From: an uncultured Nitrospinaceae bacterium
GTDB taxonomy: Bacteria; UBA8248
Direction: 5' to 3'
DNA length: 64,000 bases
Assembly (NCBI GenBank): GCA_964440505.1
Contig: CAYTSP010000257.1
Location: 8,756-72,755, forward strand
Shown here: one piece after another, positions 1 through 64,000 of the stretch
How positions within the stretch are numbered: position 1 is the first letter of the stretch
Layout of the letters: every line of letters begins with the position of its first letter
Made by a program: the position numbers and the translations under genes
Notes under the pieces: generated by a model
What the model was told of the DNA's origin: nothing
The model's database searches: none
The model's input: the letters and a program-made list of their open reading frames with translations, nothing else

Positions 1-204
1 GAAGGCCACTGCACCCAAAATGGAGGAATTTCTCTTCACCTCTTCGGGTTCGGAGTCGAGTATCGTGCTGCCGGCATCGACCTTTCCTTGCCTGTCCGTG
101 TCGCCCGCGGTGAAGAGGCAGGCTTCCACGAGAGAAGTTTTTCCATTTCCTCCCTCTCCCACAAAAGCAACGTTACGGATTTTGTCTGTTTCATGAGCCG
201 CCAT
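1..204 (-). CDS. Elongation factor G family GTPase, 5' fragment (68 N-terminal residues; the rest lies outside the window)
   Basis: Reverse-complement of 1..204 translates MAAHETDKIRNVAFVGEGGNGKTSLVEACLFTAGDTDRQGKVDAGSTILDSEPEEVKRNSSIL. This has a G1/P-loop (GxxxxGKT) and the EF-G/EF-G2-like N-terminal pattern. ATG at 204..202. Confidence 0.6.
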   Translation of the reverse strand, partial: MAAHETDKIRNVAFVGEGGNGKTSLVEACLFTAGDTDRQGKVDAGSTILDSEPEEVKRNSSILGAVAF

Positions 205-420
205 CTACCTCAACTCCTCTGAAATCAGCCCTTTGGCAACATGACGTTTAGAAAGAGCCTTGCGCCCGACCTGATGATAAGTGCAAAAACATGTATTCCC
301 GAATCCTGCCACTCAAAGTTCGCTTTGTCAATCAGAATGAATTACTTGCAGGGCAACATTAAAGCTTGGTGTGAACTATAAAATTGCGCGTTCGCTCCAA
401 ACTCTCGAAAATCCTTGAAG

Positions 421-1788
421 TTATGGCCTTGCTCTTCCACTTCGTCTTCGGGGTGTGCTCGCCCCTCTCTGGCGGAAACTCACCCTAAGCGGCGTACCCT
501 CGAAATCAAACCGCTCTCTCAACCTGTTTTCCACGTACCTCCCATACTGCTGCACAGGGATCCGGCTTGCGAGACTCGCGAAGAGGATGACATGGGGCGG
601 AGCAACGCCGCTTTGCGTGGCATAATACACCTTGGGACGCCGCCCTCCCGGAACGGTGGGCGGAGGATGCGCGTGAACGATTTCCGCTATCGCGCGATTC
701 AATTGCCCGGTGGGAACACGCCTGAGGTGCGACTCATAGATCTTCTCTACCACATCGAAAACACGCTCGCACCTTTGCCCCGTCAGAGCGGAGACCGAAA
801 GAACCGGCGCGAAGTGGATGTGGACCAGCTTGTCCCTGATCTCGCGTACTTTCTCATCAAATGTTTTCCCCTCCTTCGCCAGGAGATCCCATTTATTCAA
901 CAATATCGCACAGGCGCGGCCAGATTCCTTGATGTGGCGGGCGATTTGCGCATCCATCGTCCTAGGGCCTTGCGTTGCGTCGATGAGAAGCAGAGCAATC
1001 TGGGCGCGCTCAATGCTGCGATAGGCCATAATCATGCTCACCGCCTCCACCTGGCGCTTGCCGATTTTCCCTCTTCTCCTGATGCCCGCCGTATCCACGA
1101 GACGATATGGTTTCTCCCCTCTTACGCACAGGGAATCCACCGGGTCCCGCGTCGTCCCCGGCACGGGACTCACCAGAGTCCGCTCACTTCCCAGAATCTG
1201 ATTCACAAAAGAGGATTTCCCCACATTCGGACGGCCAACGACGGCGATACGACGCTCATCCGTACCTTCAACTTCCTCGGTTCCGACTTCGTTCGAAGAA
1301 ATGCGTATCGCCTCATCCATCACATCGGATACGCCTGAGCCATGCTCCGCCGAAATGGGCCAAACCTCCCCAAGACCCAGTTGGTAAAAATCCCATTCTG
1401 TCTCACGCGTGCGCTTGGAATCCGATTTATTCAAAATGAGTAAAACCGGTTTATGCGAGACGCGGATCATTTGCGCAACTTCAAGGTCTCCGGGAAGAAG
1501 ACCTTCGATTCCGTCTACAAGAAATAAAACGACGTCACTTTCCTCGATGGCGGCTGCCGTCTGTTCCTGGATTTTCGGCAAGAACGGATCGCCTTCCGAT
1601 GCCGCGATGCCGCCCGTATCGACGGCGAGAAATGTCCTGCCATCCCATTCCCCCTCGCCGTAGCGCCTGTCCCGCGTGACACCCGGTTCCGCCTGCACAA
1701 TAGCGTCTCGTCTGCCGATGAGACGATTGAAGAACGTGGATTTCCCCACATTCGGACGCCCTACGATTACGAGTACGGGAGAAGGCAT
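421..1788 (-). CDS. der: Ribosome-associated GTPase Der/EngA (two tandem GTP-binding domains plus KH-like C-terminus)
   Basis: Two GRPNVGKS(T/S) P-loops, each followed by TRD and DTGG/DTAG motifs. 455 aa is typical for Der. Confidence 0.92.
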   Translation of the reverse strand: MPSPVLVIVGRPNVGKSTFFNRLIGRRDAIVQAEPGVTRDRRYGEGEWDGRTFLAVDTGGIAASEGDPFLPKIQEQTAAAIEESDVVLFLVDGIEGLLPGDLEVAQMIRVSHKPVLLILNKSDSKRTRETEWDFYQLGLGEVWPISAEHGSGVSDVMDEAIRISSNEVGTEEVEGTDERRIAVVGRPNVGKSSFVNQILGSERTLVSPVPGTTRDPVDSLCVRGEKPYRLVDTAGIRRRGKIGKRQVEAVSMIMAYRSIERAQIALLLIDATQGPRTMDAQIARHIKESGRACAILLNKWDLLAKEGKTFDEKVREIRDKLVHIHFAPVLSVSALTGQRCERVFDVVEKIYESHLRRVPTGQLNRAIAEIVHAHPPPTVPGGRRPKVYYATQSGVAPPHVILFASLASRIPVQQYGRYVENRLRERFDFEGTPLRVSFRQRGASTPRRRSGRARP

Positions 1789-1815
1789 GGAGGCGTTTCC
1801 AGATAAATACGGGAT

Positions 1816-3129
1816 TTAGCGTCTCAGGGCGCTCTTTCCGGCTTTTCCGGAGCCGACGCCCACAAACTTCATAATACCTCTTGCAATTCCTTCCGCAAGC
1901 GCCTGGCGATACTTGGGACTGCGCATCCGGCGCGCTTCCCGCCGGTTCGAGATGAATGCGACCTCGACCAAAATACTCGGCATCCGGGCGCCGAGCAGCA
2001 CGTAGAACGGGCCACGCTTCACGCCCAGATCGCGGATGCCGCGATAGCCCGGCCTCAGACGCCTAAGCATCGCCTGCTGAACCCGCTGCGCCAACTGCTG
2101 AGACTCCGTAACCTTCGACCTCAATCCCAGGTCGTTCAGTATCTTTTGTAAATCGGTCATGCGCGCAAGCGTCGTCCCGCTTTCTCTGGCCGCCAACCTG
2201 AGCGCCCTGCCCGATGAAGCCTCGCTCAACAGATAGGTTTCGATGCCGTGTATGTGCCGTGACCTCGCGCTGTTCGCATGAATCGACACGAAAATATCCG
2301 CGTCATGTTCATTGGCGAACGATGTCCTGTAGGGAAGAGAAATATATCTATCGGAAGTTCGGGTGAGATATATCCGGTTGCCGCGCCAGGCGCGCCTCAG
2401 TACCCGTCTGGTTCTAAGAGCGATGTCGAGAGCGACGCGTTTCTCTCTCAAGCCGGACAAGCCGACCGCGCCCGGATCCTTGCCCCCATGCCCCGGGTCA
2501 AGGACGATTCGACCCAGACCACGGCGAAATCTTTGAGCCAAATTCATATCGCGGCGCGCAAGTGCTTTTCGTCGAACGGGCGCCCTGAGCGCGTGGTCGG
2601 ATGATTTGGGTTCCGGGCGCTTGGGCTCTCCCTTTTGGGAGAGTTTCGAGATGCCCGTGCTTTTGGCCCATACGTCAACCACGATGCGCTGCGGACTCGG
2701 GAGGGTGAAGATCCGGTATTTGACGTCATCTTTTTTCGCGATATCAATCACGAGGCGCAGGCTGTTCTTGCGCGGCTTGCCGGACCTGAGGCGAGATACG
2801 ATGCTTTTTCCCGGAGAAAATTCAGGAATTTGAGCGCCCCTTGCGAGACGCCCGCGAGGGATGTCAAGGAAAATTCGCGTAGGCTTCTTCAAGACGCCTG
2901 ATTTGAAATCAAACGTTTCGCGGTCCAATATGAAGACGACCCGCGCATAACCCGGGGTGGAGAATTCCCGAATGCCGAGAATGCTCGCGCCCAAACCCCG
3001 CGCGCCAAGAGCACTCCCCTCACCTTGCACCCAGAAAACAAGCAAAAGAGCGAGAATGAGAAGTGAATTCCCCGGCAGCCTTTCTGTCCTGCTTGTCCTG
3101 CACGGCGTGGCGAACTGAATTCCGGCCAC
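1816..3129 (-). CDS. amiC: N-acetylmuramoyl-L-alanine amidase (AmiC-like, N-terminal AMIN domain plus Amidase_3 domain)
   Basis: Amidase_3 signature DPGHGGKDPGAVG...E...HANS. N-terminal signal/TM segment and AMIN-like repeat. Confidence 0.82.
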   Translation of the reverse strand: MAGIQFATPCRTSRTERLPGNSLLILALLLVFWVQGEGSALGARGLGASILGIREFSTPGYARVVFILDRETFDFKSGVLKKPTRIFLDIPRGRLARGAQIPEFSPGKSIVSRLRSGKPRKNSLRLVIDIAKKDDVKYRIFTLPSPQRIVVDVWAKSTGISKLSQKGEPKRPEPKSSDHALRAPVRRKALARRDMNLAQRFRRGLGRIVLDPGHGGKDPGAVGLSGLREKRVALDIALRTRRVLRRAWRGNRIYLTRTSDRYISLPYRTSFANEHDADIFVSIHANSARSRHIHGIETYLLSEASSGRALRLAARESGTTLARMTDLQKILNDLGLRSKVTESQQLAQRVQQAMLRRLRPGYRGIRDLGVKRGPFYVLLGARMPSILVEVAFISNRREARRMRSPKYRQALAEGIARGIMKFVGVGSGKAGKSALRR

Positions 3130-3174
3130 AGAAACTTCTCCCGTGGCGGGCGGCGTATGGGATGCGGAAATGCC

Positions 3175-4464
<1,290 letters not shown>

Positions 4465-4484
4465 TCATTCTGCGCTACGATATC

Positions 4485-5663
4485 TTACGCCCCGACGGCC
4501 GTCTTCAAATCGGCTGTCTTGTCTGTTTTCTCCCAGGTGAACTCAGGTTCACTCCGGCCAAAGTGTCCATAAGCCGCCGTGTTTTTGAAGATGGGGCGGC
4601 GCAAGTCGAGGTGTTCGATAATCTCCCTGGGCTTGAGACCGAAAACTTCACGGACGGCCCCTGAGAGGACATCCGGGTCCACGCGGCCCGTCCCGAAATC
4701 CTCGACCAATACGGAAACGGGGTCCGCCACGCCGATGGCATAGGCGAGTTGCACTTCCGCTATATCCGCGAGTCCTGCAGCAACGATGTTTTTAGCGATA
4801 TACCGCCCCATATAAGCGGCCGAGCGGTCCACCTTCGAGGGGTCTTTGCCTGAAAATGCGCCACCACCGTGCCTGCTGTATCCTCCATAAGTATCCACAA
4901 TGATTTTCCGACCCGTGAGTCCCGTGTCGCACATGGGGCCCCCAATGACGAAAAGTCCTGTCGGATTCACATAAAATTCAGTGCCCTCCGTCGTCATCTC
5001 TTCCGGGAGGATGGGGCGTATGACTTCGCGAATGATGTCTTCACGGATCTGCTCAAGCCCCACGTCCTCGGAATGCTGAGCGGAAATGACCACATTGTCG
5101 ATCGCCACGGGCTTGCCATCTTCATAGCGAACGGATACCTGGCTTTTGCTGTCGGGGCGCAGGTAGTCCAAGGCGCCACTTCTTCTCACTTCCGATGTCC
5201 TGCGAACCAGCTTGTGGGCCAGCATGATGGGAAGGGGCATCAATTCTTCGGATTCGCGGCAGGCGAACCCGAACATCATCCCCTGGTCGCCCGCACCCTG
5301 TTCCTGAAAAAGACCTTGTCCCTCCGATACCCCTTGATCGATGTTGGGCGATTGTTTGTCTATCGCCGTAACGACCGAACATGTGTTGCAATCAAAACCA
5401 TATGCCGAATTGTCATAGCCGATGTGCCGAATCGTCTCGCGCGCAATCTCACGCGCATCGTAATGGGCCGCCGTCGTTATCTCACCAGCCACGAAAACAA
5501 TGCCCGTCGTGATAAGCGTTTCACAAGCAACACGACCGTTGGGATCTTCTTGAAAAATAGCGTCCAAAACGGAATCGCTAATCTGATCTGCGATTTTGTC
5601 AGGATGTCCTTCCGAAACAGACTCGGAAGTAAAAATATAATTTCTTCCATGATTGGAACCCAT
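4485..5663 (-). CDS. metK: S-adenosylmethionine synthetase
   Basis: N-terminus [39 protein letters not shown] and C-terminal MetK motifs. Only 26 nt upstream of ahcY, so the two are probably co-transcribed. Confidence 0.95.
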
Positions 5664-5961
5664 CTACAATCTCCCAGAAATTGGAGGTCGCCATCGAATC
5701 AGAAAAGAAAGCCTCGCTGGACTATATTCATTTTCTGGCGTCTTTTATCATTTCTTGAAATGGGACGGAAGCGCACGGGAAAAATGTTGATTTTTCGTAA
5801 AAACTACCTATGAGAAAGTTCCTGCGTTCAGGGCGGAAAGGAATAATTTTTTGCTCAATATATTTACATTAAGTATTTAATTATCAATGCGTTAACTAAT
5901 ATCTCCCATTATGCGCTTGAATGTTTTGCATTTTCCATATTCGGCGCATTCTTATTGAACT

Positions 5962-6243
5962 CTACTCCAACTCTCCAAAGCCAGTTCGAATCAAATCCGC
6001 CAATTCCACTACCGCTGCTTCTTCATCCGAACCATACGCGCTGATCAGGAGCTCCGAGCCGAAAGTCGCGGCAAGCATCATGACGCCCATGATACTTTTC
6101 CCATCTACCTCCATATCTCGGAATCGCACAAAAATTTCGCTATCGAATTTGCTCGATAACCTGACGAATTCAGCCGCTGCCCTGGCATGAAGCCCCATTT
6201 GATTGATGATGCTGACTGTTTGTTCCGCCATGACGGCGTTCAT
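5962..6243 (-). CDS. ptsH: Phosphocarrier protein HPr
   Basis: 93 aa. Active-site region GLHARAAAEFV (His15 context) and regulatory Ser region GKSIMGVMML. 4-nt overlap with the upstream EIIA gene. Confidence 0.85.
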   Translation of the reverse strand: MNAVMAEQTVSIINQMGLHARAAAEFVRLSSKFDSEIFVRFRDMEVDGKSIMGVMMLAATFGSELLISAYGSDEEAAVVELADLIRTGFGELE

Positions 6244-6662
6244 TCCTCCTTAGCTGGCCGTTGTTTTACTGAATTGATCATTTCACTCGGCTGGGCCAGG
6301 TTCCGCCTTCCATACTCTACTAAAAAACGCGCCGCTTCGGAGACAGTCTTCCCCTTAATAAACGACAGCTTCAAGAGCATCGGCAAATTCACTCCCGTCA
6401 CCACCTCTACTCCGGGATGATTCAGCATGGCGATAGCCGCATTCGTTGGAGCGCCTCCCATCATATCCGTCATAATAATCACCCCCTCACCCGATTCCAC
6501 CTCTGCAACCGCTTTTTCTATTTTTTCCGTAAAACCGGCAGGGTCGGCGTCTGGCTGCAAAGAGAGCGCCTTCATTTGAGTTGCACCTGACAAGACGGAC
6601 TCGGCTGCGTGCAACAACGCATCCGGATAATCTCCATGGCCAACGATCACCAAACCAATCAT
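6240..6662 (-). CDS. PTS EIIA component, mannose/fructose family (probably a regulatory PTS)
   Basis: N-terminus MIGLVIVGHGDYPDAL is typical of EIIA-Man with the phospho-His in the GHG context. Sits between hprK and ptsH, as in proteobacterial regulatory PTS clusters. Confidence 0.78.
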   Translation of the reverse strand: MIGLVIVGHGDYPDALLHAAESVLSGATQMKALSLQPDADPAGFTEKIEKAVAEVESGEGVIIMTDMMGGAPTNAAIAMLNHPGVEVVTGVNLPMLLKLSFIKGKTVSEAARFLVEYGRRNLAQPSEMINSVKQRPAKEE

Positions 6663-6688
6663 GCGAAACCTCTTATTCCCTTCGCTTT

Positions 6689-7651
6689 CTAGCCCGTCGA
6701 CTCGAGCGCAATCCGGGCGGAGAGCGTGCGGCTGAATTCTTCTGCGGAGAAATAACCCATTCGTTGCAGTAACAGGTTCCTGGCAGCCACTTCGATCAGC
6801 GTGGGGATATTCCTCCCTGGCGCAACTGGGATTTTCACGTGCGGCAGGTATTTATCCAATAGTTTTTGAGTCTCGATGTCGATTCCGAGGCGCTCGAAAG
6901 GCAAATCCGGACTCCAGGGAATCAACTCCACGATGATGTCGACATTTTTTTCATATCGAATCGCCACGACGCCAAAGAGGTCTTTCAGATTCAGTATTCC
7001 AAGCCCCCTCACCTCGATATGATGTTTGAGCAGTTCCGTACTTTTTCCAACCAGCTCATTCCCGCGCAACTGGATATCGACCACATCGTCGGCGACGAGT
7101 CGATGTCCCCGCGTGACGAGATGGAGCGCGCACTCGCTTTTTCCGATGCCGCTTTTCCCCTGAATCAGCACACCGACGCCATACAAATCAACAAGGACGC
7201 CGTGCAACCTGGCATGCTGCGAGAGGTGCTCTTCGAGATATCCCGATAATTTCGGTATCAGATCCTTGCCAGGCAAGCTCGATAGTATAATCGGCACACC
7301 GGAACGCTCGGATGCCTCTTTGATGCTCGGAAAAATATGCTTGCCTCCCGTAACCAGTACGGCGCACAGGGGCAAACGAAAGTATTTGCGCACCGCCTCT
7401 ATTCTCTCCTCCTCCATCAGGTCATCCAAGAAACCGACCTCGGTGCTCCCCCATACCTGGATCCTATCCGGGTGCACAGCTTTCAAGAATCCGGCAAGAG
7501 GCAAGCCATTTTTCTGAAAGTGGGTATGGTTAATCCAGCGCCCCATGCCAGATTCGCCCGAGAGTATGGATAACTTCAACTCTTCCCGCAGATCTTCATA
7601 CAATTGAGATACCGAGAGCTTGCTCATCACGTCCCTCGACACTTGACGCAT
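6689..7651 (-). CDS. hprK: HPr kinase/phosphorylase
   Basis: Walker A GKSGIGKSE, the HprK C-terminal kinase domain and LVADD motif. 320 aa. Confidence 0.9.
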   Translation of the reverse strand: MRQVSRDVMSKLSVSQLYEDLREELKLSILSGESGMGRWINHTHFQKNGLPLAGFLKAVHPDRIQVWGSTEVGFLDDLMEEERIEAVRKYFRLPLCAVLVTGGKHIFPSIKEASERSGVPIILSSLPGKDLIPKLSGYLEEHLSQHARLHGVLVDLYGVGVLIQGKSGIGKSECALHLVTRGHRLVADDVVDIQLRGNELVGKSTELLKHHIEVRGLGILNLKDLFGVVAIRYEKNVDIIVELIPWSPDLPFERLGIDIETQKLLDKYLPHVKIPVAPGRNIPTLIEVAARNLLLQRMGYFSAEEFSRTLSARIALESTG

Positions 7652-7882
7652 CCAAGAGATTCAAAGTCCGTTCCGGGAGACGCGAATGAACATCCGGACC
7701 GAAACCTCCGAGACGCCATATCGCGAACCGGGAAATGGAACGACCAATTTCTTTGGATGATAACAAACATCCTTGATATTTCCAGAAAAACCAAATGCCC
7801 CTGGAGACTCTTGACCCACTCCTATGAGCCACGTTGTGCATAGATACGAAATACGAGTCAATACATAAGCCGCTTCAGAGTG

Positions 7883-9346
7883 TCATTGACGCATTTTGCG
7901 CCTTTTGCCAGCGGGAGAGATGCGCAGTGCTTTGCGGTATTTCGTCACTGTCCGCCTCGCTATCGCCACGTTATCCTGCTTGAGCCTCTCCACAATTTGC
8001 TGGTCGGTGAGCGGCTTCTCCGGGTTTTCCTGTTCCACGATTTTCTTGATTGTTTCTTTTACAGCTACCGAAGAGGCGCTCTTCCCCATTCCAGATTCCA
8101 ACCCGCTGTGGAAAAAATACTTGAGGCTTAAAACACCCTGCGGCGTATCCATATACTTGCCCGTCGTAGCACGACTCACGGTCGATTCGTGCATCCCGAT
8201 ATCCAGCGCCACATCTCTCAAAATCAGGGGCCTCAGGCGACTCACGCCATGGTCCAAAAAATCCCTTTGGAAACGCACTATGCTTCGGCAAATTTTGAGA
8301 ATCGTCTGCCTTCTCTGCTCTATGCTCTTGACGAACCAGGCAGCCGCCCTGAGCCTCTCATCCAAATATTTCCTTGTATCGGGGGAGGTTCCCGCTTTGT
8401 CGGCCGCCATGGCCGCATAAAGAGAATTCACACGCAGGAGCGGCAGTCCATCGTCATTGAGTGCCACCTCATAATCATCTCCCCTTTTGGTGACGCTCAC
8501 GTCCGGGGCCACTACCTCCACCCTTTGTTCGGAAAAACGCAATCCAGGGCAAGGATCCAGACTTCGAATGATGTGGACAGCCCGAATGATGTCGTCCACA
8601 TCGACACCGTTAACCTTGGCGAGTTTCGCATATTGGCGCTCACCTATCTTCTCAATGTCTTCAAGCACCAGGTCTCGCGCCAAATCCACGAAAGAGGTAT
8701 TTCCGTTTATAGATAAGTCAATATTCTTCAATTGTATAAGAAGGCATTCTTGAAGTGTTCTCGCAGCAATGCCCGGCGGGTTGAAACCTTGCACCAAAGC
8801 CAGTGCCCTATCAGCCTCAAGTGGCCCCAGGCCCATGCCCGCCGCCAACTCCTCCACATCAACGTCCAGATAACCCTCGTCATTTACATTCCAAATAATT
8901 TGCTCGGCAACCCTTGCTACCGGTTCAGGGACCACCGAAAGACTCAATTGCCATACCAGGTGCTCATGCAGCGTATCGGAGCGCGCCAAGGTCTGCTCAT
9001 AAGAGGGGAACTCATCTTCGAAGGTTGGAGGCGAGAAATCATTATAATTGTCCTGCACGATGTTTTCCCAATCGATTTCCACTTCGCCTCTTTCATCATT
9101 TTGACTCTCGGGAACATCGTCTCTCAATTCCGGCATCTCGCCATCAGCTACTTCTTGCACTTCATCCTGAATTTCTTCCAGCAAGGGATTGTTCAGCATT
9201 TCCTGCTGAACAGCTTGCTGCATTTCCGTGCGGTTCAGAGGCAAAAGGCCAATCGCCTGCCGCAACATGGCGGTCATGACGAGGCGCTGCTCCCCCCTCA
9301 TCGCCATCTTATGCTGCAAAGCCATCTTTATTCCCCTTGCCTTCAA
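7883..9346 (-). CDS. rpoN: RNA polymerase sigma-54 factor
   Basis: C-terminal RpoN box ARRTVTKYR and HTH. N-terminal Gln-rich region I. 487 aa. Immediately downstream of lptB, the conserved arrangement. Confidence 0.93.
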
Positions 9347-10107
9347 AGACGAAATTTTTCGCCCAGATAAACATCCCGAGCCTTGTCGCTCGAAGCGATT
9401 TCCTCCGGGGCACCGGACTCGAGTATCCGCCCCTCATTGATGATGTATATCCTGTCGGATATTTGAAAGGCCTCGCGTACATTGTGGTCCGTGATGATGA
9501 CCCCGATTCCACGAGCTTTCAGGCCCGCTACAATATCCTGGATATCGTGAACCACAATGGGATCAATGCCGGCGAAAGGCTCATCAAGGAGCATAAAAGC
9601 GGGATTTGTGGCCAATGCCCGAGCAATTTCTACACGCCTTCTTTCACCGCCGGAGAGAGCATAGCCTTTCACGGATTGAATGTGCTCGATATCCAGATCC
9701 TCCAGAATCTCGTTCAATCGCCTCTCGCGCTGGTTTGAATCACGGGAAACCAATTCAAGGACCGCCATGATGTTTTGCCTCACCGAAAGGCGACGAAACA
9801 CAGACGCCTCCTGCGGCAAATAACTAATTCCCTGCTTGGCACGCATATACATGGGCTGGCCGGTGATTTCCCTGCCATTCAAAAAAATCTCCCCCGCATC
9901 TGGAACGATCAGCCCCACAATCATATAAAATATCGTCGTCTTGCCGGCCCCGTTTGGTCCAAGCAGGCCCACGATTTCGCCGGGCTGCACTTCGAGATCC
10001 ACACCGGAGACGACTCTTCGGCCAGAATAGCTTTTCGTCAATCCGGTTGCGCGAACAGAAACAGCACCCGTGCGTCGTATAGCATTGCCATCGGTTCGCG
10101 TAGCCAT
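9343..10107 (-). CDS. lptB: LPS export ABC transporter ATP-binding protein LptB
   Basis: Walker [13 protein letters not shown] signature [15 protein letters not shown], Walker [11 protein letters not shown]. The ORF track extends to 10188, but the conserved N-terminus begins near MATRT, so the start is placed at about 10107 to avoid overlapping lptA. Confidence 0.88.
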
Positions 10108-10111
10108 GAGC

Positions 10112-10705
10112 CTAATTGGATTTTTTACGGCGGGGTGTCTCGCTGGAAGGAAAAAGGGTGACACTGACTCTCCGGCGAGGTGAGCCATGAACTATTGTTT
10201 TGTCCTCTTTCAAATTCAACTCTATTTTGGCGCCGACCAACTGATTCTTTCCTTCCCACACACGAGGACTGCCTGTCAAAACAGCGATGCCGGTAGAGTC
10301 TCGATATTCAAGCCGAGCAGCAGTGGCGAACCTCCTTTTTGCCTGATCCATCCTCACGTTTCCGGTGGCCACAATTCTATCGACTTCCCCTGCATCGTCT
10401 TTGGAATTCGGCCTGCGCTTCGAGCCCGGTCGTTTGGCTTTCAGTGTATATACTTCGAGGCGATTCGCCTTTATGTGCATGTTTCCCTGGTTCGCCTTTA
10501 CATCTCCGATGAACACGATGAGATTCTTCCGGCTGTTCACTTCCATCTTATCGGAGGTAATGTGGATGGGGGCCTTGCGGTCTAACCGGCTTTGCTTGTT
10601 TTTCTGCTGTGCAAATGAGTTAGCGCCGCTCCATAATAAAAAGACCAGGCAAGACCCCAAAGCAATGGGGCCGAGGCGCTTCAGGCGGAAGTTTTTCGGT
10701 TTCAA
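10112..10705 (-). CDS. lptA: LPS transport periplasmic protein LptA (OstA-like)
   Basis: Signal peptide, then an OstA_N-like beta-jellyroll sequence. Located between lptC and lptB. Confidence 0.72.
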
Positions 10706-10740
10706 AACAGCCCTCCATTCGGGATCGGCCGTATATTCCC

Positions 10741-11352
10741 CTAGTTGGCACGAATTGGTTTATTTCCTCTTTCTTGCTTGAGGAAATCCTCTCTCGCACC
10801 GTATATCGTAGCGCTAACTTTCTCCTTCAGTTTATAATTTCCCAGATCGGTTTGCCCTTGCAGGCCGGTACCAACCAGACGAAAACGAGACCCCTCCATC
10901 AAAACCCGCGAATCCGTATCGATACGTTTTTCTTTTGAGCGAAAATACAAAGAGTCTGTTTTCATTGAAACGCCATTCGACGCCAGGATGGTGACATTGC
11001 CGCTGATCCTGATGTTTCGACTCTCGTTCTGCATGGTACCTTCCTGAGCAATCACATGCGCCGGCTCACCTTCTTTCGGATAAAACCGAAGCTTCAGATT
11101 CTTCAGAATGGTCAAACCTTTTTGACGGTACACCTTTGCGGAGTCCGCCCATAACTCCCATTCCCTGACGCCTTTCGTGTTTTGAACAACATGCACTTTG
11201 TCTATATTAACGTCTGCATCCGAGTCGGTGAGCGAAATTTTGCCCACATCAAGATAATGACTCGAAGAACCCACGATGAAATAGGCAATAGTACCGCCAA
11301 TCGCGAGCAGAAAGCCCAGCAACACCATTCTCAGCATCTTACGGAAAAGCAT
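10741..11352 (-). CDS. lptC: LPS export system protein LptC
   Basis: Single N-terminal TM helix plus LptC-like periplasmic domain, 203 aa. Immediately upstream of lptA/lptB. Confidence 0.7.
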   Translation of the reverse strand: MLFRKMLRMVLLGFLLAIGGTIAYFIVGSSSHYLDVGKISLTDSDADVNIDKVHVVQNTKGVREWELWADSAKVYRQKGLTILKNLKLRFYPKEGEPAHVIAQEGTMQNESRNIRISGNVTILASNGVSMKTDSLYFRSKEKRIDTDSRVLMEGSRFRLVGTGLQGQTDLGNYKLKEKVSATIYGAREDFLKQERGNKPIRAN

Positions 11353-11540
11353 CGCAAACCTTCTGAAACACAGGCGGTATTCAACGTCAAAACATGCTAC
11401 GTCTGCGATAAAAATTCATCCCCCCAGAACCACGAAATTTATCTTCCCGCTCCGGTTATCCTCTTGCATCAAAATACATATGCAAAAATAATGCCCTGTT
11501 AGATTGCCACCCTTTCCTTTCTTTGTAAAGAAGAATTATT

Positions 11541-11954
11541 TCATGGCCGGGAAATGTATAAGCGTCGACTGTTATCTCCCACAATCTCAAATTTGACGTG
11601 AGTCAATAAAGAGAAGCGCCATTTTTCCACATGGTTAGGCCACTCGATCAACACAAAATCGCTATCGCCTATATGATCCCATAAACCCATTTCCTTGAGG
11701 TCTGAATCCTTCGGGAGTCGATACAGGTCGATGTGGTGTACGGGTGGTATTGTCGGATAGTGGTGAATATAAACAAAAGTGGGACTTCTAACAGTTCGCC
11801 CCTCTCCGCCGGACATCGATTCGATAAAACCTTTGGCAAAGACCGTCTTTCCGGTGCCTAAATCACCATCGAGCAAAATGACCTCGCCGGGTCTCGATAC
11901 TTTTGCCAAACGAGCACCCAACTCGGCCGTTTGCTCAACCGAATCGCTTTGCAT
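11541..11954 (-). CDS. tsaE: tRNA threonylcarbamoyladenosine biosynthesis protein TsaE
   Basis: P-loop LLDGDLGTGKTVFAKG and the conserved TsaE C-terminus. The ORF track extends to 12254 with a non-homologous N-terminal extension that overlaps nnr. The internal Met (MQSDSVEQ) gives a typical 138-aa TsaE. Confidence 0.78.
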   Translation of the reverse strand: MQSDSVEQTAELGARLAKVSRPGEVILLDGDLGTGKTVFAKGFIESMSGGEGRTVRSPTFVYIHHYPTIPPVHHIDLYRLPKDSDLKEMGLWDHIGDSDFVLIEWPNHVEKWRFSLLTHVKFEIVGDNSRRLYISRP

Positions 11955-11967
11955 CTGAAAAGGAAGT

Positions 11968-13542
11968 TCAAGCAGTTTTGGAACCTCCCGCTTCCATGAA
12001 CACTTTCCTTCTCGCCTTGGGAAGGGCTTGTATAATATCGGTTGCCGTGATTCCGAGCCCGCCCACTTCCAGGGACGCCAGTTCGCCAGACAAGCCATGC
12101 AGATAAACCCCGCAAACCAAAGCCCACTTTCGGGAAAGCCCCTGGGCGAGCAAGGCGCCGATGACGCCCGCCAATACATCTCCACTTCCGGCGGTGGCCA
12201 TATTGGAATTTCCAGTGGGGTTGTACCAGATTTCCCCATCCGATGTGGCGACAATCGTTCCCCAGCCCTTCAAGGCGACATCAAGATGGTGGTGCGCAGC
12301 AAATGAGCCCGCATGCGCAACGCGATCTTCCTGCACTTCTCTCGTCGAGATTCCAAGAAGCCTCGCCATTTCTCCAGGATGAGGCGTCAGGATCAGTTGA
12401 GCCAGTCTGCCATCCAGGATGGTCAAATCCTGCGCAAGCGCATTCAGGCCATCGGCATCGAGGACGATGGGAGCATCAACATGCTGGATGAGGCGGTGAA
12501 CAAGCTCGATCGTTCTCGGGTTTGTCATCAGCCCGGGTCCAATGACCAAAGCACTCATGTCTTCTGAGCGCTCGACGACAAAATCGAACGCCGATGCATC
12601 CACAGATCCAGATTCCGTCGCCGGCAAAGATAACGTCATGACTTCAGGATATATGCTCTCCACCAGGGGATAAATACTTTCCGGCACAGCAAGCGTCACC
12701 CGACCAGCACCCGAACGAAGAGCCGACATGGCCGTCATCAAGGCGGCTCCCGACATACCGGGTGCACCAGCTATCAACAAAAGGTGGCCAGCGTCCCCTT
12801 TGTGCGCATCGGGACGTCTTTCCGGCAAATTTTCAGCCACATCAAAAGGTTCCGTAACGTGGAGTGAAATATTTTCTTTTTTCAGACACTCTTGCGGAAT
12901 CCCGATGTCGAGAGACAAGACCTCCCCTACATGCTCTGCAGCAGGCATGAGAAGATGACCCCGTTTGAGAGCGCTTAAAGCCAAGGTGACCTTTGCATTG
13001 ATATATGGAAGTTCAGCCCTGCCTGTAGTGGAGTCGAGCCCGGACGGCATATCAATGGCCACTATCGGGGTCTCGCTGGCAGAAAGGATGCGGACGGCCT
13101 CCTCCGGAAGGCCTCGGGCAGGCGGACGAAACCCGGTCCCCAGAATGGCATCTATTATCAGATCCGCATTATTCCCCATCTCCTCCAACAGTGAGGTGTT
13201 GTCCTCCGCCACCTCGAATATGGGAATTCGCATCTTCTCGAGCGATTTCAAGAAAATGGCCGGGTCACCCGTGGCTTCTCTCAGGGGAAACAAAGCCGCG
13301 ACATCGACATCGGCTCCTGCATTGAGTAAATGTCTGGCAACGACGAAACCATCCCCTCCGTTGTTCCCTTTTCCGCAAACGATCAGAACACGGAGACCGG
13401 CTCTGCCGTATTTTTCCCAGATCTTTTGAGCGGATTTTGCCCCTGCCGCCTCCATCAAGCATGTGGAGGGAATTCCATATTCTTGAATTGCCCGGTTGTC
13501 GATATTCGACATTTCCTGGGCTGTTACGACGGGAATCGGCAT
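11968..13542 (-). CDS. nnr: Bifunctional NAD(P)H-hydrate epimerase / ADP-dependent dehydratase (YjeF-N plus YjeF-C)
   Basis: YjeF-N motif CGKGNNGGDG and the C-terminal carbohydrate-kinase-like domain (GPGL, GSGDVLAG). 524 aa. Confidence 0.88.
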   Translation of the reverse strand: MPIPVVTAQEMSNIDNRAIQEYGIPSTCLMEAAGAKSAQKIWEKYGRAGLRVLIVCGKGNNGGDGFVVARHLLNAGADVDVAALFPLREATGDPAIFLKSLEKMRIPIFEVAEDNTSLLEEMGNNADLIIDAILGTGFRPPARGLPEEAVRILSASETPIVAIDMPSGLDSTTGRAELPYINAKVTLALSALKRGHLLMPAAEHVGEVLSLDIGIPQECLKKENISLHVTEPFDVAENLPERRPDAHKGDAGHLLLIAGAPGMSGAALMTAMSALRSGAGRVTLAVPESIYPLVESIYPEVMTLSLPATESGSVDASAFDFVVERSEDMSALVIGPGLMTNPRTIELVHRLIQHVDAPIVLDADGLNALAQDLTILDGRLAQLILTPHPGEMARLLGISTREVQEDRVAHAGSFAAHHHLDVALKGWGTIVATSDGEIWYNPTGNSNMATAGSGDVLAGVIGALLAQGLSRKWALVCGVYLHGLSGELASLEVGGLGITATDIIQALPKARRKVFMEAGGSKTA

Positions 13543-13544
13543 GC

Positions 13545-14273
13545 TTAGACGGGGCCTGCTCGTTCAATGATATTCGACATCTCGCGCACGGCTCTCTCGA
13601 AACCGACGAAAACAGAATGTGAAACAATGCTGTGGCCAATGTTCAGTTCCTGCAGGTGGGGAAGAGAGGCCACAGCTTCCACATTGAGATACGTGAGGCC
13701 GTGGCCCGCGTGAACGCCGAGGCCGAGGCCGTCGGCCTTTAAGGAAGCCTCTCTGAGTGCGGCCAACTCTTTTTCCTGGGAAAGGTGACCCCCGGCTTCA
13801 GAGTAAGCAGCCGTGTTCAACTCCACGAAATCTGCGTTCAACTCCTTTGCGGCTTCAATTTGCTCGGGGTGCGGGTCGATGAAAAGACTCAAGAGGAGCC
13901 CGGCATTTCGCATCGGCTTCATCAAACCGGCTATCTGTTCGATGTTGCTTGCCACATCCAAGCCGCCCTCCGTCGTTATCTCCTCACGCCGCTCCGGAAC
14001 CAGGGTGACCTGCTCCGGCTTCACATCAAGGGCAATGCCTTGCATTTCCGGTACGGGCGCCATCTCCAGGTTGAGCTTGCCCCGAACCACCTGGCGCATC
14101 AGCCTCAAGTCCCTGTCCTGGATATGCCTTCTGTCTTCACGCAGATGAATGGTGATACCTATGGCTCCCGCACGTTCAGCGATGAGCGCTGCCGCCACCG
14201 GATCGGGCTCATTTGTCTTTCTCGCTTCACGGATGGTGGCGACATGGTCCACATTCACACAGAGTTTAGGCAT
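13545..14273 (-). CDS. pdxJ: Pyridoxine 5'-phosphate synthase
   Basis: N-terminus [18 protein letters not shown] and the PdxJ TIM-barrel pattern. The ORF track starts 6 codons earlier, at 14291. Confidence 0.9.
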
Positions 14274-14386
14274 CTTTCCCCTCAACACCACAAATGCAAC
14301 ACCATGTTATATGGACGTTCCCGCCCATAGCGCCAGAATCCAGAAACACACTAATGCTCTATCATAAATCGAAATATAGGGAGAAA

Positions 14387-16306
14387 CTAGGCTTGGCCGG
14401 GCGCCAGGTCAGTCGGCGAGGACTGCGGGTCCTCACGAGGTTTTTCCTCCGGTTGTGGTGTAGCCGAAGTGTTTTCTTCGCCAACCTCGTCTTTTCGCTT
14501 TGGGCTCCTGGAAATTTGTCCGGTTTCCATCAAAGACTCGATATCCTTGAGATCGATGGTTTCATACTCGAGCAACGCATTGGCGAGCAAATCGAGCTTA
14601 TCTCGATTTTCCTCAAGCAATTTATACGCTCTCTCATAACTCGACGAAACCATATTCTTCACTTCATTATCAATTTCAAGGGCCACCTGGTCGCTATAGT
14701 CCCTGTGTTGGGAGATTTCACGTCCCAGGAATATCTGCTCATGTTTTTTCCCATATGCCAAAGGACCGAGTTTCTCGCTCATCCCCCATTCACAAACCAT
14801 GCTTCTCGCCAAGTCAGTCGATGTCTGGATGTCGGCTTTCGCTCCTGTCGTTAATTCCTCAAAAACCAACATCTCCGCCGCACGTCCACCCATCAGGCAA
14901 GCAAGCTGGTTCGTCAAAAATGTTTTATCGTTGCTATAGCGATCCTCAAGAGGTGAAGACCACGTGCTTCCCAGCGAAAAACCTCGCGGGATGATCGTCA
15001 CCTTCTCGACGGGATCCGTCCCGGGTATCAGCAATGCAACAAGGGCGTGCCCCGCTTCGTGGTAGGCTGTATTTCTCTTCTCCTTTTCGCTGAGCGCCAT
15101 GCTACGCCGCTCCTTGCCCATCAAGACTTTATCCTTCGCTTCCATCAGGTCTTCATTTTCGACAGAGCGTTTGCCCCGGCGCGCCGCAAGAAGTGCGGAT
15201 TCGTTCAAAAGGTTCGCCAGATCAGCGCCCGCAAAGCGCGGAGTCCCACGCGCTATAAGATTCAAATCGACGGAATCATCAAGCGGCACCTTCTCCGAAT
15301 GCACTTTCAAAATCGCCAAGCGCCCTTTAATGTCAGGCAGGGAGACAACAATCTGGCGGTCAAAGCGACCTGGACGGAGGAGAGCCGGATCCAACACGTC
15401 CGGCCGGTTCGTCGCCGCCATCAGGATGACCCCGTCATTCGATTCAAAACCATCCATCTCGACAAGAAGCTGATTGAGCGTCTGCTCACGCTCATCGTGG
15501 CCGCCACCGAGGCCGGCGCCCCTGTGCCGCCCGACAGCATCAATCTCATCAATGAAAATAATGCACGGCGCATTCGACTTGCCCTGTTCGAACAAATCCC
15601 GAACCCTCGACGCCCCAACCCCGACAAACATCTCCACAAAACTAGAGCCGCTTATCGAAAAAAACGGCACATCCGCTTCGCCCGCGATGGCGCGCGCCAG
15701 CAGGGTTTTGCCCGTGCCGGGAGGACCAACCATAAGAACACCCTTGGGAATACGTGCGCCCAGGCGCGTGAACTTTTGCGGATCGCGGAGAAAATCAACG
15801 AGCTCTTCGAGCTCTTCCTTTGCTTCCTCGATGCCGGCCACATCCGCGAACGTAATCTTTTTCTTCGCGGATTCGGGCATCATACGCGCTTTGCTTTTTC
15901 CGAACGAAAGAGCCTTGGAGCCGCCCATTTGCATCTGACGCATGAAGAAAATCCAAACGCCCAGCATCACCAGCATAGGCAGCCAACTCAACAACATATT
16001 CATATACCAGGAGTTTTGTTCTACCGGCTGTGCCGTGATGCGAACTCCCTTGGCCCTGAGGGTGTCGATCAATTTCGGGTCCTTTGGAGCGTGGGTATGG
16101 AAGGATCTGCCGCTAAGGTAGCGGCCCCGGATGTTGTCACCCTGGACAATCACTTCGCTCACCTGTCCTTCAGATACCGCTTGCAGAAAATCGCTATAAA
16201 CAACCGTTCTGTCCGTCGAACGTGGGCTGTTGAAGGCCTGGAACAAACCCACCATTATCAACCCGATAATCAGCCAAAGTGCCAAATTCTTGTAAAATTG
16301 ATTCAA
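14387..16306 (-). CDS. ftsH: ATP-dependent zinc metalloprotease FtsH
   Basis: Two N-terminal TM segments, AAA Walker [12 protein letters not shown], zinc motif HEAGHAL. 639 aa. Confidence 0.95.
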
Positions 16307-16402
16307 AATGCCTTCCTTCTTGTGCGGTTGAGCGGCTCTCTAAACCCTGAAAGCACGTTATCAGGATTTTTCTCATCCGTCTACGAGTTAAACTTCAAAT
16401 CA

Positions 16403-17887
16403 CTAGGCCAACGAACTTAAGAACTTACTATCTTCATTCTCCAGCAACGCTTTAAGGGTAACCCCCTGTTTTTCATTCCCATCAAGCTGGAATTCCGCTG
16501 AAACCTGATGGCCTATGATCCATGCCACCTTATCTCCTACGGTCAGGAGAGGTATCCGATTCCTGAAGGCTCTCGGTATTTTTTGTTCTATGAAGTAATC
16601 CTTGAGTTTCTTCTCTTTTGTACGTCCCAAAGGATGGAATCGATCTCCATCGCGCCGGGTCCGGATACAGGCATCCACCCCCACCTTTTCCAGATCAAAC
16701 CGTGCCTCCCATGCCCCTTTTGTGTGATGCGTGAAATCGCATGAAGCTTCAATTTCTAAACATAGTGAATGATGAACCGTCTTTCCCGGAATCCGCAGCC
16801 TTTGCTCCTCAAGCAGCTTAGACTCAATAGGGGAACAACCGAAGATCAGACGGTCATATTCCCTTCTCGCCACCAAGCCACCTGGCAAACTCAACACTCC
16901 TGAGGGCTTGTCCCCCATTGCCAGGCCATCCAGGTCTTCAATCCATTTTCGCAGAGCACGCCTGCGGGCGTGAGCAGGCGATTCGTCCCTGAGCATGTTC
17001 AGCACCGAGCGCCAAAGCTCGGCTCTAAGCAATTGAGAGAGTTCTTTCACCTCTCGTAAAGGAAAAATAACGAGTTCCTCATTATCCTCACGGATGAATT
17101 TCGCACTCAAATCCTTGGACATTTCATCCATGAGAGAGATGAGCGGGGCCGATATCTCTGCACTCTTGGCAATTCCGCTGACAGCCGCATCGCCTATATG
17201 TTCTCGTACGACTGGCATAATTTTTTTGCGTATCCGGTTTCTGAGGCGGCTCTCGTCTGCATTCATTTCATCCTCGACCCAAGTGATGCCCTGCGCCTCC
17301 AAATACTCCAAAATCTCCTTGCGCGACACATTCAGCAAGGGGCGGATGATGTGGAACCCGTCTTCTCCTTTCGACGAAAATGGGGTCCGCCACTTCATGC
17401 CTGAAATCCCTCTCACGCCTGCTCCTTCAAATAAACGCATGAGCACGGTTTCAGCTTGATCATCTATGTTGTGGGCCAACGCGAGGGTATCGGCGCCAAT
17501 CTCCTTGGCGACCGTCAGAAAAGCCAAACGTCTCGATTCGCGAGCAGCTCCTTCGAGTCCCAATTGCGCTATCCGAGACACACGAACATGCTCGCAACGG
17601 AAATCAATGTCGTAGAGCTGACACACATGCCTGGCATGCTCAGCGTCTTTTTTCGACAGGCTCCCGCGGAGCCCGTGTTCGATATGAACAGCACACAAAG
17701 GCTGTGATTCCGGCAGAAGCGACTTTAAGGACATCAAAAGAGCTGTGGAATCCGCGCCACCGGAAAAACCAACGAGCAAAGGGGTAAACCTGGCCTTATA
17801 AACCGATTTCCTGAGACCCTTTCTCACCTTGGTCTCAAATATTTTTTTTACTTTCAAGGAAGTTCCTTGCGAGGCGCCTGACATCAC
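16403..17887 (-). CDS. tilS: tRNA(Ile)-lysidine synthetase
   Basis: PP-loop SGGADS and the TilS C-terminal domain (RxGDRFxPLG...KKLKDYFI). 494 aa. Confidence 0.88.
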   Translation of the reverse strand: MMSGASQGTSLKVKKIFETKVRKGLRKSVYKARFTPLLVGFSGGADSTALLMSLKSLLPESQPLCAVHIEHGLRGSLSKKDAEHARHVCQLYDIDFRCEHVRVSRIAQLGLEGAARESRRLAFLTVAKEIGADTLALAHNIDDQAETVLMRLFEGAGVRGISGMKWRTPFSSKGEDGFHIIRPLLNVSRKEILEYLEAQGITWVEDEMNADESRLRNRIRKKIMPVVREHIGDAAVSGIAKSAEISAPLISLMDEMSKDLSAKFIREDNEELVIFPLREVKELSQLLRAELWRSVLNMLRDESPAHARRRALRKWIEDLDGLAMGDKPSGVLSLPGGLVARREYDRLIFGCSPIESKLLEEQRLRIPGKTVHHSLCLEIEASCDFTHHTKGAWEARFDLEKVGVDACIRTRRDGDRFHPLGRTKEKKLKDYFIEQKIPRAFRNRIPLLTVGDKVAWIIGHQVSAEFQLDGNEKQGVTLKALLENEDSKFLSSLA

Positions 17888-17918
17888 CTGAGATATCCTC
17901 CCCTAAGCGGCGAGGAAA

Positions 17919-17995
17919 TGGTAGCGGCGGAGGGACTTGAACCCCCAACACTACGGATATGAGCCGTATGCTCTAACCGGTTGAGCTACGCCGCC
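17919..17995 (-). tRNA. tRNA with CAU anticodon: elongator tRNA-Met or lysidine-modified tRNA-Ile2. Not an initiator.
   Basis: Hand-folded cloverleaf on the minus strand: acceptor GGCGGCG/CGCCGCU, D-stem GCUC/GAGC, anticodon stem UACGG/CCGUA with loop CUCAUAU, T-stem GGGGG/CCCUC with loop UUCAAGU, 3' CCA encoded. G1-U72 pairs and the anticodon stem lacks three G-C pairs, so it is not tRNA-fMet. The 3' end is 31 nt upstream of the tilS start, same strand. Confidence 0.85.
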
Positions 17996-18532
17996 AGAAT
18001 GCACCCCGTCAGGGAGATTGCTTGGGTCGGAATATGGCGAAAAAAAACATGGCCGAGAGAATATAGAAAAAAACCTGCATGCCAACATCTTCAAAGCGAA
18101 AACCCGCCATCAAGCACAAGTATCCCAAAAAGAGCAAGATCAGAATTTCGATTTCACGCCTCATTTGTCATTTGCTCCCCGTTCTAGGCCTTCGGACGAA
18201 GATGGTATTTCCTTCGATTGCGTTTGCTGTAATCTCAAGTCCGGTGAAAATTCCGGACAAAAAATCGCCCCGTTCGGTTCATTACGATACTTCAGGCGGC
18301 AACCCTCTCGCCAAGCACAAACAGCGCACTCGCGAACTCCCTGGTAGGCCACGCTCAAATATCTCCTTCCAAAATTCCGGCTTCACTACAGGAGCAGAAT
18401 ATAAATGCCTGGAACCGAAAACGTCAAGTTTTCTATTTTTTCGGCTTTCCCTTGCCATAACCCCAGAGCCGAACAGCACTCCATGGAAAAACCCATAAAC
18501 TGCTTCAAAACAAAACCTGAAAACCTTGCAAA

Positions 18533-20248
18533 TTAACTGCCGGATTTCATTTCTTCGGAAACCAGATTTTTCAAAAAAGCCACCGACTCGCTAATCGCTA
18601 CAAGTTGGGTCTCTCCCGTCCTTCTCGATTTTATCTCGATTTTACCTTCCTTGAGACCTCTGGGGCCGATGACCGCTTTGTAAGGGAACCCGATGAGATC
18701 GGCATCCTTGAATTTCACGCCCGGGCGCTCATCCCTGTCATCAAGTGCGACATCCAGCCCTGCGGTCCCGAGCGAGTCGTAGATGTGGTCGCAAACCTTC
18801 ATGGTTTCATCATCCACCCTCACCGGAATGATGTCCACATGATATGGAGCGATGGGAGTAGGCCAGATGATGCCGTCCTCATCATGGTTCTGCTCTATGG
18901 CCGCCGCGACTGTTCGGCCTACGCCGATGCCATAACAGCCCATGACGATAGTGTGCGTCTCGCCATTCTCGTCCTGATAGGTAGCGTCTAAAGATTCAGA
19001 ATACTTACAACCCAGCTTGAAGACATGCCCCACTTCGATGCCGCGCCTGATGCTGAGCCTCGCCTCGCATTTGGGGCAGGCATCTCCTTCCTGGGCAACA
19101 GTGAGGTCTGCAAATATGCCTGCAGCAAAGTCACGACCCTCGCGAGCGCCTGTGTAGTGATAGTCCGTTTGATTTGCCCCGACAATGAGCCCTTCGCGAT
19201 TTTCAATGCTGTAATCAGCCACAAGCCGGACATCCGACAAGCCTACCGGGCCTGCAAAGCCCACTTCAGAGTTCGTAAGCTTCTCTACCGTCTCGGCGTC
19301 GGCAAGCTCGATATCCACTGCATCAAGCGCATTTTTCAGTTTGATCTCATTTAATTCCCTGTGGCCTGGAATCATGGCGGCCACCGGCTCATCATCTGCC
19401 ATATACAAAAGAGTCTTGACCATGCGATATGGGGGAAGAGAGAAAAATTCCGCCACTTCCTCTATGGAATGAGCGCCGGGAGTATGGACTTTTTCAAGTT
19501 CGCCTCCCTCATTCTCGGGCAACTTCAAGGATACCGGCGATTTTTCCACATTCGCTGCGTACCCACACGAATCACAAACGGTGATCGCCTCCTCGCCCGT
19601 ATCGGCCATGACCATGAACTCATGCGAAAAACTCCCGCCGATGGCCCCTGAATCCGCCTCCACAGCACTGAACTTGAGTCCACAGCGCTGAAATATTCGG
19701 GTATAGGCTTGCACCATTTCTTCATAACTTTGCTCCGCGCCCGCCTCATCTCTATCAAAGCTGTAGCCGTCCTTCATCGTAAACTCTCGCCCACGCATCA
19801 CGCCGAAACGGGGCCTGATCTCGTCTCGGAATTTCGTTTGAATCTGATAGAGATTGAGCGGCAGGTCCCGATAACTCCTTACCTCGCGCGCCACCAGATC
19901 GGTGATTACCTCCTCATGCGTGGGTCCCAGACAAAAATCACGCTCATGGCGATCTTTCAAGCGGATCAATTCTTTACCGTATACTTCCCATCGTCCTGTT
20001 TTTCGCCAAAGCTCGGCAGGATTCAGCGTGGGAAGGAAAACTTCTTGCGCTTCTGCGCGATTCAACTCCTCACGCAATATCTGCTCGACCTTGCGCTGCA
20101 CGCGCACGCCGAGGGGCAAAAGCGTATATACGCCTGCCGCCAATCGGCGGATCATGCCTGAGCGCACCATAAGTTTATGGCTGACGACTTCCGCTTCGGC
20201 GGGCGCTTCTTTTAATGTGGGCAAAAAACCTCGTGAGAATCGCATCAA
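18533..20248 (-). CDS. proS: Proline--tRNA ligase
   Basis: Class II aaRS motifs, bacterial-type ProRS with an INS editing domain, 571 aa. Confidence 0.93.
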   Translation of the reverse strand: MMRFSRGFLPTLKEAPAEAEVVSHKLMVRSGMIRRLAAGVYTLLPLGVRVQRKVEQILREELNRAEAQEVFLPTLNPAELWRKTGRWEVYGKELIRLKDRHERDFCLGPTHEEVITDLVAREVRSYRDLPLNLYQIQTKFRDEIRPRFGVMRGREFTMKDGYSFDRDEAGAEQSYEEMVQAYTRIFQRCGLKFSAVEADSGAIGGSFSHEFMVMADTGEEAITVCDSCGYAANVEKSPVSLKLPENEGGELEKVHTPGAHSIEEVAEFFSLPPYRMVKTLLYMADDEPVAAMIPGHRELNEIKLKNALDAVDIELADAETVEKLTNSEVGFAGPVGLSDVRLVADYSIENREGLIVGANQTDYHYTGAREGRDFAAGIFADLTVAQEGDACPKCEARLSIRRGIEVGHVFKLGCKYSESLDATYQDENGETHTIVMGCYGIGVGRTVAAAIEQNHDEDGIIWPTPIAPYHVDIIPVRVDDETMKVCDHIYDSLGTAGLDVALDDRDERPGVKFKDADLIGFPYKAVIGPRGLKEGKIEIKSRRTGETQLVAISESVAFLKNLVSEEMKSGS

Positions 20249-20258
20249 TCAGATTTTC

Positions 20259-21503
20259 TTAGGAGTGAGTTACCTCAAATTGACCTTTTTCGTATTGCTC
20301 CGCAAGTTGCTCCACGCGTTCAACCAAGTTTTTCTTGATGTCCTCATAGGATACCAGACCTGACTTTTCACCTTTCATGAAAATCAGAGCGCGCTTATGG
20401 CCGCCGGCCACGCCGATGTCGGCATCTCTCGCCTCACCAGGACCGTTCACCTCGCAACCCATGACGGCCACTGTAATAGGTGCATCAATATGGGCAAGCT
20501 CCTGCTCTACTTCCATGGTGAGCTTATCCACGTCAATTTGAACACGTCCGCACGATGGACACGCAACAACATTCACGCCCTTTTGGCGCAACTTCAGGCT
20601 TTTCAGAATTTCGTAGCCCACGCGCACCTCTTCCACCGGATCCGCCGCCAAGGAAACGCGAATTGTGTCACCGATACCTTCCGAGAGCAGAATGCCCAGG
20701 CCGACAGAGCTTTTTATGCTGCCCGTCTGGAGGCTCCCACTCTCCGTGATGCCCAGATGGAGAGGATACTCGACGCGTTTCGCCATCAAACGATAGGCTT
20801 TTACCGTCCTCGCGACATCGGAGGCCTTCAAAGAGATCTTCGTGTCATAAAAGCTTCGCTTCTCCAGCATGGCGACATGGCGCAACCCACTCTCCACCAT
20901 CGCTTCGGGCGTTGCACCGCCGAAACGATCAAGCAGATGTTTTTCCAGGGAACCGGCGTTCACACCAACGCGGATGGGCAAGCCATTGCCTTTCGCCGCA
21001 GCGACGACTTCGCTCACCCTTTCTTCCCCGTTGATGTTGCCGGGGTTGATGCGCAGGCAATCGATCCCCGCATCCGCCGCCATCAAGGCATAGCGATAGT
21101 CGAAGTGGATATCCGCCACCAAGGGCATCTCGGTGCGTTTCCTGATTTCAGAGAGCGCATTGGCCGACTTCTCGTCAGGAACGGCCAGACGAACAATTTC
21201 ACACCCCGCAGCTTCCAGTCGCTCTATTTGGTCTACGGTCCCCTCCACATCATGCGTGTAGGTGTTGCACATCGATTGCACCACGATGGGAGCACCACCA
21301 CCGATTTTGACGCCGCGAACTTCTACTTGAGAGCTTCTTCGTCGATTGAGAGGGAACAAGGAAGGATCCGCACAAGGCAACGCCTCGGTGGTGTCATCCG
21401 CTCCAAGCACCGGCAAAGCGGCGCTGCTTTGCTCTTTAAGTGGCAGGCCAATCCCCGGTATGGGTTTGGTGTAAAACACGTCGTCCGTAAATGGCTCAAA
21501 CAA
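20259..21503 (-). CDS. ispG: 4-hydroxy-3-methylbut-2-en-1-yl diphosphate synthase (flavodoxin)
   Basis: The conserved IspG core starts at about VKIGGGAPIVVQSMCNT. C-terminal CPSCGR 4Fe-4S motif. The ORF carries about 50 non-conserved N-terminal residues, so the true start may be internal and non-ATG. Confidence 0.9.
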   Translation of the reverse strand: MFEPFTDDVFYTKPIPGIGLPLKEQSSAALPVLGADDTTEALPCADPSLFPLNRRRSSQVEVRGVKIGGGAPIVVQSMCNTYTHDVEGTVDQIERLEAAGCEIVRLAVPDEKSANALSEIRKRTEMPLVADIHFDYRYALMAADAGIDCLRINPGNINGEERVSEVVAAAKGNGLPIRVGVNAGSLEKHLLDRFGGATPEAMVESGLRHVAMLEKRSFYDTKISLKASDVARTVKAYRLMAKRVEYPLHLGITESGSLQTGSIKSSVGLGILLSEGIGDTIRVSLAADPVEEVRVGYEILKSLKLRQKGVNVVACPSCGRVQIDVDKLTMEVEQELAHIDAPITVAVMGCEVNGPGEARDADIGVAGGHKRALIFMKGEKSGLVSYEDIKKNLVERVEQLAEQYEKGQFEVTHS

Positions 21504-21514
21504 TGCACAAGCCC

Positions 21515-22711
21515 CTATTCGCTTTTTCTGCTCCCAGGAGACGATTTCGTTGCGTCCTTCATTTTCTCTACCTGCTTCTCTTGTTTCGTTATCGTTGACG
21601 ATTCACTACCGAAAAGATAATACACGCTGTCCTTATAGGTGGCAAAGATCATCAAACCGATGAGCAGAACGGTGCCGACCTGCATGGCCAACTCCCGGAC
21701 TCTCAGGCTAATAGGTTTGCCACGCAAGCCTTCAATAAGCAAGAAAAAAATATGCCCGCCATCGAGAACCGGAATTGGCAGCAAGTTCAAAATCGCCAGA
21801 TTGATGCTGAGCAAAATCGTAAACATGACAAGGTAGCGGAATCCGCGCTGCGCCTGCTCCGCGGCCACCACCGAGATACGGATCGGCCCTCCGATGTCCG
21901 CAGGAATGGTCTTCGTCAGCATCGAATACAACGTAATGACCGTTAAGCTGGCGATGCGGTAGTTTTGCTCAAAACCCTTTCCCAAAGACTCCAGGAAGCC
22001 AAAACGCTCGGTGTAGGTGCCTTGCCCGATACTGATCCCAATCCGGCCGTAACCCAGCTCTTTCCCCGTCGCGCTCTTCGATGTCGGAATGATGGGAGTT
22101 TCGAAGGATTTGCGGCCGCGCTCCACCGTCAACACAAGTTTTTTGTCGGCATTTCTTCGTATAATTTCGACAAGCTCGGACCATTTTTGAATTCGCGTCC
22201 CATCAATAGCCACGATGTGATCGCCGGTTTGAAGCTTCGCATTCTGCGCAGGCGTATCAGGTAATACACCACCTACCCACGTTCCGGGCACTGGAATCCC
22301 ACCAAGGTGCAATCCCCAACTGAGGAGTATGGCCAGGACGACATTGAACAAGGGTCCTGCCGAAATGACAGCCAATCGGTGGCTCACAGGGCGCAAGTAA
22401 AAAGATTTCTCCGGCTCATCCGGTTCTTTGGGCGCATCGGGATTATCAGGTTGCGCTTCCGGGTCTTCTCCCACGAGCTTCACATAGCCACCCAGGGGAA
22501 TCAGCGACACGCGATATTCCGTTTCTCCCCGCTGAAAACCCCAGATGCGGCGACCGAAGCCCAAAGAAAAAGTGGAAACGCCGATTTTAAGCCATTTCGC
22601 AACGAGATGATGGCCCAACTCATGGATAAAAATGAGCAACCCCAGAACCAGTACTGCCCAGAAAATCGTTTGCCCGAACCCCATCACCCAGTTTATGATT
22701 TGCATCGCCAT
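21515..22711 (-). CDS. rseP: RIP metalloprotease RseP (site-2 protease, single PDZ)
   Basis: HELGHH zinc motif in TM1, a PDZ domain, C-terminal LDGG motif. 398 aa. Confidence 0.85.
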   Translation of the reverse strand: MAMQIINWVMGFGQTIFWAVLVLGLLIFIHELGHHLVAKWLKIGVSTFSLGFGRRIWGFQRGETEYRVSLIPLGGYVKLVGEDPEAQPDNPDAPKEPDEPEKSFYLRPVSHRLAVISAGPLFNVVLAILLSWGLHLGGIPVPGTWVGGVLPDTPAQNAKLQTGDHIVAIDGTRIQKWSELVEIIRRNADKKLVLTVERGRKSFETPIIPTSKSATGKELGYGRIGISIGQGTYTERFGFLESLGKGFEQNYRIASLTVITLYSMLTKTIPADIGGPIRISVVAAEQAQRGFRYLVMFTILLSINLAILNLLPIPVLDGGHIFFLLIEGLRGKPISLRVRELAMQVGTVLLIGLMIFATYKDSVYYLFGSESSTITKQEKQVEKMKDATKSSPGSRKSE

Positions 22712-22729
22712 TCTCGAGTAAGTCCTTAT

Positions 22730-23470
22730 TTATCGCCGGCCGCTATGAGTCGGCATTTGTAGAACCTCAACATTCGGCGGCACGACAAACTGAAATTTCT
22801 CTCCTGCAATACTGACGTTTTCTTTGACATCAGAAAACCGCAAGTGGCTTGTATTGCCGATGTTGTCAATATAAGCCAAAGTGAGGATTCTGAAATTCTC
22901 AGGCTCCACCTCAACCCACATTCGGCGAAACGAGGCGCCCGCGGCCTTCGGCTCCAGGCGAATGCGGTGAGGCTGACCAGCCCTCCAGATTCCCCCGCTT
23001 CGCCTGGCGACTCCAACTTCTTCCACCGTTACATGAAAATTCTTTTTCAGATTCCCCTTGCCCGACAAGAATAACAAAGGAGTCGCACCAAACCCAGAGC
23101 CTCCGGTTTTGGAAACAATCACCTGTTTGAAGCGGACCGTGTAGAGCCAATACATGTGACCATCAGAGACCAGAACCTGCTTTTCAGGTTTGAGATACTC
23201 CATGCGTAATTTGCCGGGCTTCTTCCACGCGAAGCGCCCGCTCGACGTCGTTGTTCGCCCAAGGGATTTTAATTCATTTTTCTGTTCGAAAGAGGCTTGC
23301 AGGGATTCCAGGGCCTCATATTTTTCCTGGAGCGCCGTGACTATTTTCTCCATCTTCAGACGCGATTCTTCCACCGCAGGCGCACCAGATGCGCCCTCTT
23401 GCGAATACGCGAAAAACCCAAAAAGAAATATCAGTATCAAGAAACTCGATTTGCGCAAAACTCTCTTCAT
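22730..23470 (-). CDS. lolA: Outer-membrane lipoprotein carrier protein LolA-like
   Basis: Signal peptide (MKRVLRKSSFLILIFLFGFFA) and the LolA pattern F.Q......G.L......L....P.K.VLVSDG...WLY. The ORF track extends to 23719, but the ATG at 23470 gives a typical 246-aa precursor. Confidence 0.72.
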   Translation of the reverse strand: MKRVLRKSSFLILIFLFGFFAYSQEGASGAPAVEESRLKMEKIVTALQEKYEALESLQASFEQKNELKSLGRTTTSSGRFAWKKPGKLRMEYLKPEKQVLVSDGHMYWLYTVRFKQVIVSKTGGSGFGATPLLFLSGKGNLKKNFHVTVEEVGVARRSGGIWRAGQPHRIRLEPKAAGASFRRMWVEVEPENFRILTLAYIDNIGNTSHLRFSDVKENVSIAGEKFQFVVPPNVEVLQMPTHSGRR

Positions 23471-23483
23471 CCTTTGTGGATGA

Positions 23484-24137
23484 CTACTCCGAAACGGGCG
23501 AGATGAAACCGCGATGTTCCACAAGAGCGTCTCCTGCATATTGCACAATGCCATCAATACAGCGAACACTTCCCTCGGAGATGAGCCGCACCGCCAATGG
23601 GTATATGCGGTGCTCATAAGCGAGAATCCTCTCCGAAAGGGTATTCTCATCGTCATGAGGCAGCACCGGCACAGCGGCTTGTAAAATGATCGGCCCCGTA
23701 TCCACCCCCTCGTCCACAAAGTGGACCGTACAGCCAGTCACTCTCACACCGGCGTCCAGAGCTTTCTTTTGTGCATGCAGACCAGGGAAACTCGGCAGCA
23801 GCGAGGGATGAATATTGATGATTCTCCCTACAAAACGGCTCACGAAATCCGGCGGTAGAATACGCATAAAGCCAGCGCAACAGATGAGATCGATTTCGCA
23901 ATTTTCGATTTCATCTCCCATCCTCAGAAAAAAAGCATCGTCCTTCGGCGCGAAGTGTCGATGTCGTATTCCAGCTATCGAGGCGCGCTTGAGAGCATAC
24001 GAATTTTTTTTGTCACTCAGCACTAATACAACTTCCGCCGGAAAACCCGTTTTCTGCCCGGCATCAATGAGGGCTTGCAGGTTCGACCCGCGCCCCGAGG
24101 CCAAAACACCCACCCGTAATTGTGTTCTTGCGTTCAC
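23484..24137 (-). CDS. purN: Phosphoribosylglycinamide formyltransferase
   Basis: VLASGRGSNLQALID N-terminus and a formyl-transferase HPSLLP-type motif. 217 aa. Confidence 0.9.
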   Translation of the reverse strand: MNARTQLRVGVLASGRGSNLQALIDAGQKTGFPAEVVLVLSDKKNSYALKRASIAGIRHRHFAPKDDAFFLRMGDEIENCEIDLICCAGFMRILPPDFVSRFVGRIINIHPSLLPSFPGLHAQKKALDAGVRVTGCTVHFVDEGVDTGPIILQAAVPVLPHDDENTLSERILAYEHRIYPLAVRLISEGSVRCIDGIVQYAGDALVEHRGFISPVSE

Positions 24138-24140
24138 GAT

Positions 24141-25193
24141 TTATATGCTTTCAATGACGACGGAATGACCATCCTTTGTTTTTGAGGCGACTTCGCCGAC
24201 AACCATGGCTTGTTCTCCGGCATTTCTCAAACACTCAAGCAAATACCCCGCTCGCTCGGCCCTCGCGAGAAAGACAAAACCCAAGCCCATATTAAAAGTG
24301 CGATACATCTCCGCGCTCTCAACCGGACCGAACTCTTGAATCAACGGAAATATCTCCGGCATCTCCCACTTTTCCGGATAGAATTTAGCCTGCAATTCAT
24401 CCGGCATCACACGGCTCACATTTCCCGGAATACCACCTCCCGTGATGTGCGCGATGCCGCTTATCCCCTCTTCTCCCCGAACAGAATTAGCTCCATTGGC
24501 GTAAATCCGAGTCGGCTCCAATAAAACATTTTCAACAGGAACACCCAGCCTTTTCGTCGCAAAATCCCGTTTTCCTTTTGACTCAAATATTTTCCGCACC
24601 AAAGAATACCCGTTGCTATGAATTCCTGAAGAAGGCAGTGCGAGTATGGCGTCGCCGGCTTTCACAGGCGGTCTGTTGTCCAATTTCTTGCGTTCAACCA
24701 CCCCCACGGCAAAACCAGCGAGATCGTAAGCGCCCGGGCCATACATGTCGGGCATCTCCGCCGTCTCACCACCGACGAGGGCGCAACCTGCCTCCCGGCA
24801 ACCTTGGGCAATTCCGGATACGGCTGCCTTCAATACATTTTGCTCAATCTTGCCCGTCGCGATGTAGTCAAGAAAAAAAAGAGGTTCTGCTCCCGTGGTC
24901 AGGATGTCGTTAACACACATGGCCACCAAGTCAATCCCAACGGAATCGTGACGCTCGAACTCCTGGGCCAGGAGTAACTTCGTACCGACGCCGTCGGTGC
25001 CTGAAACGAGTACAGGATCCTCATATTCATCACCCAGGCGGAACAAACCCGCAAAATCAGCCGCCCCCTGCAGGATACGACCACTCTGGCTCTCATGAGT
25101 AGATTTAATGGCTTGGGAGATAGCGTGAACGAAGTCATCTCCCAAATGCACATCGACACCTGCGTCGCGGTATGTCAGACGATCCTCATTCAA
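24141..25193 (-). CDS. purM: Phosphoribosylformylglycinamidine cyclo-ligase (AIR synthetase)
   Basis: PurM N- and C-domain pattern (YRDAGVD, DGVGTK, GGE). 350 aa. Confidence 0.93.
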   Translation of the reverse strand: MNEDRLTYRDAGVDVHLGDDFVHAISQAIKSTHESQSGRILQGAADFAGLFRLGDEYEDPVLVSGTDGVGTKLLLAQEFERHDSVGIDLVAMCVNDILTTGAEPLFFLDYIATGKIEQNVLKAAVSGIAQGCREAGCALVGGETAEMPDMYGPGAYDLAGFAVGVVERKKLDNRPPVKAGDAILALPSSGIHSNGYSLVRKIFESKGKRDFATKRLGVPVENVLLEPTRIYANGANSVRGEEGISGIAHITGGGIPGNVSRVMPDELQAKFYPEKWEMPEIFPLIQEFGPVESAEMYRTFNMGLGFVFLARAERAGYLLECLRNAGEQAMVVGEVASKTKDGHSVVIESI

Positions 25194-25244
25194 AAGTGAT
25201 GTTCCATGATTTAGCAGGCGGAATCGCTCGGAATGAACTCAAAA

Positions 25245-27377
25245 TCAGCCATGAACTTCCATCAACTTCTTGACCAAAGCGACATTATGTCGGTGGCCAC
25301 TTCTCTCCGCGGTCACTTTCCCTCGGATAGGACGACCGGTTAAATACAGATCTCCGATAACGTCAAGAATTTTATGTCGAACGAACTCATTGGGAAATCG
25401 CAGTTGGGTATTCACGACACGCGCCTTGTCCACAAGAATCACGTTATCCCAACGACCCCCCTCGGCCAGGCCCATTTTCTCGAGCGACTCCAATTCAGAA
25501 ACAAAACCAAACGTACGAGCGGGTGCGATTTCTTCTTGAAAACTCAATGCATTCTTATGTTCATACAGATAGGATTGTTTTCCAATCGGCTCAGGATAAT
25601 CGATGAGGTATGAAACGGAAAAAGAATCCGCTGGCTCTATACGAATATAACCCTTCTCGTCGGCCGGCTCACCTATTTCGTAAACCTTATCAACCCACAA
25701 GTCTTCGCGTTTTTCCTTTTGATCCTCAATACCCGCTTCTTCAAGCAAGCGGCAAAACTCCACTGCCGAGCCATCCATGACGGGCACTTCCTCGCTCATC
25801 TTGATGAGTATATTGCTAATCTTATAAGCGTGCAGCGCGCTCATCAGATGCTCTATCGTTCGAGCCGTCACAGCTCCATTGCGCAAGTTCGTCGCATGGT
25901 TGGTACCAGCCACAAAATCGACATTCGCCCTCACAATATCGGGGCTCGTCACGCTGCCGAACTGAATCCCGCTCCCCGGCGGCAAGGGTTCAATGATTAA
26001 TCCCGTTTTCAGCCCTGAATGAAGCCCCCGACCATACAACACGACACTCTTCGAAATACTCCTTTGATTTGTTTCCCTAAGCGTCGCTGAAGCCGGTAAT
26101 ACGGGCTCTATATCGTATGCTTTAATTTTTCGCTTTAAAGCAGGCTCCGTCATACCTACAGCCTGGGCGGTTTTGTTGATATCCCAGCCGTGCTCTTCCA
26201 AATGGAAGGACAGGTATTGCCTCTCCCACTGAGTTCTGGCCACATTAAAATTGGATGGGACGTCGTCTTTTGATGTATCCGCCTCGAAATCAGAAACTTC
26301 GCGTATCGCATGCGGCAAGTGGGCGATTCGAATCTCCGATCCTTGTGATGCATATGCTGCTTTGGTCACTGCGCCTTTTAGTTCAGCTATATTGCCCGGC
26401 CAGTCATAGTCTTCTAGTAGTGCAATGACATCCTCTGAAAATTTCTTTTCATGCCTGCCAATTTCAGTGCATTCATTCAAAAACCTGTTGGCTAACGGTA
26501 GAATGTCCTCTTTTCGTTCGCGCAAAGAGGGCAAATTTATTACATCGGCGCCTATTTGGGTGGACAAGGTTCGTACGTAAGTCTTGTCTTTCGGGGTCCC
26601 CATGTGATCAAGGGACACCACCAAACGTATTGAATCCTTTGCATACCCAAGGAATCGAGCGAGAAACCTCTCACGCTCCGCCATGGGCAACTGCTCCAGA
26701 CCATCAAGATATACCGTCCCTTGAAAGGTATCGGGCACCAGCCGCTCCAGTGTCTCTTCCCATTCGTTTACCTCAGGCACCGGAAACAGAGAGCGGCAAT
26801 GAACTGGCCTAAAGCCTTCTTCTTCCTTGATACCATTCTTATGAATCACCTTTGCAATAAAACGCTTGCCGGTTCCCCTTTCGCCCGCAATCAACAAGGG
26901 GCCAATATCTTTCGCCGCCCTCCTGATAGCTCTTCGAACCCTTTGAATACTCTTGCTGGCGCCGTCAAGCATCACATCAACGACATCATTTACCTTGAAT
27001 TCCTTGGCCCTTCGCGACTGAACAGCGGAATCGACTATACGCAAAACCGCATCAATAGACAGAGGTTTTTCAATAAAATTGAAAGCGCCCAGCTTGGTTG
27101 CGGCCACCGCGGTTTCAATATTACCGTGACCAGACATCACAACGACTTCGATATCCGCGTTCGACTCCTTCACCGCTTGCAAAGTCTTGATTCCATCAAT
27201 GCCCGGCATCCACACATCAACCAAAACCACATCAGGAGTTTCAGTTCGAACCAACTGAAGGGCAGTTTCTCCAGACTCCGCCCGCTCTACACGATACCCT
27301 TCATCGTGCAAAACATCTTCCAGGCTGGCGAGTATCTCACGCTCATCATCGACGATGAGGACATGTCCCTTATCCAA
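25245..27377 (-). CDS. Fusion protein: NtrX/NtrC-family response regulator (receiver, degenerate AAA+, Fis-type HTH) joined in-frame to UDP-3-O-acyl-N-acetylglucosamine deacetylase LpxC
   Basis: A single stop-free 710-codon frame on the minus strand. Residues 1-120 form a receiver (DDE pocket, phospho-Asp in VLVDVWMPGIDG, conserved S/T and K). Residues about 135-345 are sigma-54-activator-like AAA+ (GERGTGK Walker A, RERKEDI, YDWPGN), then HTH TQWERQYLSFHLEEHGWDINKTAQAVGMTEPALKRKIK. Residues 435-710 align along the full length of LpxC (NQRSISKSVVLYGRGLHSG, TIEHLM, MDGSA, ARTFGF, FVRHKILDVIGDL, RSGH). Starts with TTG and overlaps the ntrY stop by 8 nt. Confidence 0.8.
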   Translation of the reverse strand: MDKGHVLIVDDEREILASLEDVLHDEGYRVERAESGETALQLVRTETPDVVLVDVWMPGIDGIKTLQAVKESNADIEVVVMSGHGNIETAVAATKLGAFNFIEKPLSIDAVLRIVDSAVQSRRAKEFKVNDVVDVMLDGASKSIQRVRRAIRRAAKDIGPLLIAGERGTGKRFIAKVIHKNGIKEEEGFRPVHCRSLFPVPEVNEWEETLERLVPDTFQGTVYLDGLEQLPMAERERFLARFLGYAKDSIRLVVSLDHMGTPKDKTYVRTLSTQIGADVINLPSLRERKEDILPLANRFLNECTEIGRHEKKFSEDVIALLEDYDWPGNIAELKGAVTKAAYASQGSEIRIAHLPHAIREVSDFEADTSKDDVPSNFNVARTQWERQYLSFHLEEHGWDINKTAQAVGMTEPALKRKIKAYDIEPVLPASATLRETNQRSISKSVVLYGRGLHSGLKTGLIIEPLPPGSGIQFGSVTSPDIVRANVDFVAGTNHATNLRNGAVTARTIEHLMSALHAYKISNILIKMSEEVPVMDGSAVEFCRLLEEAGIEDQKEKREDLWVDKVYEIGEPADEKGYIRIEPADSFSVSYLIDYPEPIGKQSYLYEHKNALSFQEEIAPARTFGFVSELESLEKMGLAEGGRWDNVILVDKARVVNTQLRFPNEFVRHKILDVIGDLYLTGRPIRGKVTAERSGHRHNVALVKKLMEVHG
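25248..26075 (-). other. lpxC: LpxC deacetylase domain of the fusion CDS (boundaries approximate)
   Basis: Aligns from the residue that corresponds to E. coli LpxC Met1 (here a GAA codon at 26075..26073) to the C-terminus. Zinc/catalytic residues E78-H79 (TIEHLM), H238/D242/D246 (FVRHKILDVIGDL) and H265 (RSGHRHN) are all present. Confidence 0.8.
26076..27377 (-). other. NtrX-like regulator module of the fusion CDS: receiver (about 27377..27018), AAA+ (about 26975..26342), Fis-type HTH (about 26246..26118)
   Basis: Domain order and motifs as listed for the parent CDS. The AAA+ part lacks GAFTGA and carries DG instead of DE in Walker B. Confidence 0.7.
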
Positions 27378-29634
27378 TGGAAGCCGTCCTTTCCTTTTCA
27401 GGCGTGATGTCCACAGCAGGCGCCAATGGCAACGTTACGCGAAAAACAGAACCCGCTGGATAGTTATCTCGCACGCCTATCGTTCCATTATGGTCCGCCA
27501 CAATGCGATGACATATAGCTAAACCCAACCCCGAGCCTCTGTCTTTCGTAGAAAAGTAAGGAGAGAATATATGGCCTTTCACGTCTTCCGATATACCCTG
27601 CCCCTGGTCGGCAACTTCAACGACTATCATATTTCTGTCCGCATCACTCCATGCCTGCAAATCTATCTCGCCTTCGACCTCTTGGGATTCAAAGGCATTT
27701 TCCAGCAAATTGATGAACACTCGCTGCAACTGTTCGGGATCCGCCATGACCGCTGCATTCCCTGCAGTGATTTGAATGGAAAATTCCACATTCCCTTTTC
27801 TGCCACGATATAAATTCGCAACATCTTCAATGAGGGGAGCAAACCCGCAAAGCCTCAACCTCGGCTCCGGCATTCGTGCAAACCGGCTGAATTCATTCAC
27901 CATTTCAATCAGACTCGTTACTTGATTGATAATAGTATCCGTACAAGATTCAAATACTTCCGCAAAATCATAGGCTTCACTTTCAAATTTTCTTCTCATT
28001 CTCTGAGCAGAGAGCTGAATCGGTGTAAGCGGATTTTTGATCTCATGCGCGATGCCACGAGCCACTTCTTGCCATGCGGCCACTTTTTGAGCCCGTATCA
28101 AAGCCGTCAAATCATCAAACACAATGACTGCTCCGAGCCTGCCACCATCCGCGCTTTTGAGCAGGGTCAAGCTCGCGCGTAGCGTCAGTACGCGGCCATC
28201 AATCATGATCTCCACTTGCTCCGAAGCGCTTTGGTGTTTTCGATCCCTCATTGAACGCATCAACTGACGGACGGGTTCGAGATGCGCGCTTTCGAAAACC
28301 TCGCTGAACATTCGACCCACGGCATCTTGAGGCTCAACGCTCAGCAACTCCCCAGCCGCTTTGTTGAGAATAGTAACGCGACCCCGGCGATTGATGGATA
28401 TCACACCTGCTCCGATATTTTCGAGCATCGCTTCCATATATCTGCGCCTTCTGTCGATCTCCAGGTTGGAGCGGCGCAGGGTTTCAGAAGACTCTTCGAT
28501 TTTCTCTTTGTTGGCCAATAATTCTTCTGTCATGCTGTTGAATGTGTTGACCAAAATACCTACCTCGCCATCTGCTTGCGCATCTACGCGATGTTCGAGA
28601 TCGCCATCCGACACCGCCCTTGTGGCTTCCGCCAGTTTTTCGATGGGAACCGTGATCCCGCGCGCAAGGTAGAAGCCAAACCATATGGCGGCAAACAAAA
28701 TCAGCAAGGTGACCACCAAAAAAGTGATGATGTAGTTGGCTTTAATTGGGTTCTTGGACAATTCCAACTCTTTATAATTCACGAAAGAATCGGAGATGCC
28801 CCTGATCCTCTCCACGAGCCTATCTGAAACATATTTGGATACGACGATAAACCCCACCACTTTTTTTTGAATCTTCAGAGGCGCCACGCCATAGATGACA
28901 TCGCCTTTTTCCCAGTTCTCTATACTCGAGCGCGACTCCCCATCAATCACCTGATCCACGTATCCCACCAGTGGTGAGAATGTTGCGGCTCGTTCCAACC
29001 CCGGACGATTGACCGATACGATCTCTTTTCGACCCCTATCGTAGAGTTGGATGAAGTCTACCCCCAAGCTCTTTCTCTCGGACTCTAATTTTTGTTCAAT
29101 CGCCTTGGGGTTTGCTAATATGTCGGAGTGCGACTTCTCCAACATAAGCGCTACTCTACTCGCACTGAACAGCGCGTTTCGCTCCACCTCCCGATAATAC
29201 GTTTGAGCCACCTCGAACGACCCTTTGAGCGCTCTCTCCACATTCATGTTGAACAAGGCGTTAAAGCTTTGGTTTATCAGGCCGCTGGCCACCACAAAAA
29301 GAGCCACTACAGGGATGAGCGTAAATCCGACAAAAGCCAACACGAGCTTTAATTGCAAGCGCGAACGGCCGGCGCCCGTTCTCCCCTCGTAGTAAAGACG
29401 CACCAAGTGCTTTGCCACCAAAAGAATAGCCACCATGAGCAGAATGATGCTCAGGTTCACAAGCGAAAATACAACGACGTTGTTAAGCAGGGGGACTCCC
29501 GGTTCAAGCTCCTTGAAGTAAATCCAGGCCGCGAACGAAAGAGTCGCTATGATGATCAAGGCGATGAAAGAGCGCAGAAGCGTTCTTCGTCGACGGGAAG
29601 AGATTTCCAGATTTTTCAGTCGCTTTGGATACAA
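27370..29634 (-). CDS. NtrY-like sensor histidine kinase (N-terminal multi-TM region, HAMP, PAS, HisKA, HATPase)
   Basis: 754 aa. H-box ARGIAHEIKNPLTPIQLSAQRM is the NtrY-type signature. N, G1 and G2 ATP-lid motifs. Several N-terminal TM helices. Confidence 0.85.
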   Translation of the reverse strand: MYPKRLKNLEISSRRRRTLLRSFIALIIIATLSFAAWIYFKELEPGVPLLNNVVVFSLVNLSIILLMVAILLVAKHLVRLYYEGRTGAGRSRLQLKLVLAFVGFTLIPVVALFVVASGLINQSFNALFNMNVERALKGSFEVAQTYYREVERNALFSASRVALMLEKSHSDILANPKAIEQKLESERKSLGVDFIQLYDRGRKEIVSVNRPGLERAATFSPLVGYVDQVIDGESRSSIENWEKGDVIYGVAPLKIQKKVVGFIVVSKYVSDRLVERIRGISDSFVNYKELELSKNPIKANYIITFLVVTLLILFAAIWFGFYLARGITVPIEKLAEATRAVSDGDLEHRVDAQADGEVGILVNTFNSMTEELLANKEKIEESSETLRRSNLEIDRRRRYMEAMLENIGAGVISINRRGRVTILNKAAGELLSVEPQDAVGRMFSEVFESAHLEPVRQLMRSMRDRKHQSASEQVEIMIDGRVLTLRASLTLLKSADGGRLGAVIVFDDLTALIRAQKVAAWQEVARGIAHEIKNPLTPIQLSAQRMRRKFESEAYDFAEVFESCTDTIINQVTSLIEMVNEFSRFARMPEPRLRLCGFAPLIEDVANLYRGRKGNVEFSIQITAGNAAVMADPEQLQRVFINLLENAFESQEVEGEIDLQAWSDADRNMIVVEVADQGQGISEDVKGHIFSPYFSTKDRGSGLGLAICHRIVADHNGTIGVRDNYPAGSVFRVTLPLAPAVDITPEKERTASIG

Positions 29635-29637
29635 AAT

Positions 29638-30243
29638 TCACATTCCTTTAGAGCTGAACGTCCGGGAATAGCTCCAATCAGAATTCTTCCCCCAAAAAGC
29701 GAGTAAATAATTAAAGGGAAAAACAAAATCCACATGATTCAATCGCGCTCTGATTTTGACATAATATTGACCATTGAGGGACAAAGCCTCGCCAGACAGA
29801 ATGGGTGTACCATTCAATTCACGCATCCAGTCCATCATTTCGCCCTGGCTTTTCGTCACTTTTCTTTCAATGTCTTTCGCGCCTTCTCTGAGATGAAAAG
29901 TGTATGTTTTTTTCAGGGCGCTATATTTCACTTGATGATGCAATTGCCGCGCAGAGACTTCCAGATCATAGATCAGCTTGCGAGAGCGGAGGAGACTTAC
30001 ATCAAAGATGAACTTCGTGGTCACACCGCTATGGATGGCTTCCAGAAGTTTTGGCGAAAATACGCCCAGAAGAGAACCAAAAACGAGCAACTCCCCTTTC
30101 TTTTCAACAACGACGATATCCTGTATTCGAATTCCGCCTTGGTCATCCGTTGCGGAGAGCGCCGGCCCGACCAGAAAGAAGAGCACACAAATGGCTATGC
30201 TTAATTTTCTCAGAACAAATGTTTTCTGGAAGTTAGATAACAT
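29638..30243 (-). CDS. DUF4390-like periplasmic/secreted protein, the conserved first gene of ntrYX-type operons
   Basis: 201 aa with an N-terminal hydrophobic signal. This position (4 nt upstream of ntrY) and size match the DUF4390 gene that precedes ntrY in beta-proteobacterial operons. Family assigned from memory of that context, not from a computed search. Confidence 0.5.
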   Translation of the reverse strand: MLSNFQKTFVLRKLSIAICVLFFLVGPALSATDDQGGIRIQDIVVVEKKGELLVFGSLLGVFSPKLLEAIHSGVTTKFIFDVSLLRSRKLIYDLEVSARQLHHQVKYSALKKTYTFHLREGAKDIERKVTKSQGEMMDWMRELNGTPILSGEALSLNGQYYVKIRARLNHVDFVFPFNYLLAFWGKNSDWSYSRTFSSKGM

Positions 30244-30360
30244 ATGTTCCCCTTGGCCCTTAAGTTCAATGCTACCTCATACAAGAAAAGCTCTCAATCC
30301 CTTGTTTGGCCTCTCTGCCTTCAAGGCTTCAAAAAACACATCCAGATGGCGCGCCGTGGT

Positions 30361-33057
30361 CTACATCCATTTTTTTTCCTGTTCAACGGTTTCTATGCTC
30401 TTTCGGAGTTCATACAGGGTTTCGAGAGCCTGGCGAGGTGTAATGGAATCCAGATCCAGGCCTTTCAACACCTTCTCGACTTGCGATTCCGCACGTGAAA
30501 ACAATGGCAATTGCCCATTTTCCCGGCGATTTTCCAAAAAAGATTTTTCTCCTCCGGAGCAGGACATGGCCTCCGTACTCTCAAACCTGGAGAGCAAAGT
30601 CTTCGCCCGGTCGATAACCTCTTCTGGAAGTCCCGCCAACCTGCCTACATGAATGCCGTAGCTTCTGTCGCAACTCCCATCGGTTACTTTTCGTAAAAAA
30701 ACGATTTCATCACCCCATTCTCGCACTTCGACCGCTAAATTTTTCACACAGGCGAGTTCTTTCGAAAGTTCGGCCAACTCATGATAATGGGTTGCGAACA
30801 AGGTCCTCGCCCTGTGACGAACCTCATTATGCAGATACTCTACAATTGACCAGGCAATGCTCACTCCATCGTAAGTGCTCGTGCCTCGCCCGACTTCGTC
30901 CAACACGATGAAACTCCTCTGCGTCGACTCTCTCAATATAGTGGCCGTCTCCACCATCTCGACCATGAAGGTGCTTTGCCCTTCCAAAAGTCGATCATGC
31001 GCGCCGACGCGAGTGAACACCCTGTCAACCAAACCGATTTCCGCCCTCTTGGCGGGTACGAAGCTGCCAATTTGCGCCATCAGAATGATGAGCGCCGATT
31101 GACGCAGATAAGTGGATTTCCCGGCCATATTCGGCCCTGTGACGATAAGTATTCGGCGGTCATCGCGAATCGACAAATCGTTCGGTACGAAAGAGAGGCC
31201 GGGATTCTCCGACTCCATGACGGGATGCCTGCCCTCGATGATTTCAAGATTCGTAGAATCCGTAATTTGGGGCCTCACGTATCCATTTTTACGCGCAACG
31301 AGCGCCAAGGACAAAACAGCATCAAGAATCGCTATCCTCTCCGCGGCGGCGAGTACGCGCCTGGCCTGTTTCGATATTTCGGCTCTTAAACATCCAAAAA
31401 GCATGAACTCAAGATGATGGGCTTTCTCCTCTGCTCCAAGGATGTCCTCTTCCATCTTCTTCAACTCGGAAGTGATATAGCGCTCTGCAGAAACCAGAGT
31501 CTGCTTGCGCGTATATTCTGTCGGCACCTGCTCACTGAAGCGTTTGGCTATCTCGAGATAATATCCAAAAACACGATTAAATCCGATTTTCAAAGGCAGT
31601 CCCGTTCGTTGTTTTTCCTCGCTTTCATAATTTTTCAGCCACGTATCGCCCTCTTGCTGAGCCCTTCTCAATTTTGCGAGTTCCTGATCATGCTCAGCGC
31701 GAAATATTCCTCCTTCGCGAATCGAGACAGGCGGATCATCCACAATCGCGTTCTTCAGCGCCAATGCTACGTCCTCGAGAGAATCCCACCCCGACAAGAC
31801 GGTACGAAACAACCCGGAATCCATCTCCTTTATTGCCTCAAAAACCTCTGGCAACATTCCCAAAGAAGCGCCGAGCCCCGCCAGGTCCCGGGCGTTTGCC
31901 GTTTGAGAACCCACGCGACCCAGGAGCCTTTCGATATCCTGAATAGGTTCAAGGACACTTTTGAGCATATTCAGGATTTCGGACTTATCCACGAGCTCCT
32001 GTACCGATTCGGCACGATAATCGATGGCTTTTTTTTCAATCAAAGGTGAAAGGACCCATTTTTTCAGCAGGCGTCCTCCCATGCCTGTCTGCGTCTCATC
32101 CAGCAGGCCAAACAAAGTACCTTTATTCCCGCGATCCACAGCCGAACGAGTGAGTTCTAAATTTCGTAACGTGGCGGCATCGAGAATCATGGTGTCAGAG
32201 AGTCGGGAGAAAAACACAGGTTTGATGTGGGGAAAATCGCCAGGCTGGTTTTCTTTGAGATACGCCAAAACACCTATGGCGGTATTTACCGCCACCGGAT
32301 TCGCCAGAACATTTGCTTCATTCGGAAAGACGGAGTCCAGGCTTTTGGAATCAAGCGGCTCATCAAAGGTGGCGGCTGGTCTTCTTTCAACATGGATATT
32401 CAGTTCACCCATTTTGCTTTTCAACTCATCAGACGGAGAAAATACATCCGGCAAGATGAGTTCACGAGGAGAAAGCCTCTCCAGTTGGTTGCAAATAAGC
32501 GTCTCGGCGGCATCGCCTTCCACCTGTGTCGCGCAAAACTCACCGGTCGAGCTATCGAGCCATGCCATTCCCCAAAGCGTCTTTCCTTCTCTGGCCGATA
32601 AGGTAATCCCCGCCAGGTATTGAGATTCCTTGCTATCCAGTAACTCGAGGTCGGCAATCGAAGTACCCGGAGTGAGGACGCGGGTCACCTCGCGCCTCAC
32701 AACTCCCCTGCTTTCTCCCGCATCTTCCACTTGCTCGCATATGGCGACTTTATAACCTGCCTCCAGCAATCGCCCGCAATAGGAGGATGCCGAATGACAA
32801 GGCACGCCACACATCGGTATAGGTCCCTTGTCATCGCTCTGGCGCGACGTCAGCGTGAGTTCCAGTACTTTCGCCCCGAGTTTCGCGTCTTCATAAAACA
32901 TCTCGAAAAAATCACCCAACTGAAAAAACAGCATCGCGTCCGGATAGCGTCTTTTCATTTCCAGGTATTGGCGCATCGCAGGTGATGGGCCACGGCTTTT
33001 ATTGCCCGATGTATTTTTTGCTTTCCTGGCATGCAGAGTGCTTTTTGAGGGAGGCAT
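30361..33057 (-). CDS. mutS: DNA mismatch repair protein MutS
   Basis: 898 aa. Mismatch-binding N-domain, Walker A GPNMAGKST, MutS signature STF(M/A)VEM, C-terminal HTH-like end. Confidence 0.95.
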   Translation of the reverse strand: MPPSKSTLHARKAKNTSGNKSRGPSPAMRQYLEMKRRYPDAMLFFQLGDFFEMFYEDAKLGAKVLELTLTSRQSDDKGPIPMCGVPCHSASSYCGRLLEAGYKVAICEQVEDAGESRGVVRREVTRVLTPGTSIADLELLDSKESQYLAGITLSAREGKTLWGMAWLDSSTGEFCATQVEGDAAETLICNQLERLSPRELILPDVFSPSDELKSKMGELNIHVERRPAATFDEPLDSKSLDSVFPNEANVLANPVAVNTAIGVLAYLKENQPGDFPHIKPVFFSRLSDTMILDAATLRNLELTRSAVDRGNKGTLFGLLDETQTGMGGRLLKKWVLSPLIEKKAIDYRAESVQELVDKSEILNMLKSVLEPIQDIERLLGRVGSQTANARDLAGLGASLGMLPEVFEAIKEMDSGLFRTVLSGWDSLEDVALALKNAIVDDPPVSIREGGIFRAEHDQELAKLRRAQQEGDTWLKNYESEEKQRTGLPLKIGFNRVFGYYLEIAKRFSEQVPTEYTRKQTLVSAERYITSELKKMEEDILGAEEKAHHLEFMLFGCLRAEISKQARRVLAAAERIAILDAVLSLALVARKNGYVRPQITDSTNLEIIEGRHPVMESENPGLSFVPNDLSIRDDRRILIVTGPNMAGKSTYLRQSALIILMAQIGSFVPAKRAEIGLVDRVFTRVGAHDRLLEGQSTFMVEMVETATILRESTQRSFIVLDEVGRGTSTYDGVSIAWSIVEYLHNEVRHRARTLFATHYHELAELSKELACVKNLAVEVREWGDEIVFLRKVTDGSCDRSYGIHVGRLAGLPEEVIDRAKTLLSRFESTEAMSCSGGEKSFLENRRENGQLPLFSRAESQVEKVLKGLDLDSITPRQALETLYELRKSIETVEQEKKWM

Positions 33058-33059
33058 AC

Positions 33060-33458
33060 TTACTCCGCCTTCGATTCACGGGGGGATAGGCTCATCCGGG
33101 ATTTGGAATCGGATTGCGAGGTAAGTTCATTACGCGCAGTTGTGGATTCTTCGGTCGCAGGATTTCCCATTGGGAGGAACTTGCCACTTTGCTCCCGCGC
33201 CTCATCCAGATTACTCTCCAGCGACTTGACTTCCCGCTTCAATTTCCCGATTTGGGTCCTGAACTTCAACCTGTCTAATGCGCCACCAAGCCATGCCACC
33301 ATGAACCCGCATGCAAACACGGCCAATAGAACGTAAAAAAGAGGCAAGTTGATGCTGCCTTGATAATAGGCAACAGTCACCGGCTTCATATTGATGACAC
33401 CGAAGCTCAGAATCGCCAATGACAGGATCAAACCGATGATGAGTCGAAGGCTGCCCAT
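33060..33458 (-). CDS. LapA-like (DUF1049) inner-membrane protein
   Basis: Two N-terminal TM helices followed by a coiled-coil, charged C-terminus. 132 aa, typical of the LapA/YciS family. Confidence 0.55.
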   Translation of the reverse strand: MGSLRLIIGLILSLAILSFGVINMKPVTVAYYQGSINLPLFYVLLAVFACGFMVAWLGGALDRLKFRTQIGKLKREVKSLESNLDEAREQSGKFLPMGNPATEESTTARNELTSQSDSKSRMSLSPRESKAE

Positions 33459-33652
33459 ATCACCACCAAGTCCAACGGGTTTTAGATTTCAAAATCAGGG
33501 CGGAATTGATTATAGGTCGTCTATCAATTATCGGGAATCACCCACATGCCACCGGGGGCAGGAATAAGATGATGCTCCCCTTCCCAATGAGGAACAGTGT
33601 GCATATGCAAAAGGCCGGCTATTCCTGCGCGCGTCACCCGCAATCCTGCCAC

Positions 33653-34132
33653 TCAAGGATTCCCCGGTGTTTGTCGAGACAGCCACTCCCCCTCAAGCAG
33701 ACAGGCCATCCTTTTTTCTTCCTGACTCATGCGCGCGGATTCCGACTTTGTGTCATGATCATATCCCTTGAGATGCAAAAGGCCATGCACGAGCAGACGA
33801 TCCGCCAGGACGCCGTAATCAACCGACTCCACTTGCGCTTGGCGAAGCACTTCATCCACGCAAATGACCACTTCTCCTAAAAATGTATCCCTCTCTTTTT
33901 GCTCACCCGGGGCCGGAAAGAAACCCGCCGGCGGAAAAGCCAACACATCCGTTGTTTCGTCTTCTCCCCGATATCGAGAATTCAACGCTCGCATCCTCTC
34001 GTCTCGAATGAATGCGATGCTGAACCAATCATCTTCGGACCGGAGAACTTTCCGTATGACCTCCAAGCGTTGCCTCAGCGCTTTGTGATTCAGCGTGAAT
34101 AGCTTTTGCTCGTTTTTGACGAGGACTTCCAT
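33653..34132 (-). CDS. ybeY: Endoribonuclease YbeY (rRNA maturation factor)
   Basis: Zinc motif HGLLHLKGYDH and conserved VLAFP. The ORF track starts at 34198, but the conserved N-terminus begins at MEVLV (34132). Still overlaps the upstream HD-domain gene by about 100 nt. Confidence 0.85.
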   Translation of the reverse strand: MEVLVKNEQKLFTLNHKALRQRLEVIRKVLRSEDDWFSIAFIRDERMRALNSRYRGEDETTDVLAFPPAGFFPAPGEQKERDTFLGEVVICVDEVLRQAQVESVDYGVLADRLLVHGLLHLKGYDHDTKSESARMSQEEKRMACLLEGEWLSRQTPGNP

Positions 34133-36593
34133 TCGCAGCCCCTTTCTTAGGAGCATCTTCTTGTCCTGGATAATGAATCCGGTGATGATGAATGCCAACC
34201 AAAACGCGCATGAATGCGTCCTGAATGTTGCTCAAATCCCTGAACGTGAGGCTGCAATTATCCAATTGCCCCTCCATGAATGCACTCTGGACGATTCTAT
34301 CCACCAAGGCGCTGAGGCGCCCGAGAGAATGATCCGAAAGCGAATGCGACGATGCCTCCACCATATCCGCCAACATCAGGATGCCCGCTTCTCTCGTCTG
34401 CGGTCTCGGCCCTGGATAGCGAAAAAATTCTTCTGTCACGTCATCTCCATTTTCCTTCTTCGCTTTCTCGTAAAAAAATCGAATCAAGGATGTGCCATGA
34501 TGTTGCTGAATTAAATCGATAATCTCTTTGGGTAGCTGATGGCTTCGAGCGAGCTCCACTCCTTCTTTGACATGGCTGACCAGGATGAGCGCGCTCATGT
34601 TGGGTTTGAGTCTATCGTGACGGTTTTCCCGCCCCTGGTTCTCAATGAAATATTCCGGCTTCATCATCTTGCCGATATCGTGAAAATAAGCACCCACACG
34701 AGTGAGAAGCGGATTTGCGCCGATTGCCTCGGACGCCTCCTCCGCCAAGTTGCCGACGAGAAGACTGTGGTGGTAGGTGCCCGGCGCGCTGACGACCATC
34801 TTTCTCAGCAGCGGGTGATTCTGGTCGGCCAACTCCAAAAGACGCATATCGGTCGTGAGTTTGAAAACCGACTCGAGCAGGGGCATGGCGCCCGCCACGA
34901 TGATGACGTTCGAAAGGCCACCGAGCAACGCGATGGGAATTTCCGGCCACTGCGTAATCGCGGCACGGAAACCCTCCTGCACGTTGAAGCCCAGAGCGAG
35001 CGCGGCGCCCAGTAAACCCAGGATCAGCGCCACGATGAGCACGGAAGTTCTGCGCCGATATTCTTTCCAGCGAATGGCCGCCAGCACGCCGCCGCCCAGG
35101 GCGACAAGGCTGAAGTTGATGTGATTCGGCAAAATCAGTCCGGTTAAAACAGCGGAGAAAACCGCCATCAACACCGCGGATGAGCGTCCCTGCAAAACGG
35201 CTGCAAGAAGAGAAGCGGAACAAAATGGAATCACATAGTAAAACGAGTGGAGTGGAATTCCTCTGAAAGTTTCATGCAGCACTTCCGAGAAGAAAATGCC
35301 CAATTTCAGCAATACGGCTTGGCTCAAAAGCAGTATTACAAAAAGTGTTACGTTTTTTTGCGATGATAAAAAGCTCATGTCGTATTTCTGCACACAAATC
35401 CATGCGAGAACGAGCAAAATGAAAATCACCAGCCCTGTTCCGGTGAAGTTGCCGACCACATGGCTTTGCCGGTAGATTTTCTGCAGACTCTTGAGTTTTA
35501 TGATCTGCCCTTCACTCAATCGTTCTCCCTCGCGAACAATCATCTCCCCTTGCTTGAGGACCTCGGAAACCGGCGGGACGGAGGCTGCAACCTTTTCCCT
35601 GCTCTCGAGCGTCGCCCTGTTGTTGAACGTCAACGTCGGCTGAACCATCTTCAAGACCTGGGAGACCAGGAGATCGCTGACATGCCGAGGAATTCTGAGG
35701 GACATCTTTTGAATTTCTCGCTTGAGCAATTCATCGACCTGCCTGAGTTCCAGGGGATTCATCGATGGGCTGACGGAGACTCGATTCCCCGTTCTGATGT
35801 CGCGCGCCGTAATCCCCTTCGCCGCATGTGTGGCGTACAATCGCTTGTCACTCACAATTTGGCGCGAATACGCCACCTTCAAAAGTTTTGCGATATCCTC
35901 CCGGATCGAGTTTGCGAATCTTTCACCTCTCAACCAATTCGACAATTTCTTTGGAACAGCACCACCCACCAGCTTATGAAACGCACTCTCCGCCGTCATA
36001 AAGGCAGGTGTAGCGTACAATTCCCGATAAGCTTCCGACTCGGATAAAAGTGACGGGTTCTTCTGTTTGGCGCGTATGTTCAACTGCTCGGCTTTTACCT
36101 TCTCGAGCTCTTTGTCTACCGTCCGTTGAATGGATTCAAAAGCGCCGTTCAATTTGGTATGGACAACTTTTGAAAGTTGGGTATCGATATCGTAGCGTGG
36201 CAAGACTTTTTCTCTGGCTGCTTGGCGCTTCGCATTCGTAGCGATGGGGTCGACCACGCGCATATCCTGAGGGGCTTTGATGTCCCTGGGGACGACATCG
36301 CCCACTTCAAAAGACACGCGAGGCGCCGAAAGGTCGGTTGTAAGCAGGAACGAGAGCACAACGGCGAGCGTTCCACCCAGAATCCATGGGTAGGCCCTTG
36401 TGTTGGCAAACGCCAGGACATAACCCGCGAGCGACCGCCCCAGCGACTTAAATCGTCGCAAAAAGAAGTTTTTGGGTTTCCCGGCAGTTTTTCCGACGCC
36501 GGCTCGATGAATCACGCGACCAACCTCCAGAATCCTTCGCGATGAAGGGATCGTGGACGTATCGGCTATATGTGAACGCCCCGGGCAATGCAA
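34029..36593 (-). CDS. 7TM-receptor HD-domain phosphohydrolase (PgpH/YqfF family)
   Basis: 854 aa. Extracellular N-domain, 7 TM helices, C-terminal HD domain (HHSLLVGNLAEEA...HDIGK). Conserved phoH / HD-protein / ybeY operon order. Confidence 0.8.
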   Translation of the reverse strand: MHCPGRSHIADTSTIPSSRRILEVGRVIHRAGVGKTAGKPKNFFLRRFKSLGRSLAGYVLAFANTRAYPWILGGTLAVVLSFLLTTDLSAPRVSFEVGDVVPRDIKAPQDMRVVDPIATNAKRQAAREKVLPRYDIDTQLSKVVHTKLNGAFESIQRTVDKELEKVKAEQLNIRAKQKNPSLLSESEAYRELYATPAFMTAESAFHKLVGGAVPKKLSNWLRGERFANSIREDIAKLLKVAYSRQIVSDKRLYATHAAKGITARDIRTGNRVSVSPSMNPLELRQVDELLKREIQKMSLRIPRHVSDLLVSQVLKMVQPTLTFNNRATLESREKVAASVPPVSEVLKQGEMIVREGERLSEGQIIKLKSLQKIYRQSHVVGNFTGTGLVIFILLVLAWICVQKYDMSFLSSQKNVTLFVILLLSQAVLLKLGIFFSEVLHETFRGIPLHSFYYVIPFCSASLLAAVLQGRSSAVLMAVFSAVLTGLILPNHINFSLVALGGGVLAAIRWKEYRRRTSVLIVALILGLLGAALALGFNVQEGFRAAITQWPEIPIALLGGLSNVIIVAGAMPLLESVFKLTTDMRLLELADQNHPLLRKMVVSAPGTYHHSLLVGNLAEEASEAIGANPLLTRVGAYFHDIGKMMKPEYFIENQGRENRHDRLKPNMSALILVSHVKEGVELARSHQLPKEIIDLIQQHHGTSLIRFFYEKAKKENGDDVTEEFFRYPGPRPQTREAGILMLADMVEASSHSLSDHSLGRLSALVDRIVQSAFMEGQLDNCSLTFRDLSNIQDAFMRVLVGIHHHRIHYPGQEDAPKKGAANGSPRQKRAKAIHAESQSAEATLGGHTESSPVRR

Positions 36594-36614
36594 GTTACTC
36601 TTGAGAGAACTCGC

Positions 36615-37571
36615 TTATAAACTGTGGGCCTCGTATGCAGAAACGATTCTTCTCACCAATTGCGTGCGAACTACATCTCGTTCACTAAAATAGACGAAAC
36701 AGACTTCTTCCAACTCCCCCAAGACGTCTCGAGCGTGGATCAACCCGCACCCGGAAGTTTCGGGCAAATCGATCTGCGTAATGTCCCCCGTCACGACCGC
36801 TTTGCTCCTGGTGCCAAGGCGGGTGAGGAACATTTTCATCTGTTCGGGCGTCGTGTTCTGCGCTTCATCCAGGATGATGAAAGAATCATTCAGCGAACGA
36901 CCCCTCATATATGCGAGCGGCGCTATCTCTATCTCACCTCTTTGAATAAACCGCTCCACCCGCTCGAATTCCACCATATCGTTCAGGGCGTCAAACAATG
37001 GCCTGAGATATGGATTCACTTTCTCCTGCAAATCACCAGGCAAAAATCCGAGTTTCTCGCCTGCTTCCACCACCGGCCTCGTCAACACGATGCGGGCATA
37101 TGCCCTCTCCAACAACCCGGAAACCGCCATCGCCATGGCCAGATAGGTTTTCCCCGTTCCGGCTGGTCCTATTCCAAATGTTACCCCTTTTTCGCGAATC
37201 GACCTGATGTATTCACTCTGGACCGGGCCCTTGGGAACAACGTATCGTTTCTTCGATGAAACTGATATCCGATTCGCCACCAACGAGCGGAGCGTAACGT
37301 CTTGTTCCGCCGCAACGGCCTGAGCCAGTGTCTTGACGTTCAGCGGATCGAACCGAAACCCTTCGTCCACGCATTCCGTTAACTCGTCCAGGAAGAGTCG
37401 GGCCTTCTCGGCGGCATCGGGCGGGCCTTCAACCACGAAGCCCTCAGATACGATCCTGATTTTTACGCTAAACGCCCTCTCTAACGCCTTGAGAGATTCA
37501 TCCCGGTTTCCAATGATATGAACCAACCTGTCCGGCCCGGCCAGCGGGCTTGCTGACATCCTTGTCGCCAA
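36615..37571 (-). CDS. ybeZ: PhoH-like ATPase (YbeZ)
   Basis: P-loop GPAGTGKTYLAMA, PhoH family, 318 aa. Confidence 0.9.
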   Translation of the reverse strand: MATRMSASPLAGPDRLVHIIGNRDESLKALERAFSVKIRIVSEGFVVEGPPDAAEKARLFLDELTECVDEGFRFDPLNVKTLAQAVAAEQDVTLRSLVANRISVSSKKRYVVPKGPVQSEYIRSIREKGVTFGIGPAGTGKTYLAMAMAVSGLLERAYARIVLTRPVVEAGEKLGFLPGDLQEKVNPYLRPLFDALNDMVEFERVERFIQRGEIEIAPLAYMRGRSLNDSFIILDEAQNTTPEQMKMFLTRLGTRSKAVVTGDITQIDLPETSGCGLIHARDVLGELEEVCFVYFSERDVVRTQLVRRIVSAYEAHSL

Positions 37572-37698
37572 AAGATCAGGCTCCCCGTATCTATATGTCT
37601 CGGCTATCTACAATCGAATTCCCATGCGCCATCAGATCGTATGCTCTAGAACTACAGGCGTCAACAAAAGAACTTTACTTTCGTTTCGCTTTTTTTCT

Positions 37699-38706
37699 TT
37701 ATCCCCTCGGGTGGCTCTTGTCCAAAAGTCCCCGCAGTTTTTGCCTGTCCACATGCGTGTAAACCTCGGTGGTGGAAATATCCGAATGCCCGAGCATCGC
37801 CTGGACGGCCCGCAAGTCGGCCCCGTGACTAAGCAGATGAGTCGCAAAGCTGTGCCGGAATACATGGGGACTCACGCCCTTGCCCACGCCCGCTTCTTTC
37901 GCCCATCTCTTGACCCTCGCCCAGAAAGCTTGACGGGTCATGGGCCCTCCCCGGCTCGTGAGAAATACATAATCCGATCTCCGGGCGCGAAGAAGACTCA
38001 GCCGAGCGGTATCCAGATAATCCGCAAGCATTTCTTTCGCCGCATCTCCTACGGGAACAAGCCGGGATTTATCTCCTTTGCCATGGACGATGCAAAATCC
38101 CGATTCAAGTTCAATTTGATTCAGCTTGAGTCGAATGATCTCGCTGACGCGCATGCCGGTGGCGTACAAAAGCTCGAACATGGCCCTGTCCCGAATCGCC
38201 TGCGGCGTTTTGTCATCGGGCGCCTGCAGAATCCTGGACATATCTTCTTGAGAAAGCGTCTTGGGCAAACGCTTCCACTTCGAAGGTTGCACGATGTCCG
38301 CCGTAAAATCCTCTTTTATATCCCCATCGCGGACCAGCAACCTGGCCAGCGCGCGAATGGACGCCAGGTGCCGCCGAAGGGTGGTATCCGATTTTCCCCT
38401 CTCCCGTTTATCCTTGAGATAATCGATAACGGTGCTTTTCGACCAATCCGCCGGTGAAACATCCTCGTTTTCTTGCAGCCAATAGAAAAACGATTCGATG
38501 TCCCGCCCGTAACTCTCCACGGTATTGATCGCACGACGACGCTCGATCAGGAGAAAATCCCTGAAAGTCCTTAAGGTATCGACCAAGCGGGCATCCAGCG
38601 ATACGCCATTATTTTTTTCATGATCTTCGGTCGAAAATTTTTCTGTCGTCAACGTCCGAACCTCATTGCTCAGGATTTGCCCCATGTGAGGCGGGTGAAA
38701 CGACAC
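37699..38706 (-). CDS. xerD: Tyrosine site-specific recombinase XerD/XerC
   Basis: Phage-integrase N-terminal SAM-like domain and catalytic domain with R...HxxR...Y (LGHSDISTTEVYTHV). 335 aa. Housekeeping context. Confidence 0.78.
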   Translation of the reverse strand: MSFHPPHMGQILSNEVRTLTTEKFSTEDHEKNNGVSLDARLVDTLRTFRDFLLIERRRAINTVESYGRDIESFFYWLQENEDVSPADWSKSTVIDYLKDKRERGKSDTTLRRHLASIRALARLLVRDGDIKEDFTADIVQPSKWKRLPKTLSQEDMSRILQAPDDKTPQAIRDRAMFELLYATGMRVSEIIRLKLNQIELESGFCIVHGKGDKSRLVPVGDAAKEMLADYLDTARLSLLRARRSDYVFLTSRGGPMTRQAFWARVKRWAKEAGVGKGVSPHVFRHSFATHLLSHGADLRAVQAMLGHSDISTTEVYTHVDRQKLRGLLDKSHPRG

Positions 38707-40349
38707 CAGGAATCATATGAGGAAGAATCTATTTTCTTCGCCACGAAAATATAGAAACAGGCGGCCAGTGATACCTCAAGCATCATCATCGCCAATTTCA
38801 GGGCCGACGAGCCCTGCGAATCCCACAATTGCAGATGAACGAGTTGAAGGTGAACGATATATGCAAGCAACCCCGTCAAGATTCCAAGCACCAGAAGCCT
38901 GTTCAGAGAATGAAGCAACTCCTTTTTCGGGAAATCGCTCCACTCCCGCATGACGCCTCTCAGCAACAACACCGCGTTCAAAGCGCTTGAGCACGATGTG
39001 GCGAGTGCAAGACCGATAAACCCGAGCGGAAACATCAGGGCAACGCTGAGCGCTACGTTCGCGAGCACAGCGATATTGGCGCACCGCACCGGGAAACTCG
39101 TGTTCAATCGAGCGTGGAACACCCCGGCTAAAAGCCTCGTGACTCCGAAAAACATCAGCCCGACTGCATACGCCTGCAAGGCGGCCGCGCTTGCGACTGT
39201 ATGGTCTTGCGTAAAGGCGCCTCGTTCGAAAATAACCTCCATGATCGGATGAGCCAAAGCCATCAGGCCGAACGTAGAGGGAATCGTGATGAACAGCGTG
39301 AGCCTCCCCGCTTCGAGCATGGCGTTGCGCTCGGCGTCTCCGGATGTGGAATTTTCCCTGTTCTTCGCCGCATAATCCGACAAGATCGGCAATACGGCGG
39401 AAACCACCGCGAGACTCAATATGCCATGAGGAAGCTGAACCAACCGATTCGCATAGTAAAGATAAGAAATGGAACCTTCGGCCAGGAACGAAGCCAGCCA
39501 GCGGTCAACGAGAACATTGACCTGAAAAATAGCGCCTCCAAGAGCTGCCGGCCCCATCAGAGCCAAGCATCTGCCGACGCCCTCCACCCGCCACGGGATG
39601 GAAGGAAGCGGCAAAATCCGTAGTTTTCCCATGAAAGGGAGTTGGAAAAAAAACTGCGCGGCCCCGCCGATTACGACGGCCCAGGCGAGCCAACGGATTG
39701 CCTCCGTCCTACTCACCAAAAAACCCGCTAATAAAAGGGCGATGATGATGACCACGTTCTGGAGCGCGGGCGCGAAAGCGGGCACGAAGAAGCGGCGCGC
39801 CGCGTTCAACATACCGGCTGCGACCGCCCACAGGCCGATAAAAATAATGAACGGAAACATGATCCTGGTCAGTTGCGCAGCAAGGCGCAGTTTTTCCGGG
39901 TTGCTCGAAAAACCAGGCGCCAGCGCTCTCATCAAAGGTTCTGCGAACCAGATCCCGACCGCACAGCCCACGCTTCCTGCGAAGATGAGAAACACCAACA
40001 TGCCGCCGGCGAATTTTTTGGCCTGCCTGGCTCCGGATTGTTCACGCACGTCGGAGTAGACGGGAAGAAAGGAGGAGCTCAGCGCACCTTCCATGAACAT
40101 GCGCCTGAAAAGGTTGGGAATCGCGAAGGCGACGAAAAAGGCATCGGCCATCATCGCGGCGCCAAAGAGTTTGGCGATCAGCAAATCACGGAAAAAACCC
40201 GCAACCCGACTGATGAGAGTCGCCAAACTTACGGGACCCGCAAACCTGGAAATGCTCTCCTCCGCAGCGGTATCACCATTTCCTGCCGACGCAGCAGCAG
40301 GAACATTTTTTTCCCGTCCTGGATTAGAGGATTCAGGTGGTGTGGTCAC
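38670..40349 (-). CDS. murJ: Lipid II flippase MurJ (MviN)
   Basis: 14-TM MOP-superfamily protein with the MurJ N-terminal pattern (LISRVAGFFRDLLIAKLFGA). 559 aa including a probable N-terminal over-extension. Confidence 0.86.
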   Translation of the reverse strand: MTTPPESSNPGREKNVPAAASAGNGDTAAEESISRFAGPVSLATLISRVAGFFRDLLIAKLFGAAMMADAFFVAFAIPNLFRRMFMEGALSSSFLPVYSDVREQSGARQAKKFAGGMLVFLIFAGSVGCAVGIWFAEPLMRALAPGFSSNPEKLRLAAQLTRIMFPFIIFIGLWAVAAGMLNAARRFFVPAFAPALQNVVIIIALLLAGFLVSRTEAIRWLAWAVVIGGAAQFFFQLPFMGKLRILPLPSIPWRVEGVGRCLALMGPAALGGAIFQVNVLVDRWLASFLAEGSISYLYYANRLVQLPHGILSLAVVSAVLPILSDYAAKNRENSTSGDAERNAMLEAGRLTLFITIPSTFGLMALAHPIMEVIFERGAFTQDHTVASAAALQAYAVGLMFFGVTRLLAGVFHARLNTSFPVRCANIAVLANVALSVALMFPLGFIGLALATSCSSALNAVLLLRGVMREWSDFPKKELLHSLNRLLVLGILTGLLAYIVHLQLVHLQLWDSQGSSALKLAMMMLEVSLAACFYIFVAKKIDSSSYDSWCRFTRLTWGKS

Positions 40350-40467
40350 AAAATTCCTGGCACCGGGGCGGAGAACTTGACAACCCTTTGTTCCGTGGTA
40401 TTTTACCGGGGCTGTGAGACAGCCTCAAGGGAAACATTTCAACTATATTCACGGAGAATGAAACAAA

Positions 40468-40722
40468 TTGCCACATATTCGTTCGGCTAAAAAGCGCAAT
40501 CGTCAAAATATCGTTCGCCGCGCCAGAAACCGCGCTATTCGCACGCAGTTTCGCAACACCATCAAAGAAGTTTTGAATAGCGAAGAAAACCCCGAAGAAC
40601 TGCTGAAACAAGCCCAGTCGCAACTGGACCGCGCAGCCACCAAAGGAATTATCCACCAAAAGACAGCGTCGAGACGCGCGGGAAGATTGGCCAAGCGAGT
40701 TCACGCGGCCTCTGCGAAATAG
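40468..40722 (+). CDS. rpsT: 30S ribosomal protein S20
   Basis: (M)PHIRSAKKRNRQ...: classic S20 N-terminus, 84 aa. Start codon is TTG with GGAG 11 nt upstream. Confidence 0.9.
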   Translation: MPHIRSAKKRNRQNIVRRARNRAIRTQFRNTIKEVLNSEENPEELLKQAQSQLDRAATKGIIHQKTASRRAGRLAKRVHAASAK

Positions 40723-41766
40723 CTAAGCAACCTTGTGCGTTCCGCTTCTGGCAGAGCGTACATCCACCAAAAACAACTCAAGCGTCTGACGAGCCACCTT
40801 CATGTCACTCGTCCGCTTGAGCTTGCGATCCACTTGAAGCAATTTCCCGTACAACTCGCGCAAATAGGCCGACCCCAACCCCCTGACCTGACTCTCAAGC
40901 CTTTTCCCCACAAAAGCCGGCAGACCCAGCACTTGAGAAATCCCCTGGGCGCCTCGGCCATTTCTGATCAAGGCCTTTGAAATCGTCCAGCGCCTGATCA
41001 AATTGCGCAATAAACCGATGAAAACAACGGGGTGTTCGGTTTCCATCATCCGGCGCAAGAGAACAAGGGTTCCACTCAAGCTCTCCTGGCTGAGCGAATC
41101 CCCCAGCTTATAGAGCAACTCTTCCTTGGAGTGTCCGATTATTTCCCGAACCTCTTCTTCGCCGGCAAGTGTTCCCGGCATCACATATGAGGCGATCTTC
41201 TCGAGCTCTGTGCTGAGCCTCATCATGGAGGGCTTGACCATTTCGACCAACAAATCGGTGGCCTTTGGGTGCAACTCAAATCCCAACTCTACAGCGCGCC
41301 CGTGAAGCCATTTCTTTAAGTCCTCCCCCTCCAGACTGTCCACCCGACAAACCACGCTCTCCTTGACCAGGCGTTGGAAGAAAGTGGTTCGCATATCGAT
41401 GTTTTCCGCGCAAAAAACAAGAACCGTGGACGCGGATGGGTGATCGAGATAGGAGAGAAAAACAGATTCATCCCTCTCGCCCGGCCTGGCGAAATTGAGG
41501 ACTTCTATAAGGCGCTTCTCCGCCATGAATGGCAGCGTCTGGGCAATGGCAATGATTTCGGACGCATCGGCCTCAGTCCAGTCGAAACGATCATGGTTGA
41601 AATCACCCGGCTCATCACCAAAAACCTTACGACGAACAACGCGCAAGTATTCATCCCGCAAAAAAGAATCCGTGCCTTCCAAAAGGTATATGGGCTTCGG
41701 TGGCGCGTTCTTCAAATCGGACAGCGCCGTCAAGGAACTTTTTGGCTTTTTGCGACTCGGGGACAA
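40723..41766 (-). CDS. holA: DNA polymerase III delta subunit
   Basis: 347 aa clamp-loader delta-like sequence (IYLLEGTDSFL...). Lies in the conserved lptE-holA pair. Confidence 0.75.
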   Translation of the reverse strand: MSPSRKKPKSSLTALSDLKNAPPKPIYLLEGTDSFLRDEYLRVVRRKVFGDEPGDFNHDRFDWTEADASEIIAIAQTLPFMAEKRLIEVLNFARPGERDESVFLSYLDHPSASTVLVFCAENIDMRTTFFQRLVKESVVCRVDSLEGEDLKKWLHGRAVELGFELHPKATDLLVEMVKPSMMRLSTELEKIASYVMPGTLAGEEEVREIIGHSKEELLYKLGDSLSQESLSGTLVLLRRMMETEHPVVFIGLLRNLIRRWTISKALIRNGRGAQGISQVLGLPAFVGKRLESQVRGLGSAYLRELYGKLLQVDRKLKRTSDMKVARQTLELFLVDVRSARSGTHKVA

Positions 41767-41767
41767 T

Positions 41768-42304
41768 CTAAAAGCCCTCTAATACGAGGCTCACGAGGTC
41801 TTCCGACAGTGAGTCGGCTACCTGTTGATTGGCGTTCGAACGGTTTGCGTCGCTTCGCGCGATGGATGAGGAAACCGCGAATTCGGCATAAGACTCCATG
41901 TCCTGATTGATGAGCAATTTCCTCCGCTCTTTGTTATGCAGCCGTATTCGGGTGCGCACAACGACACGATATTGCAAAGCCCTGTCAGTCCGAGTGAAGC
42001 CAATTGGAGAGAGGCGATACTCGCGTAAAACGCCTTCAAGAGCGATATCCGCATCGGGGGAGCCGGTAACCCGAAGGCGACCGTCCCGCAAGAATCTCCC
42101 TATTACAGCTTTCGTAACGGCGCGCCCCAGGCCCGGCTCGTTCGTCTGGTTCCGGAATGGTGGTATCGAAATCGTTCGAGCGTCCTTAAGGTCCCTGGGG
42201 CGCAATGTTCCCTCGAGGTCGTAGCCGCAGCCCGCCGTCAGGAAAACGATAAGCAGGAGAGGGAAACGGAGCGTACGGATCATCCTCAAAAGTACTCCGC
42301 TCAA
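41768..42304 (-). CDS. lptE: LPS-assembly lipoprotein LptE
   Basis: Lipobox LTAGCG, LptE-like body, 178 aa, immediately upstream of holA. Confidence 0.68.
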   Translation of the reverse strand: MSGVLLRMIRTLRFPLLLIVFLTAGCGYDLEGTLRPRDLKDARTISIPPFRNQTNEPGLGRAVTKAVIGRFLRDGRLRVTGSPDADIALEGVLREYRLSPIGFTRTDRALQYRVVVRTRIRLHNKERRKLLINQDMESYAEFAVSSSIARSDANRSNANQQVADSLSEDLVSLVLEGF

Positions 42305-42855
42305 ATGAAGACCTCCAAGGAGAGTTCTCGATTTTTCACGCTGCTAAAAGCAATTTGCTCGCTCAGCGCAATCAACTCGTCATAATTCTCGTCATCTGGT
42401 TCGCAAACAAGAATATCGACATCCCAGGGGTTTCCGATGACGCCCCGTATCGCACCGTTCATGATCTCCGTGGCCACGGGAGCGAAGCCGCCGGGGAGTT
42501 GCGCAAAGCCTGAAACCTGCAACGACAAATTCTTCGCCGACGTCTTCATCATTCTTCCAAAAATCTCCTTCGCGCGCCGGTAGAGCTTCGTCAGGGTCAA
42601 GTCCTCCAAAGAACCGACTCCTGCGAACAAAACGTATTCGGGCGCGAGTCGTCCTTTTGAAGCCAGCATGGCCTGGGATTCCCATACACCGCTCAATTTG
42701 CCTTGTTGCACCAAGCGGCTCGCCTCGTTTTCCAGCAAGCGATCGATCGCTCCCAGTCGCCCTTGAAACGGAAAATCTTCCACCGCGAACATAGAGACAG
42801 CGGCGAAGCTCTTTACCTCGTGCAGACCCTGAGGAAACAAGCGAAGGCGAATCAC
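42301..42855 (-). CDS. Hypothetical protein resembling the N-terminal (non-catalytic) domain of leucyl aminopeptidase PepA
   Basis: By-eye alignment to the PepA N-domain: AAVSMFAVED vs SACIVVGVFE, LVQQGKLSGVWESQAML vs LLRRGELEGKPGQTLLL, YVLFAGVGSLEDL vs RILLIGCGKEREL. No M17 catalytic domain follows. ATGA overlap with lptE. Confidence 0.5.
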   Translation of the reverse strand: MIRLRLFPQGLHEVKSFAAVSMFAVEDFPFQGRLGAIDRLLENEASRLVQQGKLSGVWESQAMLASKGRLAPEYVLFAGVGSLEDLTLTKLYRRAKEIFGRMMKTSAKNLSLQVSGFAQLPGGFAPVATEIMNGAIRGVIGNPWDVDILVCEPDDENYDELIALSEQIAFSSVKNRELSLEVFI

Positions 42856-42856
42856 C

Positions 42857-43273
42857 CTAGACCGCCATTTTCTCTTGATGGAGACGATCCAGAATGCCGT
42901 TCACGAATCCAGGAGCATTCTCTGGTCCATATCGCTTGGCCAGGCGAATGGCTTCATCCATCGTAACCGCAGGCGGGATATCCGGCACAAAATACATTTC
43001 GCAAACGCCCAAGCGCAGAATGCTTTTCGATACGGAATCCATGCGTTCGAGCGACCAACTCGTGCTCGCTTCGGTGAGTATATCGTTAATCTGTCGGTTT
43101 TTCTCCAGCATGATTGCCATCAACCTGTCGGCGAACTTTTTTGAATTCTCGTCCGCCGGATGCAAACGCCAATAACGCTCGACTTCCTCCGGTGTCAGAC
43201 TTCCGATGCGATCCGTATGATACAGGATTTGAAACGCAAGCTCTCGCCCCCCCCTTCTGTTCTCGACCATCAC
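42857..43273 (-). CDS. nusB: Transcription antitermination factor NusB
   Basis: 138 aa. RELAFQILY and the NusB helical pattern. Lies downstream of ribH as usual. Confidence 0.9.
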
Positions 43274-43785
43274 TTCCCCTCTTCGAGAGCGTCGTTCCCA
43301 TCCCCATCCATTTTCGAGAATAAATTCGCCATCTCCACAGCCGCCAAGGCGCCTTCGTATCCCTTGTTCCCCATCTTTGTTCCCGCACGCTCGATGGCCT
43401 GCTCAATCGTATCCGTCGTGACAACGCCGAATATGGTCGGCACCCCCGTCTGGGCACCCACCTGGGCGATGCCCTTCGTCGCTTCGGCGCACACCAGATC
43501 ATAGTGAGAGGTAGCGCCCCGTATCACGCATCCCAGGCAGACGATGGCGTCGTAATTTTGTGATTTCGCCATCTTCATCGCAGCCGCCGGAATCTCGAAC
43601 GAACCCGGCACCTGCACGTGTGCGATGTCGGACGCGGATACGCCGCATTGGCGCAAAGCCGTCTCGGCCCCCCGCACGAGGTGCGTCACGATAAAATCGT
43701 TAAATCGCGACGAGACGAGGCCAATCCGCAGGCCCCGCCCGTTGAGATTGCCTTCCACCGGATTATCCATTACCTCTCCAAACAC
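43270..43785 (-). CDS. ribH: 6,7-dimethyl-8-ribityllumazine synthase
   Basis: [24 protein letters not shown] motifs, 171 aa. Confidence 0.92.
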
Positions 43786-43788
43786 CTT

Positions 43789-45021
43789 TTATGGACGCTG
43801 CAAGTAGGATTCCTTGCCATCCTTCCTCTTCTTCTGCATTGACGGCAAAGGCGGCTCCATGTCTACCGCCACCCTGTCTTCAAGTTCGAGGCCATAGCCT
43901 TCGAGCGCAACAATCCTGCGCTCATCATTCGTCATGATCCGAATCCGGCGCAAGCCCAGGTCCACGAGGATCTGGGCGCCTATGCCGTAATCGCGCAATC
44001 CCTGGAATGGCGCGCTCTTGATTCTGATTTTCTTATCCATCTCACGCGCACCGACGGCCATCTGCTCTTTTCTGGGAAACTCCTCCCCCATCGAATCGGG
44101 TTGCAAGAATACCAACACACCCTTGCCCGCCTCCTGAATTTTGGCCAGCGCGTTTCTGATCCTGTCCGGACAATCGGAGCGCAAAAGCGCCAACAAATCC
44201 CAGATGGCATTTACCGGCTGCACCCGAATGTGGGTGGGCTCATCCGGGTTCAATTCCCCCATCACCAAAGCGGCGTGAATCCTTCCGCTGCTTTGATTGT
44301 GGTATGCATACACCTTGAAAGTGCCGAATGCCGTCGGCATCTCGGCCTCCTCCACACGCTCCACGAGACGATCGTGACGCATGCGGTAAGCGATGAGATC
44401 CTTAATCGTCACGAGGGATAAATTATTTTTTTCCGCTACCTTTCGCAGGTTGGGCAGACGCGCCATCGAACCATCTTCATTCAATACTTCACAAAGAACA
44501 CCCGCGGGATGAAGACCGGCCAGACGGGCCAAATCCACCGTGCCCTCCGTGTGGCCTGCTCTCCTGAGCACGCCCCCCGGCTGCGCCCGCAGCGGAAAAA
44601 TATGGCCTGGCGTCACGAGGTCCGACGGCCTGGCGTCTTCCTGTATGGCGGTTTGTATGGTGTGGGCCCTGTCGAAGGCGCTGATGCCTGTCGTGACGCC
44701 TTCGCGTGCTTCTATGGAAACCGTAAAAGCCGTGCCGAAAGCGGAGCCGTTCTCGCCGCTGGGCACCATCATGGGAAGACCCAGGGATTCCACCTTCTCC
44801 GGCGTGAGCGCGAGACAAACGAGACCACGCGCATGTTTCGTCATGAAGTTGATCGCCTCGGGCGTCACCCTCTCGGCCGCCAGGATGAAATCGCCTTCGT
44901 TCTCGCGGTCCTCATCATCCACCAGGACGACGATGCGGCCCTCGCGAATATCGCCAATCGCCTCTTCAATCGTGGAGAAAGGACTCGCGCCCAAATCCTT
45001 TTCCTCCTTCGGCTCAGGCAT
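43789..45021 (-). CDS. ribBA: Bifunctional 3,4-dihydroxy-2-butanone-4-phosphate synthase / GTP cyclohydrolase II
   Basis: N-terminal DHBP synthase (DDEDRENEGD), C-terminal GCH-II. 410 aa. Confidence 0.93.
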   Translation of the reverse strand: MPEPKEEKDLGASPFSTIEEAIGDIREGRIVVLVDDEDRENEGDFILAAERVTPEAINFMTKHARGLVCLALTPEKVESLGLPMMVPSGENGSAFGTAFTVSIEAREGVTTGISAFDRAHTIQTAIQEDARPSDLVTPGHIFPLRAQPGGVLRRAGHTEGTVDLARLAGLHPAGVLCEVLNEDGSMARLPNLRKVAEKNNLSLVTIKDLIAYRMRHDRLVERVEEAEMPTAFGTFKVYAYHNQSSGRIHAALVMGELNPDEPTHIRVQPVNAIWDLLALLRSDCPDRIRNALAKIQEAGKGVLVFLQPDSMGEEFPRKEQMAVGAREMDKKIRIKSAPFQGLRDYGIGAQILVDLGLRRIRIMTNDERRIVALEGYGLELEDRVAVDMEPPLPSMQKKRKDGKESYLQRP

Positions 45022-45679
45022 AGCCTTGCTCCCTCAGTTTTTCCATCGTGACGCCACCATGAGACCTTGATTCCGCGTGGGGAGCGAGCAGCTTTTCCAC
45101 GTATTTTCCAATTAAATCCGCTTCGAGATTCACGCCGGCGCCGTCTTTCTTTTCCGTGAGTGTCGTTTGCTCGCTCGTATGCGGAATAATCGACACCGAA
45201 AAAGTCTTGCCGTCACACGCCGCCACCGTCAGGCTGATTCCATCAACCGCGATAGACCCTTTATAAACGACATAGCGCATCACCTCCACCGGGGCCTCGA
45301 AAGTGAGCCAAATCGAATCGCCCTCGTTTTTTCTGCTTCTAATCTTGCCCACGCCGTCGACGTGGCCACTCACGAGGTGCCCGCCCAAGCGTTCTCCCAG
45401 CGCCATGGCGCGTTCCAGATTGCATCGGCCGCCGACGGCCAGTTCGCCTAAATTCGTTCGCCGAAGCGTCTCGACCGACAAATCAGCCTCAAATTTTCTT
45501 TCATCAAAATCAACCACCGTGACGCAAACGCCGTTGAGGGCGATGGAATCACCGAGCCTCACACCATCCAGAACACCCGGCGCCTCGATGGTAATTCGCG
45601 CGCCATTGGCGTCTTTTCTCAATGAGCGAATCGCGCCCACGGTCTCGATAATTCCGCTAAACACCTTTTCCACCCTCAA
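45014..45679 (-). CDS. ribE: Riboflavin synthase alpha subunit
   Basis: Two lumazine-binding repeats (GxSIAVDGISLTV-type), 221 aa. Confidence 0.9.
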   Translation of the reverse strand: MRVEKVFSGIIETVGAIRSLRKDANGARITIEAPGVLDGVRLGDSIALNGVCVTVVDFDERKFEADLSVETLRRTNLGELAVGGRCNLERAMALGERLGGHLVSGHVDGVGKIRSRKNEGDSIWLTFEAPVEVMRYVVYKGSIAVDGISLTVAACDGKTFSVSIIPHTSEQTTLTEKKDGAGVNLEADLIGKYVEKLLAPHAESRSHGGVTMEKLREQGYA

Positions 45680-46844
45680 ATTCTTTCCAAATCGGTTTTT
45701 TGAAATATCCTTGAATCAATAAATCATCTCCAATAACTTCATGTGTTACATTAAATAACCCGGGAAGAGATTGCAATTCCTCTTCATCAAGGCCTGAAAT
45801 CGCGCCCGGCGCCTGCGCATCCCCCACTATCAGGGGCGCCAAAAAATACAAGAGCCGATCCGCCAAGCCTTCCCGAATGAAAGAACCGTGAACCCGACCG
45901 CCGCCTTCTACTAAAATATGACGAACGCCGCGATTTCCCAATACCTCCAACACCGGAGCGAGCGACACCCGGCCTTGCGGGTCTGCTCCTACGCGAACGA
46001 CTTCCGCACCTGCCTCGCGCAACGCCGTTTCCTTAGCCGGGGGCGATGCGTCCGTAGTCGCAACGATGGTGGAACTCCCCTGCCGGGAGGCCAGGACCCG
46101 GGCGTGAGAGGGCGTCCTGAGCCTGGAATCCAGGACGATTCTCAGCAATGGCTTGCCTGAAACTCCGCCGGGTCGTGGCGTAAGCAACGGGTCGTCTTCC
46201 AGCACCGTCTCCACGCCGACCAGAATGGCGTCCACTTTGTTTCTGAAATGATGGCCTGCGTTTCTCGCCGCCTCGCCCGTTATCCATCTGCTCTGCCCGC
46301 TTCGGGTGGCGATTTTTCCATCCAGACTCGCGGCGGCCTTCAGGGTGAGAAAAGGACGGCCACACCGCCACCAATGAAAATATACTTCATTCTGGCGCAC
46401 CGCCTCCTCGGCCATTATACCGATTTCCACCTCGACGCCACGTTCGCGCAGGTGCGAAAATCCTTTGCCTGAAACTTGCGGATTCGGGTCCGAGACAGCG
46501 GCGATGACGCGAGAAACGCCTGAATCCGCCACGAAAGGCGCGCAGGGAGGCGTTCTGCCCTGGTGAGAACACGGCTCCAGGGTGAGGATCAAAACGCCGC
46601 CTCGCGCACGCCCACCCGCTTCCTGGAGAGCCAGAGCTTCCGCGTGCGGCTCCCCCGCCTTTTTGTGCCAGCCCCGGCCCGCTACCTCTCCGCCGGCGTC
46701 AAGAACAATGGCCCCGACAAGCGGATTGGGGCTCGTCATTCCCTCCGCGCGTCCCGCGAGAGAGAGGGCCTCGGCCATCAACTCGTTTTTACGCTCGGCA
46801 GAGAGGCGAACCATCAAAATGAAATCCCGCTCAATGGATTTCAA
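45657..46844 (-). CDS. ribD: Bifunctional diaminohydroxyphosphoribosylaminopyrimidine deaminase / 5-amino-6-(5-phosphoribosylamino)uracil reductase
   Basis: CMP/dCMP deaminase zinc motif HAEALAL...PCSHQGRTPPC, C-terminal RibD reductase domain. The start is probably internal to the listed ORF. Confidence 0.9.
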   Translation of the reverse strand: MKSIERDFILMVRLSAERKNELMAEALSLAGRAEGMTSPNPLVGAIVLDAGGEVAGRGWHKKAGEPHAEALALQEAGGRARGGVLILTLEPCSHQGRTPPCAPFVADSGVSRVIAAVSDPNPQVSGKGFSHLRERGVEVEIGIMAEEAVRQNEVYFHWWRCGRPFLTLKAAASLDGKIATRSGQSRWITGEAARNAGHHFRNKVDAILVGVETVLEDDPLLTPRPGGVSGKPLLRIVLDSRLRTPSHARVLASRQGSSTIVATTDASPPAKETALREAGAEVVRVGADPQGRVSLAPVLEVLGNRGVRHILVEGGGRVHGSFIREGLADRLLYFLAPLIVGDAQAPGAISGLDEEELQSLPGLFNVTHEVIGDDLLIQGYFKKPIWKEFEGGKGV

Positions 46845-49488
46845 CCGTCTGGTATGAGCCGTGCGTTACGGTCGCCTGTGCCGCCGCGAGCCTCGCAATC
46901 GGCGCTCGATATGGCGCGCAGGAGACATAATCCATTTTCATCATATGGCAAAATTCAACCGACGTGGGTTCGCCGCCATGTTCCCCGCAAATGCCCACCT
47001 CGAGATTCTCCCGTCTCGCACGGCCGCGCTCGATGCCGATCTTCACCATCTCGCCCACCCCCTCGCGATCAACGGCGACAAAAGGATCTCTGGGAATCAG
47101 ATCCTTTTCGATGTATTTGGGCAGGAACCAGCCGGCATCGTCCCGGCTCAGGCCATAGACGAGTTGCGTCAGATCGTTCGTGCCGAAACTGAAGAATTCC
47201 GCGCTGTCGGCGATCTCTCCCGCCCGGAGGCAAGCCCTGGGAATTTCGATCATCGTGCCGGTGAGATACCGCGGCGTCACGCCTTTTTCTTCGATCACCT
47301 TCTGTGCGATGTCGTACACGATGTCGCGATTGAACGCCCATTCCCTTACGCCGGAGGTGAGAGGAATCATGATTTCTGGAAGCACGTCCACGCCGCGCGA
47401 TTTCATCTCACAGGCCGCCTCGATGATGGCTCGCACCTGCATTTCGGCGATTTCAGGATAGGTGACCACCAGACGGCAACCGCGGTGGCCCAGCATGGGG
47501 TTTTGCTCTTCGGTTGCTTCCGTGGCGTGGCGCACGGTTTCGAGGCCTACGCCCAACAGCCTGGCCACATGCTCCATGTCTTCTTCCGTCTTGGGCAGAA
47601 ACTCATGAAGCGGCGGATCCAGCAGCCTGATCGTTACGGGTCTCTCCTTCATCACTTCGAAGATGCCGATGAAATCCTCGCGCTGCATAGGCAGGAGATG
47701 ATCAAGCGCATCCCGCCTGCCTTCCTCCGTAGACGCCAGAATCATCGCGCGCACGTAGTCGATGCGCTCCCCCTCGAAAAACATATGCTCCGTGCGGCAA
47801 AGGCCAATCCCTTCGCAGCCGAATTCGATGGCCGTCTCGCTATCCGTGACCGTGTCGGCGTTCGCGCGAACGCCCAGGGTCCTGATCTCGTCCGCCCATT
47901 CCATCAGGGTGGCGAAATCCCCCGAAAGCTCGGGCTGCTTGAGTTTCGCCTCGCCTAGAATCACCTCACCGGAAGTGCCGTTCAAGGAAATAAAATCACC
48001 CTCCAGTACCGTCTCGCCATTCACGCGCATCACCTTCTCATCCGCCTTGACGTTCAAGGCGCTGCAGCCGGTGACGCAACATTTCCCCATCTGTCTCGCG
48101 ACGACGGCCGCATGCGAAGTGAGTCCGCCGCGCGCCGTGAGGATGCCCTGAGAAACGTTCATCCCGTTAATGTCCTCCGGGCTCGTCTCCTGACGCACCA
48201 GGATAACGGGATCCCCCGCTTCGGCCCGCTCCACCGCATCCGCCGCAGTGAAAACCACCCGGCCCACGGCGGCGCCCGGTGATGCGGCCAGACCCGTGGC
48301 CACCACCTTCAATTCCTCCTCGGCGTCGATCGTGGGATGCAGCAACTGATCCAGGCTGTCAGGGTCCACCATCTGCAAGGCGGTTCGCCTGTCTATCACG
48401 CCTTCCCTCACCAGCTGAATGGCGATTCGCACGGCCGCCGCCGCCGTTCGCTTGCCGCTTCTCGTCTGGAGCATGAACAGGCGTCCGTTTTGAATGGTGA
48501 ATTCCATGTCCTGCATGTCTTTGTAATGGGCTTCGAGTTTTTCGGTAATGCTTTCAAACTCGGCGTAGCATTCGGGCATTTTCTCCTTAAGGCTCACGAT
48601 GGGCTCAGGCGTCCTGATTCCCGCCACAACGTCCTCGCCCTGGGCGTTGAAGAGTATCTCGCCATAGAGCGCGTCCTCGCCGGTCGCGGGGTTCCGCGAG
48701 AAAGCAACCCCGGTGCCGCAATCCTCCCCCATGTTGCCGTAGACCATGCACTGCACGTTCACGGCAGTGCCCCAGTCATGGGGAATGTGGTACAGCCTGC
48801 GGTAGGTGAAGGCGCGGTCGTTGTTCCAGGAGTTGAACACCGCCTCTATGGCCAGGCGGAGTTGTTCGTAGGGGTCCTGGGGAAAACCCGAGCCCGTCTT
48901 CTCTTTCACGAGGGCGGCGTATTCGTCCACCAGTTCGGCCAGGTCGTCCGCCGTCAGATCCAAATCGGACCCGGCCCCCTTGCGCTGTTTCATGGCCTCG
49001 ATCTTCGATTCGAAATCGTGGTGCTCCATCTCGAGAACCACGTTGCCGAACATGTTGATGAACCTGCGATAGCTGTCGTATGCGAAGCGGCGGCTCCCCG
49101 ATTTCTTCTCAAGAGCGGCGACCGTCTTGTCGTTCATCCCCAGATTCAGGACGGTATCCATCATGCCCGGCATCGAGTCGCGCGCACCGGAGCGCACACT
49201 CACCAGGAGTGGATTTTCATCGCCGCCGAATTGCGCTCCCATTGCATCTTCCAGCCACGCCATCCGTTCCTTCACGCCCTCCCAGAGCCCCTCGGGAAAA
49301 TCGTTTTGTTTCAGGTAATCGACGCAAACCTGCGTAGTGATTGTGAAGCCTGGCGGCACAGGAATGTCCAGGCTCGCCATTTCGGCCAGATTCGCGCCCT
49401 TGCCACCCAGCAGATTGCGCATATCGGCGCTTCCGTCGGTTTGCCCGGCGCCAAAGGAATAAATCATCTTCTCCGTCATTACCTGCAT
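46831..49488 (-). CDS. ppdK: Pyruvate, phosphate dikinase
   Basis: 885 aa. N-terminal ATP-grasp, central phospho-His domain (GGLTSHAAVVARQMG), C-terminal PEP-utilizing TIM barrel. Confidence 0.95.
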   Translation of the reverse strand: MQVMTEKMIYSFGAGQTDGSADMRNLLGGKGANLAEMASLDIPVPPGFTITTQVCVDYLKQNDFPEGLWEGVKERMAWLEDAMGAQFGGDENPLLVSVRSGARDSMPGMMDTVLNLGMNDKTVAALEKKSGSRRFAYDSYRRFINMFGNVVLEMEHHDFESKIEAMKQRKGAGSDLDLTADDLAELVDEYAALVKEKTGSGFPQDPYEQLRLAIEAVFNSWNNDRAFTYRRLYHIPHDWGTAVNVQCMVYGNMGEDCGTGVAFSRNPATGEDALYGEILFNAQGEDVVAGIRTPEPIVSLKEKMPECYAEFESITEKLEAHYKDMQDMEFTIQNGRLFMLQTRSGKRTAAAAVRIAIQLVREGVIDRRTALQMVDPDSLDQLLHPTIDAEEELKVVATGLAASPGAAVGRVVFTAADAVERAEAGDPVILVRQETSPEDINGMNVSQGILTARGGLTSHAAVVARQMGKCCVTGCSALNVKADEKVMRVNGETVLEGDFISLNGTSGEVILGEAKLKQPELSGDFATLMEWADEIRTLGVRANADTVTDSETAIEFGCEGIGLCRTEHMFFEGERIDYVRAMILASTEEGRRDALDHLLPMQREDFIGIFEVMKERPVTIRLLDPPLHEFLPKTEEDMEHVARLLGVGLETVRHATEATEEQNPMLGHRGCRLVVTYPEIAEMQVRAIIEAACEMKSRGVDVLPEIMIPLTSGVREWAFNRDIVYDIAQKVIEEKGVTPRYLTGTMIEIPRACLRAGEIADSAEFFSFGTNDLTQLVYGLSRDDAGWFLPKYIEKDLIPRDPFVAVDREGVGEMVKIGIERGRARRENLEVGICGEHGGEPTSVEFCHMMKMDYVSCAPYRAPIARLAAAQATVTHGSYQTVEIH

Positions 49489-49547
49489 CCTCCCGCGCCT
49501 CTCGCGCGTCTGAATAAGAGTTGTGGATGGCTGAAAACCTGCTCCAA

Positions 49548-51746
49548 TTATTTCGTCGCCCTTAATTGAATTTTCGTGAAATCCGCGTTTGCCGAAAACA
49601 ACGCGCCCACGCCGGCCATCAGCGCAAGACGGTTTTTCCGCAAGGCGGGGTCTTCGTCCATCACCATCACCTCATCGAAAAAATCATCCACCACGGGCCG
49701 GATTTCCGCGATGGCGGCGTTCACGGAAACATAGGCCTCCTCCAGGGAGGCGGCGTCCTCCGCCCGGACGTTCGCCAACGCGTCTTTCACCGACTTTGAA
49801 ACAGCACCCAGGGATGCGTTCAGCCTTTTCTCGGCGTCATCAACAAGAAGATTCTCATCCAGGCTGTCCGCCGCATCATGTTCACCGCCCTGATTCGCCT
49901 GGCGGATAATGTTGCTCACCCGCTTGAAGGTCGTCGTGAGCGGCTCGAAGGTCTCTTCGCTGGACGCCAACCGCTCCAGTGCGCGGAGCCGCGCCCGCGC
50001 GTCTATCACATCGCGCCAGCCCGAGTCGTCTCCCGCCGCCAGCACCGCTTCCACCAAGTCGCCTCGCGCGCCGCCGCGAGAGAGATAGGCGGACACCCGA
50101 TTGCGAATAAAAGCCAGAATTCTTTCAGCCACCTCGGCGGCATCACCTTTGAACTTATCCTGCAAAGGTTCGCTCGCGATCTCCACCCATTCGGACAACG
50201 AGACCCTGAAACAATTATCCTCCAGGATGAGCAGAATCGCGTTGGCCGCGCGTCTGAGCGCGTAAGGATCCTCCGAACCACTGGGCAGATAGCCCAGGCC
50301 CACCATGCCGACGATGGTGTCCATGCGGTCGGCAAGCCCCACGATGGCGCCTGCACGGTCTCCCGGCAGGTCGTCCCCCTCGCCCCTGGGGAGATAATGC
50401 TCATATATGGCGCGGGATACCGCCTCACTCCTGCCCTCGCGCTCGGCATAGCGCTGCCCCATGACGCCCTGAAGCTCGGGGAACTCATACACCATGCCGC
50501 TCGTTAAATCCGCCTTGCACAGAGACGCCGCCTCGTCCACGGTTTTCGCCAGCGCGGCATCGCCCGGCGCGAGTTTCCCGCACAACCATGCGCCCAGGCG
50601 TCTGAAGCGCTCCACCTTGTCCCAACTCGTGCCCAGCTTCGGGTGATAGACCACACCCGCTAATTCTTCCGCCATGTCGACGAGGGGCGTTTCGAGGTCC
50701 TGGCGCCAATAAAAATCCGCGTCCTCAAGTCTCGCGCGCACAACCCGCTCATAACCCTTCCGCACCACGCTCATATCGTTCGCCCGCGTGTTGCTCACGC
50801 CGATGAAGCAGGGAATGAGCCGCTCTCCACCCTTTTCCCTGAGCGCAAAACACCTCTGGTGCACCTCCAGGGTGGAGATGATGACCTCCTCGGGCAGGTC
50901 CAAAAATTTATCATCAAACCCGCACGCCACCGGAAACGGCCACTCCACCAGATGCGCCACCTTCTCCACCAGGCGCTCCACGGCCTCCGCATCCGCCGCG
51001 GGCTCGCCTCCCTGGGACTCGGCTGCTTCCGAGACACACGCGCGCACCATGGGTATGCGTCCGCCCCCGCTTCCGTCATCGACAAGAGGCTCTACATTAT
51101 TCTCATGCAATACTTGAATATAATCCTGAAAACTATTGATATTTAATTTATTATTCCCATGAAATCTATGGCCATATGTGACTGATCCGAAAGGCGGAAG
51201 CGATGCGTCCCCATTCGATGCAGGGCCATCGACACTCTCCTGACCATAGACTGCCAGAACCCATTGCACGGGCCGGACAAACGAGAACTTACCGGCTCCC
51301 CAGCGCATGGATTTAGGAGACGGCAAATCCCGGATGAGTTTCGTCAGCAAAGGCCCCAGAACGGCTTTGGTCTCATCGCCCAAGTCTTCTCTAAAATACA
51401 TCAGGCGCGCCCCCTTGGGCGTATCCACTTGTTTGAGCTCGGACACATCCGCCCCGTTCGTCCTGGCGAAGCCGAGAGCCGCTTTCGTCGGATTCCCATC
51501 CTCGTCGAATGCGTTCTTAACGGGAGGGCCCAGGATTTCCTCCTGGAGTGGTTTCTGGCGCTCCGCCAAATCGGCCACATGCAGGACGAGCCGTCTCGGT
51601 GTCCCGAATGTTTCCAAGCCCCCGGAAGCGAGGCGCGCTTCGTCAAACGCCGCCTCCGACCGCTCCTTCAGTGCGGCGAGCATCCCCGGCATATAGATGG
51701 AGGGGATCTCCTCGGTCCCGATTTCAAAAAGCAGCTCTTTGCCCAA
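49548..51746 (-). CDS. glyS: Glycine--tRNA ligase beta subunit
   Basis: The conserved N-terminus starts at LLFEIGTEEIPS. The ORF track's upstream extension overlaps glyQ. A likely TTG start near 51746 has AAGGGG 8 nt upstream. Confidence 0.86.
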   Translation of the reverse strand: MGKELLFEIGTEEIPSIYMPGMLAALKERSEAAFDEARLASGGLETFGTPRRLVLHVADLAERQKPLQEEILGPPVKNAFDEDGNPTKAALGFARTNGADVSELKQVDTPKGARLMYFREDLGDETKAVLGPLLTKLIRDLPSPKSMRWGAGKFSFVRPVQWVLAVYGQESVDGPASNGDASLPPFGSVTYGHRFHGNNKLNINSFQDYIQVLHENNVEPLVDDGSGGGRIPMVRACVSEAAESQGGEPAADAEAVERLVEKVAHLVEWPFPVACGFDDKFLDLPEEVIISTLEVHQRCFALREKGGERLIPCFIGVSNTRANDMSVVRKGYERVVRARLEDADFYWRQDLETPLVDMAEELAGVVYHPKLGTSWDKVERFRRLGAWLCGKLAPGDAALAKTVDEAASLCKADLTSGMVYEFPELQGVMGQRYAEREGRSEAVSRAIYEHYLPRGEGDDLPGDRAGAIVGLADRMDTIVGMVGLGYLPSGSEDPYALRRAANAILLILEDNCFRVSLSEWVEIASEPLQDKFKGDAAEVAERILAFIRNRVSAYLSRGGARGDLVEAVLAAGDDSGWRDVIDARARLRALERLASSEETFEPLTTTFKRVSNIIRQANQGGEHDAADSLDENLLVDDAEKRLNASLGAVSKSVKDALANVRAEDAASLEEAYVSVNAAIAEIRPVVDDFFDEVMVMDEDPALRKNRLALMAGVGALFSANADFTKIQLRATK

Positions 51747-51757
51747 ACCGAAACCCC

Positions 51758-52735
51758 TTAACCCTTGCCCACTTTCGGCTTCGCCTCTTCTGCATCGTAT
51801 TGCGCGGCGTATAGGGCGAGATGTTCTTCGCGCTTCGCCTCGTCTCTGATGAGAGGGAACCCGGCCTCGTAGCGGGATTTCAGATAACTCTCTGCGCATG
51901 CGCGCGCCATTTTTCTGATTCTGCCGATGTAGCGCGCCCGCTCACTCACGCTGATGGCGCCCCGCGCATCCAGAAGGTTGAAAGTGTGCGAGCACTTGAG
52001 CGCGTGATCGTAGGCGGGAAACGTGAGGCCCTTCTCCACGAGACGCAAACCTTCGGCCTCGTATTTATCAAAAATATCGAAATGGATTTTAACGTCCGCC
52101 TCCTCGAAATTATAATGGCTGAATTCCACTTCCGTCTGATGGTGCACGTCGGCGTACCGGACGATTCCGCCATCGGTATCTCGCGCCCAGATGAGGTCGT
52201 ACACGCTTTCCACCCCTTGCAGGTACATGGCGATGCGCTCGAGCCCGTAGGTCAATTCCGCGGACACCATCTCCAAATCCAGCCCGCCGGCCTGCTGGAA
52301 ATACGTGAACTGCGTGACCTCCATGCCGTCCAGCCAAACCTCCCAGCCCAGACCCCACGCGCCCAGGTTCGGGGATTCCCAGTCGTCCTCGACGAAGCGA
52401 ATGTCGTGATCGAGCGGGTCGATTCCCAGATCCACGAGGCTTTCGAGATACTGCTCCTGCACGTCGATGGGCGAGGGCTTCAAAATCACCTGGTATTGAT
52501 AGTAGTGCTGCAGCCTGTTCGGGTTCTCCCCGTAGCGGCCGTCCGTCGGCCTTCTGCTGGGCTCGACGTAGGCCACCTTCCAGGGTTCGGGGCCGAGGGC
52601 GCGCAGAAAAGTGGCCGGGTTCATGGTGCCCGCGCCCACCTCGATGTCGTATGGCTGCTGGATGACGCATCCTTTTCGAGACCAGTACTTCTCCAGCCCC
52701 ATAATCACTTCCTGAAACGTCAAGGCATCGCTCAA
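51758..52735 (-). CDS. glyQ: Glycine--tRNA ligase alpha subunit
   Basis: [15 protein letters not shown] and class II motifs. 325 aa. Confidence 0.95.
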
Positions 52736-53940
52736 CCGATAAACTCCTTATGCAGGACGCGCACCGAATCCTCGGAGTCGGCCCGGCGAACCACAACGGA
52801 TATGGAAATCTCGGAAGTCGAGATCATCATGATGTTGATGCGGCTTCTCGCCAAAGCGGAGAAAACGCGCGCCGCCACGCCGGCCTGGCTTTTCATGCCC
52901 ACGCCCACGACGGAGACTTTCGCGATGTCGTCATCGCGGGAGATGGTGGCTCCGCCGAAGGATTCATTCGATTCCACCATGATTTGTTCCGCTTGCTGCG
53001 CCATGTCGCTGTTCACCGTGATGGAGATGTCGGTCAGGCTGTTTTCGCTCACGTTCTGGACGATCATATCCACCATGATGGATTTTTCGGCCAACCGGCC
53101 GAACAAGGCGGCGGCGATTCCGGGCCTGTCGGGCACGGCGCTTATCGTGAGTTTCGATTGTTTCGAATCGCAACTCACGCCGCGAACGGCGGGCGACTCG
53201 ATTCCCGTCGACTCTGGAATGATCAATGTTCCCTCTCCCTCATCAAACGCGGAGCGGACGACGAGTGGAAGGTCATACTTCGCCGCCAGATCCACAGAGC
53301 GCGCCTGCAGCACTTTCGCGCCCAGGGACGCGAGTTCCATCATCTCCTCGAACGATATCTGCTCCATGCGATTCGCGTCAGGGACAATACGCGGGTCGGC
53401 CGTGTACACCCCGTCCACATCGGTATAAATCTCGCAGCGATCCGCTTCAAGCGCCGCGGCCAACGCCACGGCGGTGAGGTCGGAGCCTCCACGCCCCAGC
53501 GTCGTCTCCTCGTCGAACTCATCGACTCCCTGAAATCCCGCGGCGACGACCACCTTTCCCCCGTTGAGTTCCTTGAGAATCCTCGCGGGGCGGATAGAGC
53601 GCACGCGGGCCCGGGTATGGGCGCCCTCTGTCAGAATGCCGGCCTGCCCGCCCGTTAAGGATATCGCCGGGATTCCGGCCGCATCGAGGGCGATGGCCAG
53701 AAGAGAACTCGCAATGCGCTCCCCGGAGGTGAGCAGCAAGTCCATCTCCCGCCCTACAGGTTGAGGCGAAAGCGCATGTGCGAAGCGAATCAGCTTATCG
53801 GTCTCTCCCGCCATCGCGCTCACCACGACGATGATCCGCTCCCAGGAACGCTTCGCCGCCGACACCCGCTTCACCACGCCGCGGATTTTATCCAGGTTCG
53901 CGACCGAGGTGCCGCCGAATTTTTTTACGACCAGGCTCAT
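52732..53940 (-). CDS. lysC: Aspartate kinase (monofunctional, with two C-terminal ACT domains)
   Basis: N-terminus [11 protein letters not shown] and the amino-acid-kinase fold. 402 aa. Confidence 0.92.
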
Positions 53941-53949
53941 TTTATCCCA

Positions 53950-55200
53950 TCATCCGCTGAACAACCGTTTCTTCACCGCGTCGAGTGAATAGACGCGCCC
54001 CGCTCGAGCCAGTTCTTCGGAAAAACCGACAGCCGGTATTTTCCGCCTCCCCTCGCCGCCGCGAATCATCTCCCAGAGGGCGGCCAACCCGCCAGGGCGC
54101 TTGGGCGGCGTTAAATTCTCTCCATCGAAATCCGCCATGGCGAACGGAACGGCATCGGTGATCCATTCCTGGGATTCCACGCTGAACCCATGATCCACCA
54201 TCACGAGGATGCGGCAAGGCTGGCCCAGTTTTTCCAACAATGGCGACACACGCGCGGCATCGAATCTCTCGATGGCCCCGATTTTCTCCTCGGGTTCGCG
54301 CCACGGGGATATACTGTCCACATCCTCGAGCAAGAAGACGAAATCATGACTCGAAAGCGCCTCGCTCACCCTGGCGGACACCTCCTCCCCCGGCTCATAT
54401 ACATCCGCGCCCCCTAGTTTGGCAAAGCCCTTTGCGAGTTGTGAGTCGGTTATCAGCGCCGAATCCCTGCCTCCCGCCTTTTCGGACATTCTCCCCACCT
54501 CTGCGTGGAGGCCGCCGCCCCAGAGCCACACGGAGTTCGCGGCGAACATACGGGTTTGCGCCTTTTCCCTCAAACCAGCATGAGTGGAAAGCACCATCTG
54601 GGAATCGTTGACGAAATGAACGAAACGCCGCGCCGCCTCCGCCACCGGCATGTGCTCCCCGATGGGCATTCCGGTAATGGCATGCGGGGGCGAGAAGCCA
54701 CGAAAAGATTCCGGTGAAAGCGGCGCGCCCGAACGCCGATAATAGAGAAGCGCCTCGCAGCCGCCCAGGGGTTCGAAGCGGAAAGATTCGCCCTCATCGG
54801 GCGGCATGTGGCGCTCCAGATAAGCGATGAGTTCGCGGTTCTCCTCGTCCGTGACGCCGAAGCCCGTCGGGTCCAGCATGACGACGCTCGTCGCGCCGGG
54901 CTTCAGGCACACGAAATTGAGCCGGAAGACCGCCTCTCCAGCTTCGGGGAGAACATCCGCTGCGGCGGCCAGCATCAGGCCGGAAGACAGTGCGCCTGAG
55001 GCGCCAAAAAAATTTTTGAGAAATCCATCCAGGGAGGGATGCGCATCATCAGACGCAGGTGACCACGCACCGGAAAACCCCGAACCCGCCAGGCGATCCA
55101 GCATGGGCGTTTGCGCTCTTTGCAGGGGTGTTTCGCCTCCAAAGTCCGCCACCGGCCTGTCGGCGAGACCGCGCGCGAGAACCACAAGGATTTTTCGCAT
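53950..55200 (-). CDS. Cofactor-independent phosphoglycerate-mutase-family protein (ApgM-like); candidate non-orthologous homoserine kinase
   Basis: Alkaline-phosphatase-superfamily/ApgM pattern, about 416 aa from the ATG at 55200 (MRKILVV). The ORF track extends to 55431 with non-homologous sequence. Located exactly between lysC and hom. Confidence 0.68.
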   Translation of the reverse strand: MRKILVVLARGLADRPVADFGGETPLQRAQTPMLDRLAGSGFSGAWSPASDDAHPSLDGFLKNFFGASGALSSGLMLAAAADVLPEAGEAVFRLNFVCLKPGATSVVMLDPTGFGVTDEENRELIAYLERHMPPDEGESFRFEPLGGCEALLYYRRSGAPLSPESFRGFSPPHAITGMPIGEHMPVAEAARRFVHFVNDSQMVLSTHAGLREKAQTRMFAANSVWLWGGGLHAEVGRMSEKAGGRDSALITDSQLAKGFAKLGGADVYEPGEEVSARVSEALSSHDFVFLLEDVDSISPWREPEEKIGAIERFDAARVSPLLEKLGQPCRILVMVDHGFSVESQEWITDAVPFAMADFDGENLTPPKRPGGLAALWEMIRGGEGRRKIPAVGFSEELARAGRVYSLDAVKKRLFSG

Positions 55201-55222
55201 CGAAGAGCTCTTGTCTGCTCGA

Positions 55223-56551
55223 TCACATGAAAGCCATGCCGTCCGATTCCACGCGAACGAGCGCGTAAGCGGGCTGCACCACGTCGAGGCGGGAAATCTC
55301 CTCGAGCGCGTTTTGCATGTTCTCTTCCGTCGCCTTGTGGGTGAGCAACACCAGGCGGGCATAGCCGTCCTCGTCGGCGCGGCCCTTCTGGACGACGGTT
55401 TCGAGGCTGATGTCGTGTTCGCCGAAAACACCGGAGATGCGGCTCAATACACCCGGCTTGTCCAAAGCCGCGAAGCGAACGTAGAAACGCGTCGAAATTT
55501 CCCGCGGGGGCAGGATGTCGAGGCGCGCGCGCTGGTCCGGCAAAAAAGCGGCGGCGGGGATCCGCGATTCGCCCCCGTTCTTCAGCCACCTCGCCACTTC
55601 GATGATGTCGCCCACCACGGCGGAGGCCGTAGCTTCCGAACCTGCGCCCTTGCCGATGAATACCTGTGGCCCGGCATTCACCCCCGAGACGGCCACTGCA
55701 TTGTAGACCCCTCCCACCTGCGAGAGAGGATGACTTTCGGGAAGCATCGTCGGGTGAACGCGGATATCGAGTTTCCCCTCCCTCTCCTGCGCCATGGCGA
55801 TGAGCTTGATCCGGTAGCCGAGCTCCTTGGCGATATCGATGTCGACGGACGTGATGTTGCGAATCCCTTCGGTGTGGTAATCCTCGAGATCCACGGGCGT
55901 TCCATAGGCCAGGTTCGCCAGAATCGCTATCTTGTGTGACGCATCGACGCCGTCGATATCGAAAGCCGGATCGGCCTCCGCGTAGCCGAGTTCCTGCGCA
56001 CGCCTCAGCGTTTCGCCGAAATCCGCGCCCATCTCCGTCATGCAGCTCAGAATGTAGTTGCACGTACCGTTCAGGATACCCGCGAGCCTCTCGATTTTGT
56101 CCGCAGCGAAAGCCTCGCGCAGGTTTCTGACTATCGGAATGCCGCCCGCAACGGACGCCTCGAAACCCAGCGGGCAACCCGCCTTCTCCGCAGCGGCGAA
56201 TATCTCCTCCCCGTGAACGGCAAGCACCGCCTTGTTCGCGGTCACGACCGGCTTGTTATTCTCGATCGCCCGCAGGATGTGGCGCCTGGCGTCATCCGTC
56301 CCGCCGATAAGTTCCGCGACCACGTGCACCTCGGGCGCGTCGATGACGGCCTCGAAATCCGTGCCCATATTCTCGGGCGCCACCCCGCGCGCCACCTTTT
56401 TCTTTGTGAAAACGCTGCGGTCCGCGATTCTGGAGACGCACACCTCTACGCCGAGGCGCCTTTTGATCAACTCCCGCTGCTCGTCGAGCAGATTCACGAC
56501 CCCGCTTCCGACGGTGCCCAAGCCCAATATGCCGACGCAAATTTTCTTCAT
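55223..56551 (-). CDS. hom: Homoserine dehydrogenase
   Basis: NAD-binding N-terminus GLGTVGSGV, catalytic domain, C-terminal ACT domain. 442 aa. Confidence 0.92.
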   Translation of the reverse strand: MKKICVGILGLGTVGSGVVNLLDEQRELIKRRLGVEVCVSRIADRSVFTKKKVARGVAPENMGTDFEAVIDAPEVHVVAELIGGTDDARRHILRAIENNKPVVTANKAVLAVHGEEIFAAAEKAGCPLGFEASVAGGIPIVRNLREAFAADKIERLAGILNGTCNYILSCMTEMGADFGETLRRAQELGYAEADPAFDIDGVDASHKIAILANLAYGTPVDLEDYHTEGIRNITSVDIDIAKELGYRIKLIAMAQEREGKLDIRVHPTMLPESHPLSQVGGVYNAVAVSGVNAGPQVFIGKGAGSEATASAVVGDIIEVARWLKNGGESRIPAAAFLPDQRARLDILPPREISTRFYVRFAALDKPGVLSRISGVFGEHDISLETVVQKGRADEDGYARLVLLTHKATEENMQNALEEISRLDVVQPAYALVRVESDGMAFM

Positions 56552-56577
56552 CTCTCTTTGACCCGAAAAGCCGCGAA

Positions 56578-57780
56578 CTAGCTCGCCGCCTGCTCGGGCG
56601 CTTTCTCCTGAAACAGGGGACGCAAGTTTCTGAGCGCCTGCCGCGTGCGGTGTTCATTCTCCACGAGCGCGAAGCGCACGTGCTCATCGCCCAACTCGCC
56701 GAAACCAACGCCGGGCGAGACGGCCACCTCGGCTTCGGTCAACAGGAATTTGGAAAACTCCAGAGAACCCATCTCCCGAAAGGCATGCGGAATCTCCGCC
56801 CATACGAACATCGTGCCCCTGGGTTTTTGAACGGGCCAGCCGATTCTCTCCAACCCGTTGCACAGCGCGTCGCGGCGATTCTGGTAAATCTGCCGAATCT
56901 CCTCGACGCACTCCTGGGAACCGTTGAGCGCGATGATCGAGGCGATCTGGATGGGCTGGAACGCGCCGTAATCGAGATAGCTCTTGATGCGCCTGAGCGC
57001 ACCGATGATCTCCCGGTTCCCCACGGCGAAACCCATCCGCCACCCCGGCATGGAGTAGCTCTTGGAGAGCGAGAAAAATTCCACGCTCACATCCTTGGCG
57101 CCCTTCACCTGCAAAATGCTGGGCGGCTCATAGCCATCGAAGCCCAGGTCGGCATAGGCGAAATCATGAACCACGATGAGGTTGTATTCTTTAGCGAAGG
57201 CGACGACTTTTTCGAAAAAATCCAGATCCACGCAAACCGTGGTGGGGTTGTGCGGGAAACTCAGGACGAGGATTTTCGGCCGCGGCCATATCGGGCGGAT
57301 GATGTCGGTCATGTTTTCGAAGAAATCATCTCCCTGAGACAGCGGTACGTGAACCACGTTGCCGTTCGCCAGGACCATGGCATATGTGTGGATGGGGTAT
57401 GTGGGACTCGGCACCATGACCAAATCGCCCGGGTTCGTGATGGCCAAAGCCAGATGGGAGAGCCCCTCCTTCACCCCGATGGTGACGATGGCCTCCTCTT
57501 CGGGGTCGATATTCACGTCATAGCGGCGACCGTACCAACCCGCGATGGCCGCCCTCAGCCGGGTGATGCCGCGCGAAGCGCTGTAGCGATGATTCCTGGG
57601 GTTCGTCGCCGCCTCCACCAGTTTTTCCACGATGTGCGGCGGTGTGGCGAGATCGGGGTTCCCCATACCGAAGTCGATGATGTCGTCGCCCCGGCGGCGG
57701 GCCTCGATCTTCAACTCGTCAACGCTCGCAAAAACATAGGGCGGCAGGCGGGTAATGCGTTGAAACTCATACATGTTCAA
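56578..57780 (-). CDS. Class I pyridoxal-phosphate aminotransferase (alanine/aspartate aminotransferase family)
   Basis: The PLP-lysine region [15 protein letters not shown] and the fold-type I pattern. 400 aa. Confidence 0.85.
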
Positions 57781-57786
57781 AAATCC

Positions 57787-58770
57787 TCAACTGACCGGCA
57801 GGGATATCAGGTGACGGGAGGGAGCCGGAACGTTCCGGCCCGAGCCATCGGCCGTCATAAAGGCACGACCCTCGGGATCTCCCTTTAATTCTTCCTCCCC
57901 CAACCCCTGGGAGGCGTGCAGGGCTTCCTCCGCATTGTAGGAACTTCTCACGAAAGGACCCGCGAACACGTGCGCGAAACCCCTTGCCTCGCCCGCAAGG
58001 CGGTAGCGCGCATACACGTCCGGGTGAACGTATTCGCGAACGGGAATCGCCTTTTTCCTGGGTGAGAGATACTGGCCAATCGTCATGATCCGGCAATCGA
58101 CCCTCGCATCTCTCAAATCATCCATCAGGGAGAGTACGTCCTCTTCGGTTTCACCCATGCCGACCATGACGCCGCTTTTCGTCACCATATCCGGATCAAT
58201 CTCTCGCGCCATGCCGATGACGCGCAGGGAGCGTTCGTAATCCCCGTTCGGGCGCGTGCTCCTGAACAGCCTCTTCACCGTCTCGATGTTATGGTTGAAA
58301 ACATCGGGCGCTGCGCGGACCACTCGCTCGACCGCGGTGAAATCGCCCATGAAATCACTCACCAGAACCTCCACCGTGGCCTCGGGCAGCAATCCGCGAA
58401 TCGCCTCAATCGTCGCAACCACGTGTCCGGCCGCGCCATCGGGCAAATCATCGCGATTCACCATCGTGACGACCACGTGCTTGAGACCCAAATGCTTCGC
58501 GGCCTCGGCCACATGCAGCGGCTCGCTCGCGTCCAAAGGCCCAGGCGCGCCCTTTGTGACGGCGCAATAGCCGCAAGTTCTCGTACAGACGTCTCCACCA
58601 ATCATGAAGGTGGCCGTGTTGCGGGAAAAACACTCGAACAAGTTCGGGCAACGGGCTTCCTCGCACACGGTGTGCAGATGCTTGTTGCGCATCAGCGCCT
58701 TGACTTCGTGCGATCGGCTCGGACTCGGCAACCGCTTTACGAGCCAGGGAGGAAAGCGTCGAGAAGCCAT
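57787..58770 (-). CDS. lipA: Lipoyl synthase
   Basis: Auxiliary-cluster CxxxxCxxxxxC (CEEARCPNLFEC) and radical-SAM CxxxCxxC (CTRTCGYC). 327 aa. Confidence 0.93.
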   Translation of the reverse strand: MASRRFPPWLVKRLPSPSRSHEVKALMRNKHLHTVCEEARCPNLFECFSRNTATFMIGGDVCTRTCGYCAVTKGAPGPLDASEPLHVAEAAKHLGLKHVVVTMVNRDDLPDGAAGHVVATIEAIRGLLPEATVEVLVSDFMGDFTAVERVVRAAPDVFNHNIETVKRLFRSTRPNGDYERSLRVIGMAREIDPDMVTKSGVMVGMGETEEDVLSLMDDLRDARVDCRIMTIGQYLSPRKKAIPVREYVHPDVYARYRLAGEARGFAHVFAGPFVRSSYNAEEALHASQGLGEEELKGDPEGRAFMTADGSGRNVPAPSRHLISLPVS

Positions 58771-58887
58771 CGAATTGCCTCCAGTCCCGGGAATCGGGAG
58801 GCTGCATCTTAGGAATGCAAAGCACAGGTGTCAAGCTTAAAGCCGTTTGTAGCAAATAAACCACAAAACATTGTATTCAAATATATT

Positions 58888-59685
58888 TTACAATGCCGTA
58901 ATTCTGGCCCCTTGTAGCCTGAACCTCACGCGCATCTCGGAGAGCGCCTTTTGGGCCTCGGCCTTGTCCCGGTAGTGACCCACCCGTACACGATACCACC
59001 TTCCTCTGGCTCCGAGATCCGCATTCTTGATGAAGGGCCGGAGTCCCGCGTCCCTCAGCTTCTGGACGACTCGGAGCGCCACGTCGAATTTTTTGACGGA
59101 AACCACCTGAATCGTATATCCGCTCGCCTTCGCCCAGGGTTTTGGAGTTCGTGCATCCGCCTCCACCCGCTTCGGGGTTTCCTGGCCGATCCCGTTTGTA
59201 TTTTCCTTCTTCTCGCCGGCTTGCTCGTCGAGAGGCTTTTCCTTCCCGGGAGGCTCCTCCACCGCCGCTGCGAGCGGGGGCGTTGGTTGCGGCGGTATTT
59301 CCTTTTTCACCACCGGCAGTTTGATGAGCTCGATGGGCTGTTCGCTTTCCTGGTTCTCCCTGAGCAAGTCCTGGTAAAATTTCGGCTTGATGACATCCAC
59401 GGTTTTTTTCGCCACTTCCGTTTTCGCTTCGGGTTCGAGTATTTTTTTCTGCCCGAGGGCCGCACGGCGCTCCGCCTCTTCTCCCTTGTCCTTCTTGAGA
59501 GCTTCAGGCTCAGGTACGACCTCGGCCTTGGCTACCTCGTTCGATGCGCCGCTGGTGCCCCAGAGGTAGCCGAAGCCGAAGGAAGCCCCCATTCCCGCAA
59601 CGAGAACAAGCGCAAAAACGCCTGCCTGCAGTTTGCCGAAAACAATCCTGTATTGTTTCGCAGATGTCCTCTGCCGGGACTTCAT
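58888..59685 (-). CDS. SPOR-domain cell-division/peptidoglycan-binding protein
   Basis: N-terminal TM helix, low-complexity Pro/Glu/Lys-rich linker, C-terminal SPOR-like domain (YTIQVVSVKKFDVALRVVQKLRDAG...WYRVRVGHYRDKAEAQKAL). Confidence 0.65.
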   Translation of the reverse strand: MKSRQRTSAKQYRIVFGKLQAGVFALVLVAGMGASFGFGYLWGTSGASNEVAKAEVVPEPEALKKDKGEEAERRAALGQKKILEPEAKTEVAKKTVDVIKPKFYQDLLRENQESEQPIELIKLPVVKKEIPPQPTPPLAAAVEEPPGKEKPLDEQAGEKKENTNGIGQETPKRVEADARTPKPWAKASGYTIQVVSVKKFDVALRVVQKLRDAGLRPFIKNADLGARGRWYRVRVGHYRDKAEAQKALSEMRVRFRLQGARITAL

Positions 59686-59716
59686 GGACTTCTCGTTTTC
59701 CGTGGGCGGATGCTGA

Positions 59717-61390
59717 CTACATTTTCTCGGGAGCGGAGACCCCCAGCAAATTCAAACCGTTCTTCAAGACGATTTGTACGCACTTCGCAAGACACAGGCG
59801 GGCGCGGGTGAGCCCATCGCCCTGACCCAATATGCGGTTGCGATTATAATAGGCATGAAATTGTTTGGCGAGAGCGATGAGGCCGAATGTAACGTGGTGG
59901 GGCTCGAGCCTATCCCCCGCGGTCCGCACGACATCGGGCCATTCGAGGAGATTCTTCATGAGCTGGCGCTCCTCGTCCAGCACGAGCACGCCGGGCGGCG
60001 GCTCATCGAGACCACCGGACGACTCGCCCTCTTCCGCCGCCTGCCGGAAAAGGCTGCAAGCGCGCGCGTGTGCGTACTGCACGTAATAGACCGGATTCTC
60101 GCTGCTTTGCTCTTTCGCCAAATCCAGGTCGAACTCGAGCGCCGTGTCCGCGCTCCTCATCAGGAAGAAGAAGCGGGCCGCGTCCACGCCCACCTCATCC
60201 ACCACGGCGGACAATTCCTCGAATTCGCCCGCGCGCGTGCTCATCTGCACCGCCTCTCCGCCGCGGCGCAAGCTGACGAACTGAACGAAGAGAACGTCGA
60301 GCTTGTCGGGGTCATGGCCGAGCATTCCCATCGACGCGCGCACCCGTGGCAAATACCCGTGATGATCCGCTCCCCAGATGTTGATATAGCGATCGAAGCC
60401 TCGCTCGTACTTGAGGTGGTGATAGGCGATGTCCGACGCCAGATAGGTCGGGCGGCCATCGTCCCGCACGACGACGCGATCTTTTTCATCGCCATACGCA
60501 CTCGAAGCGAGCCACTTGGCCCCGTCTTTCTCATAGAGTTTCCCGTTCGCTTCGAGCGCGGTGATTGCTTCCTCGATCCTGTTCCCGTTTTCTGTGAACA
60601 GCGAAGACTCGCTGAACCATTCATCGAAACGAACGCGGAACCCGGAGAGGGATTTTTCTATATCCTCCAGTATCAAATCCTTGGCGATGACACCCGCCTG
60701 CGAGAGAAGCGCTTGCTCATCCTCCAGGGCGCCGATTCCCTCGCGGAACCTCGGGGATTTCACAATCTCATGAATGTATTCTCCCTGGTAGCCGTCCTCG
60801 GGAAAGGGTACCGCATCTCCTTTCACATCCTGCAAATAACGCGCGTAGGCCGATTTCGCCAGCGTCTCTATCTGGTTGCCCGCGTCGTTGATGTAATACT
60901 CCCGGTGCACGCGAAAGCCCGAGGCCTCCAACACGCGCCCCAGAACGTCGCCCAGCGCCGCTCCCCGGCCGTGGCCGACGTGAAGCGGCCCCGTGGGGTT
61001 CGCGCTCACGAACTCCAGGTGAACGGATTTCCCTGCGCCCGATTCATTTTTTCCAAAGTCATCCGGCGAGGACAATATCTCCCCCAGCTTCGCGCACAGG
61101 AAATCTCCGTCGAGATACAAGTTGATGAAGCCCGGCTTTTCGACACGAACGTCTCTCAAAAACCCTTCGGGCGCCTCGAGGTGCTTGACGATCCGCTCCG
61201 CAATCACCAGGGGCGCCTTGCGCTCGGCCCTGGCCAGCGTCATCGCGATGTTGCACGAAAAATCGCCGAACGCCTCGTTCGGCGGGGTCTCGATGACGAC
61301 CGCCGGCTTCTCCTCGGAAGTCAAGTCACCCGCCGCGCGCGCGCTTTCGAATGCGTTCTCGAATATGGGGATTATCAGTTCCTTCAGCAC
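59717..61390 (-). CDS. argS: Arginine--tRNA ligase
   Basis: HIGH-type motif (ANPTGPLHVGHGR), DALR anticodon-binding domain. 557 aa. Confidence 0.93.
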   Translation of the reverse strand: MLKELIIPIFENAFESARAAGDLTSEEKPAVVIETPPNEAFGDFSCNIAMTLARAERKAPLVIAERIVKHLEAPEGFLRDVRVEKPGFINLYLDGDFLCAKLGEILSSPDDFGKNESGAGKSVHLEFVSANPTGPLHVGHGRGAALGDVLGRVLEASGFRVHREYYINDAGNQIETLAKSAYARYLQDVKGDAVPFPEDGYQGEYIHEIVKSPRFREGIGALEDEQALLSQAGVIAKDLILEDIEKSLSGFRVRFDEWFSESSLFTENGNRIEEAITALEANGKLYEKDGAKWLASSAYGDEKDRVVVRDDGRPTYLASDIAYHHLKYERGFDRYINIWGADHHGYLPRVRASMGMLGHDPDKLDVLFVQFVSLRRGGEAVQMSTRAGEFEELSAVVDEVGVDAARFFFLMRSADTALEFDLDLAKEQSSENPVYYVQYAHARACSLFRQAAEEGESSGGLDEPPPGVLVLDEERQLMKNLLEWPDVVRTAGDRLEPHHVTFGLIALAKQFHAYYNRNRILGQGDGLTRARLCLAKCVQIVLKNGLNLLGVSAPEKM

Positions 61391-61456
61391 GTAAGCCTCA
61401 TCAAAAGAACAACCCGCCCGGACGAGAGGAACAAATACCGCCCCTGCGGGATTCCG

Positions 61457-62209
61457 TCAACGCGAGGCGCGGGTATGGCCTGAACGCCGGGGCAAAGTCT
61501 TTCCGGCGTGGTATTGCAGAAACGCCTCCGCGCACCCGATGATCTCGGGCCCCAGCGAAGCGGCGAACCGAATGGAAAAACACTTCTCGGGCGAGAGGCG
61601 AAGAATCTCTCTCATCGCGGCGACTGCGCCGGCGCGCAGGCGCTTCTCCCGCGCCGCCGGCTCAGGGCAACTCGCGCAGCGAAGCTCCCCCGTGGCGATA
61701 TCGAAGCGCGCCGCCTCGCTTCCCGGTCTTATCTCGCACGCCGCGCAATAGTCGAGGCTCGGGTCGAGGCCCATCGTCCTGAGCAGCATGAGAAGGAAGA
61801 CCCCCTCCATGCCCGCCGTGCCGGCGCCCGCCTCCAGCGCCTCGAGCGAGGAGCGGAGCAACCAAAAGTGCGCGCTCTCGCCCTCATCCACACCCAATAC
61901 CGAATCCAGTATCTTCAAAAGGCGCGACGCCGCCCGCATGGCCTCATAATCCTTCCAGAGCCTCTGGTAGACCCGGGTCGCCTCGCATTTTCGCATCGTG
62001 CCCAAATCCGAGCCGCCGCGCCGGCTCCATTCGATATGGCTCTCGCTCGCGGGCTCGAGTCCCACGCCCACCCTCGACTTCGCCGAGCGCACGCCCTTCG
62101 CCACCAGGCGCACTTTCCCCTGACCTTTGCTCAGAAACGTCACTATCATGCTCGTGTTCGAGTATGGGCGTGCGCCCAGGACAATGGCTTCGTCGCTCAG
62201 AATGGCCAA
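61457..62209 (-). CDS. recO: DNA repair protein RecO
   Basis: N-terminal OB-fold pattern ([26 protein letters not shown]) and a C-terminal zinc-binding CxxC...CxxC. 250 aa. Confidence 0.85.
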
Positions 62210-62317
62210 GAAAACGCCTCCCGACTACCCTTTTTTTCAGGCCTTGACGAAATCGGGCGGATGAGAGATAGTTTGCGACCGGAACGATTCTATTTTCTGT
62301 CGCTTCATAACTCAAAT

Positions 62318-62323
62318 GGGAGG
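62318..62323 (+). promoter_or_regulatory. Shine-Dalgarno (GGGAGG) for rpsU
   Basis: GGGAGG lies 12 nt upstream of the rpsU ATG at 62336. Confidence 0.4.
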
Positions 62324-62335
62324 TATACGACCAAT

Positions 62336-62524
62336 ATGCCAGGAGTGAAAGTACACGAAGGTGAATCCATCGACAAGGCTTTGAAACAGTTCAAGAAACA
62401 ATGTGAAAAATCAGGCATCCTCACGGAAATCAAAAAGCGCGAGTATTATGAGAAGCCAAGCGTGAAGCGCAAGAGAAAGATACTCGCCGCGCACAAAAAG
62501 CGCATGCGCGCCCAGAACCGCTAA
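62336..62524 (+). CDS. rpsU: 30S ribosomal protein S21
   Basis: [48 protein letters not shown] is the classic S21 sequence, 62 aa. It is the 3' part of a long spurious ORF (61508..62524) in the track. Confidence 0.9.
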
Positions 62525-62526
62525 GC

Positions 62527-63516
62527 CTAGACATTCTCATAGCCGAGTTCGGAAAGCGCGGCGTCCTTTTGCCGCCAGTTCGGCTTGATGCGCACCTTGA
62601 GGCCGAGATATATATGCTCGCCCAGCCGCCGTTCGATCTCTTTTCTCGATAATTCTCCGATTTTCCTGATCTGAGAACCTCCCTTCCCCACCAGAATCCC
62701 CCGCTGGCTCTTCCGCTCCACATAGATTTCCGCCTCGACGTGCAACAGGCCGGAACCCTCGGCGCGCTCCATTTCGCGCACCTTCACCGCCACGGCGTAT
62801 GGAATCTCCTTGTGCAGCAGGCGGTACGCCTGCTCGCGAACGAATTCCTCTATCAGGAGCGCTTCGCTCACGTCCGTCGTCATATCGGGGGAAAAGTACC
62901 TCGGACCCTCGGGAAGCGCCCCGATGATGTCTTTCACCAGCGGCTCCACGTTGTCTCCCTTGAGCGCTGAAACGGGATAGGCGCTCTTGAACCCGTCGTC
63001 TTCGGCGTATTTCGCCAGAACGGGCAGGAGCTTCGCCTTGTCCTTGATCCGGTCCACCTTGTTGATGACGAGAAATGCGGGCACGCCCGCATCCTCGATC
63101 AACGCGAGCGCATTCTCGTCCGCCTCCCCTTCGGCGTCGTCCGTCATGAACAGGGCGAGGTCCGCCCCCGAGCAGGCGGCCTTCACCTCTTCGAGCAAGA
63201 AACGCCCGAGTTTCGATGCGGGGCGCTCGAGACCCGGCGTATCGAAAAAAGCCGCCTGCGCGTCTTCCGTGTTCAACACGCCGAGAAGCCTGCGCCTCGT
63301 GGTGCCCGGCTTGCGGGTGACGATGGCGAGCTTTTCCCCGAGGATGCGGTTGAGCAGCGTGGATTTGCCCACGTTCGGGCGTCCGATGATGGCGATGAAG
63401 CCCGAGCGAAATCCCTCGGGCGTCTCATGGCGGGTTTCGCCGCTTCTCAGGATTTTATCGAGGTCGAGCGTACGCGCGTCGCCCCGGGTTCGAGGCGCCC
63501 TCTTCTTCGGCGACAC
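62527..63516 (-). CDS. era: GTPase Era
   Basis: G1 GRPNVGKST, G3 DTPG, G4 NKVD, C-terminal KH domain. The basic N-terminal extension in the ORF is probably not translated. Confidence 0.92.
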   Translation of the reverse strand: MSPKKRAPRTRGDARTLDLDKILRSGETRHETPEGFRSGFIAIIGRPNVGKSTLLNRILGEKLAIVTRKPGTTRRRLLGVLNTEDAQAAFFDTPGLERPASKLGRFLLEEVKAACSGADLALFMTDDAEGEADENALALIEDAGVPAFLVINKVDRIKDKAKLLPVLAKYAEDDGFKSAYPVSALKGDNVEPLVKDIIGALPEGPRYFSPDMTTDVSEALLIEEFVREQAYRLLHKEIPYAVAVKVREMERAEGSGLLHVEAEIYVERKSQRGILVGKGGSQIRKIGELSRKEIERRLGEHIYLGLKVRIKPNWRQKDAALSELGYENV

Positions 63517-63525
63517 CCGCGCGCC

Positions 63526-64000
63526 CTACCGGAACGTCCCGTCGATGCCAAGCTCCCTGAGCTGAAGGCGCTCGACCGAGGCCGGCGCGCCGGTCATCAG
63601 GCAGGTGGCTTTCTGGGTCTTGGGAAACGCGATGACGTCGCGGATGGAGGGAGCGCCCGTCAAAAGCATCATGATGCGGTCCAGACCGAACGCGATTCCC
63701 CCGTGGGGCGGCGTGCCGAACTCGAGCGCCTCCATGAAAAAGCCGAAGCGCCGCTGCGCCTCTTCTTCGTCCATGTCCAGGGCGGCGAACATTTTCTGCT
63801 GCACGTCCCGCCGGTGGATTCGCTGGCTGCCGCCGCCGATTTCATTCCCGTTCACCACCATGTCGTAAGCCTGGGAGCGGATGGCGCCGGGGTCGGAATC
63901 GAACAGCGGGGCGTCCTCGGGTACGGGCGCCGTGAAAGGGTGGTGAAGCGCGTGAAATCGCTTCTCCGCCTCATCGTATTCGAGAAGCGGGAAGTCCACG
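63526..64000 (-). CDS. aspS: Aspartate--tRNA ligase, 3' fragment (C-terminal catalytic core; the N-terminus lies outside the window)
   Basis: Class II motif 3 region GGGSQRIHR, FGxPPHGGxAxGLDRxxML, and the C-terminus VIAFPKT. Confidence 0.85.

Follow-up and report, generated by a model that had tools for sequence, protein, structure and literature searches.

A widespread fusion of LpxC to an NtrX-type receiver module suggests phosphorylation control of outer-membrane synthesis

In an uncultured Nitrospinaceae bacterium, LpxC forms the C-terminal part of a single receiver-AAA+-HTH-LpxC protein, encoded on the minus strand at positions 25245..27377 of the 64,000-nt stretch of DNA that was analysed (the window). 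The same fusion is conserved in many other bacteria, which suggests an undescribed control of outer-membrane synthesis by phosphorylation. LpxC commits cells to lipid A synthesis. The step is essential, controls the flux through LPS synthesis and is tightly regulated elsewhere, and the enzyme is a major target for antibiotics. If the reading proposed here is true, with LpxC as the output of a response regulator, an envelope sensor would act on lipid A flux directly and post-translationally. So far NtrYX-family systems have been connected with the envelope and lpxC indirectly; they would gain a physical tie to the LPS pathway.

Architecture of the fusion protein

The fusion gene is one open reading frame of 710 codons, with a TTG start, a stop at 25245-25247 and no internal stop codon. 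Pfam searches of its product matched every module of the in-frame fusion between LpxC and an NtrX-like regulator that had been put forward in a preliminary description. The receiver (REC; residues 6-114, 27036..27362, minus strand; Response_reg, 7e-30) is followed by a degenerate AAA+ domain of NtrX type with its lid (residues 139-366, 26280..26963, minus strand), which is covered by Sigma54_activ_2 (residues 139-285, 2.5e-10) and AAA_lid_14 (residues 286-366, 5e-21), Sigma54_activat itself matching only partially, at residues 139-196 (model positions 3-60 of 168). The Fis-type HTH (HTH_8, PF02954; residues 383-421, 26115..26231, minus strand) scores above the gathering threshold but marginally, at 24.2 bits against a cut-off of 22. 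A flexible linker of 16 residues (422-437, 26067..26114, minus strand), recognised by low AlphaFold confidence (pLDDT below 50 at residues 427-432) and a dN/dS of 0.2-0.6, leads to a complete LpxC catalytic domain (residues 438-706, 25260..26066, minus strand). All modules are under purifying selection as judged by dN/dS. The N-terminal part is closest to NtrX: the best PDB match of residues 5-421 is Brucella NtrX (5m7n, 1.3e-47), and the NtrX equivalog NF051870 is the top N-terminal NCBIfam match, at 246 bits and under its 600-bit cut-off.

In the receiver, the pocket residues D10, D11, D54, S82 and K104 are all present, with the phosphoacceptor D54 encoded at 27216-27218. Among 75 long forms there is no variation at D10, D11, D54 and K104, and S82 is kept in at least 90%; in 24 short forms, Brachyspira included, all five are invariant. 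The domain is of NtrX type, as an HMM of the family gives the Brucella NtrX receiver 123 bits versus 47-65 bits for unrelated receivers, and its dN/dS is 0.02-0.05.

The N-terminal part had been described as a complete NtrC/NtrX-type regulator; receiver, AAA+ and Fis-type HTH are indeed present, but the AAA+ module is degenerate. Its Walker A motif (GERGTGKR) is retained. Walker B reads YLDG, with D-G where NtrX has D-E, and the catalytic Glu missing here is also missing in most long-form relatives. Sensor II (NIAELKG) has Ala in place of its Arg, and GAFTGA is absent from the window protein and from all 85 of the 85 long forms. Among the bEBP features (GAFTGA, Walker A Lys, Walker B Asp-Glu and sensor II Arg), only that of Walker A was found. 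Judged by these motifs, the module cannot act as a sigma-54 activator. Its dN/dS of 0.16-0.22 is 4-6 times that of the flanking domains. The HTH is constrained as strongly as LpxC in the window's clade (dN/dS 0.03-0.09) and is undetectable in several other lineages (L010, L012-14).

The LpxC domain

The description of an end-to-end LpxC carrying all zinc and catalytic residues held in full. The domain matches PF03331 over model positions 1-267 of 268 (280 bits against a cut-off of 27, 2.7e-83) and scores 238 bits on the lpxC equivalog TIGR00325 of NCBIfam, over the 187-bit cut-off. Residues 437-705 match the P. aeruginosa, A. aeolicus and E. coli LpxC structures in the PDB (1e-46 to 1e-42), positions 3-274 of the 305-aa E. 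coli chain 4mdt_A aligning to fusion residues 437-704. In E. coli numbering, the zinc ligands are H79, H238 and D242, and the catalytic residues are E78, H265, T191, K239 and D246. E509 and H510 in TIEHLM align with E78 and H79, and H668, K669, D672 and D676 in FVRHKILDVIGDL align with H238, K239, D242 and D246. H695 in SGH aligns with H265, and T622 is the equivalent of T191. The equivalents of E78, H79, T191, F192, H238, K239, D242, D246 and H265 are invariant in 116 of 116 proteins, and the dN/dS of the domain is 0.03-0.06. The fusion protein stops 4 residues past the LpxC domain and therefore has no C-terminal tail of the E. coli type. From the TIGR00325 score, these residues and the low dN/dS, the fused LpxC is likely to be catalytically active, and it may be the housekeeping copy.

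Distribution and evolution

The full architecture occurs in more than 100 clusters (clustered at 90% identity) from independent assemblies, with identities that range from 38% to 96%. Full-length homologues of 705-711 aa are found in more than 40 clusters, at identities of 69-96%. Among the best 150 representatives at 50% identity, complete clusters comprise about 15 long forms and about 22 short forms, with two intermediate clusters (REC-HTH-LpxC, plus one fragment). GTDB genomes with the fusion are labelled Nitrospinota, Thermodesulfobacteriota, Syntrophaceae, Desulfomonilaceae and Brachyspira. The architecture is thus widespread and not confined to this genome, and public databases label its members plain 'LpxC' or 'NtrX'. 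No published description of a receiver-LpxC protein was found in a literature search that covered few subscription journals.

The in-frame junction comes from short-read and long-read assemblies and from RefSeq isolates. The reading frame is unbroken at dS up to about 1, with a dN/dS of 0.02-0.06 for receiver and LpxC alike. Identity to the window protein across receiver, middle module and LpxC is about 75, 40 and 70% at mid distance and about 50, 23 and 52% at far distance.

The fused LpxC domains form a single clade (98/100) with the signature residues V446, T458, H516, K526, C542, L648 and T657, and on this phylogeny the fusion is of single origin. Two candidates for a free LpxC inside the clade were rejected as signs of fission or paralogy: P0326 is a fragment at a contig edge, and P0334 lies on a frameshift-broken contig where split kinase pieces precede it. 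The receiver-LpxC short forms are products of several deletions of the AAA+ module and are polyphyletic, nested within the long-form clade. One of them (P0053) retains a remnant of the HTH, at a locus that shares the gene order of the window. The conserved core is therefore receiver plus LpxC, and the middle module has been repeatedly lost. Short-form linkers are 22 to 66 residues long and poorly conserved. The short form is found in every Brachyspira examined, including B. hyodysenteriae WA1, and in cultured B. pilosicoli and B. hampsonii. Its presence in cultured Brachyspira makes the idea of a phosphorylation-controlled LpxC open to direct experiment, and inhibitor work on Brachyspira pathogens should allow for the extra receiver domain on LpxC.

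Neighbouring genes and input modules

The gene immediately 5' of the fusion encodes an NtrY-like sensor histidine kinase of 754 aa (27370..29634, minus strand; NtrY_N, HAMP, PAS, HisKA and HATPase_c), and its stop codon and the start of the fusion gene overlap by 8 nt. An upstream NtrY-like kinase with an overlapping gene had been noted from the letters alone; the Pfam domains bear it out, and a DUF4390 (PlrP-like) gene adds a third component. Such a kinase gene lies immediately 5' of the fusion in 12 loci (L001-L009, L011, L015 and L083). The DUF4390 protein (201 aa, 29638..30243, minus strand; Pfam DUF4390, 4.9e-26) has an N-terminus that looks signal-peptide-like by eye, and its gene is kept 5' of the kinase gene in L001-6, 8, 9, 11 and L083. 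For NtrYX-family systems, PlrP has been put forward as a third component, located in the periplasm (PMC13001219).

The input differs in L012, where CheA/CheB and a hybrid kinase lie upstream, and no kinase gene is found beside the Brachyspira fusion loci. A scan for promoters and terminators gave no more than shuffled controls (5 promoter-like hits versus a mean of 6.3, and 1 terminator-like hit versus 6.4). At locus L038 of Desulfobacteraceae, lpxC is unfused, and the genes that come after it are those for DUF4390 and an NtrY-like kinase, and waaA.

Proposed mechanism

That the middle module was lost repeatedly while the receiver stayed on LpxC identifies the receiver-LpxC connection as the selected link. 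To our knowledge, a receiver domain has no role except as a phospho-switch on an attached partner. From the sequence features above, it is somewhat probable that LpxC activity is set through phosphorylation of the receiver by the kinase. The sensor of an envelope or periplasmic condition would be an NtrY-type kinase in the membrane, with the periplasmic DUF4390/PlrP-like protein as its probable modulator. This kinase would phosphorylate D54 of the receiver, and the phosphorylation state of the receiver would then determine the amount of LpxC activity in the cell. The likeliest route would be direct gating of the tethered LpxC, by CheB-style occlusion and release or by phosphorylation-driven dimerisation; altered protein stability would be a less likely route. 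In the window's lineage the protein probably also binds DNA in an NtrX-like manner, as a bifunctional regulator and enzyme, because selection still acts on the HTH and, less so, on the ATPase-dead AAA+ scaffold. It is an even call whether gating replaces the proteolytic control of the enterobacteria and arose once, to be found now in lineages labelled Nitrospinota, Tectomicrobia, Schekmanbacteria and Thermodesulfobacteriota and in the pathogen genus Brachyspira.

Within this proposal, the step from phosphorylation to altered LpxC activity is one that we infer from conservation of the pocket and of the link. The full-length AlphaFold model (monomer, one state) has a pTM of 0.46 and no confident fixed domain arrangement, and so does not support a defined receiver-LpxC interface; the short-form model (again monomer, one state) reaches a pTM of 0.74 with a disordered tether of 40 residues. 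As the short-form linkers are variable and poorly conserved, a loose tether would fit as well as a gated one. The variation of input modules from lineage to lineage also counts against the proposal. For the long form a purely transcriptional role of phosphorylation is conceivable, given that the HTH is constrained like LpxC in the window's clade. Independent functional links speak for the proposal: in R. sphaeroides without NtrYX, lpxC mRNA is up 8.8-fold and LPS is also up (PMC7240162), and further such links are the DVU2934 regulator of D. vulgaris and the Desulfobacteraceae locus L038. The lack of a degron tail of the E. coli type on the fused LpxC also speaks for it.

The two parts might instead be fused for co-expression or stoichiometry only, in the manner of a passive 'Rosetta stone' tether, with phosphorylation acting on DNA binding and transcription and LpxC constitutively active. 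Independently folded domains on flexible linkers, as predicted (pTM 0.46), would suit such an arrangement, as would the strong purifying selection on the HTH in the window's clade, the role of Rhodobacter NtrX as a transcription factor for envelope genes (PMC7240162) and the fact that the known LpxC-FabZ fusion is of the pathway-neighbour type (PMC3087551). However, the DNA-binding and AAA+ parts have been lost independently several times while the receiver always stays with LpxC, and the phosphorylation pocket is still invariant in the short forms, Brachyspira included. A receiver carried as a passive passenger makes no sense there because the short forms offer no output except LpxC, and a passive tether is on this account unlikely.

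The conservation of the active site bears on a second alternative, in which a canonical LpxC lies elsewhere in the genome and the fused domain binds substrate or product for feedback, or gives a conditional second activity. Bifunctional regulators with an enzyme domain as sensor exist, PutA and BirA among them. Sensor-only domains, however, usually lose catalytic or metal residues, and those of the fused domain are invariant in the 116 proteins, down to 38% identity and with a dN/dS of about 0.04; the TIGR00325 equivalog score is over its cut-off, and the short forms are without a regulatory output for any sensor. Gene content argues in the same direction. In B. hyodysenteriae WA1 the protein annotated as LpxC (ACN83743.1, 434 aa) has the fused architecture, and the 64-kb window has no second LpxC-like ORF. 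A BLAST/HMM genome survey including WA1, with a supplement that gives gene presence only, reported duplicated lpxA, lpxD, lpxH and lpxL but not lpxC (PMC3087551). A sensor or accessory paralogue is thus quite improbable. A contig scan using narrow peptide patterns, which are blind to divergent paralogues, gave one locus per genome, and a Brachyspira protein search returned at least 120 fused clusters among the matches listed; neither result weighs for or against a second copy.

It is vanishingly unlikely that two genes, ntrX and lpxC, were joined artificially by an indel from sequencing or assembly, or that an internal start makes separate products, even though close relatives are partly long-read MAGs and some of these are frameshifted (L008/P0054, L082), because the identical in-frame junction recurs in more than 100 clusters from independent short-read and long-read assemblies and RefSeq isolates with the frame intact, is kept at codon level in 7 divergent loci without an in-frame start and SD, and is disrupted rather than produced by the frameshifts seen. 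A two-gene version differing only by an indel, which the preliminary description had named as evidence against the fusion, was looked for and is absent among intact relatives; broken copies turn up only in L008/P0054 and P0334, from assemblies in which neighbouring genes are frameshifted too. The idea that a free LpxC is made from an internal start was rejected, as no conserved in-frame start with a suitably spaced SD was found.

Comparison with known systems

The regulator half resembles NtrY/NtrX (PlrS/PlrR) in its NtrX-type receiver, in the absence of the GAFTGA loop and in having NtrX as its best PDB and NCBIfam match, and its operon is arranged like plrP-plrS-plrR, with DUF4390 first, then ntrY and the regulator (PMC13001219). 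In contrast to NtrX, the fusion regulator bears a complete C-terminal LpxC, has lost the Walker B Glu and, at 246 bits, stays under the 600-bit cut-off of the NtrX equivalog. NtrYX and PlrP have been described in Proteobacteria, whereas the window's lineage lies outside that group. Rhodobacter NtrYX has been tied to the envelope, lpxC and LPS (PMC7240162).

Stand-alone LpxC of E. coli, P. aeruginosa and A. aeolicus shares the full-length domain and all catalytic and zinc residues with the fusion, which differs by its N-terminal receiver-containing module and its separate clade. E. coli LpxC has a C-terminal tail beyond the fold that the fused LpxC is without, and according to work cited in PMC3333781 the E. 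coli enzyme is degraded by FtsH through its C-terminal end. LpxC-FabZ fusions (PMC3087551) are known from Bacteroidetes, Chlorobi and Verrucomicrobia, and no other LpxC fusion was found described in the literature. They place a metabolic neighbour at the C-terminus of LpxC, whereas here a signalling module sits at the N-terminus. LpxC-FabZ was also seen in the Omnitrophota loci L047 and L064.

In D. vulgaris, lpxC is the only mapped target of the response regulator DVU2934, and in S. fumaroxidans lpxC adjoins an operon orthologous to the DVU2934 operon (PMC3333781). Unlike in the fusion, that system acts on lpxC at the level of transcription and has regulator and lpxC as two genes, and the layout of DVU2931-2934 differs in context from the fused deltaproteobacterial locus L012 with its CheA, CheB and hybrid kinase. 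Any relation between DVU2934 and the N-terminal module of the fusion would be one of analogy only.

The short forms share with CheB, PleD/WspR and RpfG the plan of a receiver, a flexible linker and a catalytic domain. The active site of CheB is occluded by its unphosphorylated receiver, and phosphorylation lifts the block. This gating is proposed as a working analogy for the fusion. The output of CheB-type regulators is a signalling enzyme, whereas the fusion has as its output a zinc amidase that belongs to a biosynthetic pathway, and an essential one, and the long form further differs from them by the AAA+/HTH insert between receiver and enzyme.

The fusion gene and its operon

The fusion gene occupies 25245-27377 of the minus strand as an unbroken 710-codon frame, in agreement with the preliminary description, and opens with TTG. 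Its product carries Response_reg (residues 6-114, Pfam 7e-30), Sigma54_activ_2 (residues 139-285, 2.5e-10), AAA_lid_14 (residues 286-366, 5e-21), a Fis-type HTH_8 (residues 383-421, 24.2 bits against a cut-off of 22) and LpxC (residues 438-706, 2.7e-83, positions 1-267 of the 268 in the model), so that the receiver, HTH and end-to-end LpxC domain reported from the sequence alone are all recovered. Against TIGR00325, the lpxC equivalog of NCBIfam, the protein reaches 238 bits (cut-off 187), and the top N-terminal NCBIfam model is NtrX (246 bits, below its 600-bit cut-off). The best PDB match for residues 5-421 is Brucella NtrX (5m7n, 1.3e-47), and residues 437-705 match LpxC from P. aeruginosa, A. 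aeolicus and E. coli.

The NtrY-like kinase already noted upstream (NtrY_N-HAMP-PAS-HisKA-HATPase_c, minus strand, 27370-29634) overlaps the start of the fusion with its stop by 8 nt. It follows a DUF4390 gene (29638-30243, minus strand, 4.9e-26), giving the operon order DUF4390, kinase, fusion, with mutS upstream and purM/purN downstream. DUF4390 is the domain of PlrP, which has been proposed to act from the periplasm, as a third component, on PlrS, a kinase of the NtrY family (PMC13001219).

The window is otherwise housekeeping, and its source is clearly an LPS-exporting diderm. A classical lptC-lptA-lptB-rpoN-hprK cluster (6692-11352, minus strand) and lptE (41771-42304) indicate that the genome has both LPS export machinery and sigma-54; ftsH (14390-16306), murJ, lolA and rseP are also present. 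The gene immediately upstream of mutS (33060-33458, minus strand) specifies a small protein with a LapA domain (PF06305, 3.4e-14), a position kept in the compared locus L083. The E. coli genes for LapA and LapB lie together, LapB being the adaptor through which FtsH degrades LpxC; beside the LapA-domain gene of the window, no gene resembling lapB was seen. Between mutS/ybeY and murJ (34032-38706, minus strand) lie genes for a 7TM-HD receptor-type phosphohydrolase (854 aa), phoH and a tyrosine recombinase (XerC/D-like, 335 aa), and the arrangement 7TM-HD, ybeY, mutS is common to the window and L083. A 184-aa ORF at 42304-42855 (minus strand), with a weak Peptidase_M17_N match (2.8e-5) and without the catalytic domain, may encode a truncated or divergent leucyl aminopeptidase N-terminal domain protein.

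Erosion of the middle region and conservation of the receiver

The AAA+ region is degenerate, and its description as a complete sigma-54-activator-like module is the only factual statement of the preliminary description that did not hold. Canonical Sigma54_activat coverage is limited to model positions 3-60 of 168, and GAFTGA is found in none of 85 long forms (receiver-AAA+-HTH-LpxC), despite the presence of rpoN in the window (7886-9346). Walker A keeps its glycines and lysine, and another residue stands in place of the sensor II arginine. Walker B reads D-G in the clade of the window versus D-E in NtrX and elsewhere D-D, S-N or F-A, with D-E rare. Values of dN/dS are lowest for the receiver (0.02-0.05), LpxC (0.03-0.06) and HTH (0.03-0.09), rising to 0.16-0.22 for the AAA+ domain with its lid and 0.2-0.6 for the linker. 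Identity to the window protein at middle distance is ~75% for the receiver, ~40% for the middle and ~70% for LpxC (as in the relative P0045), and at far distance ~50%, ~23% and ~52% (as in P0118).

Short forms of 412-483 aa, consisting only of a receiver, a 22-66-residue linker and LpxC, match or exceed the long forms in diversity: the best 150 representatives at 50% identity include about 22 complete short and about 15 complete long clusters, besides two complete proteins and one fragment with receiver, HTH and LpxC. The two complete intermediates, P0302 (491 aa) and P0304 (505 aa), have no AAA+ domain, indicating that the middle region was trimmed in more than one way. In a simple neighbour-joining tree with a limited, non-random sample of 27 free LpxCs, the 41 fused LpxC domains form one clade (98/100), with short forms at several points within the long-form clade. 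One short form, P0053, retains the last HTH helix ('...THLRQKIKAYDIE...') ahead of LpxC in a locus with the gene order of the window (LapA-domain gene, mutS, DUF4390, an NtrY kinase of 754 aa whose 8-nt overlap is kept, then purM, purN, lolA, rseP, ispG, proS, tilS); the middle was thus deleted in place. The Nitrospinaceae locus L006 combines the synteny of the window with a 457-aa short form. Judged from these sequences, the middle module can be dispensed with and the receiver-LpxC link cannot.

Brachyspira carries a receiver-LpxC of 426-435 aa in all 120 clusters listed, including B. hyodysenteriae WA1 (ACN83743.1), B. pilosicoli P43/6/78, B. hampsonii, B. intermedia and B. suanatina, annotated plainly as 'UDP-3-O-acyl-N-acetylglucosamine deacetylase'. 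These proteins share the clade-signature residues V446, T458, H516, K526, C542, L648 and T657 with other fused LpxCs, and no kinase gene adjoins the Brachyspira genes. In a B. hampsonii 30446 scaffold (L023, 5213-7305, minus strand) the glyS beside the fusion appears split into 133-aa and 541-aa ORFs, through either a frameshift or a sequencing error, and a sigma-70 family factor (284 aa) directly follows the fusion.

The receiver residues D10, D11, D54 and K104 are invariant in 75 long forms, where S82 is at least 90% conserved; in 24 short forms none of the five varies. A family receiver HMM gives 131-147 bits for Brachyspira receivers, 123 bits for that of Brucella NtrX and 47-65 bits for unrelated receivers (CheA, CheB and a hybrid kinase) of locus L012. 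A receiver is a phospho-switch acting on whatever it is attached to. Since several lineages have shed everything except the receiver and LpxC, with phosphorylation pocket and catalytic site invariant, the best-supported reading is that the phosphorylation state of the receiver, which the NtrY-type kinase would set, controls LpxC output, possibly through CheB-like occlusion and release, dimerisation or altered stability. That the attachment is a passive tether is distinctly less probable, though a serious second reading. AlphaFold models of the full-length protein (pLDDT 81.6, pTM 0.46) and of the short form (pLDDT 79.2, pTM 0.74, with a disordered 40-residue linker) show well-folded domains joined by low-confidence tethers, a picture compatible with either the presence or the absence of a defined interface. 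Given the strong constraint on the HTH in the clade of the window, DNA binding is a probable additional activity of the long form.

The LpxC domain

A further reading, in which the LpxC domain serves as a sensor or is a paralogue, is improbable. The completeness of the zinc and catalytic residues claimed earlier extends to the whole family: none of the 116 aligned members departs from the equivalents of E. coli E78, H79, T191, F192, H238, K239, D242, D246 and H265 (the E. coli reference had the expected residue at all nine positions, and the motifs match the PDB alignments). No second LpxC-like ORF occurs within the 64-kb window. Indirect support against a second lpxC comes from B. hyodysenteriae WA1, whose annotated LpxC is itself the fused form, and a genome-wide survey including this strain listed duplications of lpxA, lpxD, lpxH and lpxL and none of lpxC (PMC3087551).

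FtsH degradation of E. coli LpxC requires its C-terminal end (cited in PMC3333781). The fusion protein ends four residues past the Pfam domain, and the alignment of E. coli LpxC (305 aa) stops at its residue 274; this end therefore has no counterpart in the fusion.

Authenticity of the fusion

An assembly artefact can be dismissed almost entirely, since the frame is intact although dS reaches ~1 (window versus five relatives), codon-level conservation extends across the HTH-LpxC junction, where no in-frame start and Shine-Dalgarno could yield a separate LpxC, more than 100 clusters in a search of 5.8 billion proteins show full-length coverage and the same Pfam set at 96% to 38% identity (NCBI, ENA, JGI and Logan assemblies, several on 2-4.4 Mb contigs), and broken copies are confined to L008/P0054 and P0334, in assemblies with frameshifted neighbouring genes. 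In the long-read MAG locus L008 (4549-9345), none of the kinase, fusion and purM genes is intact: the frames are an 887-aa kinase, a 629-aa fusion and a 287-aa ORF in which the tail of LpxC runs on into purM, most likely through assembly indels; the 511-aa 'AAA-LpxC' protein P0054 derives from it. The closest loci, L001 and L002, are 99% identical to the window in the LpxC part. In a scan of GTDB species genomes, the MAGs with the long fusion bear the labels Nitrospinota, Nitrospinaceae, Thermodesulfobacteriota, Syntrophaceae and Desulfomonilaceae, and database names add Tectomicrobia and Schekmanbacteria.

Signalling inputs and comparison with known systems

In two loci of Syntrophaceae and 'delta proteobacterium' MAGs (L012, 16-6056, and L013) the long fusion follows CheA, CheB and a three-receiver PAS-HisKA-HATPase hybrid kinase in place of DUF4390 and NtrY, which suggests a chemosensory-type or phosphorelay input. 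Unfused lpxC is directly followed by DUF4390 in three Desulfobacterales MAGs (L038, 5190-10614; L029, 5677-8181; L045, 1760-3560). L038 continues with an NtrY-like kinase and waaA (Kdo transferase) and has no adjacent response regulator, so that the sensor pair is embedded among lipid A genes without a fusion; in L029 the kinase is cut at the contig end, and in L045 a phosphoribosyltransferase takes its place. In ten Nitrospira/Nitrospirota loci a NarL-type regulator (REC and GerE) lies ~300-400 bp upstream of free lpxC on the same strand (7015-7686 in L059, with equivalents in L035, L040, L051, L056, L060, L063, L066, L076 and L077; 223 aa, called as 290 aa in L056), which may be another regulator-lpxC pairing or lineage synteny only. 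Deletion of ntrYX in R. sphaeroides raises lpxC mRNA 8.8-fold and increases LPS, although lpxC itself carries no NtrX site (PMC7240162). For the D. vulgaris regulator DVU2934, lpxC is the only mapped target, and in S. fumaroxidans lpxC adjoins the operon orthologous to that of DVU2934 (PMC3333781).

Sequences of the fusion family are already public, named only LpxC or NtrX. The preliminary description knew of no receiver-AAA+-HTH-LpxC architecture, and no receiver-LpxC protein was found described in the literature searched, a scope with most subscription journals outside it; LpxC-FabZ, named there as a known fusion, is the only LpxC fusion discussed in that literature. Response regulators whose output domain is an enzyme are already known. 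CheB works by occlusion and release, which for the fusion is only one of the three candidate modes. The AAA+ domain is also missing from beta-proteobacterial NtrX (PMC13001219), a parallel to the AAA+ losses within the fusion family.

Follow-up and report, generated by a model that had tools for sequence, protein, structure and literature searches.

An NtrX-like response regulator joined to LpxC in a single reading frame in an uncultured Nitrospinaceae bacterium

LpxC performs the committed, flux-controlling and essential step of lipid A/LPS synthesis, and is a drug target. It has been described as controlled by proteolysis (through FtsH/LapB/YejM in enterobacteria), by protein partners, and at the level of transcription. 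In Desulfovibrio, DVU2931/DVU2934 and Dde_3000/Dde_3003 constitute a two-component system with lpxC as the sole detected target (PMC3333781; PMC4045070). In particular, lpxC was the only DAP-chip target of the GAFTGA-bearing D. vulgaris regulator DVU2934 (PMC3333781; PMC4641369), and in a mutant of the D. alaskensis kinase Dde_3000 the sole upregulated gene was lpxC, whose promoter is of the sigma-54 type (PMC4045070). In S. fumaroxidans, lpxC is located directly upstream of the operon orthologous to the Desulfovibrio pair, matching the lpxC-DUF4390-ntrY-ntrX order of the unfused loci described below. From this match between the S. fumaroxidans and Syntrophobacterales gene orders we infer that DVU2934 and DVU2931 are orthologous to NtrX and NtrY, respectively.

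The alphaproteobacterial NtrYX system is envelope-linked and also tied to lpxC and LPS levels: deletion of ntrYX in R. sphaeroides increased lpxC mRNA 8.8-fold and raised LPS (PMC7240162). The Bordetella system PlrP-PlrS-PlrR, for which the role of PlrP has been described (PMC13001219), has the same module order as the locus studied here, that is, a DUF4390 protein, an NtrY-type kinase, and an NtrX-type regulator. PlrR, however, carries no LpxC domain, and that study is silent on lpxC and LPS. The other known natural LpxC fusion, LpxC-FabZ (PRK13188; Bacteroidota/PVC-type), has a C-terminal metabolic enzyme, FabZ, as the partner, and not an N-terminal signalling module. We found no published receiver-LpxC or NtrX-LpxC fusion, and no report of LpxC as an output domain, in the open-access PMC and bioRxiv literature.

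We analyzed a 64-kb stretch of DNA (contig CAYTSP010000257.1; hereinafter, the window), in which an operon of the order DUF4390-ntrY-ntrX::lpxC begins with the DUF4390 gene and ends with the fusion gene. Its features are the following.

25245..27377, minus strand: whole fusion gene, NtrX-like response regulator joined to LpxC (710 amino acids plus stop; open reading frame list, Pfam)
27036..27362, minus strand: REC domain, residues 6-114 (Pfam Response_reg, 6.9e-30)
27216..27218, minus strand: phospho-acceptor Asp54 of REC, accompanied by D10, D11, S82, and K104
26523..26963, minus strand: degenerate AAA+ domain of the sigma-54-interaction type, residues 139-285 (Pfam Sigma54_activ_2, 2.5e-10)
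26865..26885, minus strand: Walker A, GERGTGK, intact
26697..26714, minus strand: Walker B of the AAA+ domain, VYLDGL, with Glu replaced by Gly
26280..26522, minus strand: AAA+ lid, residues 286-366 (Pfam AAA_lid_14, 5.4e-21)
26115..26231, minus strand: Fis-type HTH, residues 383-421 (Pfam HTH_8, 2.8e-05, 24.2 bits at the cutoff of 22)
26076..26114, minus strand: HTH-LpxC linker, residues 422-434 (DIEPVLPASATLR), with AF2 pLDDT below 50 at 426-433
25248..26075, minus strand: complete LpxC domain, residues 435-710 (Pfam LpxC, 2.7e-83, profile positions 1-267 of 268)
25845..25859, minus strand: LpxC motif TIEHL, aligned to P. aeruginosa LpxC
25350..25379, minus strand: LpxC motif RHKILDVIGD, aligned to P. 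aeruginosa LpxC
25284..25301, minus strand: LpxC motif SGHRHN, aligned to P. aeruginosa LpxC
27370..29634, minus strand: cognate NtrY-type sensor histidine kinase (Pfam NtrY_N, HAMP, PAS, HisKA, HATPase_c)
29638..30243, minus strand: DUF4390 periplasmic protein, a PlrP-like third component of NtrYX-family systems (Pfam DUF4390, 4.9e-26)
30269..30297, minus strand: weak candidate sigma-70-type promoter of the DUF4390-ntrY-fusion operon, TTGAGA-17-TAGCAT (consensus scan)

The fusion frame starts with a TTG codon, overlaps ntrY at its stop by 8 nt, and runs unbroken through REC, the degenerate AAA+ domain, the Fis-type HTH, the linker, and the complete LpxC; the Pfam matches are Response_reg, Sigma54_activ_2/Sigma54_activat, AAA_lid_14, HTH_8, and LpxC. 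On the minus strand, the junction is translated as ...GMTEPALKRKIKAYDIEPVLPASATLRETNQRSISKSVVLYGRGLHSG..., exactly as quoted in a preliminary description of this DNA, and the position of LpxC Met1 is, as stated there, occupied by a glutamate (Glu435, GAA at 26075..26073), with residue 3 of E. coli LpxC aligned to residue 437. Pfam places the end of HTH_8 at residue 421 and the beginning of LpxC at residue 438. In the AF2 model, the last HTH helix comprises residues 411-420, and the first LpxC strand, residues 435-441. The linker up to the Met1 equivalent has 13 residues (422-434), closer to the 14 than to the 10 residues, both of which had been given previously.

The earlier proposal of a genuine covalent fusion is supported by an independent assembly, by continuity of the frame in relatives, and by the weakness of internal start signals. 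The identical 710-aa protein is encoded in an independent Logan assembly of SRR16090826, and orthologues with 93-96% identity are found in many further assemblies, among them contigs of 3.6-4.3 Mb. More than 100 protein clusters at 38-96% identity retain the fusion; their linkers vary, and a stop/start pair is absent. Nitrospinota, Tectomicrobia, Schekmanbacteria, Thermodesulfobacteriota, and Desulfomonile all include proteins of this architecture, with identity falling to 38%, and among the matches listed it is found at at least 10 genome loci from several phyla. Comparison of the junction in relatives, suggested previously as a check, yielded no stop or frameshift in any of 120 homologues. 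The linker, counted from the Tyr421 equivalent to the Gln438 equivalent, varies from 7 to 31 residues (median 16) and in sequence, with no stop. Judged by these alignments, the continuity of the reading frame across the junction is far beyond chance, and the fusion is genuine and ancient. That a sequencing or assembly artefact deleted a stop/start pair between two genes has a vanishingly small probability, given the identical protein in the independent assembly and the spread of the fusion over so many clusters and assemblies. We found no support for such an artefact, although errors of this kind do occur in these data: P0273, a 277-aa member of a 93%-identity cluster considered as a candidate free LpxC, is an N-terminal frameshift fragment from another assembly.

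The fusion could also be nominal, if a separate LpxC of ∼30 kDa were produced by an internal start (ATG409, GTG446, or TTG447) or by proteolysis of the linker; we regard this as very unlikely. The preliminary description held that no start codon with a plausible Shine-Dalgarno sequence would preserve the QRS motif. Indeed, no Shine-Dalgarno signal is unusual, but an in-frame ATG exists at Met409 (26153..26151), inside the HTH, and a start there would retain the whole LpxC. GTG446 (26042) and TTG447 (26039) both lie downstream of QRSISKSV, and starting at them would cut off the first beta-strand of the AF2 model. The anti-SD duplex energies of ATG409, GTG446, and TTG447 are -2.7, -5.9, and -3.2 kcal/mol, which is ordinary (62nd, 22nd, and 51st percentiles, respectively, relative to 1143 internal in-frame start-like codons in the genes of the window), and no in-frame ATG, GTG, or TTG between residues 370 and 475 stands out. 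The QRS codons contain an AAGGAG, located 16 nt before GTG446, which would favour a separate enzyme, but the orthologues L001 and L002, at 85-86% identity, have lost it. Similarly, a methionine immediately precedes QKT in a few homologues (L004, P0092), but linker methionines are sporadic, being present in 12 of 101 sequences at differing positions, none of them conserved. The predicted disorder of the linker (AF2) is compatible with proteolysis. Still, a promoter consensus scan revealed no promoter-like site upstream of the junction, and long-term retention of the frame across phyla is not expected for halves acting independently.

The LpxC part scores 280 bits with the Pfam profile PF03331 (cutoff 27) and 238 bits with TIGR00325 (cutoff 187.25). 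By the established roles of LpxC residues, the zinc ligands are, in the E. coli numbering, His79, His238, and Asp242, and the catalytic residues, Glu78 and His265; the alignment to P. aeruginosa LpxC shows that the fusion has the zinc ligands and the catalytic residues. Across 28 fusions, there is no variation at E509, H510, H668, D672, D676, or H695, and E509, H510, H668, D672, and H695 are also retained in short forms, described below. The AF2 model of this part superimposes on A. aeolicus LpxC (1yh8) with TM 0.94 (target-normalised) and rmsd 1.7 Å at 35% identity. Given the conserved catalytic residues, the fused LpxC is probably active. An assignment to the LpxC-FabZ type was rejected, as there is no FabZ domain and NF009667 matches the LpxC part only (215 bits, cutoff 465). 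In E. coli, the FtsH/LapB(YciM)/YejM system degrades LpxC through a C-terminal degron. The fused LpxC lacks such a tail: the alignment to the E. coli protein stops at residue 274 of 305, 6 residues short of the C-terminus of the fusion, and the protein ends about 4-6 residues past the LpxC core. Genes for FtsH and for a LapA-domain protein are also present in the window, but we assign them no role in acting on the fusion protein.

The receiver has the acidic pocket, the acceptor aspartate, S82, and K104 expected of a response regulator. D10, D11, D54, and K104 are invariant among 28 diverse fusions and retained in short forms from other phyla. By contrast with NtrC-family enhancer-binding proteins, the AAA+ domain lacks the catalytic Walker B (hhhhDE), needed for ATP hydrolysis, and the loop for sigma-54 contact: no GAFTGA-like motif is present in any of 103 long fusions, the window protein included. 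Among 73 long fusions in which Walker B could be scored, 54 have D-G, 16 D-D, and 3 D-E. The Sigma54_activat profile matches the window protein only over positions 3-60 of 168. With Walker A intact, the domain may still bind nucleotides.

The best match among solved structures is Brucella abortus NtrX (PDB 5m7n/5m7o/5m7p), aligned end to end over residues 5-421 (E 1.3e-47). The HTH region, with AF2 helices at 377-395, 400-407, and 411-420, can be aligned with the HTH at the C-terminus of 5m7n as far as its last residues. Similar to alphaproteobacterial NtrX, the fusion has the REC-AAA+-HTH order, no GAFTGA, and a gene directly following that of an NtrY-type kinase. Unlike it, Brucella NtrX has no attached enzyme, and its Walker B reads LDE, compared with LDG in the fusion. 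The NtrX equivalog NF051870 is the best NCBIfam match, but at 246 bits, with the cutoff of 600. By these sequence features, the regulator part is NtrX-like but not a strict NtrX equivalog. Its closest unfused relatives are GAFTGA-bearing regulators of the deltaproteobacterial and Acidobacteriota type, and hence GAFTGA was probably lost in the fusions independently of the alphaproteobacterial loss.

Like enzymatic-output response regulators, the fusion has a cognate kinase: its gene overlaps ntrY, and the pairing recurs. A full-length NtrY homologue directly precedes both the fusion at loci L001-L004 and the short REC-LpxC genes at seven loci (L010, L013, L018, L022, L023, L025, and L026). No kinase gene adjoins the short forms in Acidobacteriota. 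In the window, the adjacent NtrY-type membrane kinase, with its periplasmic DUF4390 partner, has the fusion protein as its cognate regulator.

Moreover, the protein belongs to a large clade of receiver-tethered LpxCs associated with NtrY-type kinases, a point absent from the preliminary description. Among 8456 LpxC representatives, the ∼45 top scorers (at least 233 bits) are nearly all N-terminally extended, while nearly all of those below 233 bits stand alone. In a neighbor-joining tree (no support values), all extended LpxCs group together, the long forms being mixed with the short ones; on this tree, they are one clade. The architectures observed are REC-AAA-HTH-LpxC, REC-HTH-LpxC, REC-AAA-LpxC, and REC-LpxC, and P0053, a close relative from Nitrospinota, has its AAA+ domain deleted. 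By this distribution, the middle domains have been lost repeatedly within the clade. In the long fusions, REC is the most conserved region (mean identity 67%), followed by LpxC (63%) and HTH (48%), with AAA+ as the least conserved domain (36%) and the linker at 21%. The short REC-LpxC proteins have exactly the two-domain plan of CheB methylesterase, the diguanylate cyclases PleD and WspR, and RpfG (HD-GYP), in which, as in the fusion, REC is flexibly tethered to an enzyme and the partner is a histidine kinase; the long form of the window differs from these regulators in retaining AAA+ and HTH between REC and the enzyme. AF2 predicts the long form as folded domains with flexible linkers (pTM 0.58), and its output gives no inter-domain contacts; the model of a short form, built from an 11-sequence alignment, is too poor (pLDDT 68) to bear on a REC-LpxC interface.

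Unfused relatives retain features of sigma-54-dependent control. GAFTGA is present in 37 of 46 unfused NtrY-partner regulators, and in most of them Walker B is LDE. One more locus, L041, which looked like a partial fusion in tblastn, encodes an ordinary GAFTGA-bearing regulator. The order lpxC-(DUF4390)-ntrY-ntrX is found at at least 13 unfused loci among the matches listed. At 11 of 13 such loci, a TGGYAY-N5-TTGCT-like site is located upstream of lpxC, and at seven of these 11 it is 30-50 nt before the start codon; the background is 0.07 sites per 430 nt, and one of seven controls had a site. The 31 upstream regions of fused loci contained no canonical sigma-54 site, and no sigma-54-like -24/-12 element was found upstream of the DUF4390-ntrY-fusion operon. 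In Desulfovibrio, where lpxC is a gene of its own, the control is transcriptional and works through a sigma-54 activator that bears GAFTGA, whereas in the fusion the regulator is covalently attached to LpxC and has lost both GAFTGA and the Walker B glutamate.

We consider it rather probable, from these sequence comparisons, that an NtrYX-type system which once controlled lpxC through transcription now controls the enzyme directly by phosphorylation. The ancestral circuit would have run from NtrY through NtrX and sigma-54 to lpxC transcription; the regulator would then have been fused to its own target, and control would have moved to the protein level. On an envelope signal, NtrY would set the phosphorylation state of Asp54 and so tune LpxC activity, either in the CheB style, with intramolecular occlusion released or imposed, or through a change of oligomeric state. 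In the long form, the HTH may still contribute transcriptional control. Such phospho-control would take the place of the enterobacterial FtsH/LapB proteolysis. Where LpxC is the only output left, a retained receiver is hard to explain unless it acts on LpxC.

Alternatively, the fusion could be a device for co-expression or stoichiometry, with LpxC constitutive and REC-AAA-HTH serving as an independent transcription factor, for example, one autoregulating the operon; phosphorylation would then alter LpxC solely through the amount of protein. The transcriptional nature of the ancestral circuit, the presence of HTH in 101 of 103-104 long sequences, and the flexible linkers without a predicted interface are all consistent with this. 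However, the DNA-binding and AAA+ parts have been repeatedly deleted, while REC with an intact phospho-acceptor is always kept beside LpxC, and these two are the most conserved regions, so that we find a co-expression device unlikely. Enzyme-derived sensor domains occur in some regulators, and the LpxC domain could similarly be a ligand sensor (for UDP-3-O-acyl-GlcNAc or acyl chains) tuning NtrX, with the enzyme supplied by another lpxC. This seems highly improbable, as no zinc ligand or catalytic residue varies within the clade, the short forms have no DNA-binding output, and tblastn found no second lpxC in the window.

Returning to direct phospho-control, the fusion suggests that outer-membrane lipid synthesis may be controlled here directly by phosphorylation, unlike the transcriptional and proteolytic controls elsewhere. 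A wider version, in which an NtrY-type envelope sensor with its DUF4390 partner phosphorylates a REC domain gating LpxC catalysis, and lipid A/LPS homeostasis is the ancestral core job of the widespread NtrYX/PlrSR family, is a possibility that we put forward with some doubt; its second part is suggested by the “Rosetta stone” logic applied to the fusion. The signal perceived by DUF4390/NtrY at the inner membrane might then be LPS or an intermediate of lipid A.

If true, this would add a further mode of LpxC control, in which a two-component system has the enzyme as its output; the attached receiver is conserved in lineages that include Nitrospinota, Tectomicrobia, Thermodesulfobacteriota, Acidobacteriota, and Binatia. 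Taken as a series, the full-length through REC-only forms offer a clear natural example of a regulator that joined its own target gene and then lost the transcription machinery. The fusion, the gene order, and the sigma-54 promoters of lpxC agree with each other and provide independent evolutionary evidence on the purpose of the NtrYX family, with a bearing on NtrYX/PlrSR in Alpha- and Betaproteobacteria, including the pathogens Brucella and Bordetella.

The fusion gene is read from an ORF on the minus strand that shares its first 8 nt with the end of the upstream gene. This ORF encodes a single polypeptide with the following Pfam domains:

25245..27377, minus strand: fusion ORF, 710 aa, uninterrupted, TTG start
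Residues 6-114: Response_reg
Residues 139-285: sigma-54-interaction AAA+ domain, weak match
Residues 286-366: AAA_lid_14
Residues 383-421: HTH_8
Residues 438-706: LpxC, complete

The best match of residues 5-421 is full-length Brucella NtrX, and the C-terminal part qualifies as a genuine LpxC on sequence, motifs and fold alike. In particular, its catalytic motifs match those of P. aeruginosa LpxC in an alignment, and in the AF2 model, which covers the domain folds and linkers, it fits A. aeolicus LpxC with a TM-score of 0.94. An alignment to E. coli LpxC shows that the C-terminal tail, which in E. coli is the FtsH degron, is missing. The architecture differs from LpxC-FabZ, a known natural LpxC fusion. 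Public annotation calls such proteins simply LpxC or NtrX, and no description of the architecture was found in the open-access PMC and bioRxiv literature.

The fusion is both real and old. The preliminary description had argued for a genuine covalent fusion, and this holds: an independent Logan assembly encodes the identical 710-aa protein with the same neighbours, and the frame is continuous in all of 120 aligned homologues. A search of 5.8 billion proteins yielded more than 100 clusters of the same architecture (38-96% identity), many of them carried on Mb-scale contigs and, where named, assigned to Nitrospinae/Nitrospinota, Tectomicrobia or Schekmanbacteria. Among 80 loci surveyed, drawn from single genomes representing each species, full-length fusions were also present in at least Nitrospinota, Thermodesulfobacteriota and Desulfomonile. 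A sequencing or assembly error behind the fusion is thus exceedingly improbable. One candidate split gene, P0273 (277 aa, in the 93%-identity cluster of homologue P0008), was rejected, as it represents the fusion's N-terminal portion running into a frameshifted tail (..SAQNRR); it sits on a 1.45-Mb contig, and the frameshift is an assembly error in that relative.

The junction peptide quoted earlier was recovered on reading the minus-strand ORF. The position of LpxC Met1 falls on Glu435 (GAA, 26075..26073), as claimed, because residue 3 of E. coli LpxC aligns with residue 437. The linker had been put at about 10 residues; we counted 13 (422-434) from the last HTH helix to the Met1 equivalent, closer to the alternative figure of about 14. 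Residues 426-433 have pLDDT below 50, predicting flexibility. In the alignment of 120 homologues, the linker between the equivalents of Tyr421 and Gln438 spans 7-31 residues (median 16), with only sporadic Met. The claim that there is no plausible internal start stood as regards the lack of a strong Shine-Dalgarno sequence, but it had overlooked one codon:

26153..26151, minus strand: in-frame ATG (Met409) inside the HTH, from which the whole LpxC would be kept

Shine-Dalgarno matches at ATG409, GTG446 and TTG447 were not above those of ordinary internal codons (22nd-62nd percentile, n=1143), and no promoter-like site was found upstream of the junction. An AAGGAG within the QRS codons lies 16 nt from GTG446; it is absent in the orthologues at loci L001 and L002. 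Overall, it is very unlikely that a free LpxC arises, whether through internal initiation or through cleavage. Separately, a full-length fusion of Thermodesulfobacteriota (L004, around 5100; ..KRLMQKTLKRS..) and homologue P0092 have ATG/Met directly before QKT, at the LpxC Met1 position, which may be what is left of the original start of lpxC, or else an internal start particular to the lineage.

Conservation differs by region. Across 28 diverse fusions, D10, D11, D54 and K104 of the receiver are invariant, as are E509, H510, T622, F623, H668, K669, D672, D676 and H695 of LpxC. Mean identity is 67% in REC, 63% in LpxC, 48% in the HTH, 44% in the lid, 36% in AAA+ and 21% in the linker. The GAFTGA loop was not found in the AAA+ domain of the fusion, nor in any of 103 long fusions; Walker B reads LDG, versus LDE in Brucella NtrX, and D-E is kept in 3 of the 73 long fusions that could be scored. 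At the level of sequence, the receiver and LpxC are intact and the determinants of sigma-54 activation are lost; both ends are probably functional, and the middle is decaying. The fusion lacks two defining features of sigma-54 activators and, though NtrX-like, fails the NtrX equivalog threshold (246 vs 600 bits).

With the LpxC domain alone as query, 1.84 billion representatives yielded 8456 LpxCs. Almost all of the ∼45 best-scoring (233 bits or more) are N-terminally extended, and nearly all below that score are ordinary stand-alone LpxCs. The extended forms are:

About 700-770 aa: REC-AAA-HTH-LpxC
P0134: REC-AAA-LpxC, HTH absent
P0128, P0136: REC-HTH-LpxC
About 420-460 aa: REC-LpxC, in Deltaproteobacteria, Thermoanaerobaculia, Holophagae, Terriglobia, Binataceae and Thermodesulfovibrionia

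A close Nitrospinota relative (P0053, 76% identity) has lost by deletion its AAA+ domain and the greater part of its HTH. In a distance-based neighbour-joining tree, built without support values, all extended forms group in a single clade, the long ones interspersed among the short, which suggests a single origin followed by repeated loss of the middle domains. The short forms retain the phospho-acceptor and catalytic residues. In Acidobacteriota, the REC-LpxC proteins of loci L016, L017, L019, L020, L021, L024 and L031 share a proline-rich linker motif (PPPxLPLLR-like) ∼10 residues N-terminal to the QRT motif of LpxC; elsewhere this linker is variable. No kinase was found adjoining the Acidobacteriota short genes, which are orphans.

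In the window, the fusion closes the following gene series, and is followed by purM, purN, lolA, rseP, ispG and proS:

29638..30243: DUF4390 gene, first in the operon
27370..29634: ntrY, between the DUF4390 gene and the fusion

The fusion has a cognate NtrY-type kinase, and full-length NtrY homologues also precede seven short REC-LpxC genes among the loci listed. A recent proposal (PMC13001219) makes DUF4390 proteins a third, periplasmic component of NtrYX-family systems. In a Holophagales MAG (L017, 8250..12761), REC-LpxC comes after a histidine kinase gene and an ORF whose product is receiver-like at its N-terminus and LTXXQ/CpxP-Spy-like in its C-terminal region, possibly another tie of receiver-LpxC to envelope-stress sensing. 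Other envelope-related genes of the window are:

33060..33458, minus strand: membrane ORF, 132 aa, adjoining mutS; its orthologue in locus L082 is annotated with a LapA domain (LPS assembly protein A)
14387..16306, minus strand: FtsH gene, about 9 kb downstream of the fusion
22730..23719, minus strand: mechanical LolA ORF, 329 aa, overlapping purN; LolA domain at residues 137-311

The interval from the LapA-type ORF to the FtsH gene showed no LapB-like gene. The true lolA start is probably internal, since orthologous gene calls are 215-246 aa. Throughout the window (1..64000), the minus strand holds nearly every long ORF that matches a family (FtsH, TilS, ProS, IspG, RseP, LolA, PurN, PurM, MutS, YbeY, PhoH, MurJ, HolA, RibBA, riboflavin synthase, RibD, PpdK, GlyS, aspartokinase), a long co-oriented housekeeping stretch.

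At least 13 unfused loci have the order lpxC-(DUF4390)-ntrY-ntrX on one strand. Upstream of lpxC, 11 of 13 carry a sigma-54 -24/-12-like element (TGGYAY-N5-TTGCT), predicted 30-50 nt before the start in seven (L027, L035, L038, L048, L049, L058, L066) and less clear at L077, L044, L029 and L030; the background rate is 0.07 per 430 nt, and one of seven stand-alone lpxC controls had it. Canonical predicted promoters of the stand-alone lpxC genes that directly precede DUF4390-ntrY-ntrX include TGGCACCTCCGTTGCT and TGGTATGGTTATTGCT, with GAFTGA in the adjacent regulator. Among the loci listed, unfused NtrY-partner regulators have GAFTGA in 37 of 46, several of the misses being wrong ORF choices in high-GC loci, and mostly keep Walker B LDE. 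In fused loci, 31 upstream regions lacked the canonical site, as did the region upstream of the window's DUF4390-ntrY-fusion operon. A Nitrospirota MAG (L078, 5782) has a stand-alone lpxC with a canonical sigma-54-like element, TGGCATAGGGATTGCT, at -108 and no ntrYX on the contig stretch retrieved; sigma-54 may control lpxC beyond the syntenic cases as well.

These regulators and sites match experiments in Desulfovibrio and R. sphaeroides. In D. vulgaris, the two-component regulator DVU2934, with GAFTGA, has lpxC as its single target (PMC3333781, PMC4641369); in a D. alaskensis cognate-kinase mutant only lpxC was upregulated, and its promoter is of the sigma-54 type (PMC4045070). The orthologous operon of S. 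fumaroxidans has lpxC immediately before it (PMC3333781), an arrangement repeated at the Syntrophobacterales locus L066. By gene order, we infer that the Desulfovibrio pair is orthologous to NtrY/NtrX. R. sphaeroides without NtrYX has 8.8-fold more lpxC mRNA and increased LPS (PMC7240162).

In the ancestral circuit, NtrY would act through NtrX and sigma-54 on lpxC transcription; fusion of the regulator to its target would short-circuit it, and phosphorylation of Asp54 would tune LpxC directly, either by occluding and releasing it in the manner of CheB or by altering its oligomeric state. The protein would thereby work as enzymatic response regulators do. We consider it rather probable that such phospho-tuning replaced the ancestral transcriptional control. 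The main rival, that the fusion serves solely to couple expression, with no action of the receiver on LpxC, is unlikely; it is to be weighed against the comparison of family members, which suggests that the DNA-binding and AAA+ parts were lost repeatedly while REC and LpxC were retained. That LpxC serves as a sensor domain is highly improbable, its catalytic residues being invariant. Direct tuning by the receiver remains our preferred reading, and the sigma-54/lpxC circuit, published only for Desulfovibrio, now extends to Syntrophales, Acidobacteriota, Rokubacteria and other MAGs.

Follow-up and report, generated by a model that had tools for sequence, protein, structure and literature searches.

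The protein described here joins an NtrX-like response regulator to a complete LpxC domain in a single chain of 710 residues. We consider it a divergent NtrX-type regulator that is independent of sigma-54, whose AAA+ module is a pseudo-ATPase, and which is part of a conserved signal path running from NtrY through the receiver (REC) domain to LpxC; we give this reading a probability of roughly 60%. LpxC, a major antibiotic target, determines the flux into lipid A. Little is known about the control of its activity outside the enterobacteria (review PMC12444477). In the literature that we searched we found no published description of a REC-LpxC or NtrX-LpxC fusion, of LpxC as the output domain of a response regulator, or of a stepwise loss of an AAA+ module, which is not proof of novelty; a 2025 review of lipid A regulation makes no mention of such a fusion.

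The fusion gene and its locus

The features discussed below are collected in Table 1, with positions counted within the window, that is, the whole stretch of 64,000 nucleotides that was analysed. The fusion gene has a TTG start that overlaps the stop of the NtrY gene by 8 nt, and we presume that this kinase is the partner of the fusion. The adjacency of NtrY and the fusion is kept at three loci (L001, L003 and L005); one fused lineage (L004) has no adjoining NtrY. Full-length homologues of the 710-residue form share 96-98% identity. A scan for promoters and terminators across 25-30.5 kb gave fewer matches than in shuffled controls and so carries little information; a single sigma-70-like site among its results lies upstream of the DUF4390 gene. 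We also considered whether the fusion could be an artefact of assembly or frameshift, and rejected this because the same architecture is found in more than 100 clusters drawn from independent assemblies, including multi-megabase contigs.

Table 1. Positions of the fusion gene, its domains and motifs, and the two genes upstream of it.
Feature	Position	Strand	Residues	Basis and remarks
Fused response-regulator/LpxC gene	25245..27377	minus	710 aa	REC, degenerate AAA+, lid, HTH_8, LpxC; ORF, Pfam, NCBIfam
LpxC domain, complete	25260..26066	minus	438-706	PF03331 280 bits (profile 1-267/268); TIGR00325 238 bits, cutoff 187
Fis-type HTH_8	26115..26231	minus	383-421	PF02954 24.2 bits, cutoff 22; aligns to NtrX HTH
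AAA+ lid	26280..26522	minus	286-366	PF25601 74.7 bits
Degenerate AAA+ alpha/beta core	26523..26963	minus	139-285	PF14532 41 bits
Sensor I (RLVVSLDHM) and Arg-finger segment (YVRTLSTQI)	26553..26627	minus	251-275	
Site of missing L2/pre-sensor-I hairpin	26622..26654	minus	242-252	10-residue deletion
Walker B, GTVYLDGLEQL	26688..26720	minus	220-230	Asp kept, catalytic Glu replaced by Gly
Beta2-to-Walker B segment, expected L1/GAFTGA site	26721..26798	minus	194-219	No GAFTGA
Walker A/P-loop, GERGTGKRF	26859..26885	minus	165-173	Retained
Long helix, alpha5 and linker	26982..27056	minus	108-132	Joins REC to AAA+; AF2 secondary structure
REC domain	27036..27362	minus	6-114	PF00072 103.9 bits
NtrY-type sensor histidine kinase	27370..29634	minus	754 aa	NtrY_N, HAMP, PAS, HisKA, HATPase_c; directly upstream of fusion
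DUF4390 protein	29638..30243	minus		N-terminal signal-like segment; first gene of conserved DUF4390-NtrY-fusion block

The REC and LpxC domains

The REC domain carries the acidic pocket, phospho-acceptor Asp and conserved Lys of two-component response regulators, and D10, D11, D54 (the phospho-acceptor) and K104 are invariant among 82 homologues. According to the AF2 secondary structure, the long helix that follows it is also kept in the short REC-LpxC forms described below.

At the other end of the protein, all of 82 sequences share E509, H510, T622, H668, K669, D672, D676 and H695. We take these residues to be the equivalents of the catalytic and zinc-binding set of E. coli LpxC (E78, H79, T191, H238, K239, D242, D246 and H265). 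The LpxC site is made up of His/His/Asp zinc ligands with a Glu general base, a His general acid and Thr/Lys. The AF2 model of the domain matches Aquifex LpxC (1yh8) with a Foldseek TM(target) of 0.95 and an rmsd of 1.5 Å. The attached LpxC is predicted to be fully catalytic and is of the short Aquifex type. If a stand-alone copy of LpxC exists in the genome, the fused one could be specialised or non-essential.

Degeneration of the AAA+ module

Positions 26342-26975 (minus strand) encode residues 135-345 of the ORF. The preliminary description had read this region as a catalytically degenerate AAA+ module, and its account of the motifs holds up: Walker A is retained with its Lys, Walker B has DG in place of DE, and the RERKEDI and YDWPGN motifs remain recognisable (LRERKEDI at 285-292 and YDWPGN at 324-329). 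It had also reported no GAFTGA-like motif, and a regular-expression search of the fusion protein and of all six frames of the whole window likewise returned none. Where it went astray was in describing a single segment about 18 residues shorter than usual, since there are two separate shortenings. From the Walker A Lys to the Walker B Asp there are 56 residues, compared with 67 in NtrC1, 63 in Brucella NtrX and 62 in VpsR, so that the L1 region is 11 residues short relative to NtrC1. The L2 deletion accounts for another 10, with 34 rather than 44 residues separating Walker B from sensor I.

This L2 deletion had escaped the preliminary description, as had the losses at sensor I, the Arg fingers and sensor II. 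In sensor I, AATN has become VSLD, with loss of the Asn/Thr; in the Arg-finger segment, FREDLYYRL has become YVRTLSTQI, and both Arg columns are gone; and in sensor II, NVREL has become NIAEL (within WPGNIAEL), with Ala in place of Arg.

Two checks that had been proposed earlier, an alignment to the Sigma54_activat profile and a structural model, were both run. The profile (PF00158) scores 37 bits against a cutoff of 20.2, yet only residues 139-196 align, to profile positions 3-60 of 168; the score exceeds the cutoff by virtue of the Walker A segment alone, and the AAA+ module has no full-length match. The AF2 model contains a confident AAA+ core of five strands (pLDDT ~80-90) that lacks both the L1 and the L2 hairpin. 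Could an intact GAFTGA loop and a DE Walker B be present after all, and simply have been mis-aligned by eye? We rejected this explanation because the AF2 model and the incomplete match to Pfam agree with the phmmer alignments to NtrC1, VpsR and NtrX and with the MAFFT alignment; the phmmer and MAFFT alignments concur in placing a gap at the ELFGYEKGAFTGA position.

L1/GAFTGA and L2 are the surface loops that enhancer-binding proteins (EBPs) use on sigma-54. Given the loss of L1/GAFTGA and L2, together with that of the residues for hydrolysis and inter-subunit contact (the Walker B Glu, the Arg fingers and sensors I and II), the fusion is predicted to be unable to remodel the sigma-54 holoenzyme and almost certainly would not turn over ATP, in support of the earlier expectation that neither ATP hydrolysis nor sigma-54 contact was likely, even though the window encodes RpoN (7883-9346). 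Because the module keeps its AAA+ fold, its intact P-loop and the Asp of Walker B, it may plausibly still bind nucleotide. Among 82 homologues, the P-loop glycines G165, G168 and G170 are the only invariant columns of the AAA+ core, and K171 is conserved in at least 90%.

One reading of this pattern, which we consider unlikely, is that what remains of the AAA+ module senses a ligand, either ATP/ADP as an energy-charge signal or, like VpsR and FleQ, c-di-GMP, and, jointly with REC phosphorylation, gates DNA binding, LpxC or both. Conservation of the P-loop and Walker B Asp alongside loss of the hydrolysis residues would suit such a sensor, as would the crystallisation of Brucella NtrX with ATP and with ADP (as given in the PDB titles). 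Taken alone, the AAA+ segment matches VpsR best among solved structures, but at 73 bits this is a modest similarity, perhaps no more than a product of the degeneracy that the two have in common; moreover, no ligand-specific motif was found, and the short REC-LpxC forms manage without the module.

Conservation of the module and its loss in relatives

The motif survey covered 103 fused homologues, and the MAFFT alignment was made with 120 homologues. The Walker A Lys is present in 101 of the 103, across several phyla. The Walker B position, by comparison, holds Glu in three and Gly in 59; sensor II has its Arg in seven, the two Arg-finger columns have theirs in six and eight, and GAFTGA occurs in 0 of 103. 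Because the same states are fixed across the 103 fused homologues, the degenerate motif states are not due to chance.

The AAA+ module is relaxed yet still maintained by purifying selection. We obtained dN/dS values of ~0.2 (range 0.11-0.30) for the AAA+ core, ~0.14 for the lid and ~0.1 (0.07-0.13) for the HTH, compared with ~0.02 for REC and ~0.04 for LpxC, which are the most constrained parts of the protein. The AAA+ core also evolves fastest, with an identity at depth of 23% versus 56% for REC and 53% for LpxC. From the purifying selection on the AAA+ core and HTH and the invariance of the P-loop we infer that the module may serve as an oligomerisation and DNA-binding scaffold, the role that the preliminary description had proposed.

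In sister Nitrospinota lineages, the same syntenic locus encodes a REC-LpxC protein of 441-458 residues that has neither AAA+ nor HTH and still lies beside NtrY. The shared gene order is MutS-DUF4390-NtrY-X-PurM-PurN-LolA-RseP-IspG-ProS, where X is a REC-LpxC of 441 or 458 residues in the relatives. The idea that LpxC is the output under control, also put forward in the preliminary description, gains comparative support from these lineages, which keep only REC-LpxC beside NtrY. REC-LpxC is found as a single ORF in Brachyspira as well, and since Brachyspira is cultured, the minimal form is open to experiment.

The whole module has been deleted at least twice, independently, at the same locus. 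Three observations lead to this conclusion: in a neighbour-joining tree, without bootstrap support, the short forms fall in two separate places; the 458-residue form still has a remnant of the HTH helix (LRQKIKAYDIE); and this form is 72-74% identical to the 710-residue forms, versus 59-65% to the other short forms. That relatives function without the module argues that AAA+/HTH is not an obligatory transmission element. AF2 predicts no confident fixed arrangement of REC to LpxC either in the full-length fusion (pTM 0.56) or in a short form (pTM 0.65), the linker of which is disordered. In the course of evolution the AAA+/HTH part is disappearing, and the conserved core is NtrY, then REC, then LpxC.

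These deletions, together with the rapid divergence of the AAA+/HTH part and an AAA+ core dN/dS that exceeds the values for REC and LpxC 5-10 times, would also be expected if the module were a functionless vestige, a linker in the process of being deleted from a protein that already works purely as REC-LpxC. We nevertheless find this improbable, since a dN/dS of ~0.2 is far under 1, the P-loop glycines are invariant and their neighbouring Lys persists across several phyla, AF2 predicts a well-formed domain, and the HTH, with its dN/dS of ~0.1, scores above the Pfam cutoff.

A proposed route from NtrY to LpxC

How might a signal reach LpxC in the fused form? For the divergent NtrX-type regulator that we favour, NtrY would phosphorylate D54 of REC, which would alter dimerisation through REC and the linker helix. 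Relayed by the inert AAA+/HTH body, this change could then affect how active or how available the attached LpxC is, or its oligomeric state, and possibly also alter DNA binding of a sigma-70 type by the HTH. The AAA+ module itself would be only a nucleotide-binding structural spacer or dimerisation body. E. coli LpxC is regulated by FtsH/LapB proteolysis. More tentatively, we suggest that the fusion may represent a mode of LpxC control distinct both from such proteolysis and from control of transcription, in which the dead AAA+/HTH body would be an evolutionary intermediate between a transcription factor and an enzyme-regulating response regulator.

The HTH could instead be the business end of the protein. 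Under this alternative, the fusion is a conventional NtrX-like repressor or activator of the sigma-70 type, perhaps autoregulating its operon, and LpxC, rather than being a regulated output, is a passenger translated along with it or serves as a substrate-sensing "trigger enzyme". The purifying selection on the HTH is consistent with this, and NtrX indirectly represses lpxC transcription in R. sphaeroides (PMC7240162). In addition, lpxC is the only target of the D. vulgaris response regulator DVU2934 (PMC3333781), which makes a regulator fused to the product of its own target a plausible origin. We regard this alternative as very doubtful, however, because HTH-less lineages keep REC joined to LpxC beside NtrY, an arrangement that would be purposeless unless REC acts on LpxC, and because REC and LpxC are the most constrained parts.

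The conserved covalent link between LpxC and a receiver driven by NtrY offers a directly testable hypothesis, in which outer-membrane synthesis is controlled by a signal and without proteolysis. The gene fusion also independently supports the connection between NtrYX and lpxC that has been seen genetically in alphaproteobacteria. Finally, the proteins form a natural series, from loops of normal length without GAFTGA, to deleted loops and lost catalytic residues, to absence of the whole module, and this series shows what stays under selection once sigma-54 activation has been abandoned, namely the P-loop and the fold.

Comparison with known systems

The comparison with NtrX that was drawn in the preliminary description is correct. 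The NtrX equivalog NF051870 is the best NCBIfam match and spans the full length, at 246 bits, which is below the family cutoff of 600, and the best PDB match is Brucella abortus NtrX (5M7N; also 5M7O and 5M7P), which aligns end-to-end over residues 5-420 with 167 bits. Both proteins have REC, AAA+ and HTH_8, both lack GAFTGA, and both have a partner kinase with NtrY_N. The fusion has the NtrX architecture and kinase adjacency but not the residues of the nucleotide site: in Brucella NtrX the DE of Walker B, both Arg fingers (FREDLFHRL), the Arg of sensor II and an L2 of full length are still present, all of which are lost in the fusion, and the L1 region of the fusion is 7 residues shorter. The fusion also carries a C-terminal LpxC. 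In alphaproteobacteria NtrYX is tied to the cell envelope and lpxC, and in R. sphaeroides and Caulobacter it controls both the mRNA of lpxC and the level of LPS (PMC7240162; PMC12444477).

With canonical EBPs (Aquifex NtrC1 1NY6, PspF and ZraR) the fusion shares the AAA+ fold, the P-loop, LRERKEDI, WPGN, and a REC of the NtrC type that continues into a long linker helix. It lacks L1/GAFTGA, L2, the Walker B DE with its Glu, the Arg fingers, the sensor II Arg and sensor I, and its AAA+ module, with 205 aligned residues versus 229, is 24 residues the shorter of the two.

A degenerate AAA+ module in an atypical EBP is already a known kind. VpsR, TyrR, HupR, HsfA, PhhR and the NtrC proteins of R. 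capsulatus and Caulobacter have, like the fusion, a sigma-54-activator AAA+ without GAFTGA, and atypical EBPs of this sort need no ATP hydrolysis for their action at sigma-70 promoters (PMC6158489; bioRxiv 10.1101/2023.06.06.543975). VpsR, which depends on c-di-GMP, also has a non-consensus Walker B, ND where the fusion has DG (PMC6158489). Degeneration has gone further in the fusion, however, and ends in deletion of the whole module in its relatives; atypical EBPs keep the sensor II Arg and a loop of L2 length (VpsR), whereas the fusion has lost both. Atypical EBPs are, furthermore, transcription factors only, none with an enzyme domain, while the fusion carries LpxC.

LpxC is also tied to a functionally linked partner in LpxC-FabZ (PMC3087551). 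That partner is a metabolic enzyme, whereas in the fusion it is a phospho-receiver and regulator. CheB, PleD/WspR, RpfG and RssB are response regulators with enzymatic or pseudo-enzymatic outputs. In these proteins REC covalently controls an effector that does not bind DNA, and the short REC-LpxC forms fit this pattern; the 710-residue fusion differs from them in that a dead AAA+/HTH body sits between REC and the enzyme.

Degeneration of the AAA+ module

The fused gene starts with TTG and overlaps by 8 nt the stop of the gene for a 754-aa NtrY-type kinase (NtrY_N, HAMP, PAS, HisKA and HATPase_c domains), which is preceded by a DUF4390 gene. The minus strand carries every gene around it, and many of the neighbors are envelope-related (LolA-like, RseP, FtsH, LptC/LptA/LptB, LptE, MurJ and a LapA-domain protein). 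The top NCBIfam match of the protein is NtrX (246 bits over the full length; equivalog cutoff 600), the cutoff of the lpxC model TIGR00325 is exceeded, and among solved structures Brucella NtrX (5M7N) matches the regulator part best. The PF00158 alignment to the AAA+ core is confined to profile positions 3-60 of 168.

Features of the fused protein and of its surroundings in the window
Feature	Position	Strand	Basis or remark
Fused gene, 710 aa	25245-27377	minus	ORF
AAA+ module as first described	26342-26975 (residues 135-345)	minus	
REC	residues 6-114		Pfam
AAA+ core, sigma-54 type, weak	residues 139-285		PF14532, 41 bits
AAA_lid_14	residues 286-366		Pfam
HTH_8	residues 383-421		Pfam
LpxC, complete	residues 438-706		Pfam, 280 bits
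lptC	10741-11352	minus	
lptA	10112-10705	minus	
lptB	9343-10188	minus	
rpoN	7883-9346	minus	16 kb from fused gene
hprK	6689-7651		
FtsH gene	14387-16306	minus	9 kb from fused lpxC
LapA-domain membrane protein, 132 aa	33060-33458	minus	PF06305, 52.9 bits; between ybeY and mutS
Tyrosine recombinase gene	37699-38706		adjoins MurJ region
MurJ	38670-40349		

The preliminary description had read the AAA+ module as ATPase-dead and sigma-54-blind. Sequence, structure prediction and comparative genomics support this reading, with corrections. Walker A (GERGTGKRF, residues 165-173), a Walker B in which DG replaces DE (GTVYLDGLEQL, 220-230) and the lid motifs LRERKEDI (285-292) and YDWPGN (324-329) are all as reported. 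Phmmer alignments to NtrC1, VpsR and NtrX place a gap exactly at ELFGYEKGAFTGA, as does a MAFFT alignment with 120 homologs, so that GAFTGA is genuinely missing rather than misaligned by eye; no GAFTGA-like peptide occurs in any frame of the window. The L1 region is 11 residues shorter than in NtrC1, not about 18, because the span from the Walker A Lys to the Walker B Asp is 56 residues here and 67 in NtrC1 (63 in NtrX, 62 in VpsR).

Judged by its motifs, the degeneration is more extensive than had been recognized. The L2/pre-sensor-I hairpin is absent too, through a second deletion of 10 residues that shortens the distance between Walker B and sensor I from 44 to 34. Sensor I reads VSLD where AATN is expected, the Arg-finger segment YVRTLSTQI where FREDLYYRL is expected, and sensor II NIAEL where NVREL is expected. 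The AlphaFold2 model (mean pLDDT 81; AAA+ core about 80-90) shows a normal five-stranded alpha/beta core (strands 161-165, 188-193, 220-225, 250-257 and 278-282) with short helices only at both hairpin sites.

The window rpoN is intact, with activator-interacting, core-binding and DNA-binding domains, and belongs to a canonical lptC-lptA-lptB-rpoN-hprK cluster; no GAFTGA-bearing activator is encoded within the 64-kb window. Elsewhere in the window, the last 18 kb (46000-64000) has a G+C of about 0.60, up from about 0.50-0.55, and AT skew is unusually positive (+0.15, +0.10) at 38000-42000, over the MurJ region.

Conservation and selection across the fused family

The fused architecture is found in well over 100 protein clusters, with source names Nitrospinota/Nitrospinae, Tectomicrobia and Schekmanbacteria, and as single ORFs in MAGs labeled Thermodesulfobacteriota, Syntrophaceae and Desulfomonilaceae. 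The nearest relatives come from MAGs at 98% identity (e.g. chromosome OZ244799.1). Among 103 full-length fused homologs, the Walker A Lys is retained in 101 and the Walker B Asp in 86, and the catalytic Glu is present in three (Gly in 59, Asp in 17, Asn in 13). Sensor II is Arg in 7/103 (Lys in 44, Ala in 43), Arg occupies the two Arg-finger columns in 6/103 and 8/103, and GAFTGA is found in none of the 103.

Across 82 aligned sequences, the AAA+ core is free of variation only at the P-loop glycines (G165, G168 and G170), with K171 conserved at ≥90%; no variation is seen either at REC D10, D11, D54 and K104 or at the LpxC residues for catalysis and zinc binding (E509, H510, T622, H668, K669, D672, D676 and H695). 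At the deepest level, the AAA+ core retains 23% identity to the window protein, compared with 56% in REC and 53% in LpxC. In Nei-Gojobori comparisons of the window gene with five close relatives, dN/dS (approximate values) was lowest in REC (0.02) and LpxC (0.04), intermediate in the linker plus HTH (0.07-0.13) and the lid (0.14), and highest in the AAA+ core (0.2, range 0.11-0.30). From these values and the deep identities, constraint on the AAA+ module is clearly relaxed relative to the neighboring domains, yet purifying selection persists. Together, the purifying selection, the P-loop invariance and the confidently predicted fold favor the view that the module still serves a structural or nucleotide-binding role over neutral decay.

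A natural deletion series

The family spans three states. Deep clades (727-773 aa) have L1 and L2 of normal length without GAFTGA, a DD or rarely DE Walker B, and a sensor II Lys. The clade of roughly 700-711 aa that includes the window protein has lost L1 and L2 and has a DG Walker B and a sensor II Ala. Finally, the short forms (441-458 aa) are reduced to REC and LpxC joined by a disordered linker. Two short forms mapped on long contigs lie in a locus identical to that of the window gene, as does a 727-aa form: (LapA_dom)-MutS-DUF4390-NtrY(754 aa)-X-PurM-PurN-LolA-RseP-IspG-ProS, where X is the window gene or its counterpart.

In one short form, P0053 (458 aa), the last part of the HTH recognition helix survives just N-terminal to LpxC (LRQKIKAYDIE; LKRKIKAYDIE in the window protein), the trace left by an internal deletion that kept the reading frame. 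P0053 shares 72-74% identity with 710-aa forms vs 59-65% with other short forms, and groups inside the 710-aa forms in a neighbor-joining tree without bootstrap. Taken together, these observations suggest that the AAA+/HTH deletion probably occurred at least twice. REC plus LpxC, encoded beside NtrY, make up the conserved core, and some lineages can do without the AAA+/HTH body.

In a comparison locus from another genome (L004, 8001-10193), a 730-aa fused protein, P0118, has GreA and methyltransferase genes upstream instead of NtrY or DUF4390 and keeps PurN-LolA-RseP downstream; it is thus an orphan fused regulator. Cultured Brachyspira encode, as a single 426-435-aa ORF, an NtrC-type REC, a ~45-aa linker and a full LpxC, followed by a sigma-70-family gene (L028 3530-4837, Brachyspira hampsonii 30446; also L022, L024, L029, L037 and L041); the Brachyspira genome and lipid A literature examined does not mention this ORF. 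By gene order, Nitrospira has a separate, unfused linkage, with histidine kinase and NarL/LuxR-type response regulator genes directly upstream of a stand-alone lpxC (L064 1919-4927, Nitrospira lenta MAG; also L047, L056, L062, L065, L067, L071, L082 and L083).

Proposed mechanism

Because the catalytic Glu, sensor I/II and the trans-acting Arg fingers are all missing, we infer that the window AAA+ module is incapable of ATP hydrolysis; because L1 and L2 are missing, it would likewise be incapable of engaging sigma-54. Nucleotide binding through the P-loop and the Walker B Asp is probably still possible. We propose that NtrY phosphorylates REC D54 and that the long alpha5/linker helix (108-132), also kept in the short forms, is the likely element altering dimerization, with the outcome that LpxC activity, availability or stability would be altered. 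The long forms may additionally undergo a shift in how the HTH binds DNA at sigma-70-type promoters, for which other atypical enhancer-binding proteins offer precedent (PMC6158489; bioRxiv 10.1101/2023.06.06.543975). The AlphaFold2 models (pTM 0.56 for the full length, 0.65 for the short form) show no confident fixed inter-domain orientation.

The fused LpxC domain stops right after the catalytic fold (…LVKKLMEVHG) and has no E. coli-like C-terminal FtsH-degron tail. E. coli LapA/LapB are part of the LpxC-proteolysis system, and L001 and L005, two of the syntenic loci, also contain the LapA-domain gene. That the C-terminal tail of E. coli LpxC is an FtsH degron is taken from literature cited in PMC3333781 and PMC12444477.

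Comparison with known systems

AAA+ domains that lack GAFTGA and deviate from the Walker B consensus form a class already described: TyrR, HupR, HsfA, PhhR and NtrX lack GAFTGA, as does VpsR, which has an ND Walker B (PMC6158489), and NtrC of R. capsulatus and Caulobacter also lacks the loop (bioRxiv 10.1101/2023.06.06.543975). VpsR is the top PDB sequence match for the AAA+ segment alone. Brucella NtrX retains DE, both Arg fingers, the sensor II Arg and L2, whereas the window protein is more degenerate; since it also misses the NtrX equivalog cutoff, by sequence it is NtrX-like and falls outside the NtrX equivalog.

Genetic work had already connected NtrYX with LpxC. Deletion of ntrYX in R. 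sphaeroides raises lpxC mRNA 8.8-fold and increases LPS (PMC7240162), NtrYX represses lpxC in R. sphaeroides and Caulobacter according to a 2025 review (PMC12444477), and lpxC is the sole target of the D. vulgaris response regulator DVU2934 (PMC3333781). We found no description of a REC/NtrX-LpxC fusion in the literature searched: a text search of the 2025 review returned no mention of a fused form or response regulator, and lpxC-fabZ is the only fusion reported in a survey of how lipid A genes evolved (PMC3087551). The family is of interest as a widely conserved, apparently undescribed covalent link between a two-component receiver and the committed enzyme of lipid A synthesis, and it displays a visible evolutionary route from transcription factor to enzyme regulator.

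Follow-up and report, generated by a model that had tools for sequence, protein, structure and literature searches.

The window, the 64,000-nucleotide stretch of DNA analysed here, contains a gene that joins a response-regulator receiver to LpxC within a single protein of 710 amino acids. The fusion is real, and a conserved gene module of kinase, DUF4390 helper and fusion is present in hundreds of species. Our favoured reading, held with moderate confidence, is that these genes make up a dedicated lipid A signalling module in which phosphorylation of the receiver changes LpxC output, and that the module arose from, or is a sister of, sigma-54 systems controlling lpxC. The features concerned are as follows.

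23484..25193, minus strand: purM and purN (Pfam), directly downstream of the fusion gene
25245..27377, minus strand: fusion gene, 710 aa, REC-AAA+-HTH-LpxC
25245..26066, minus strand: LpxC domain, residues 438-710 plus the stop codon (PF03331 match 438-706)
26103..26969, minus strand: AAA+/lid/HTH module, residues ~137-425, with partial Pfam matches and of a degenerate sigma-54-activator type
27017..27377, minus strand: REC domain, fusion residues 1-120 (PF00072, 103.9 bits, Pfam match 6-114)
27370..29634, minus strand: kinase gene, 754 aa, NtrY-type
29638..30243, minus strand: DUF4390 gene, 201 aa (PF14334, E 5e-26, 91.6 bits)
30244..30360, minus strand: spacer of 117 nt separating mutS from the DUF4390 gene, the only plausible promoter site of the module

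Gene layout of the module

The three co-directional open reading frames reported by the first-pass annotation have exactly the coordinates given there, all on the minus strand. The fusion gene, with a TTG start, overlaps the end of the kinase gene by 8 nt, also as described, whereas the DUF4390 gene stops 3 nt ahead of the kinase gene and not 4 nt as supposed. Read directly, the sequence has a Shine-Dalgarno-like element ahead of all three starts. A single unit uninterrupted by terminators had been proposed, and a scan for terminator-like sites found none on the coding strand inside it. The layout supports a tightly coupled unit of three genes. The same scan found no terminator-like site at the junction of the fusion gene and purM, which lie on the same strand. 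In the relatives L003 and L027 purM overlaps the stop of the fusion gene by 4 nt and, because of this overlap in L003, the operon probably extends into purM-purN, which would then be co-transcribed. The 117-nt spacer holds one weak sigma-70-like match (30297..30269, 9/12), which is no evidence on its own because shuffled sequence is expected to give more matches than the region contains; a sigma-54-type site was sought in the spacer and not found.

The genes listed downstream (purM, purN, lolA and rseP) were all recovered, together with ispG and proS, as were those listed elsewhere in the window: amidase_3, lptC/A/B, rpoN, ftsH, a LapA-domain gene, murJ and lptE. However, the richness of this 60 kb in envelope functions did not hold up as a functional clue: lptCAB-rpoN, lptE-holA and tilS-ftsH are standard housekeeping clusters and offer no independent evidence. 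The order fusion-purN-lolA-rseP is maintained even at loci without the kinase.

Spread of the fusion

The fusion occurred in more than 100 protein clusters (38-96% identity) and in at least 558 matching stretches of species-representative genomes, from lineages named as Nitrospinota, Desulfobacterota-type lineages, Binatia, Thermodesulfovibrionia, Bdellovibrionota and Acidobacteriota. When LpxC was searched for exhaustively, the top ~45 representatives were almost all N-terminally extended. A comparison of ntrYX-locus synteny, called for earlier, showed the linkage of kinase and LpxC to recur across relatives: the kinase was immediately upstream in 33 of the 58 fused genes with enough upstream flank, leaving ~43% without an adjacent kinase; among the more distant fusions, roughly one in two lacks it. 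Assembled Nitrospinales chromosomes are among the fused loci that lack an adjacent kinase. Comparative genomics strongly supports one part of the hard-wired connection suggested between envelope stress and lipid A, namely the tie between kinase and LpxC, but does not support envelope stress as the signal.

Domains of the hybrid protein

The LpxC domain matched PF03331 with 280 bits (E 3e-83, cut-off 27) over profile positions 1-267 of 268, and its score for TIGR00325 (lpxC), 238 bits against a cut-off of 187.25, places it among the LpxC proteins. It begins at the natural N-terminal QR(S/T) motif and stops 15 residues past the catalytic His. On alignment with P. aeruginosa LpxC, E509/H510/T622/H668/K669/D672/D676/H695 correspond to E77/H78/T190/H237/K238/D241/D245/H264, and all catalytic and zinc residues were invariant in 116 of 116 full-length homologues. 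Their roles, as zinc ligands (His, His, Asp) and as catalytic Glu and His, we take to be those established by structural work on LpxC. Judged by its sequence, the LpxC half would be catalytically competent. It has no C-terminal tail, whereas neighbouring standalone LpxCs have tails of 30-45 residues; the C-terminal end of E. coli LpxC is reported to be needed for degradation by FtsH (Fuhrer et al. 2006, as cited in PMC3333781). Ten LpxC positions are invariant in the fused clade alone, and no second LpxC was present within ±10 kb of any of 70 fused loci.

Among 104 long and 11-12 short homologues, the REC residues D10, D11, D54 (the phospho-acceptor), S82 and K104 were invariant, and F101 was found in at least 90%. 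One short form was gapped at REC positions. The phospho-acceptor pocket and the switch residues are intact, as they are in phosphorylation-controlled receiver-enzyme fusions. Between receiver and enzyme, Pfam placed an AAA+ domain at 139-285, an AAA lid at 286-366 and HTH_8 at 383-421. The window fusion retains Walker A (GERGTGK), while its Walker B reads YLDG, with DG instead of DE. In a motif survey GAFTGA was present in 0 of 121 fused sequences (the window protein and 120 homologues), and the Walker B glutamate was absent from most. With neither GAFTGA nor the Walker B DE, the fusion was ruled out as a sigma-54 enhancer-binding protein.

The middle module evolves 5-8x faster than the parts that flank it: dN/dS was 0.02-0.045 for REC and 0.025-0.057 for LpxC, compared with 0.19-0.27 for AAA+, 0.11-0.17 for the lid and 0.04-0.10 for the HTH. 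Identity across the family was 50-99% for REC and LpxC, but fell to 21-36% for AAA+/lid/HTH. In relatives AAA+/HTH has been deleted at least three independent times, leaving REC-LpxC every time, and in one of these short forms (P0053) the gene takes exactly the place of the long fusion and again overlaps the kinase gene by 8 nt. Constraint on the HTH remains strong in the window's lineage, so the fusion may bind DNA in addition; a transcriptional role that persists there could even be its main output, a point that we counted against our favoured explanation. AlphaFold modelled the individual domains as well folded and the linkers with low confidence (pTM 0.63 for the short form, 0.52 for the long form), and predicted no fixed REC-LpxC interface in these models, which were of monomers alone and carried no pairwise error estimates.

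The kinase and the DUF4390 protein

In a TM scan the kinase had 3-4 TM segments at its N-terminus, then a periplasmic domain (~170 aa, ~125-295) and a further TM, and Pfam gave the cytoplasmic order HAMP, PAS, HisKA, HATPase_c. NtrY_N (PF19312) scored 25.8 bits against a cut-off of 23.2, over profile positions 6-139 of 291 only, and this match was stronger in homologues than in the window kinase. The H-box pointed out earlier, AHEIKNPLTPIQLSAQRM (AHEIKNPL), is present, its His being residue 530 within HEIKN. The kinase thus has the multi-TM NtrY_N region, the HAMP/PAS/HisKA/HATPase series and the HEIKN H-box of the NtrY type; HEIKN is characteristic of bifunctional kinase/phosphatases (PMC13001219). 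Homologues of the kinase over its full length (33-95% identity) directly precede 33 fused genes and 14 unfused regulators, and this adjacency, together with the 8-nt overlap, suggests phosphotransfer from the kinase to the adjacent regulator.

The DUF4390 protein has a hydrophobic signal or anchor at its N-terminus (residues 7-34, ...PALSA/TDD), a call that comes from a hydropathy heuristic rather than a signal-peptide predictor. It combines PF14334 and this export signal with a gene position directly 5' of an ntrY homologue, as in the PlrP type. The gene is also directly 5' of the kinase gene in L002-L004, L006-L008, L010 and L027, and likewise in the Thermodesulfovibrionia loci L061 and L063. 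By analogy, the protein is predicted to be a PlrP-like periplasmic accessory of the kinase.

Unfused relatives and known systems

In the Desulfuromonadales and Syntrophales loci L071-L085, lpxC is a standalone gene in the order lpxC-(DUF4390)-kinase-regulator. Their kinases are 36-40% identical to that of the window over the full length, and their receivers 51-59%. GAFTGA (once GSFTGA), Walker A and Walker B were intact in 13 of the 14 unfused regulators, and in 7 of 10 loci a sigma-54-type promoter was found 45-80 nt upstream of the standalone lpxC, where ~0.02 are expected per region. The module would have descended from, or be sister to, systems in which the same kinase, paired with a genuine sigma-54 activator, turns on transcription of the adjacent lpxC. 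After the fusion, the sigma-54 machinery would have become dispensable, decayed and been deleted repeatedly. We infer that a two-component system dedicated to lpxC passed in this way from transcriptional control to direct, phosphorylation-dependent control of the enzyme.

The first-pass annotation had recognised a DUF4390-ntrY-ntrX organisation. The gene order is correct, but the regulator merely resembles NtrX: its N-terminal module scored 246 bits against the NF051870 equivalog cut-off of 600. The N-terminal module has the REC-AAA+-HTH_8 architecture of NtrX and, like it (bioRxiv 10.1101/2023.06.06.543975), no GAFTGA loop, and its best solved-structure match is the NtrX of Brucella abortus (PDB 5m7n; residues 5-421, E 1e-47), with which it shares that architecture. 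NtrX was nevertheless rejected as its closest kin, since the sigma-54 activators adjacent to lpxC score better: GAFTGA-positive activators of this kind gave 235-260 bits in phmmer, and Brucella NtrX 166 bits. Because these closer relatives are GAFTGA-positive and lie next to lpxC, the loss of GAFTGA in the fusion was probably independent of that in NtrX. Moreover, alphaproteobacterial NtrX has no enzyme domain, unlike the window fusion. The proposed tie of NtrYX to the cell envelope is backed by published work, including on lpxC expression (PMC7240162, PMC12444477): loss of NtrYX in R. sphaeroides raised lpxC mRNA ~9-fold and LPS ~2-fold (PMC7240162). NtrX acts on lpxC at the level of transcription, an effect reported to be indirect.

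The order DUF4390-ntrY-RR has been described for NtrYX-family systems of beta- and gamma-proteobacteria (PMC13001219). In Bordetella PlrP-PlrS-PlrR it comes with near-zero spacing, as in the window, and PlrS shares HAMP-PAS-HisKA-HATPase and HEIKN with the window kinase, while PlrP, like the window DUF4390 protein, has ~200 aa and an N-terminal export signal. Genetics supports PlrP as a periplasmic third component and, in Bordetella only, modulation of the kinase's phosphatase activity by DUF4390 through the periplasmic domain (PMC13001219). In contrast to the enzyme fusion of the window, PlrR is a plain receiver with a DNA-binding domain, without AAA+ or enzyme, and the window module has mutS upstream instead of rsmB. 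The survey in PMC13001219 covered proteobacteria only, whereas the window's type of module occurs in Nitrospinota and Thermodesulfovibrionia. A regulatory tie to lpxC is also known from D. vulgaris, where the NtrC-type DVU2934 binds one target, lpxC; the orthologous regulator of S. fumaroxidans has its operon immediately preceded by lpxC (PMC3333781). DVU2934 and the L071-L085 systems, which we do not assume to be orthologous, resemble the window in this tie, but both act through transcription, with regulator and enzyme as separate proteins, GAFTGA and Walker B preserved, and a tailed LpxC. The window also differs from the FtsH-LapB-YejM proteolysis of Enterobacteria and the other mechanisms covered in PMC12444477, in that the fused LpxC is tailless and would be controlled through a covalently attached receiver, and the LapA-domain gene is followed by mutS, not lapB.

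No description of LpxC as a receiver output was found in the literature searched. Response regulators with enzymatic outputs include the methylesterase CheB, the diguanylate cyclases PleD and WspR, and the HD-GYP protein RpfG. Like the fusion, these are generally known to have an intact receiver, a flexible linker and a complete enzyme domain, and the short forms are exactly REC-linker-enzyme. However, their outputs are signalling or chemotaxis enzymes, while that of the window is an essential enzyme of envelope biosynthesis.

Proposed control of LpxC and alternative explanations

In the mechanism that we propose, the periplasmic DUF4390 protein would modulate the NtrY-type bifunctional kinase/phosphatase, which would determine how far Asp54 of the hybrid protein's receiver is phosphorylated. 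The C-terminal half of the hybrid would be a competent LpxC, acting at the committed step of lipid A biosynthesis, and receiver phosphorylation would most likely alter its output post-translationally. The route we consider likeliest is that phosphorylation would make the protein dimerise or would free its tethered domains, and that catalytic activity would change as a result. What the sequences show directly is the architecture and how well it is conserved, the states of the motifs, the series of syntenies, the promoter motifs and the pattern of selection; phosphotransfer from the kinase, control of LpxC by phosphorylation, the sign of that control and the signal are what we infer.

Could the receiver set the abundance of LpxC rather than its activity? 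It would then be a phosphorylation-dependent degron or adaptor-binding module through which the kinase directs proteolysis (e.g. by FtsH, Lon or Clp), in place of the C-terminal degron of E. coli. The absence of a tail from the fused LpxC, the ftsH gene in the window and the flexible linkers of the AlphaFold models are all compatible with this, and in the organisms studied best, proteolysis is the main control on LpxC (PMC12444477). However, nothing resembling a degron or adaptor site was found in the sequence of the fusion, and the ten LpxC residues invariant only in the fused clade suit direct domain-domain contact at least equally, and we hold regulated stability to be unlikely. Slightly more doubtful still is a fusion of convenience, in which an ordinary DNA-binding regulator and a constitutive LpxC gain only co-expression and matched stoichiometry. 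The purifying selection on the HTH in the window's lineage, the same kind of Fis-type DNA-binding domain in Brucella NtrX and the lack of a fixed interface in the models fit this idea, but the repeated loss of the AAA+/DNA-binding part always kept an intact receiver on LpxC, and a receiver with no output would not keep invariant phospho-acceptor residues at so low a dN/dS.

We regard it as very improbable that the LpxC domain is a sensor that binds a lipid A precursor and reports on the status of the pathway, with a separate standalone LpxC for housekeeping. Such a second LpxC could lie beyond the ±10 kb read around each gene, but none lies nearer; moreover, every catalytic and zinc ligand is invariant, the domain scores above the lpxC equivalog cut-off, the short forms have lost any DNA-binding output on which a sensor could act, and the gene belongs, along with lolA and rseP, to a conserved housekeeping cluster. 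The probability that a sequencing or assembly frameshift joined two genes is negligible. No evidence in its favour was found, and it was refuted by the recurrence of the 710-aa frame, with identical architecture and length, across many independent assemblies of differing origin, including megabase-scale contigs and assembled chromosomes, and by purifying selection over the entire ORF; the reading frame is also unbroken through the 15-residue linker.

Implications

How LPS is balanced against phospholipid and peptidoglycan is well worked out in few organisms only, and LpxC, whose usually essential reaction commits the cell to lipid A, is a major antibiotic target. Nitrospinota, one of the groups concerned, are the chief nitrite oxidisers of the sea and do not lend themselves easily to genetics. 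Known control of LpxC is by proteolysis, protein partners or transcription (2025 review, PMC12444477); a receiver on LpxC, if our favoured reading is true, would be a different solution, with direct and reversible control by phosphorylation. We lean, if only slightly, towards the broader statement that LpxC is a direct enzymatic output domain of a response regulator in hundreds of species, that kinase and DUF4390 protein gate LPS synthesis within seconds, and that this evolved from a state in which the same kinase controlled lpxC through sigma-54-dependent transcription, intermediates of which survive in living lineages. Asp54 mutants, acetyl phosphate and the natural short REC-LpxC variant are convenient experimental handles. 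The partnership of DUF4390 and NtrY now extends beyond proteobacteria, and the comparative series, from separate genes with a sigma-54 promoter, through a long fusion whose activator module has decayed, to a short REC-LpxC fusion, would represent a shift of regulation from transcriptional to post-translational with the sensor unchanged.

Three adjacent genes, the last encoding a regulator fused to LpxC

The first-pass annotation placed three tightly packed, co-directional genes at 25245-30243, and this arrangement is confirmed: three minus-strand open reading frames lie at exactly those coordinates.

29638-30243, minus strand: DUF4390 protein of 201 aa (PF14334 at 91.6 bits), with a hydrophobic N-terminus
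27370-29634, minus strand: NtrY-type kinase of 754 aa, with NtrY_N, HAMP, PAS, HisKA and HATPase_c domains (Pfam)
25245-27377, minus strand: fusion of 710 aa, with REC (6-114), AAA+ (139-285), AAA lid (286-366), HTH_8 (383-421) and LpxC (438-706)

The DUF4390 stop is 3 nt from the kinase start, the kinase stop and the fusion start (a TTG codon) overlap by 8 nt, and a Shine-Dalgarno-like sequence precedes each start (3/3). The N-terminal part of the kinase has 3-4 membrane segments, a periplasmic stretch of ~170 residues and then one more membrane segment, as judged by a transmembrane scan; its NtrY_N match is weak, yet over the Pfam threshold. The H-box is AHEIKNPLTPIQLSAQRM, in which the histidine is His530. 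Compared with solved structures, the kinase matched generic HisKA/PAS kinases and none specific to NtrY. In the fusion, the AAA+ match is of the sigma-54 type but partial (Pfam), and the LpxC domain is complete (E 3e-83) and scores above the NCBI lpxC equivalog cut-off.

Production of free LpxC from an internal translation start was considered and found no support. The AAAGGAG sequence before the LpxC domain codes for the conserved N-terminal Q-R-S of LpxC, and the closest in-frame ATG, GTG or TTG is 16 nt past it, beyond Shine-Dalgarno reach.

A consensus scan of the coding strand found no terminator-like site between the DUF4390 start and purM, and its sole upstream promoter-like match fell inside the 117-nt mutS-DUF4390 spacer. 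As the counts of both kinds of site were below shuffle expectation, the scan can neither establish nor refute a single transcript and is weak evidence both ways. An overlap of 4 nt between purM and the fusion gene in two of the related loci (L003 and L027) suggests that the transcription unit probably reaches past the three genes. A relaxed, GG/GC-anchored scan found no sigma-54 promoter in the mutS-DUF4390, fusion-purM or LapA-upstream spacers. The genome does encode sigma-54, as shown by rpoN in the window, although the fused regulator lacks the sigma-54 contact motif. This rpoN belongs to an lptC-lptA-lptB-rpoN cluster of the classical type (6240-11352, minus strand), after which come hprK and an EIIA(Man)-type PTS gene.

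Distribution of the fusion

In a protein search, this full-length architecture came up in more than 100 clusters at 38-96% identity, and those with a named source came from Nitrospinae/Nitrospinota, Tectomicrobia or Schekmanbacteria. The same search returned a second, short form of ~445 aa, REC-LpxC. We then scanned one genome per bacterial species with a motif specific to the fused clade, reading ±10 kb; at least 600 stretches matched, 558 of them confirmed. Complete chromosomes bearing the fusion include OZ244799.1, 95% identical to the window, OZ252246.1, OZ245011.1 and, from Binatia, OZ243961.1. The best 80 of these matches were sorted into long, short and unfused groups. Among these 80, long fusions occurred in Nitrospinota and also in Desulfomonile, Syntrophaceae and other Thermodesulfobacteriota; short fusions in Binatia, Syntrophobacter, Syntrophorhabdus, Bdellovibrionota, Thermodesulfovibrionia, Holophagales and Acidiferrales; and unfused regulators in Geobacteraceae, Desulfuromonadales and Syntrophales.

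When 1.84 billion representatives were searched exhaustively with the LpxC domain, a sharp break appeared. The top ~45 matches (>220 bits) were nearly all proteins of 400-736 aa with a C-terminal LpxC, and below them came ordinary LpxCs of 270-320 aa and 36-43% identity. Three seeming standalone LpxCs inside the fused clade were truncated gene calls on contigs of only 0.9-1.2 kb, and cluster look-ups of the nearest ~290-aa matches gave no standalone Nitrospinota LpxC. A frameshift or assembly artefact as the source of the fusion was rejected on the basis of its recurrence across clusters and genomes, its continuous frame and its pattern of selection. At three loci (L012, L037 and L055) the contigs with the fusion bear the names Promethearchaeota archaeon, Margulisiibacteriota and Enterobacteriaceae; for an LPS enzyme of the fused clade such names are implausible, and they are probably binning or labelling errors.

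Conserved ends and a decaying middle

We aligned the window protein with 120 homologues, and mapped LpxC positions by alignment with the P. aeruginosa LpxC crystal chain (E77/H78, T190, H237/K238/D241/D245 and H264). All catalytic and zinc-binding positions were invariant in 116/116 full-length members. The receiver residues D10, D11, D54, S/T82 and K104 were also invariant in these members, save for alignment gaps. The AAA+ module retained Walker A, had GAFTGA in 0/121 sequences, and had its Walker B glutamate mostly replaced by G, D, N or A. Compared with the window protein, REC stayed 50-99% and LpxC 52-97% identical; in distant members, AAA+, lid and HTH dropped to 21-36%.

In the window's lineage, dN/dS was 0.02-0.045 for REC, 0.025-0.057 for LpxC, 0.04-0.10 for the HTH, 0.11-0.17 for the lid and 0.19-0.27 for AAA+. 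Selection on the middle module is therefore relaxed, not neutral, in this lineage, where the HTH is probably still functional. With a neighbour-joining tree built from the REC and LpxC columns, parsimony required at least three independent deletions of AAA+/HTH; in one of them (homologue P0053), the last HTH helix survives as a remnant.

The deep-branching long fusions (P0061, P0062, P0066, P0076 and others, 730-735 aa) have a fuller AAA+ module that matches additional Pfam AAA families. Walker B is intact in P0061 (FLDEVD), a loop-region remnant, E[LIVM]FG, is present in P0070, P0076, P0084 and P0096, and no deep-branching long fusion has GAFTGA. On these sequences, the group resembles a stage midway through the decay.

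Unfused relatives with a sigma-54 activator

Ten loci in Desulfuromonadales, Geobacteraceae and Syntrophales have a standalone lpxC immediately upstream of a kinase of the same type, which is 36-40% identical to that of the window along its whole length, including the N-terminal region. A separate regulator comes next; its receiver and that of the window's fusion share 51-59% identity. Of the 14 unfused regulators, 13 have an intact GAFTGA (once GSFTGA), Walker A and Walker B, which marks them as genuine sigma-54 activators.

We scanned these loci for TGGCAC-N5-TTGCA with GG and GC fixed, and in 7/10 found a sigma-54-type promoter 45-80 nt upstream of lpxC, with 9-10 of 11 positions matched. 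Applied to 128 kb of window sequence, the same scan gave 7 sites, so that ~0.02 are expected per region; a strict-regex search of the unfused loci gave no site, and the sites came from the relaxed scan only.

L071, L075, L078, L079, L082, L083 and L085, near locus positions 6500-6650: sigma-54-type sites, TGGC-N7-TTGCA

At the loci with a site, the standalone lpxC of Desulfuromonadales/Geobacteraceae is followed by the NtrY-type kinase and the GAFTGA-positive activator. The arrangement predicts sigma-54-dependent transcription of lpxC in these bacteria, of which we met no description in the literature. In D. vulgaris, lpxC is the only DNA target of the NtrC-type regulator DVU2934, and in S. 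fumaroxidans the operon of the orthologous regulator is immediately preceded by lpxC (PMC3333781). The S. fumaroxidans layout is like that of the unfused loci in arrangement, with kinship of the regulators presumed.

These activators also bear on the naming of the fused regulator, which had been called NtrX. Residues 1-430 of the fusion scored about equally against the lpxC-adjacent, unfused activators (235-260 bits) and distant fused N-termini (215-280 bits) by phmmer, and lower, 166 bits, against Brucella NtrX. NtrX is a likeness, not the nearest kin.

The enzymes differ too. Ten LpxC positions, namely S444, T458, G459, L524, K526, C542, E581, P595, L648 and T657, are invariant in the fused clade alone, and the fused domain ends 13-15 residues past the catalytic His, compared to C-terminal tails of 30-45 residues in standalone LpxCs. 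The standalone tails (L071-L085) end alike (...LAWNKA, ...LAFSEA, ...LVFNKA) in a manner absent from all fused forms; these endings may be degradation signals.

Gene neighbourhood

The Nitrospinota gene order is LapA-domain, mutS, DUF4390, kinase, fusion, purM, purN, lolA, rseP, ispG, proS. It holds until fusion identity is as low as 43%, and is also found in one genome whose fusion is the short form. A Schekmanbacteria MAG retains kinase-fusion-purM-purN, with the DUF4390 gene absent. An NtrY-type kinase lies directly upstream in 33/58 fused genes with sufficient upstream sequence, and the remainder are orphans; with the unfused loci included, adjacent kinase-regulator pairs number 47; on two assembled Nitrospinales chromosomes the orphan context is greA, a methyltransferase gene, fusion, purN, lolA, rseP. 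Two unfused loci, and short-form loci of Thermodesulfovibrionia, likewise have a DUF4390 gene ahead of the kinase. In a second conserved context, ruvB takes the place of the DUF4390 gene directly upstream of the kinase (L031, L038, L046 and L074, also L066 and L067); these loci, from Binatia, Acidiferrales and several 'delta' MAGs, carry the short REC-LpxC.

The LapA-domain gene of the window (33060-33458, minus strand) is directly followed by mutS (30361-33057, minus strand), with no lapB, in contrast to the E. coli lapAB operon, where lapB follows lapA. The LapA-mutS pair is kept in every Nitrospinota locus examined (L001-L004). The envelope-rich surroundings had been offered as support for a functional link. 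The gene list is correct, but we did not count this richness as evidence because the genes belong to housekeeping clusters that are widely conserved, and because the lpt genes do not count as independent of each other.

Elsewhere in the window, G+C is ~0.50-0.55 and rises to ~0.60 from ~46 kb on (46000-64000). Within this G+C-rich part, plus-strand ORFs 56650-57888, 58951-59811 and 59774-61483 lack any Pfam match at E <= 1e-6, and so do the small minus-strand ORFs 40333-40704 and 42301-42855, which lie outside it. A XerC/D-like tyrosine recombinase ORF and the murJ 3' end overlap by ~37 nt as called (37699-38706 and 38670-40349, both minus strand); the recombinase ORF probably has its real start farther downstream. 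Rfam and ARAGORN scans of the 64 kb gave a single match, and none near the module.

17919-17995, minus strand: tRNA-Met (CAT), between tilS and proS

A proposed shift from transcriptional to enzymatic output

In Bordetella, genetic evidence makes the DUF4390 protein PlrP a periplasmic third component that holds back phosphatase activity in the NtrY-family kinase PlrS (PMC13001219, 2026); the same paper gives HEIKN as a mark of bifunctional kinases, and its survey was limited to proteobacteria. When R. sphaeroides loses NtrYX, lpxC mRNA rises 8.8-fold and LPS increases, and lpxC there has no NtrX binding site (PMC7240162). In a 2025 review of how lipid A is regulated, NtrYX figures as a transcriptional influence only, and the receiver-LpxC fusion is absent (PMC12444477). 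We found no description of such a fusion in the literature searched, which is short of most subscription journals.

The receiver and the enzyme are invariant, the activator module is decaying and has been deleted repeatedly, the same kinase is kept in unfused, long and short forms, and lpxC is predicted to be under sigma-54 control when unfused. Because of these four features, the system is best explained as an lpxC-dedicated two-component system, the output of which has shifted from transcription to the enzyme itself. The interpretation in the first-pass annotation is partly supported: the link between kinase and LpxC is stronger than that annotation could have known, while its assignment to NtrX, its appeal to envelope stress and its argument from neighbourhood are weaker.

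Phosphorylation of Asp54 would alter LpxC activity; the main alternative is that LpxC stability, rather than activity, is regulated. AlphaFold models, in which all domains fold (mean pLDDT 83-86) and the linkers and relative orientation are undefined (pTM 0.52-0.63), speak neither for nor against an intramolecular REC-LpxC interface. In the unfused systems, phosphorylation should switch on lpxC transcription. If the logic of this lpxC-dedicated system is conserved, phosphorylation would lead to more LpxC output in the fused forms, although the direction is a guess. Response regulators with an enzymatic output are of a known kind; here that output would be LpxC.
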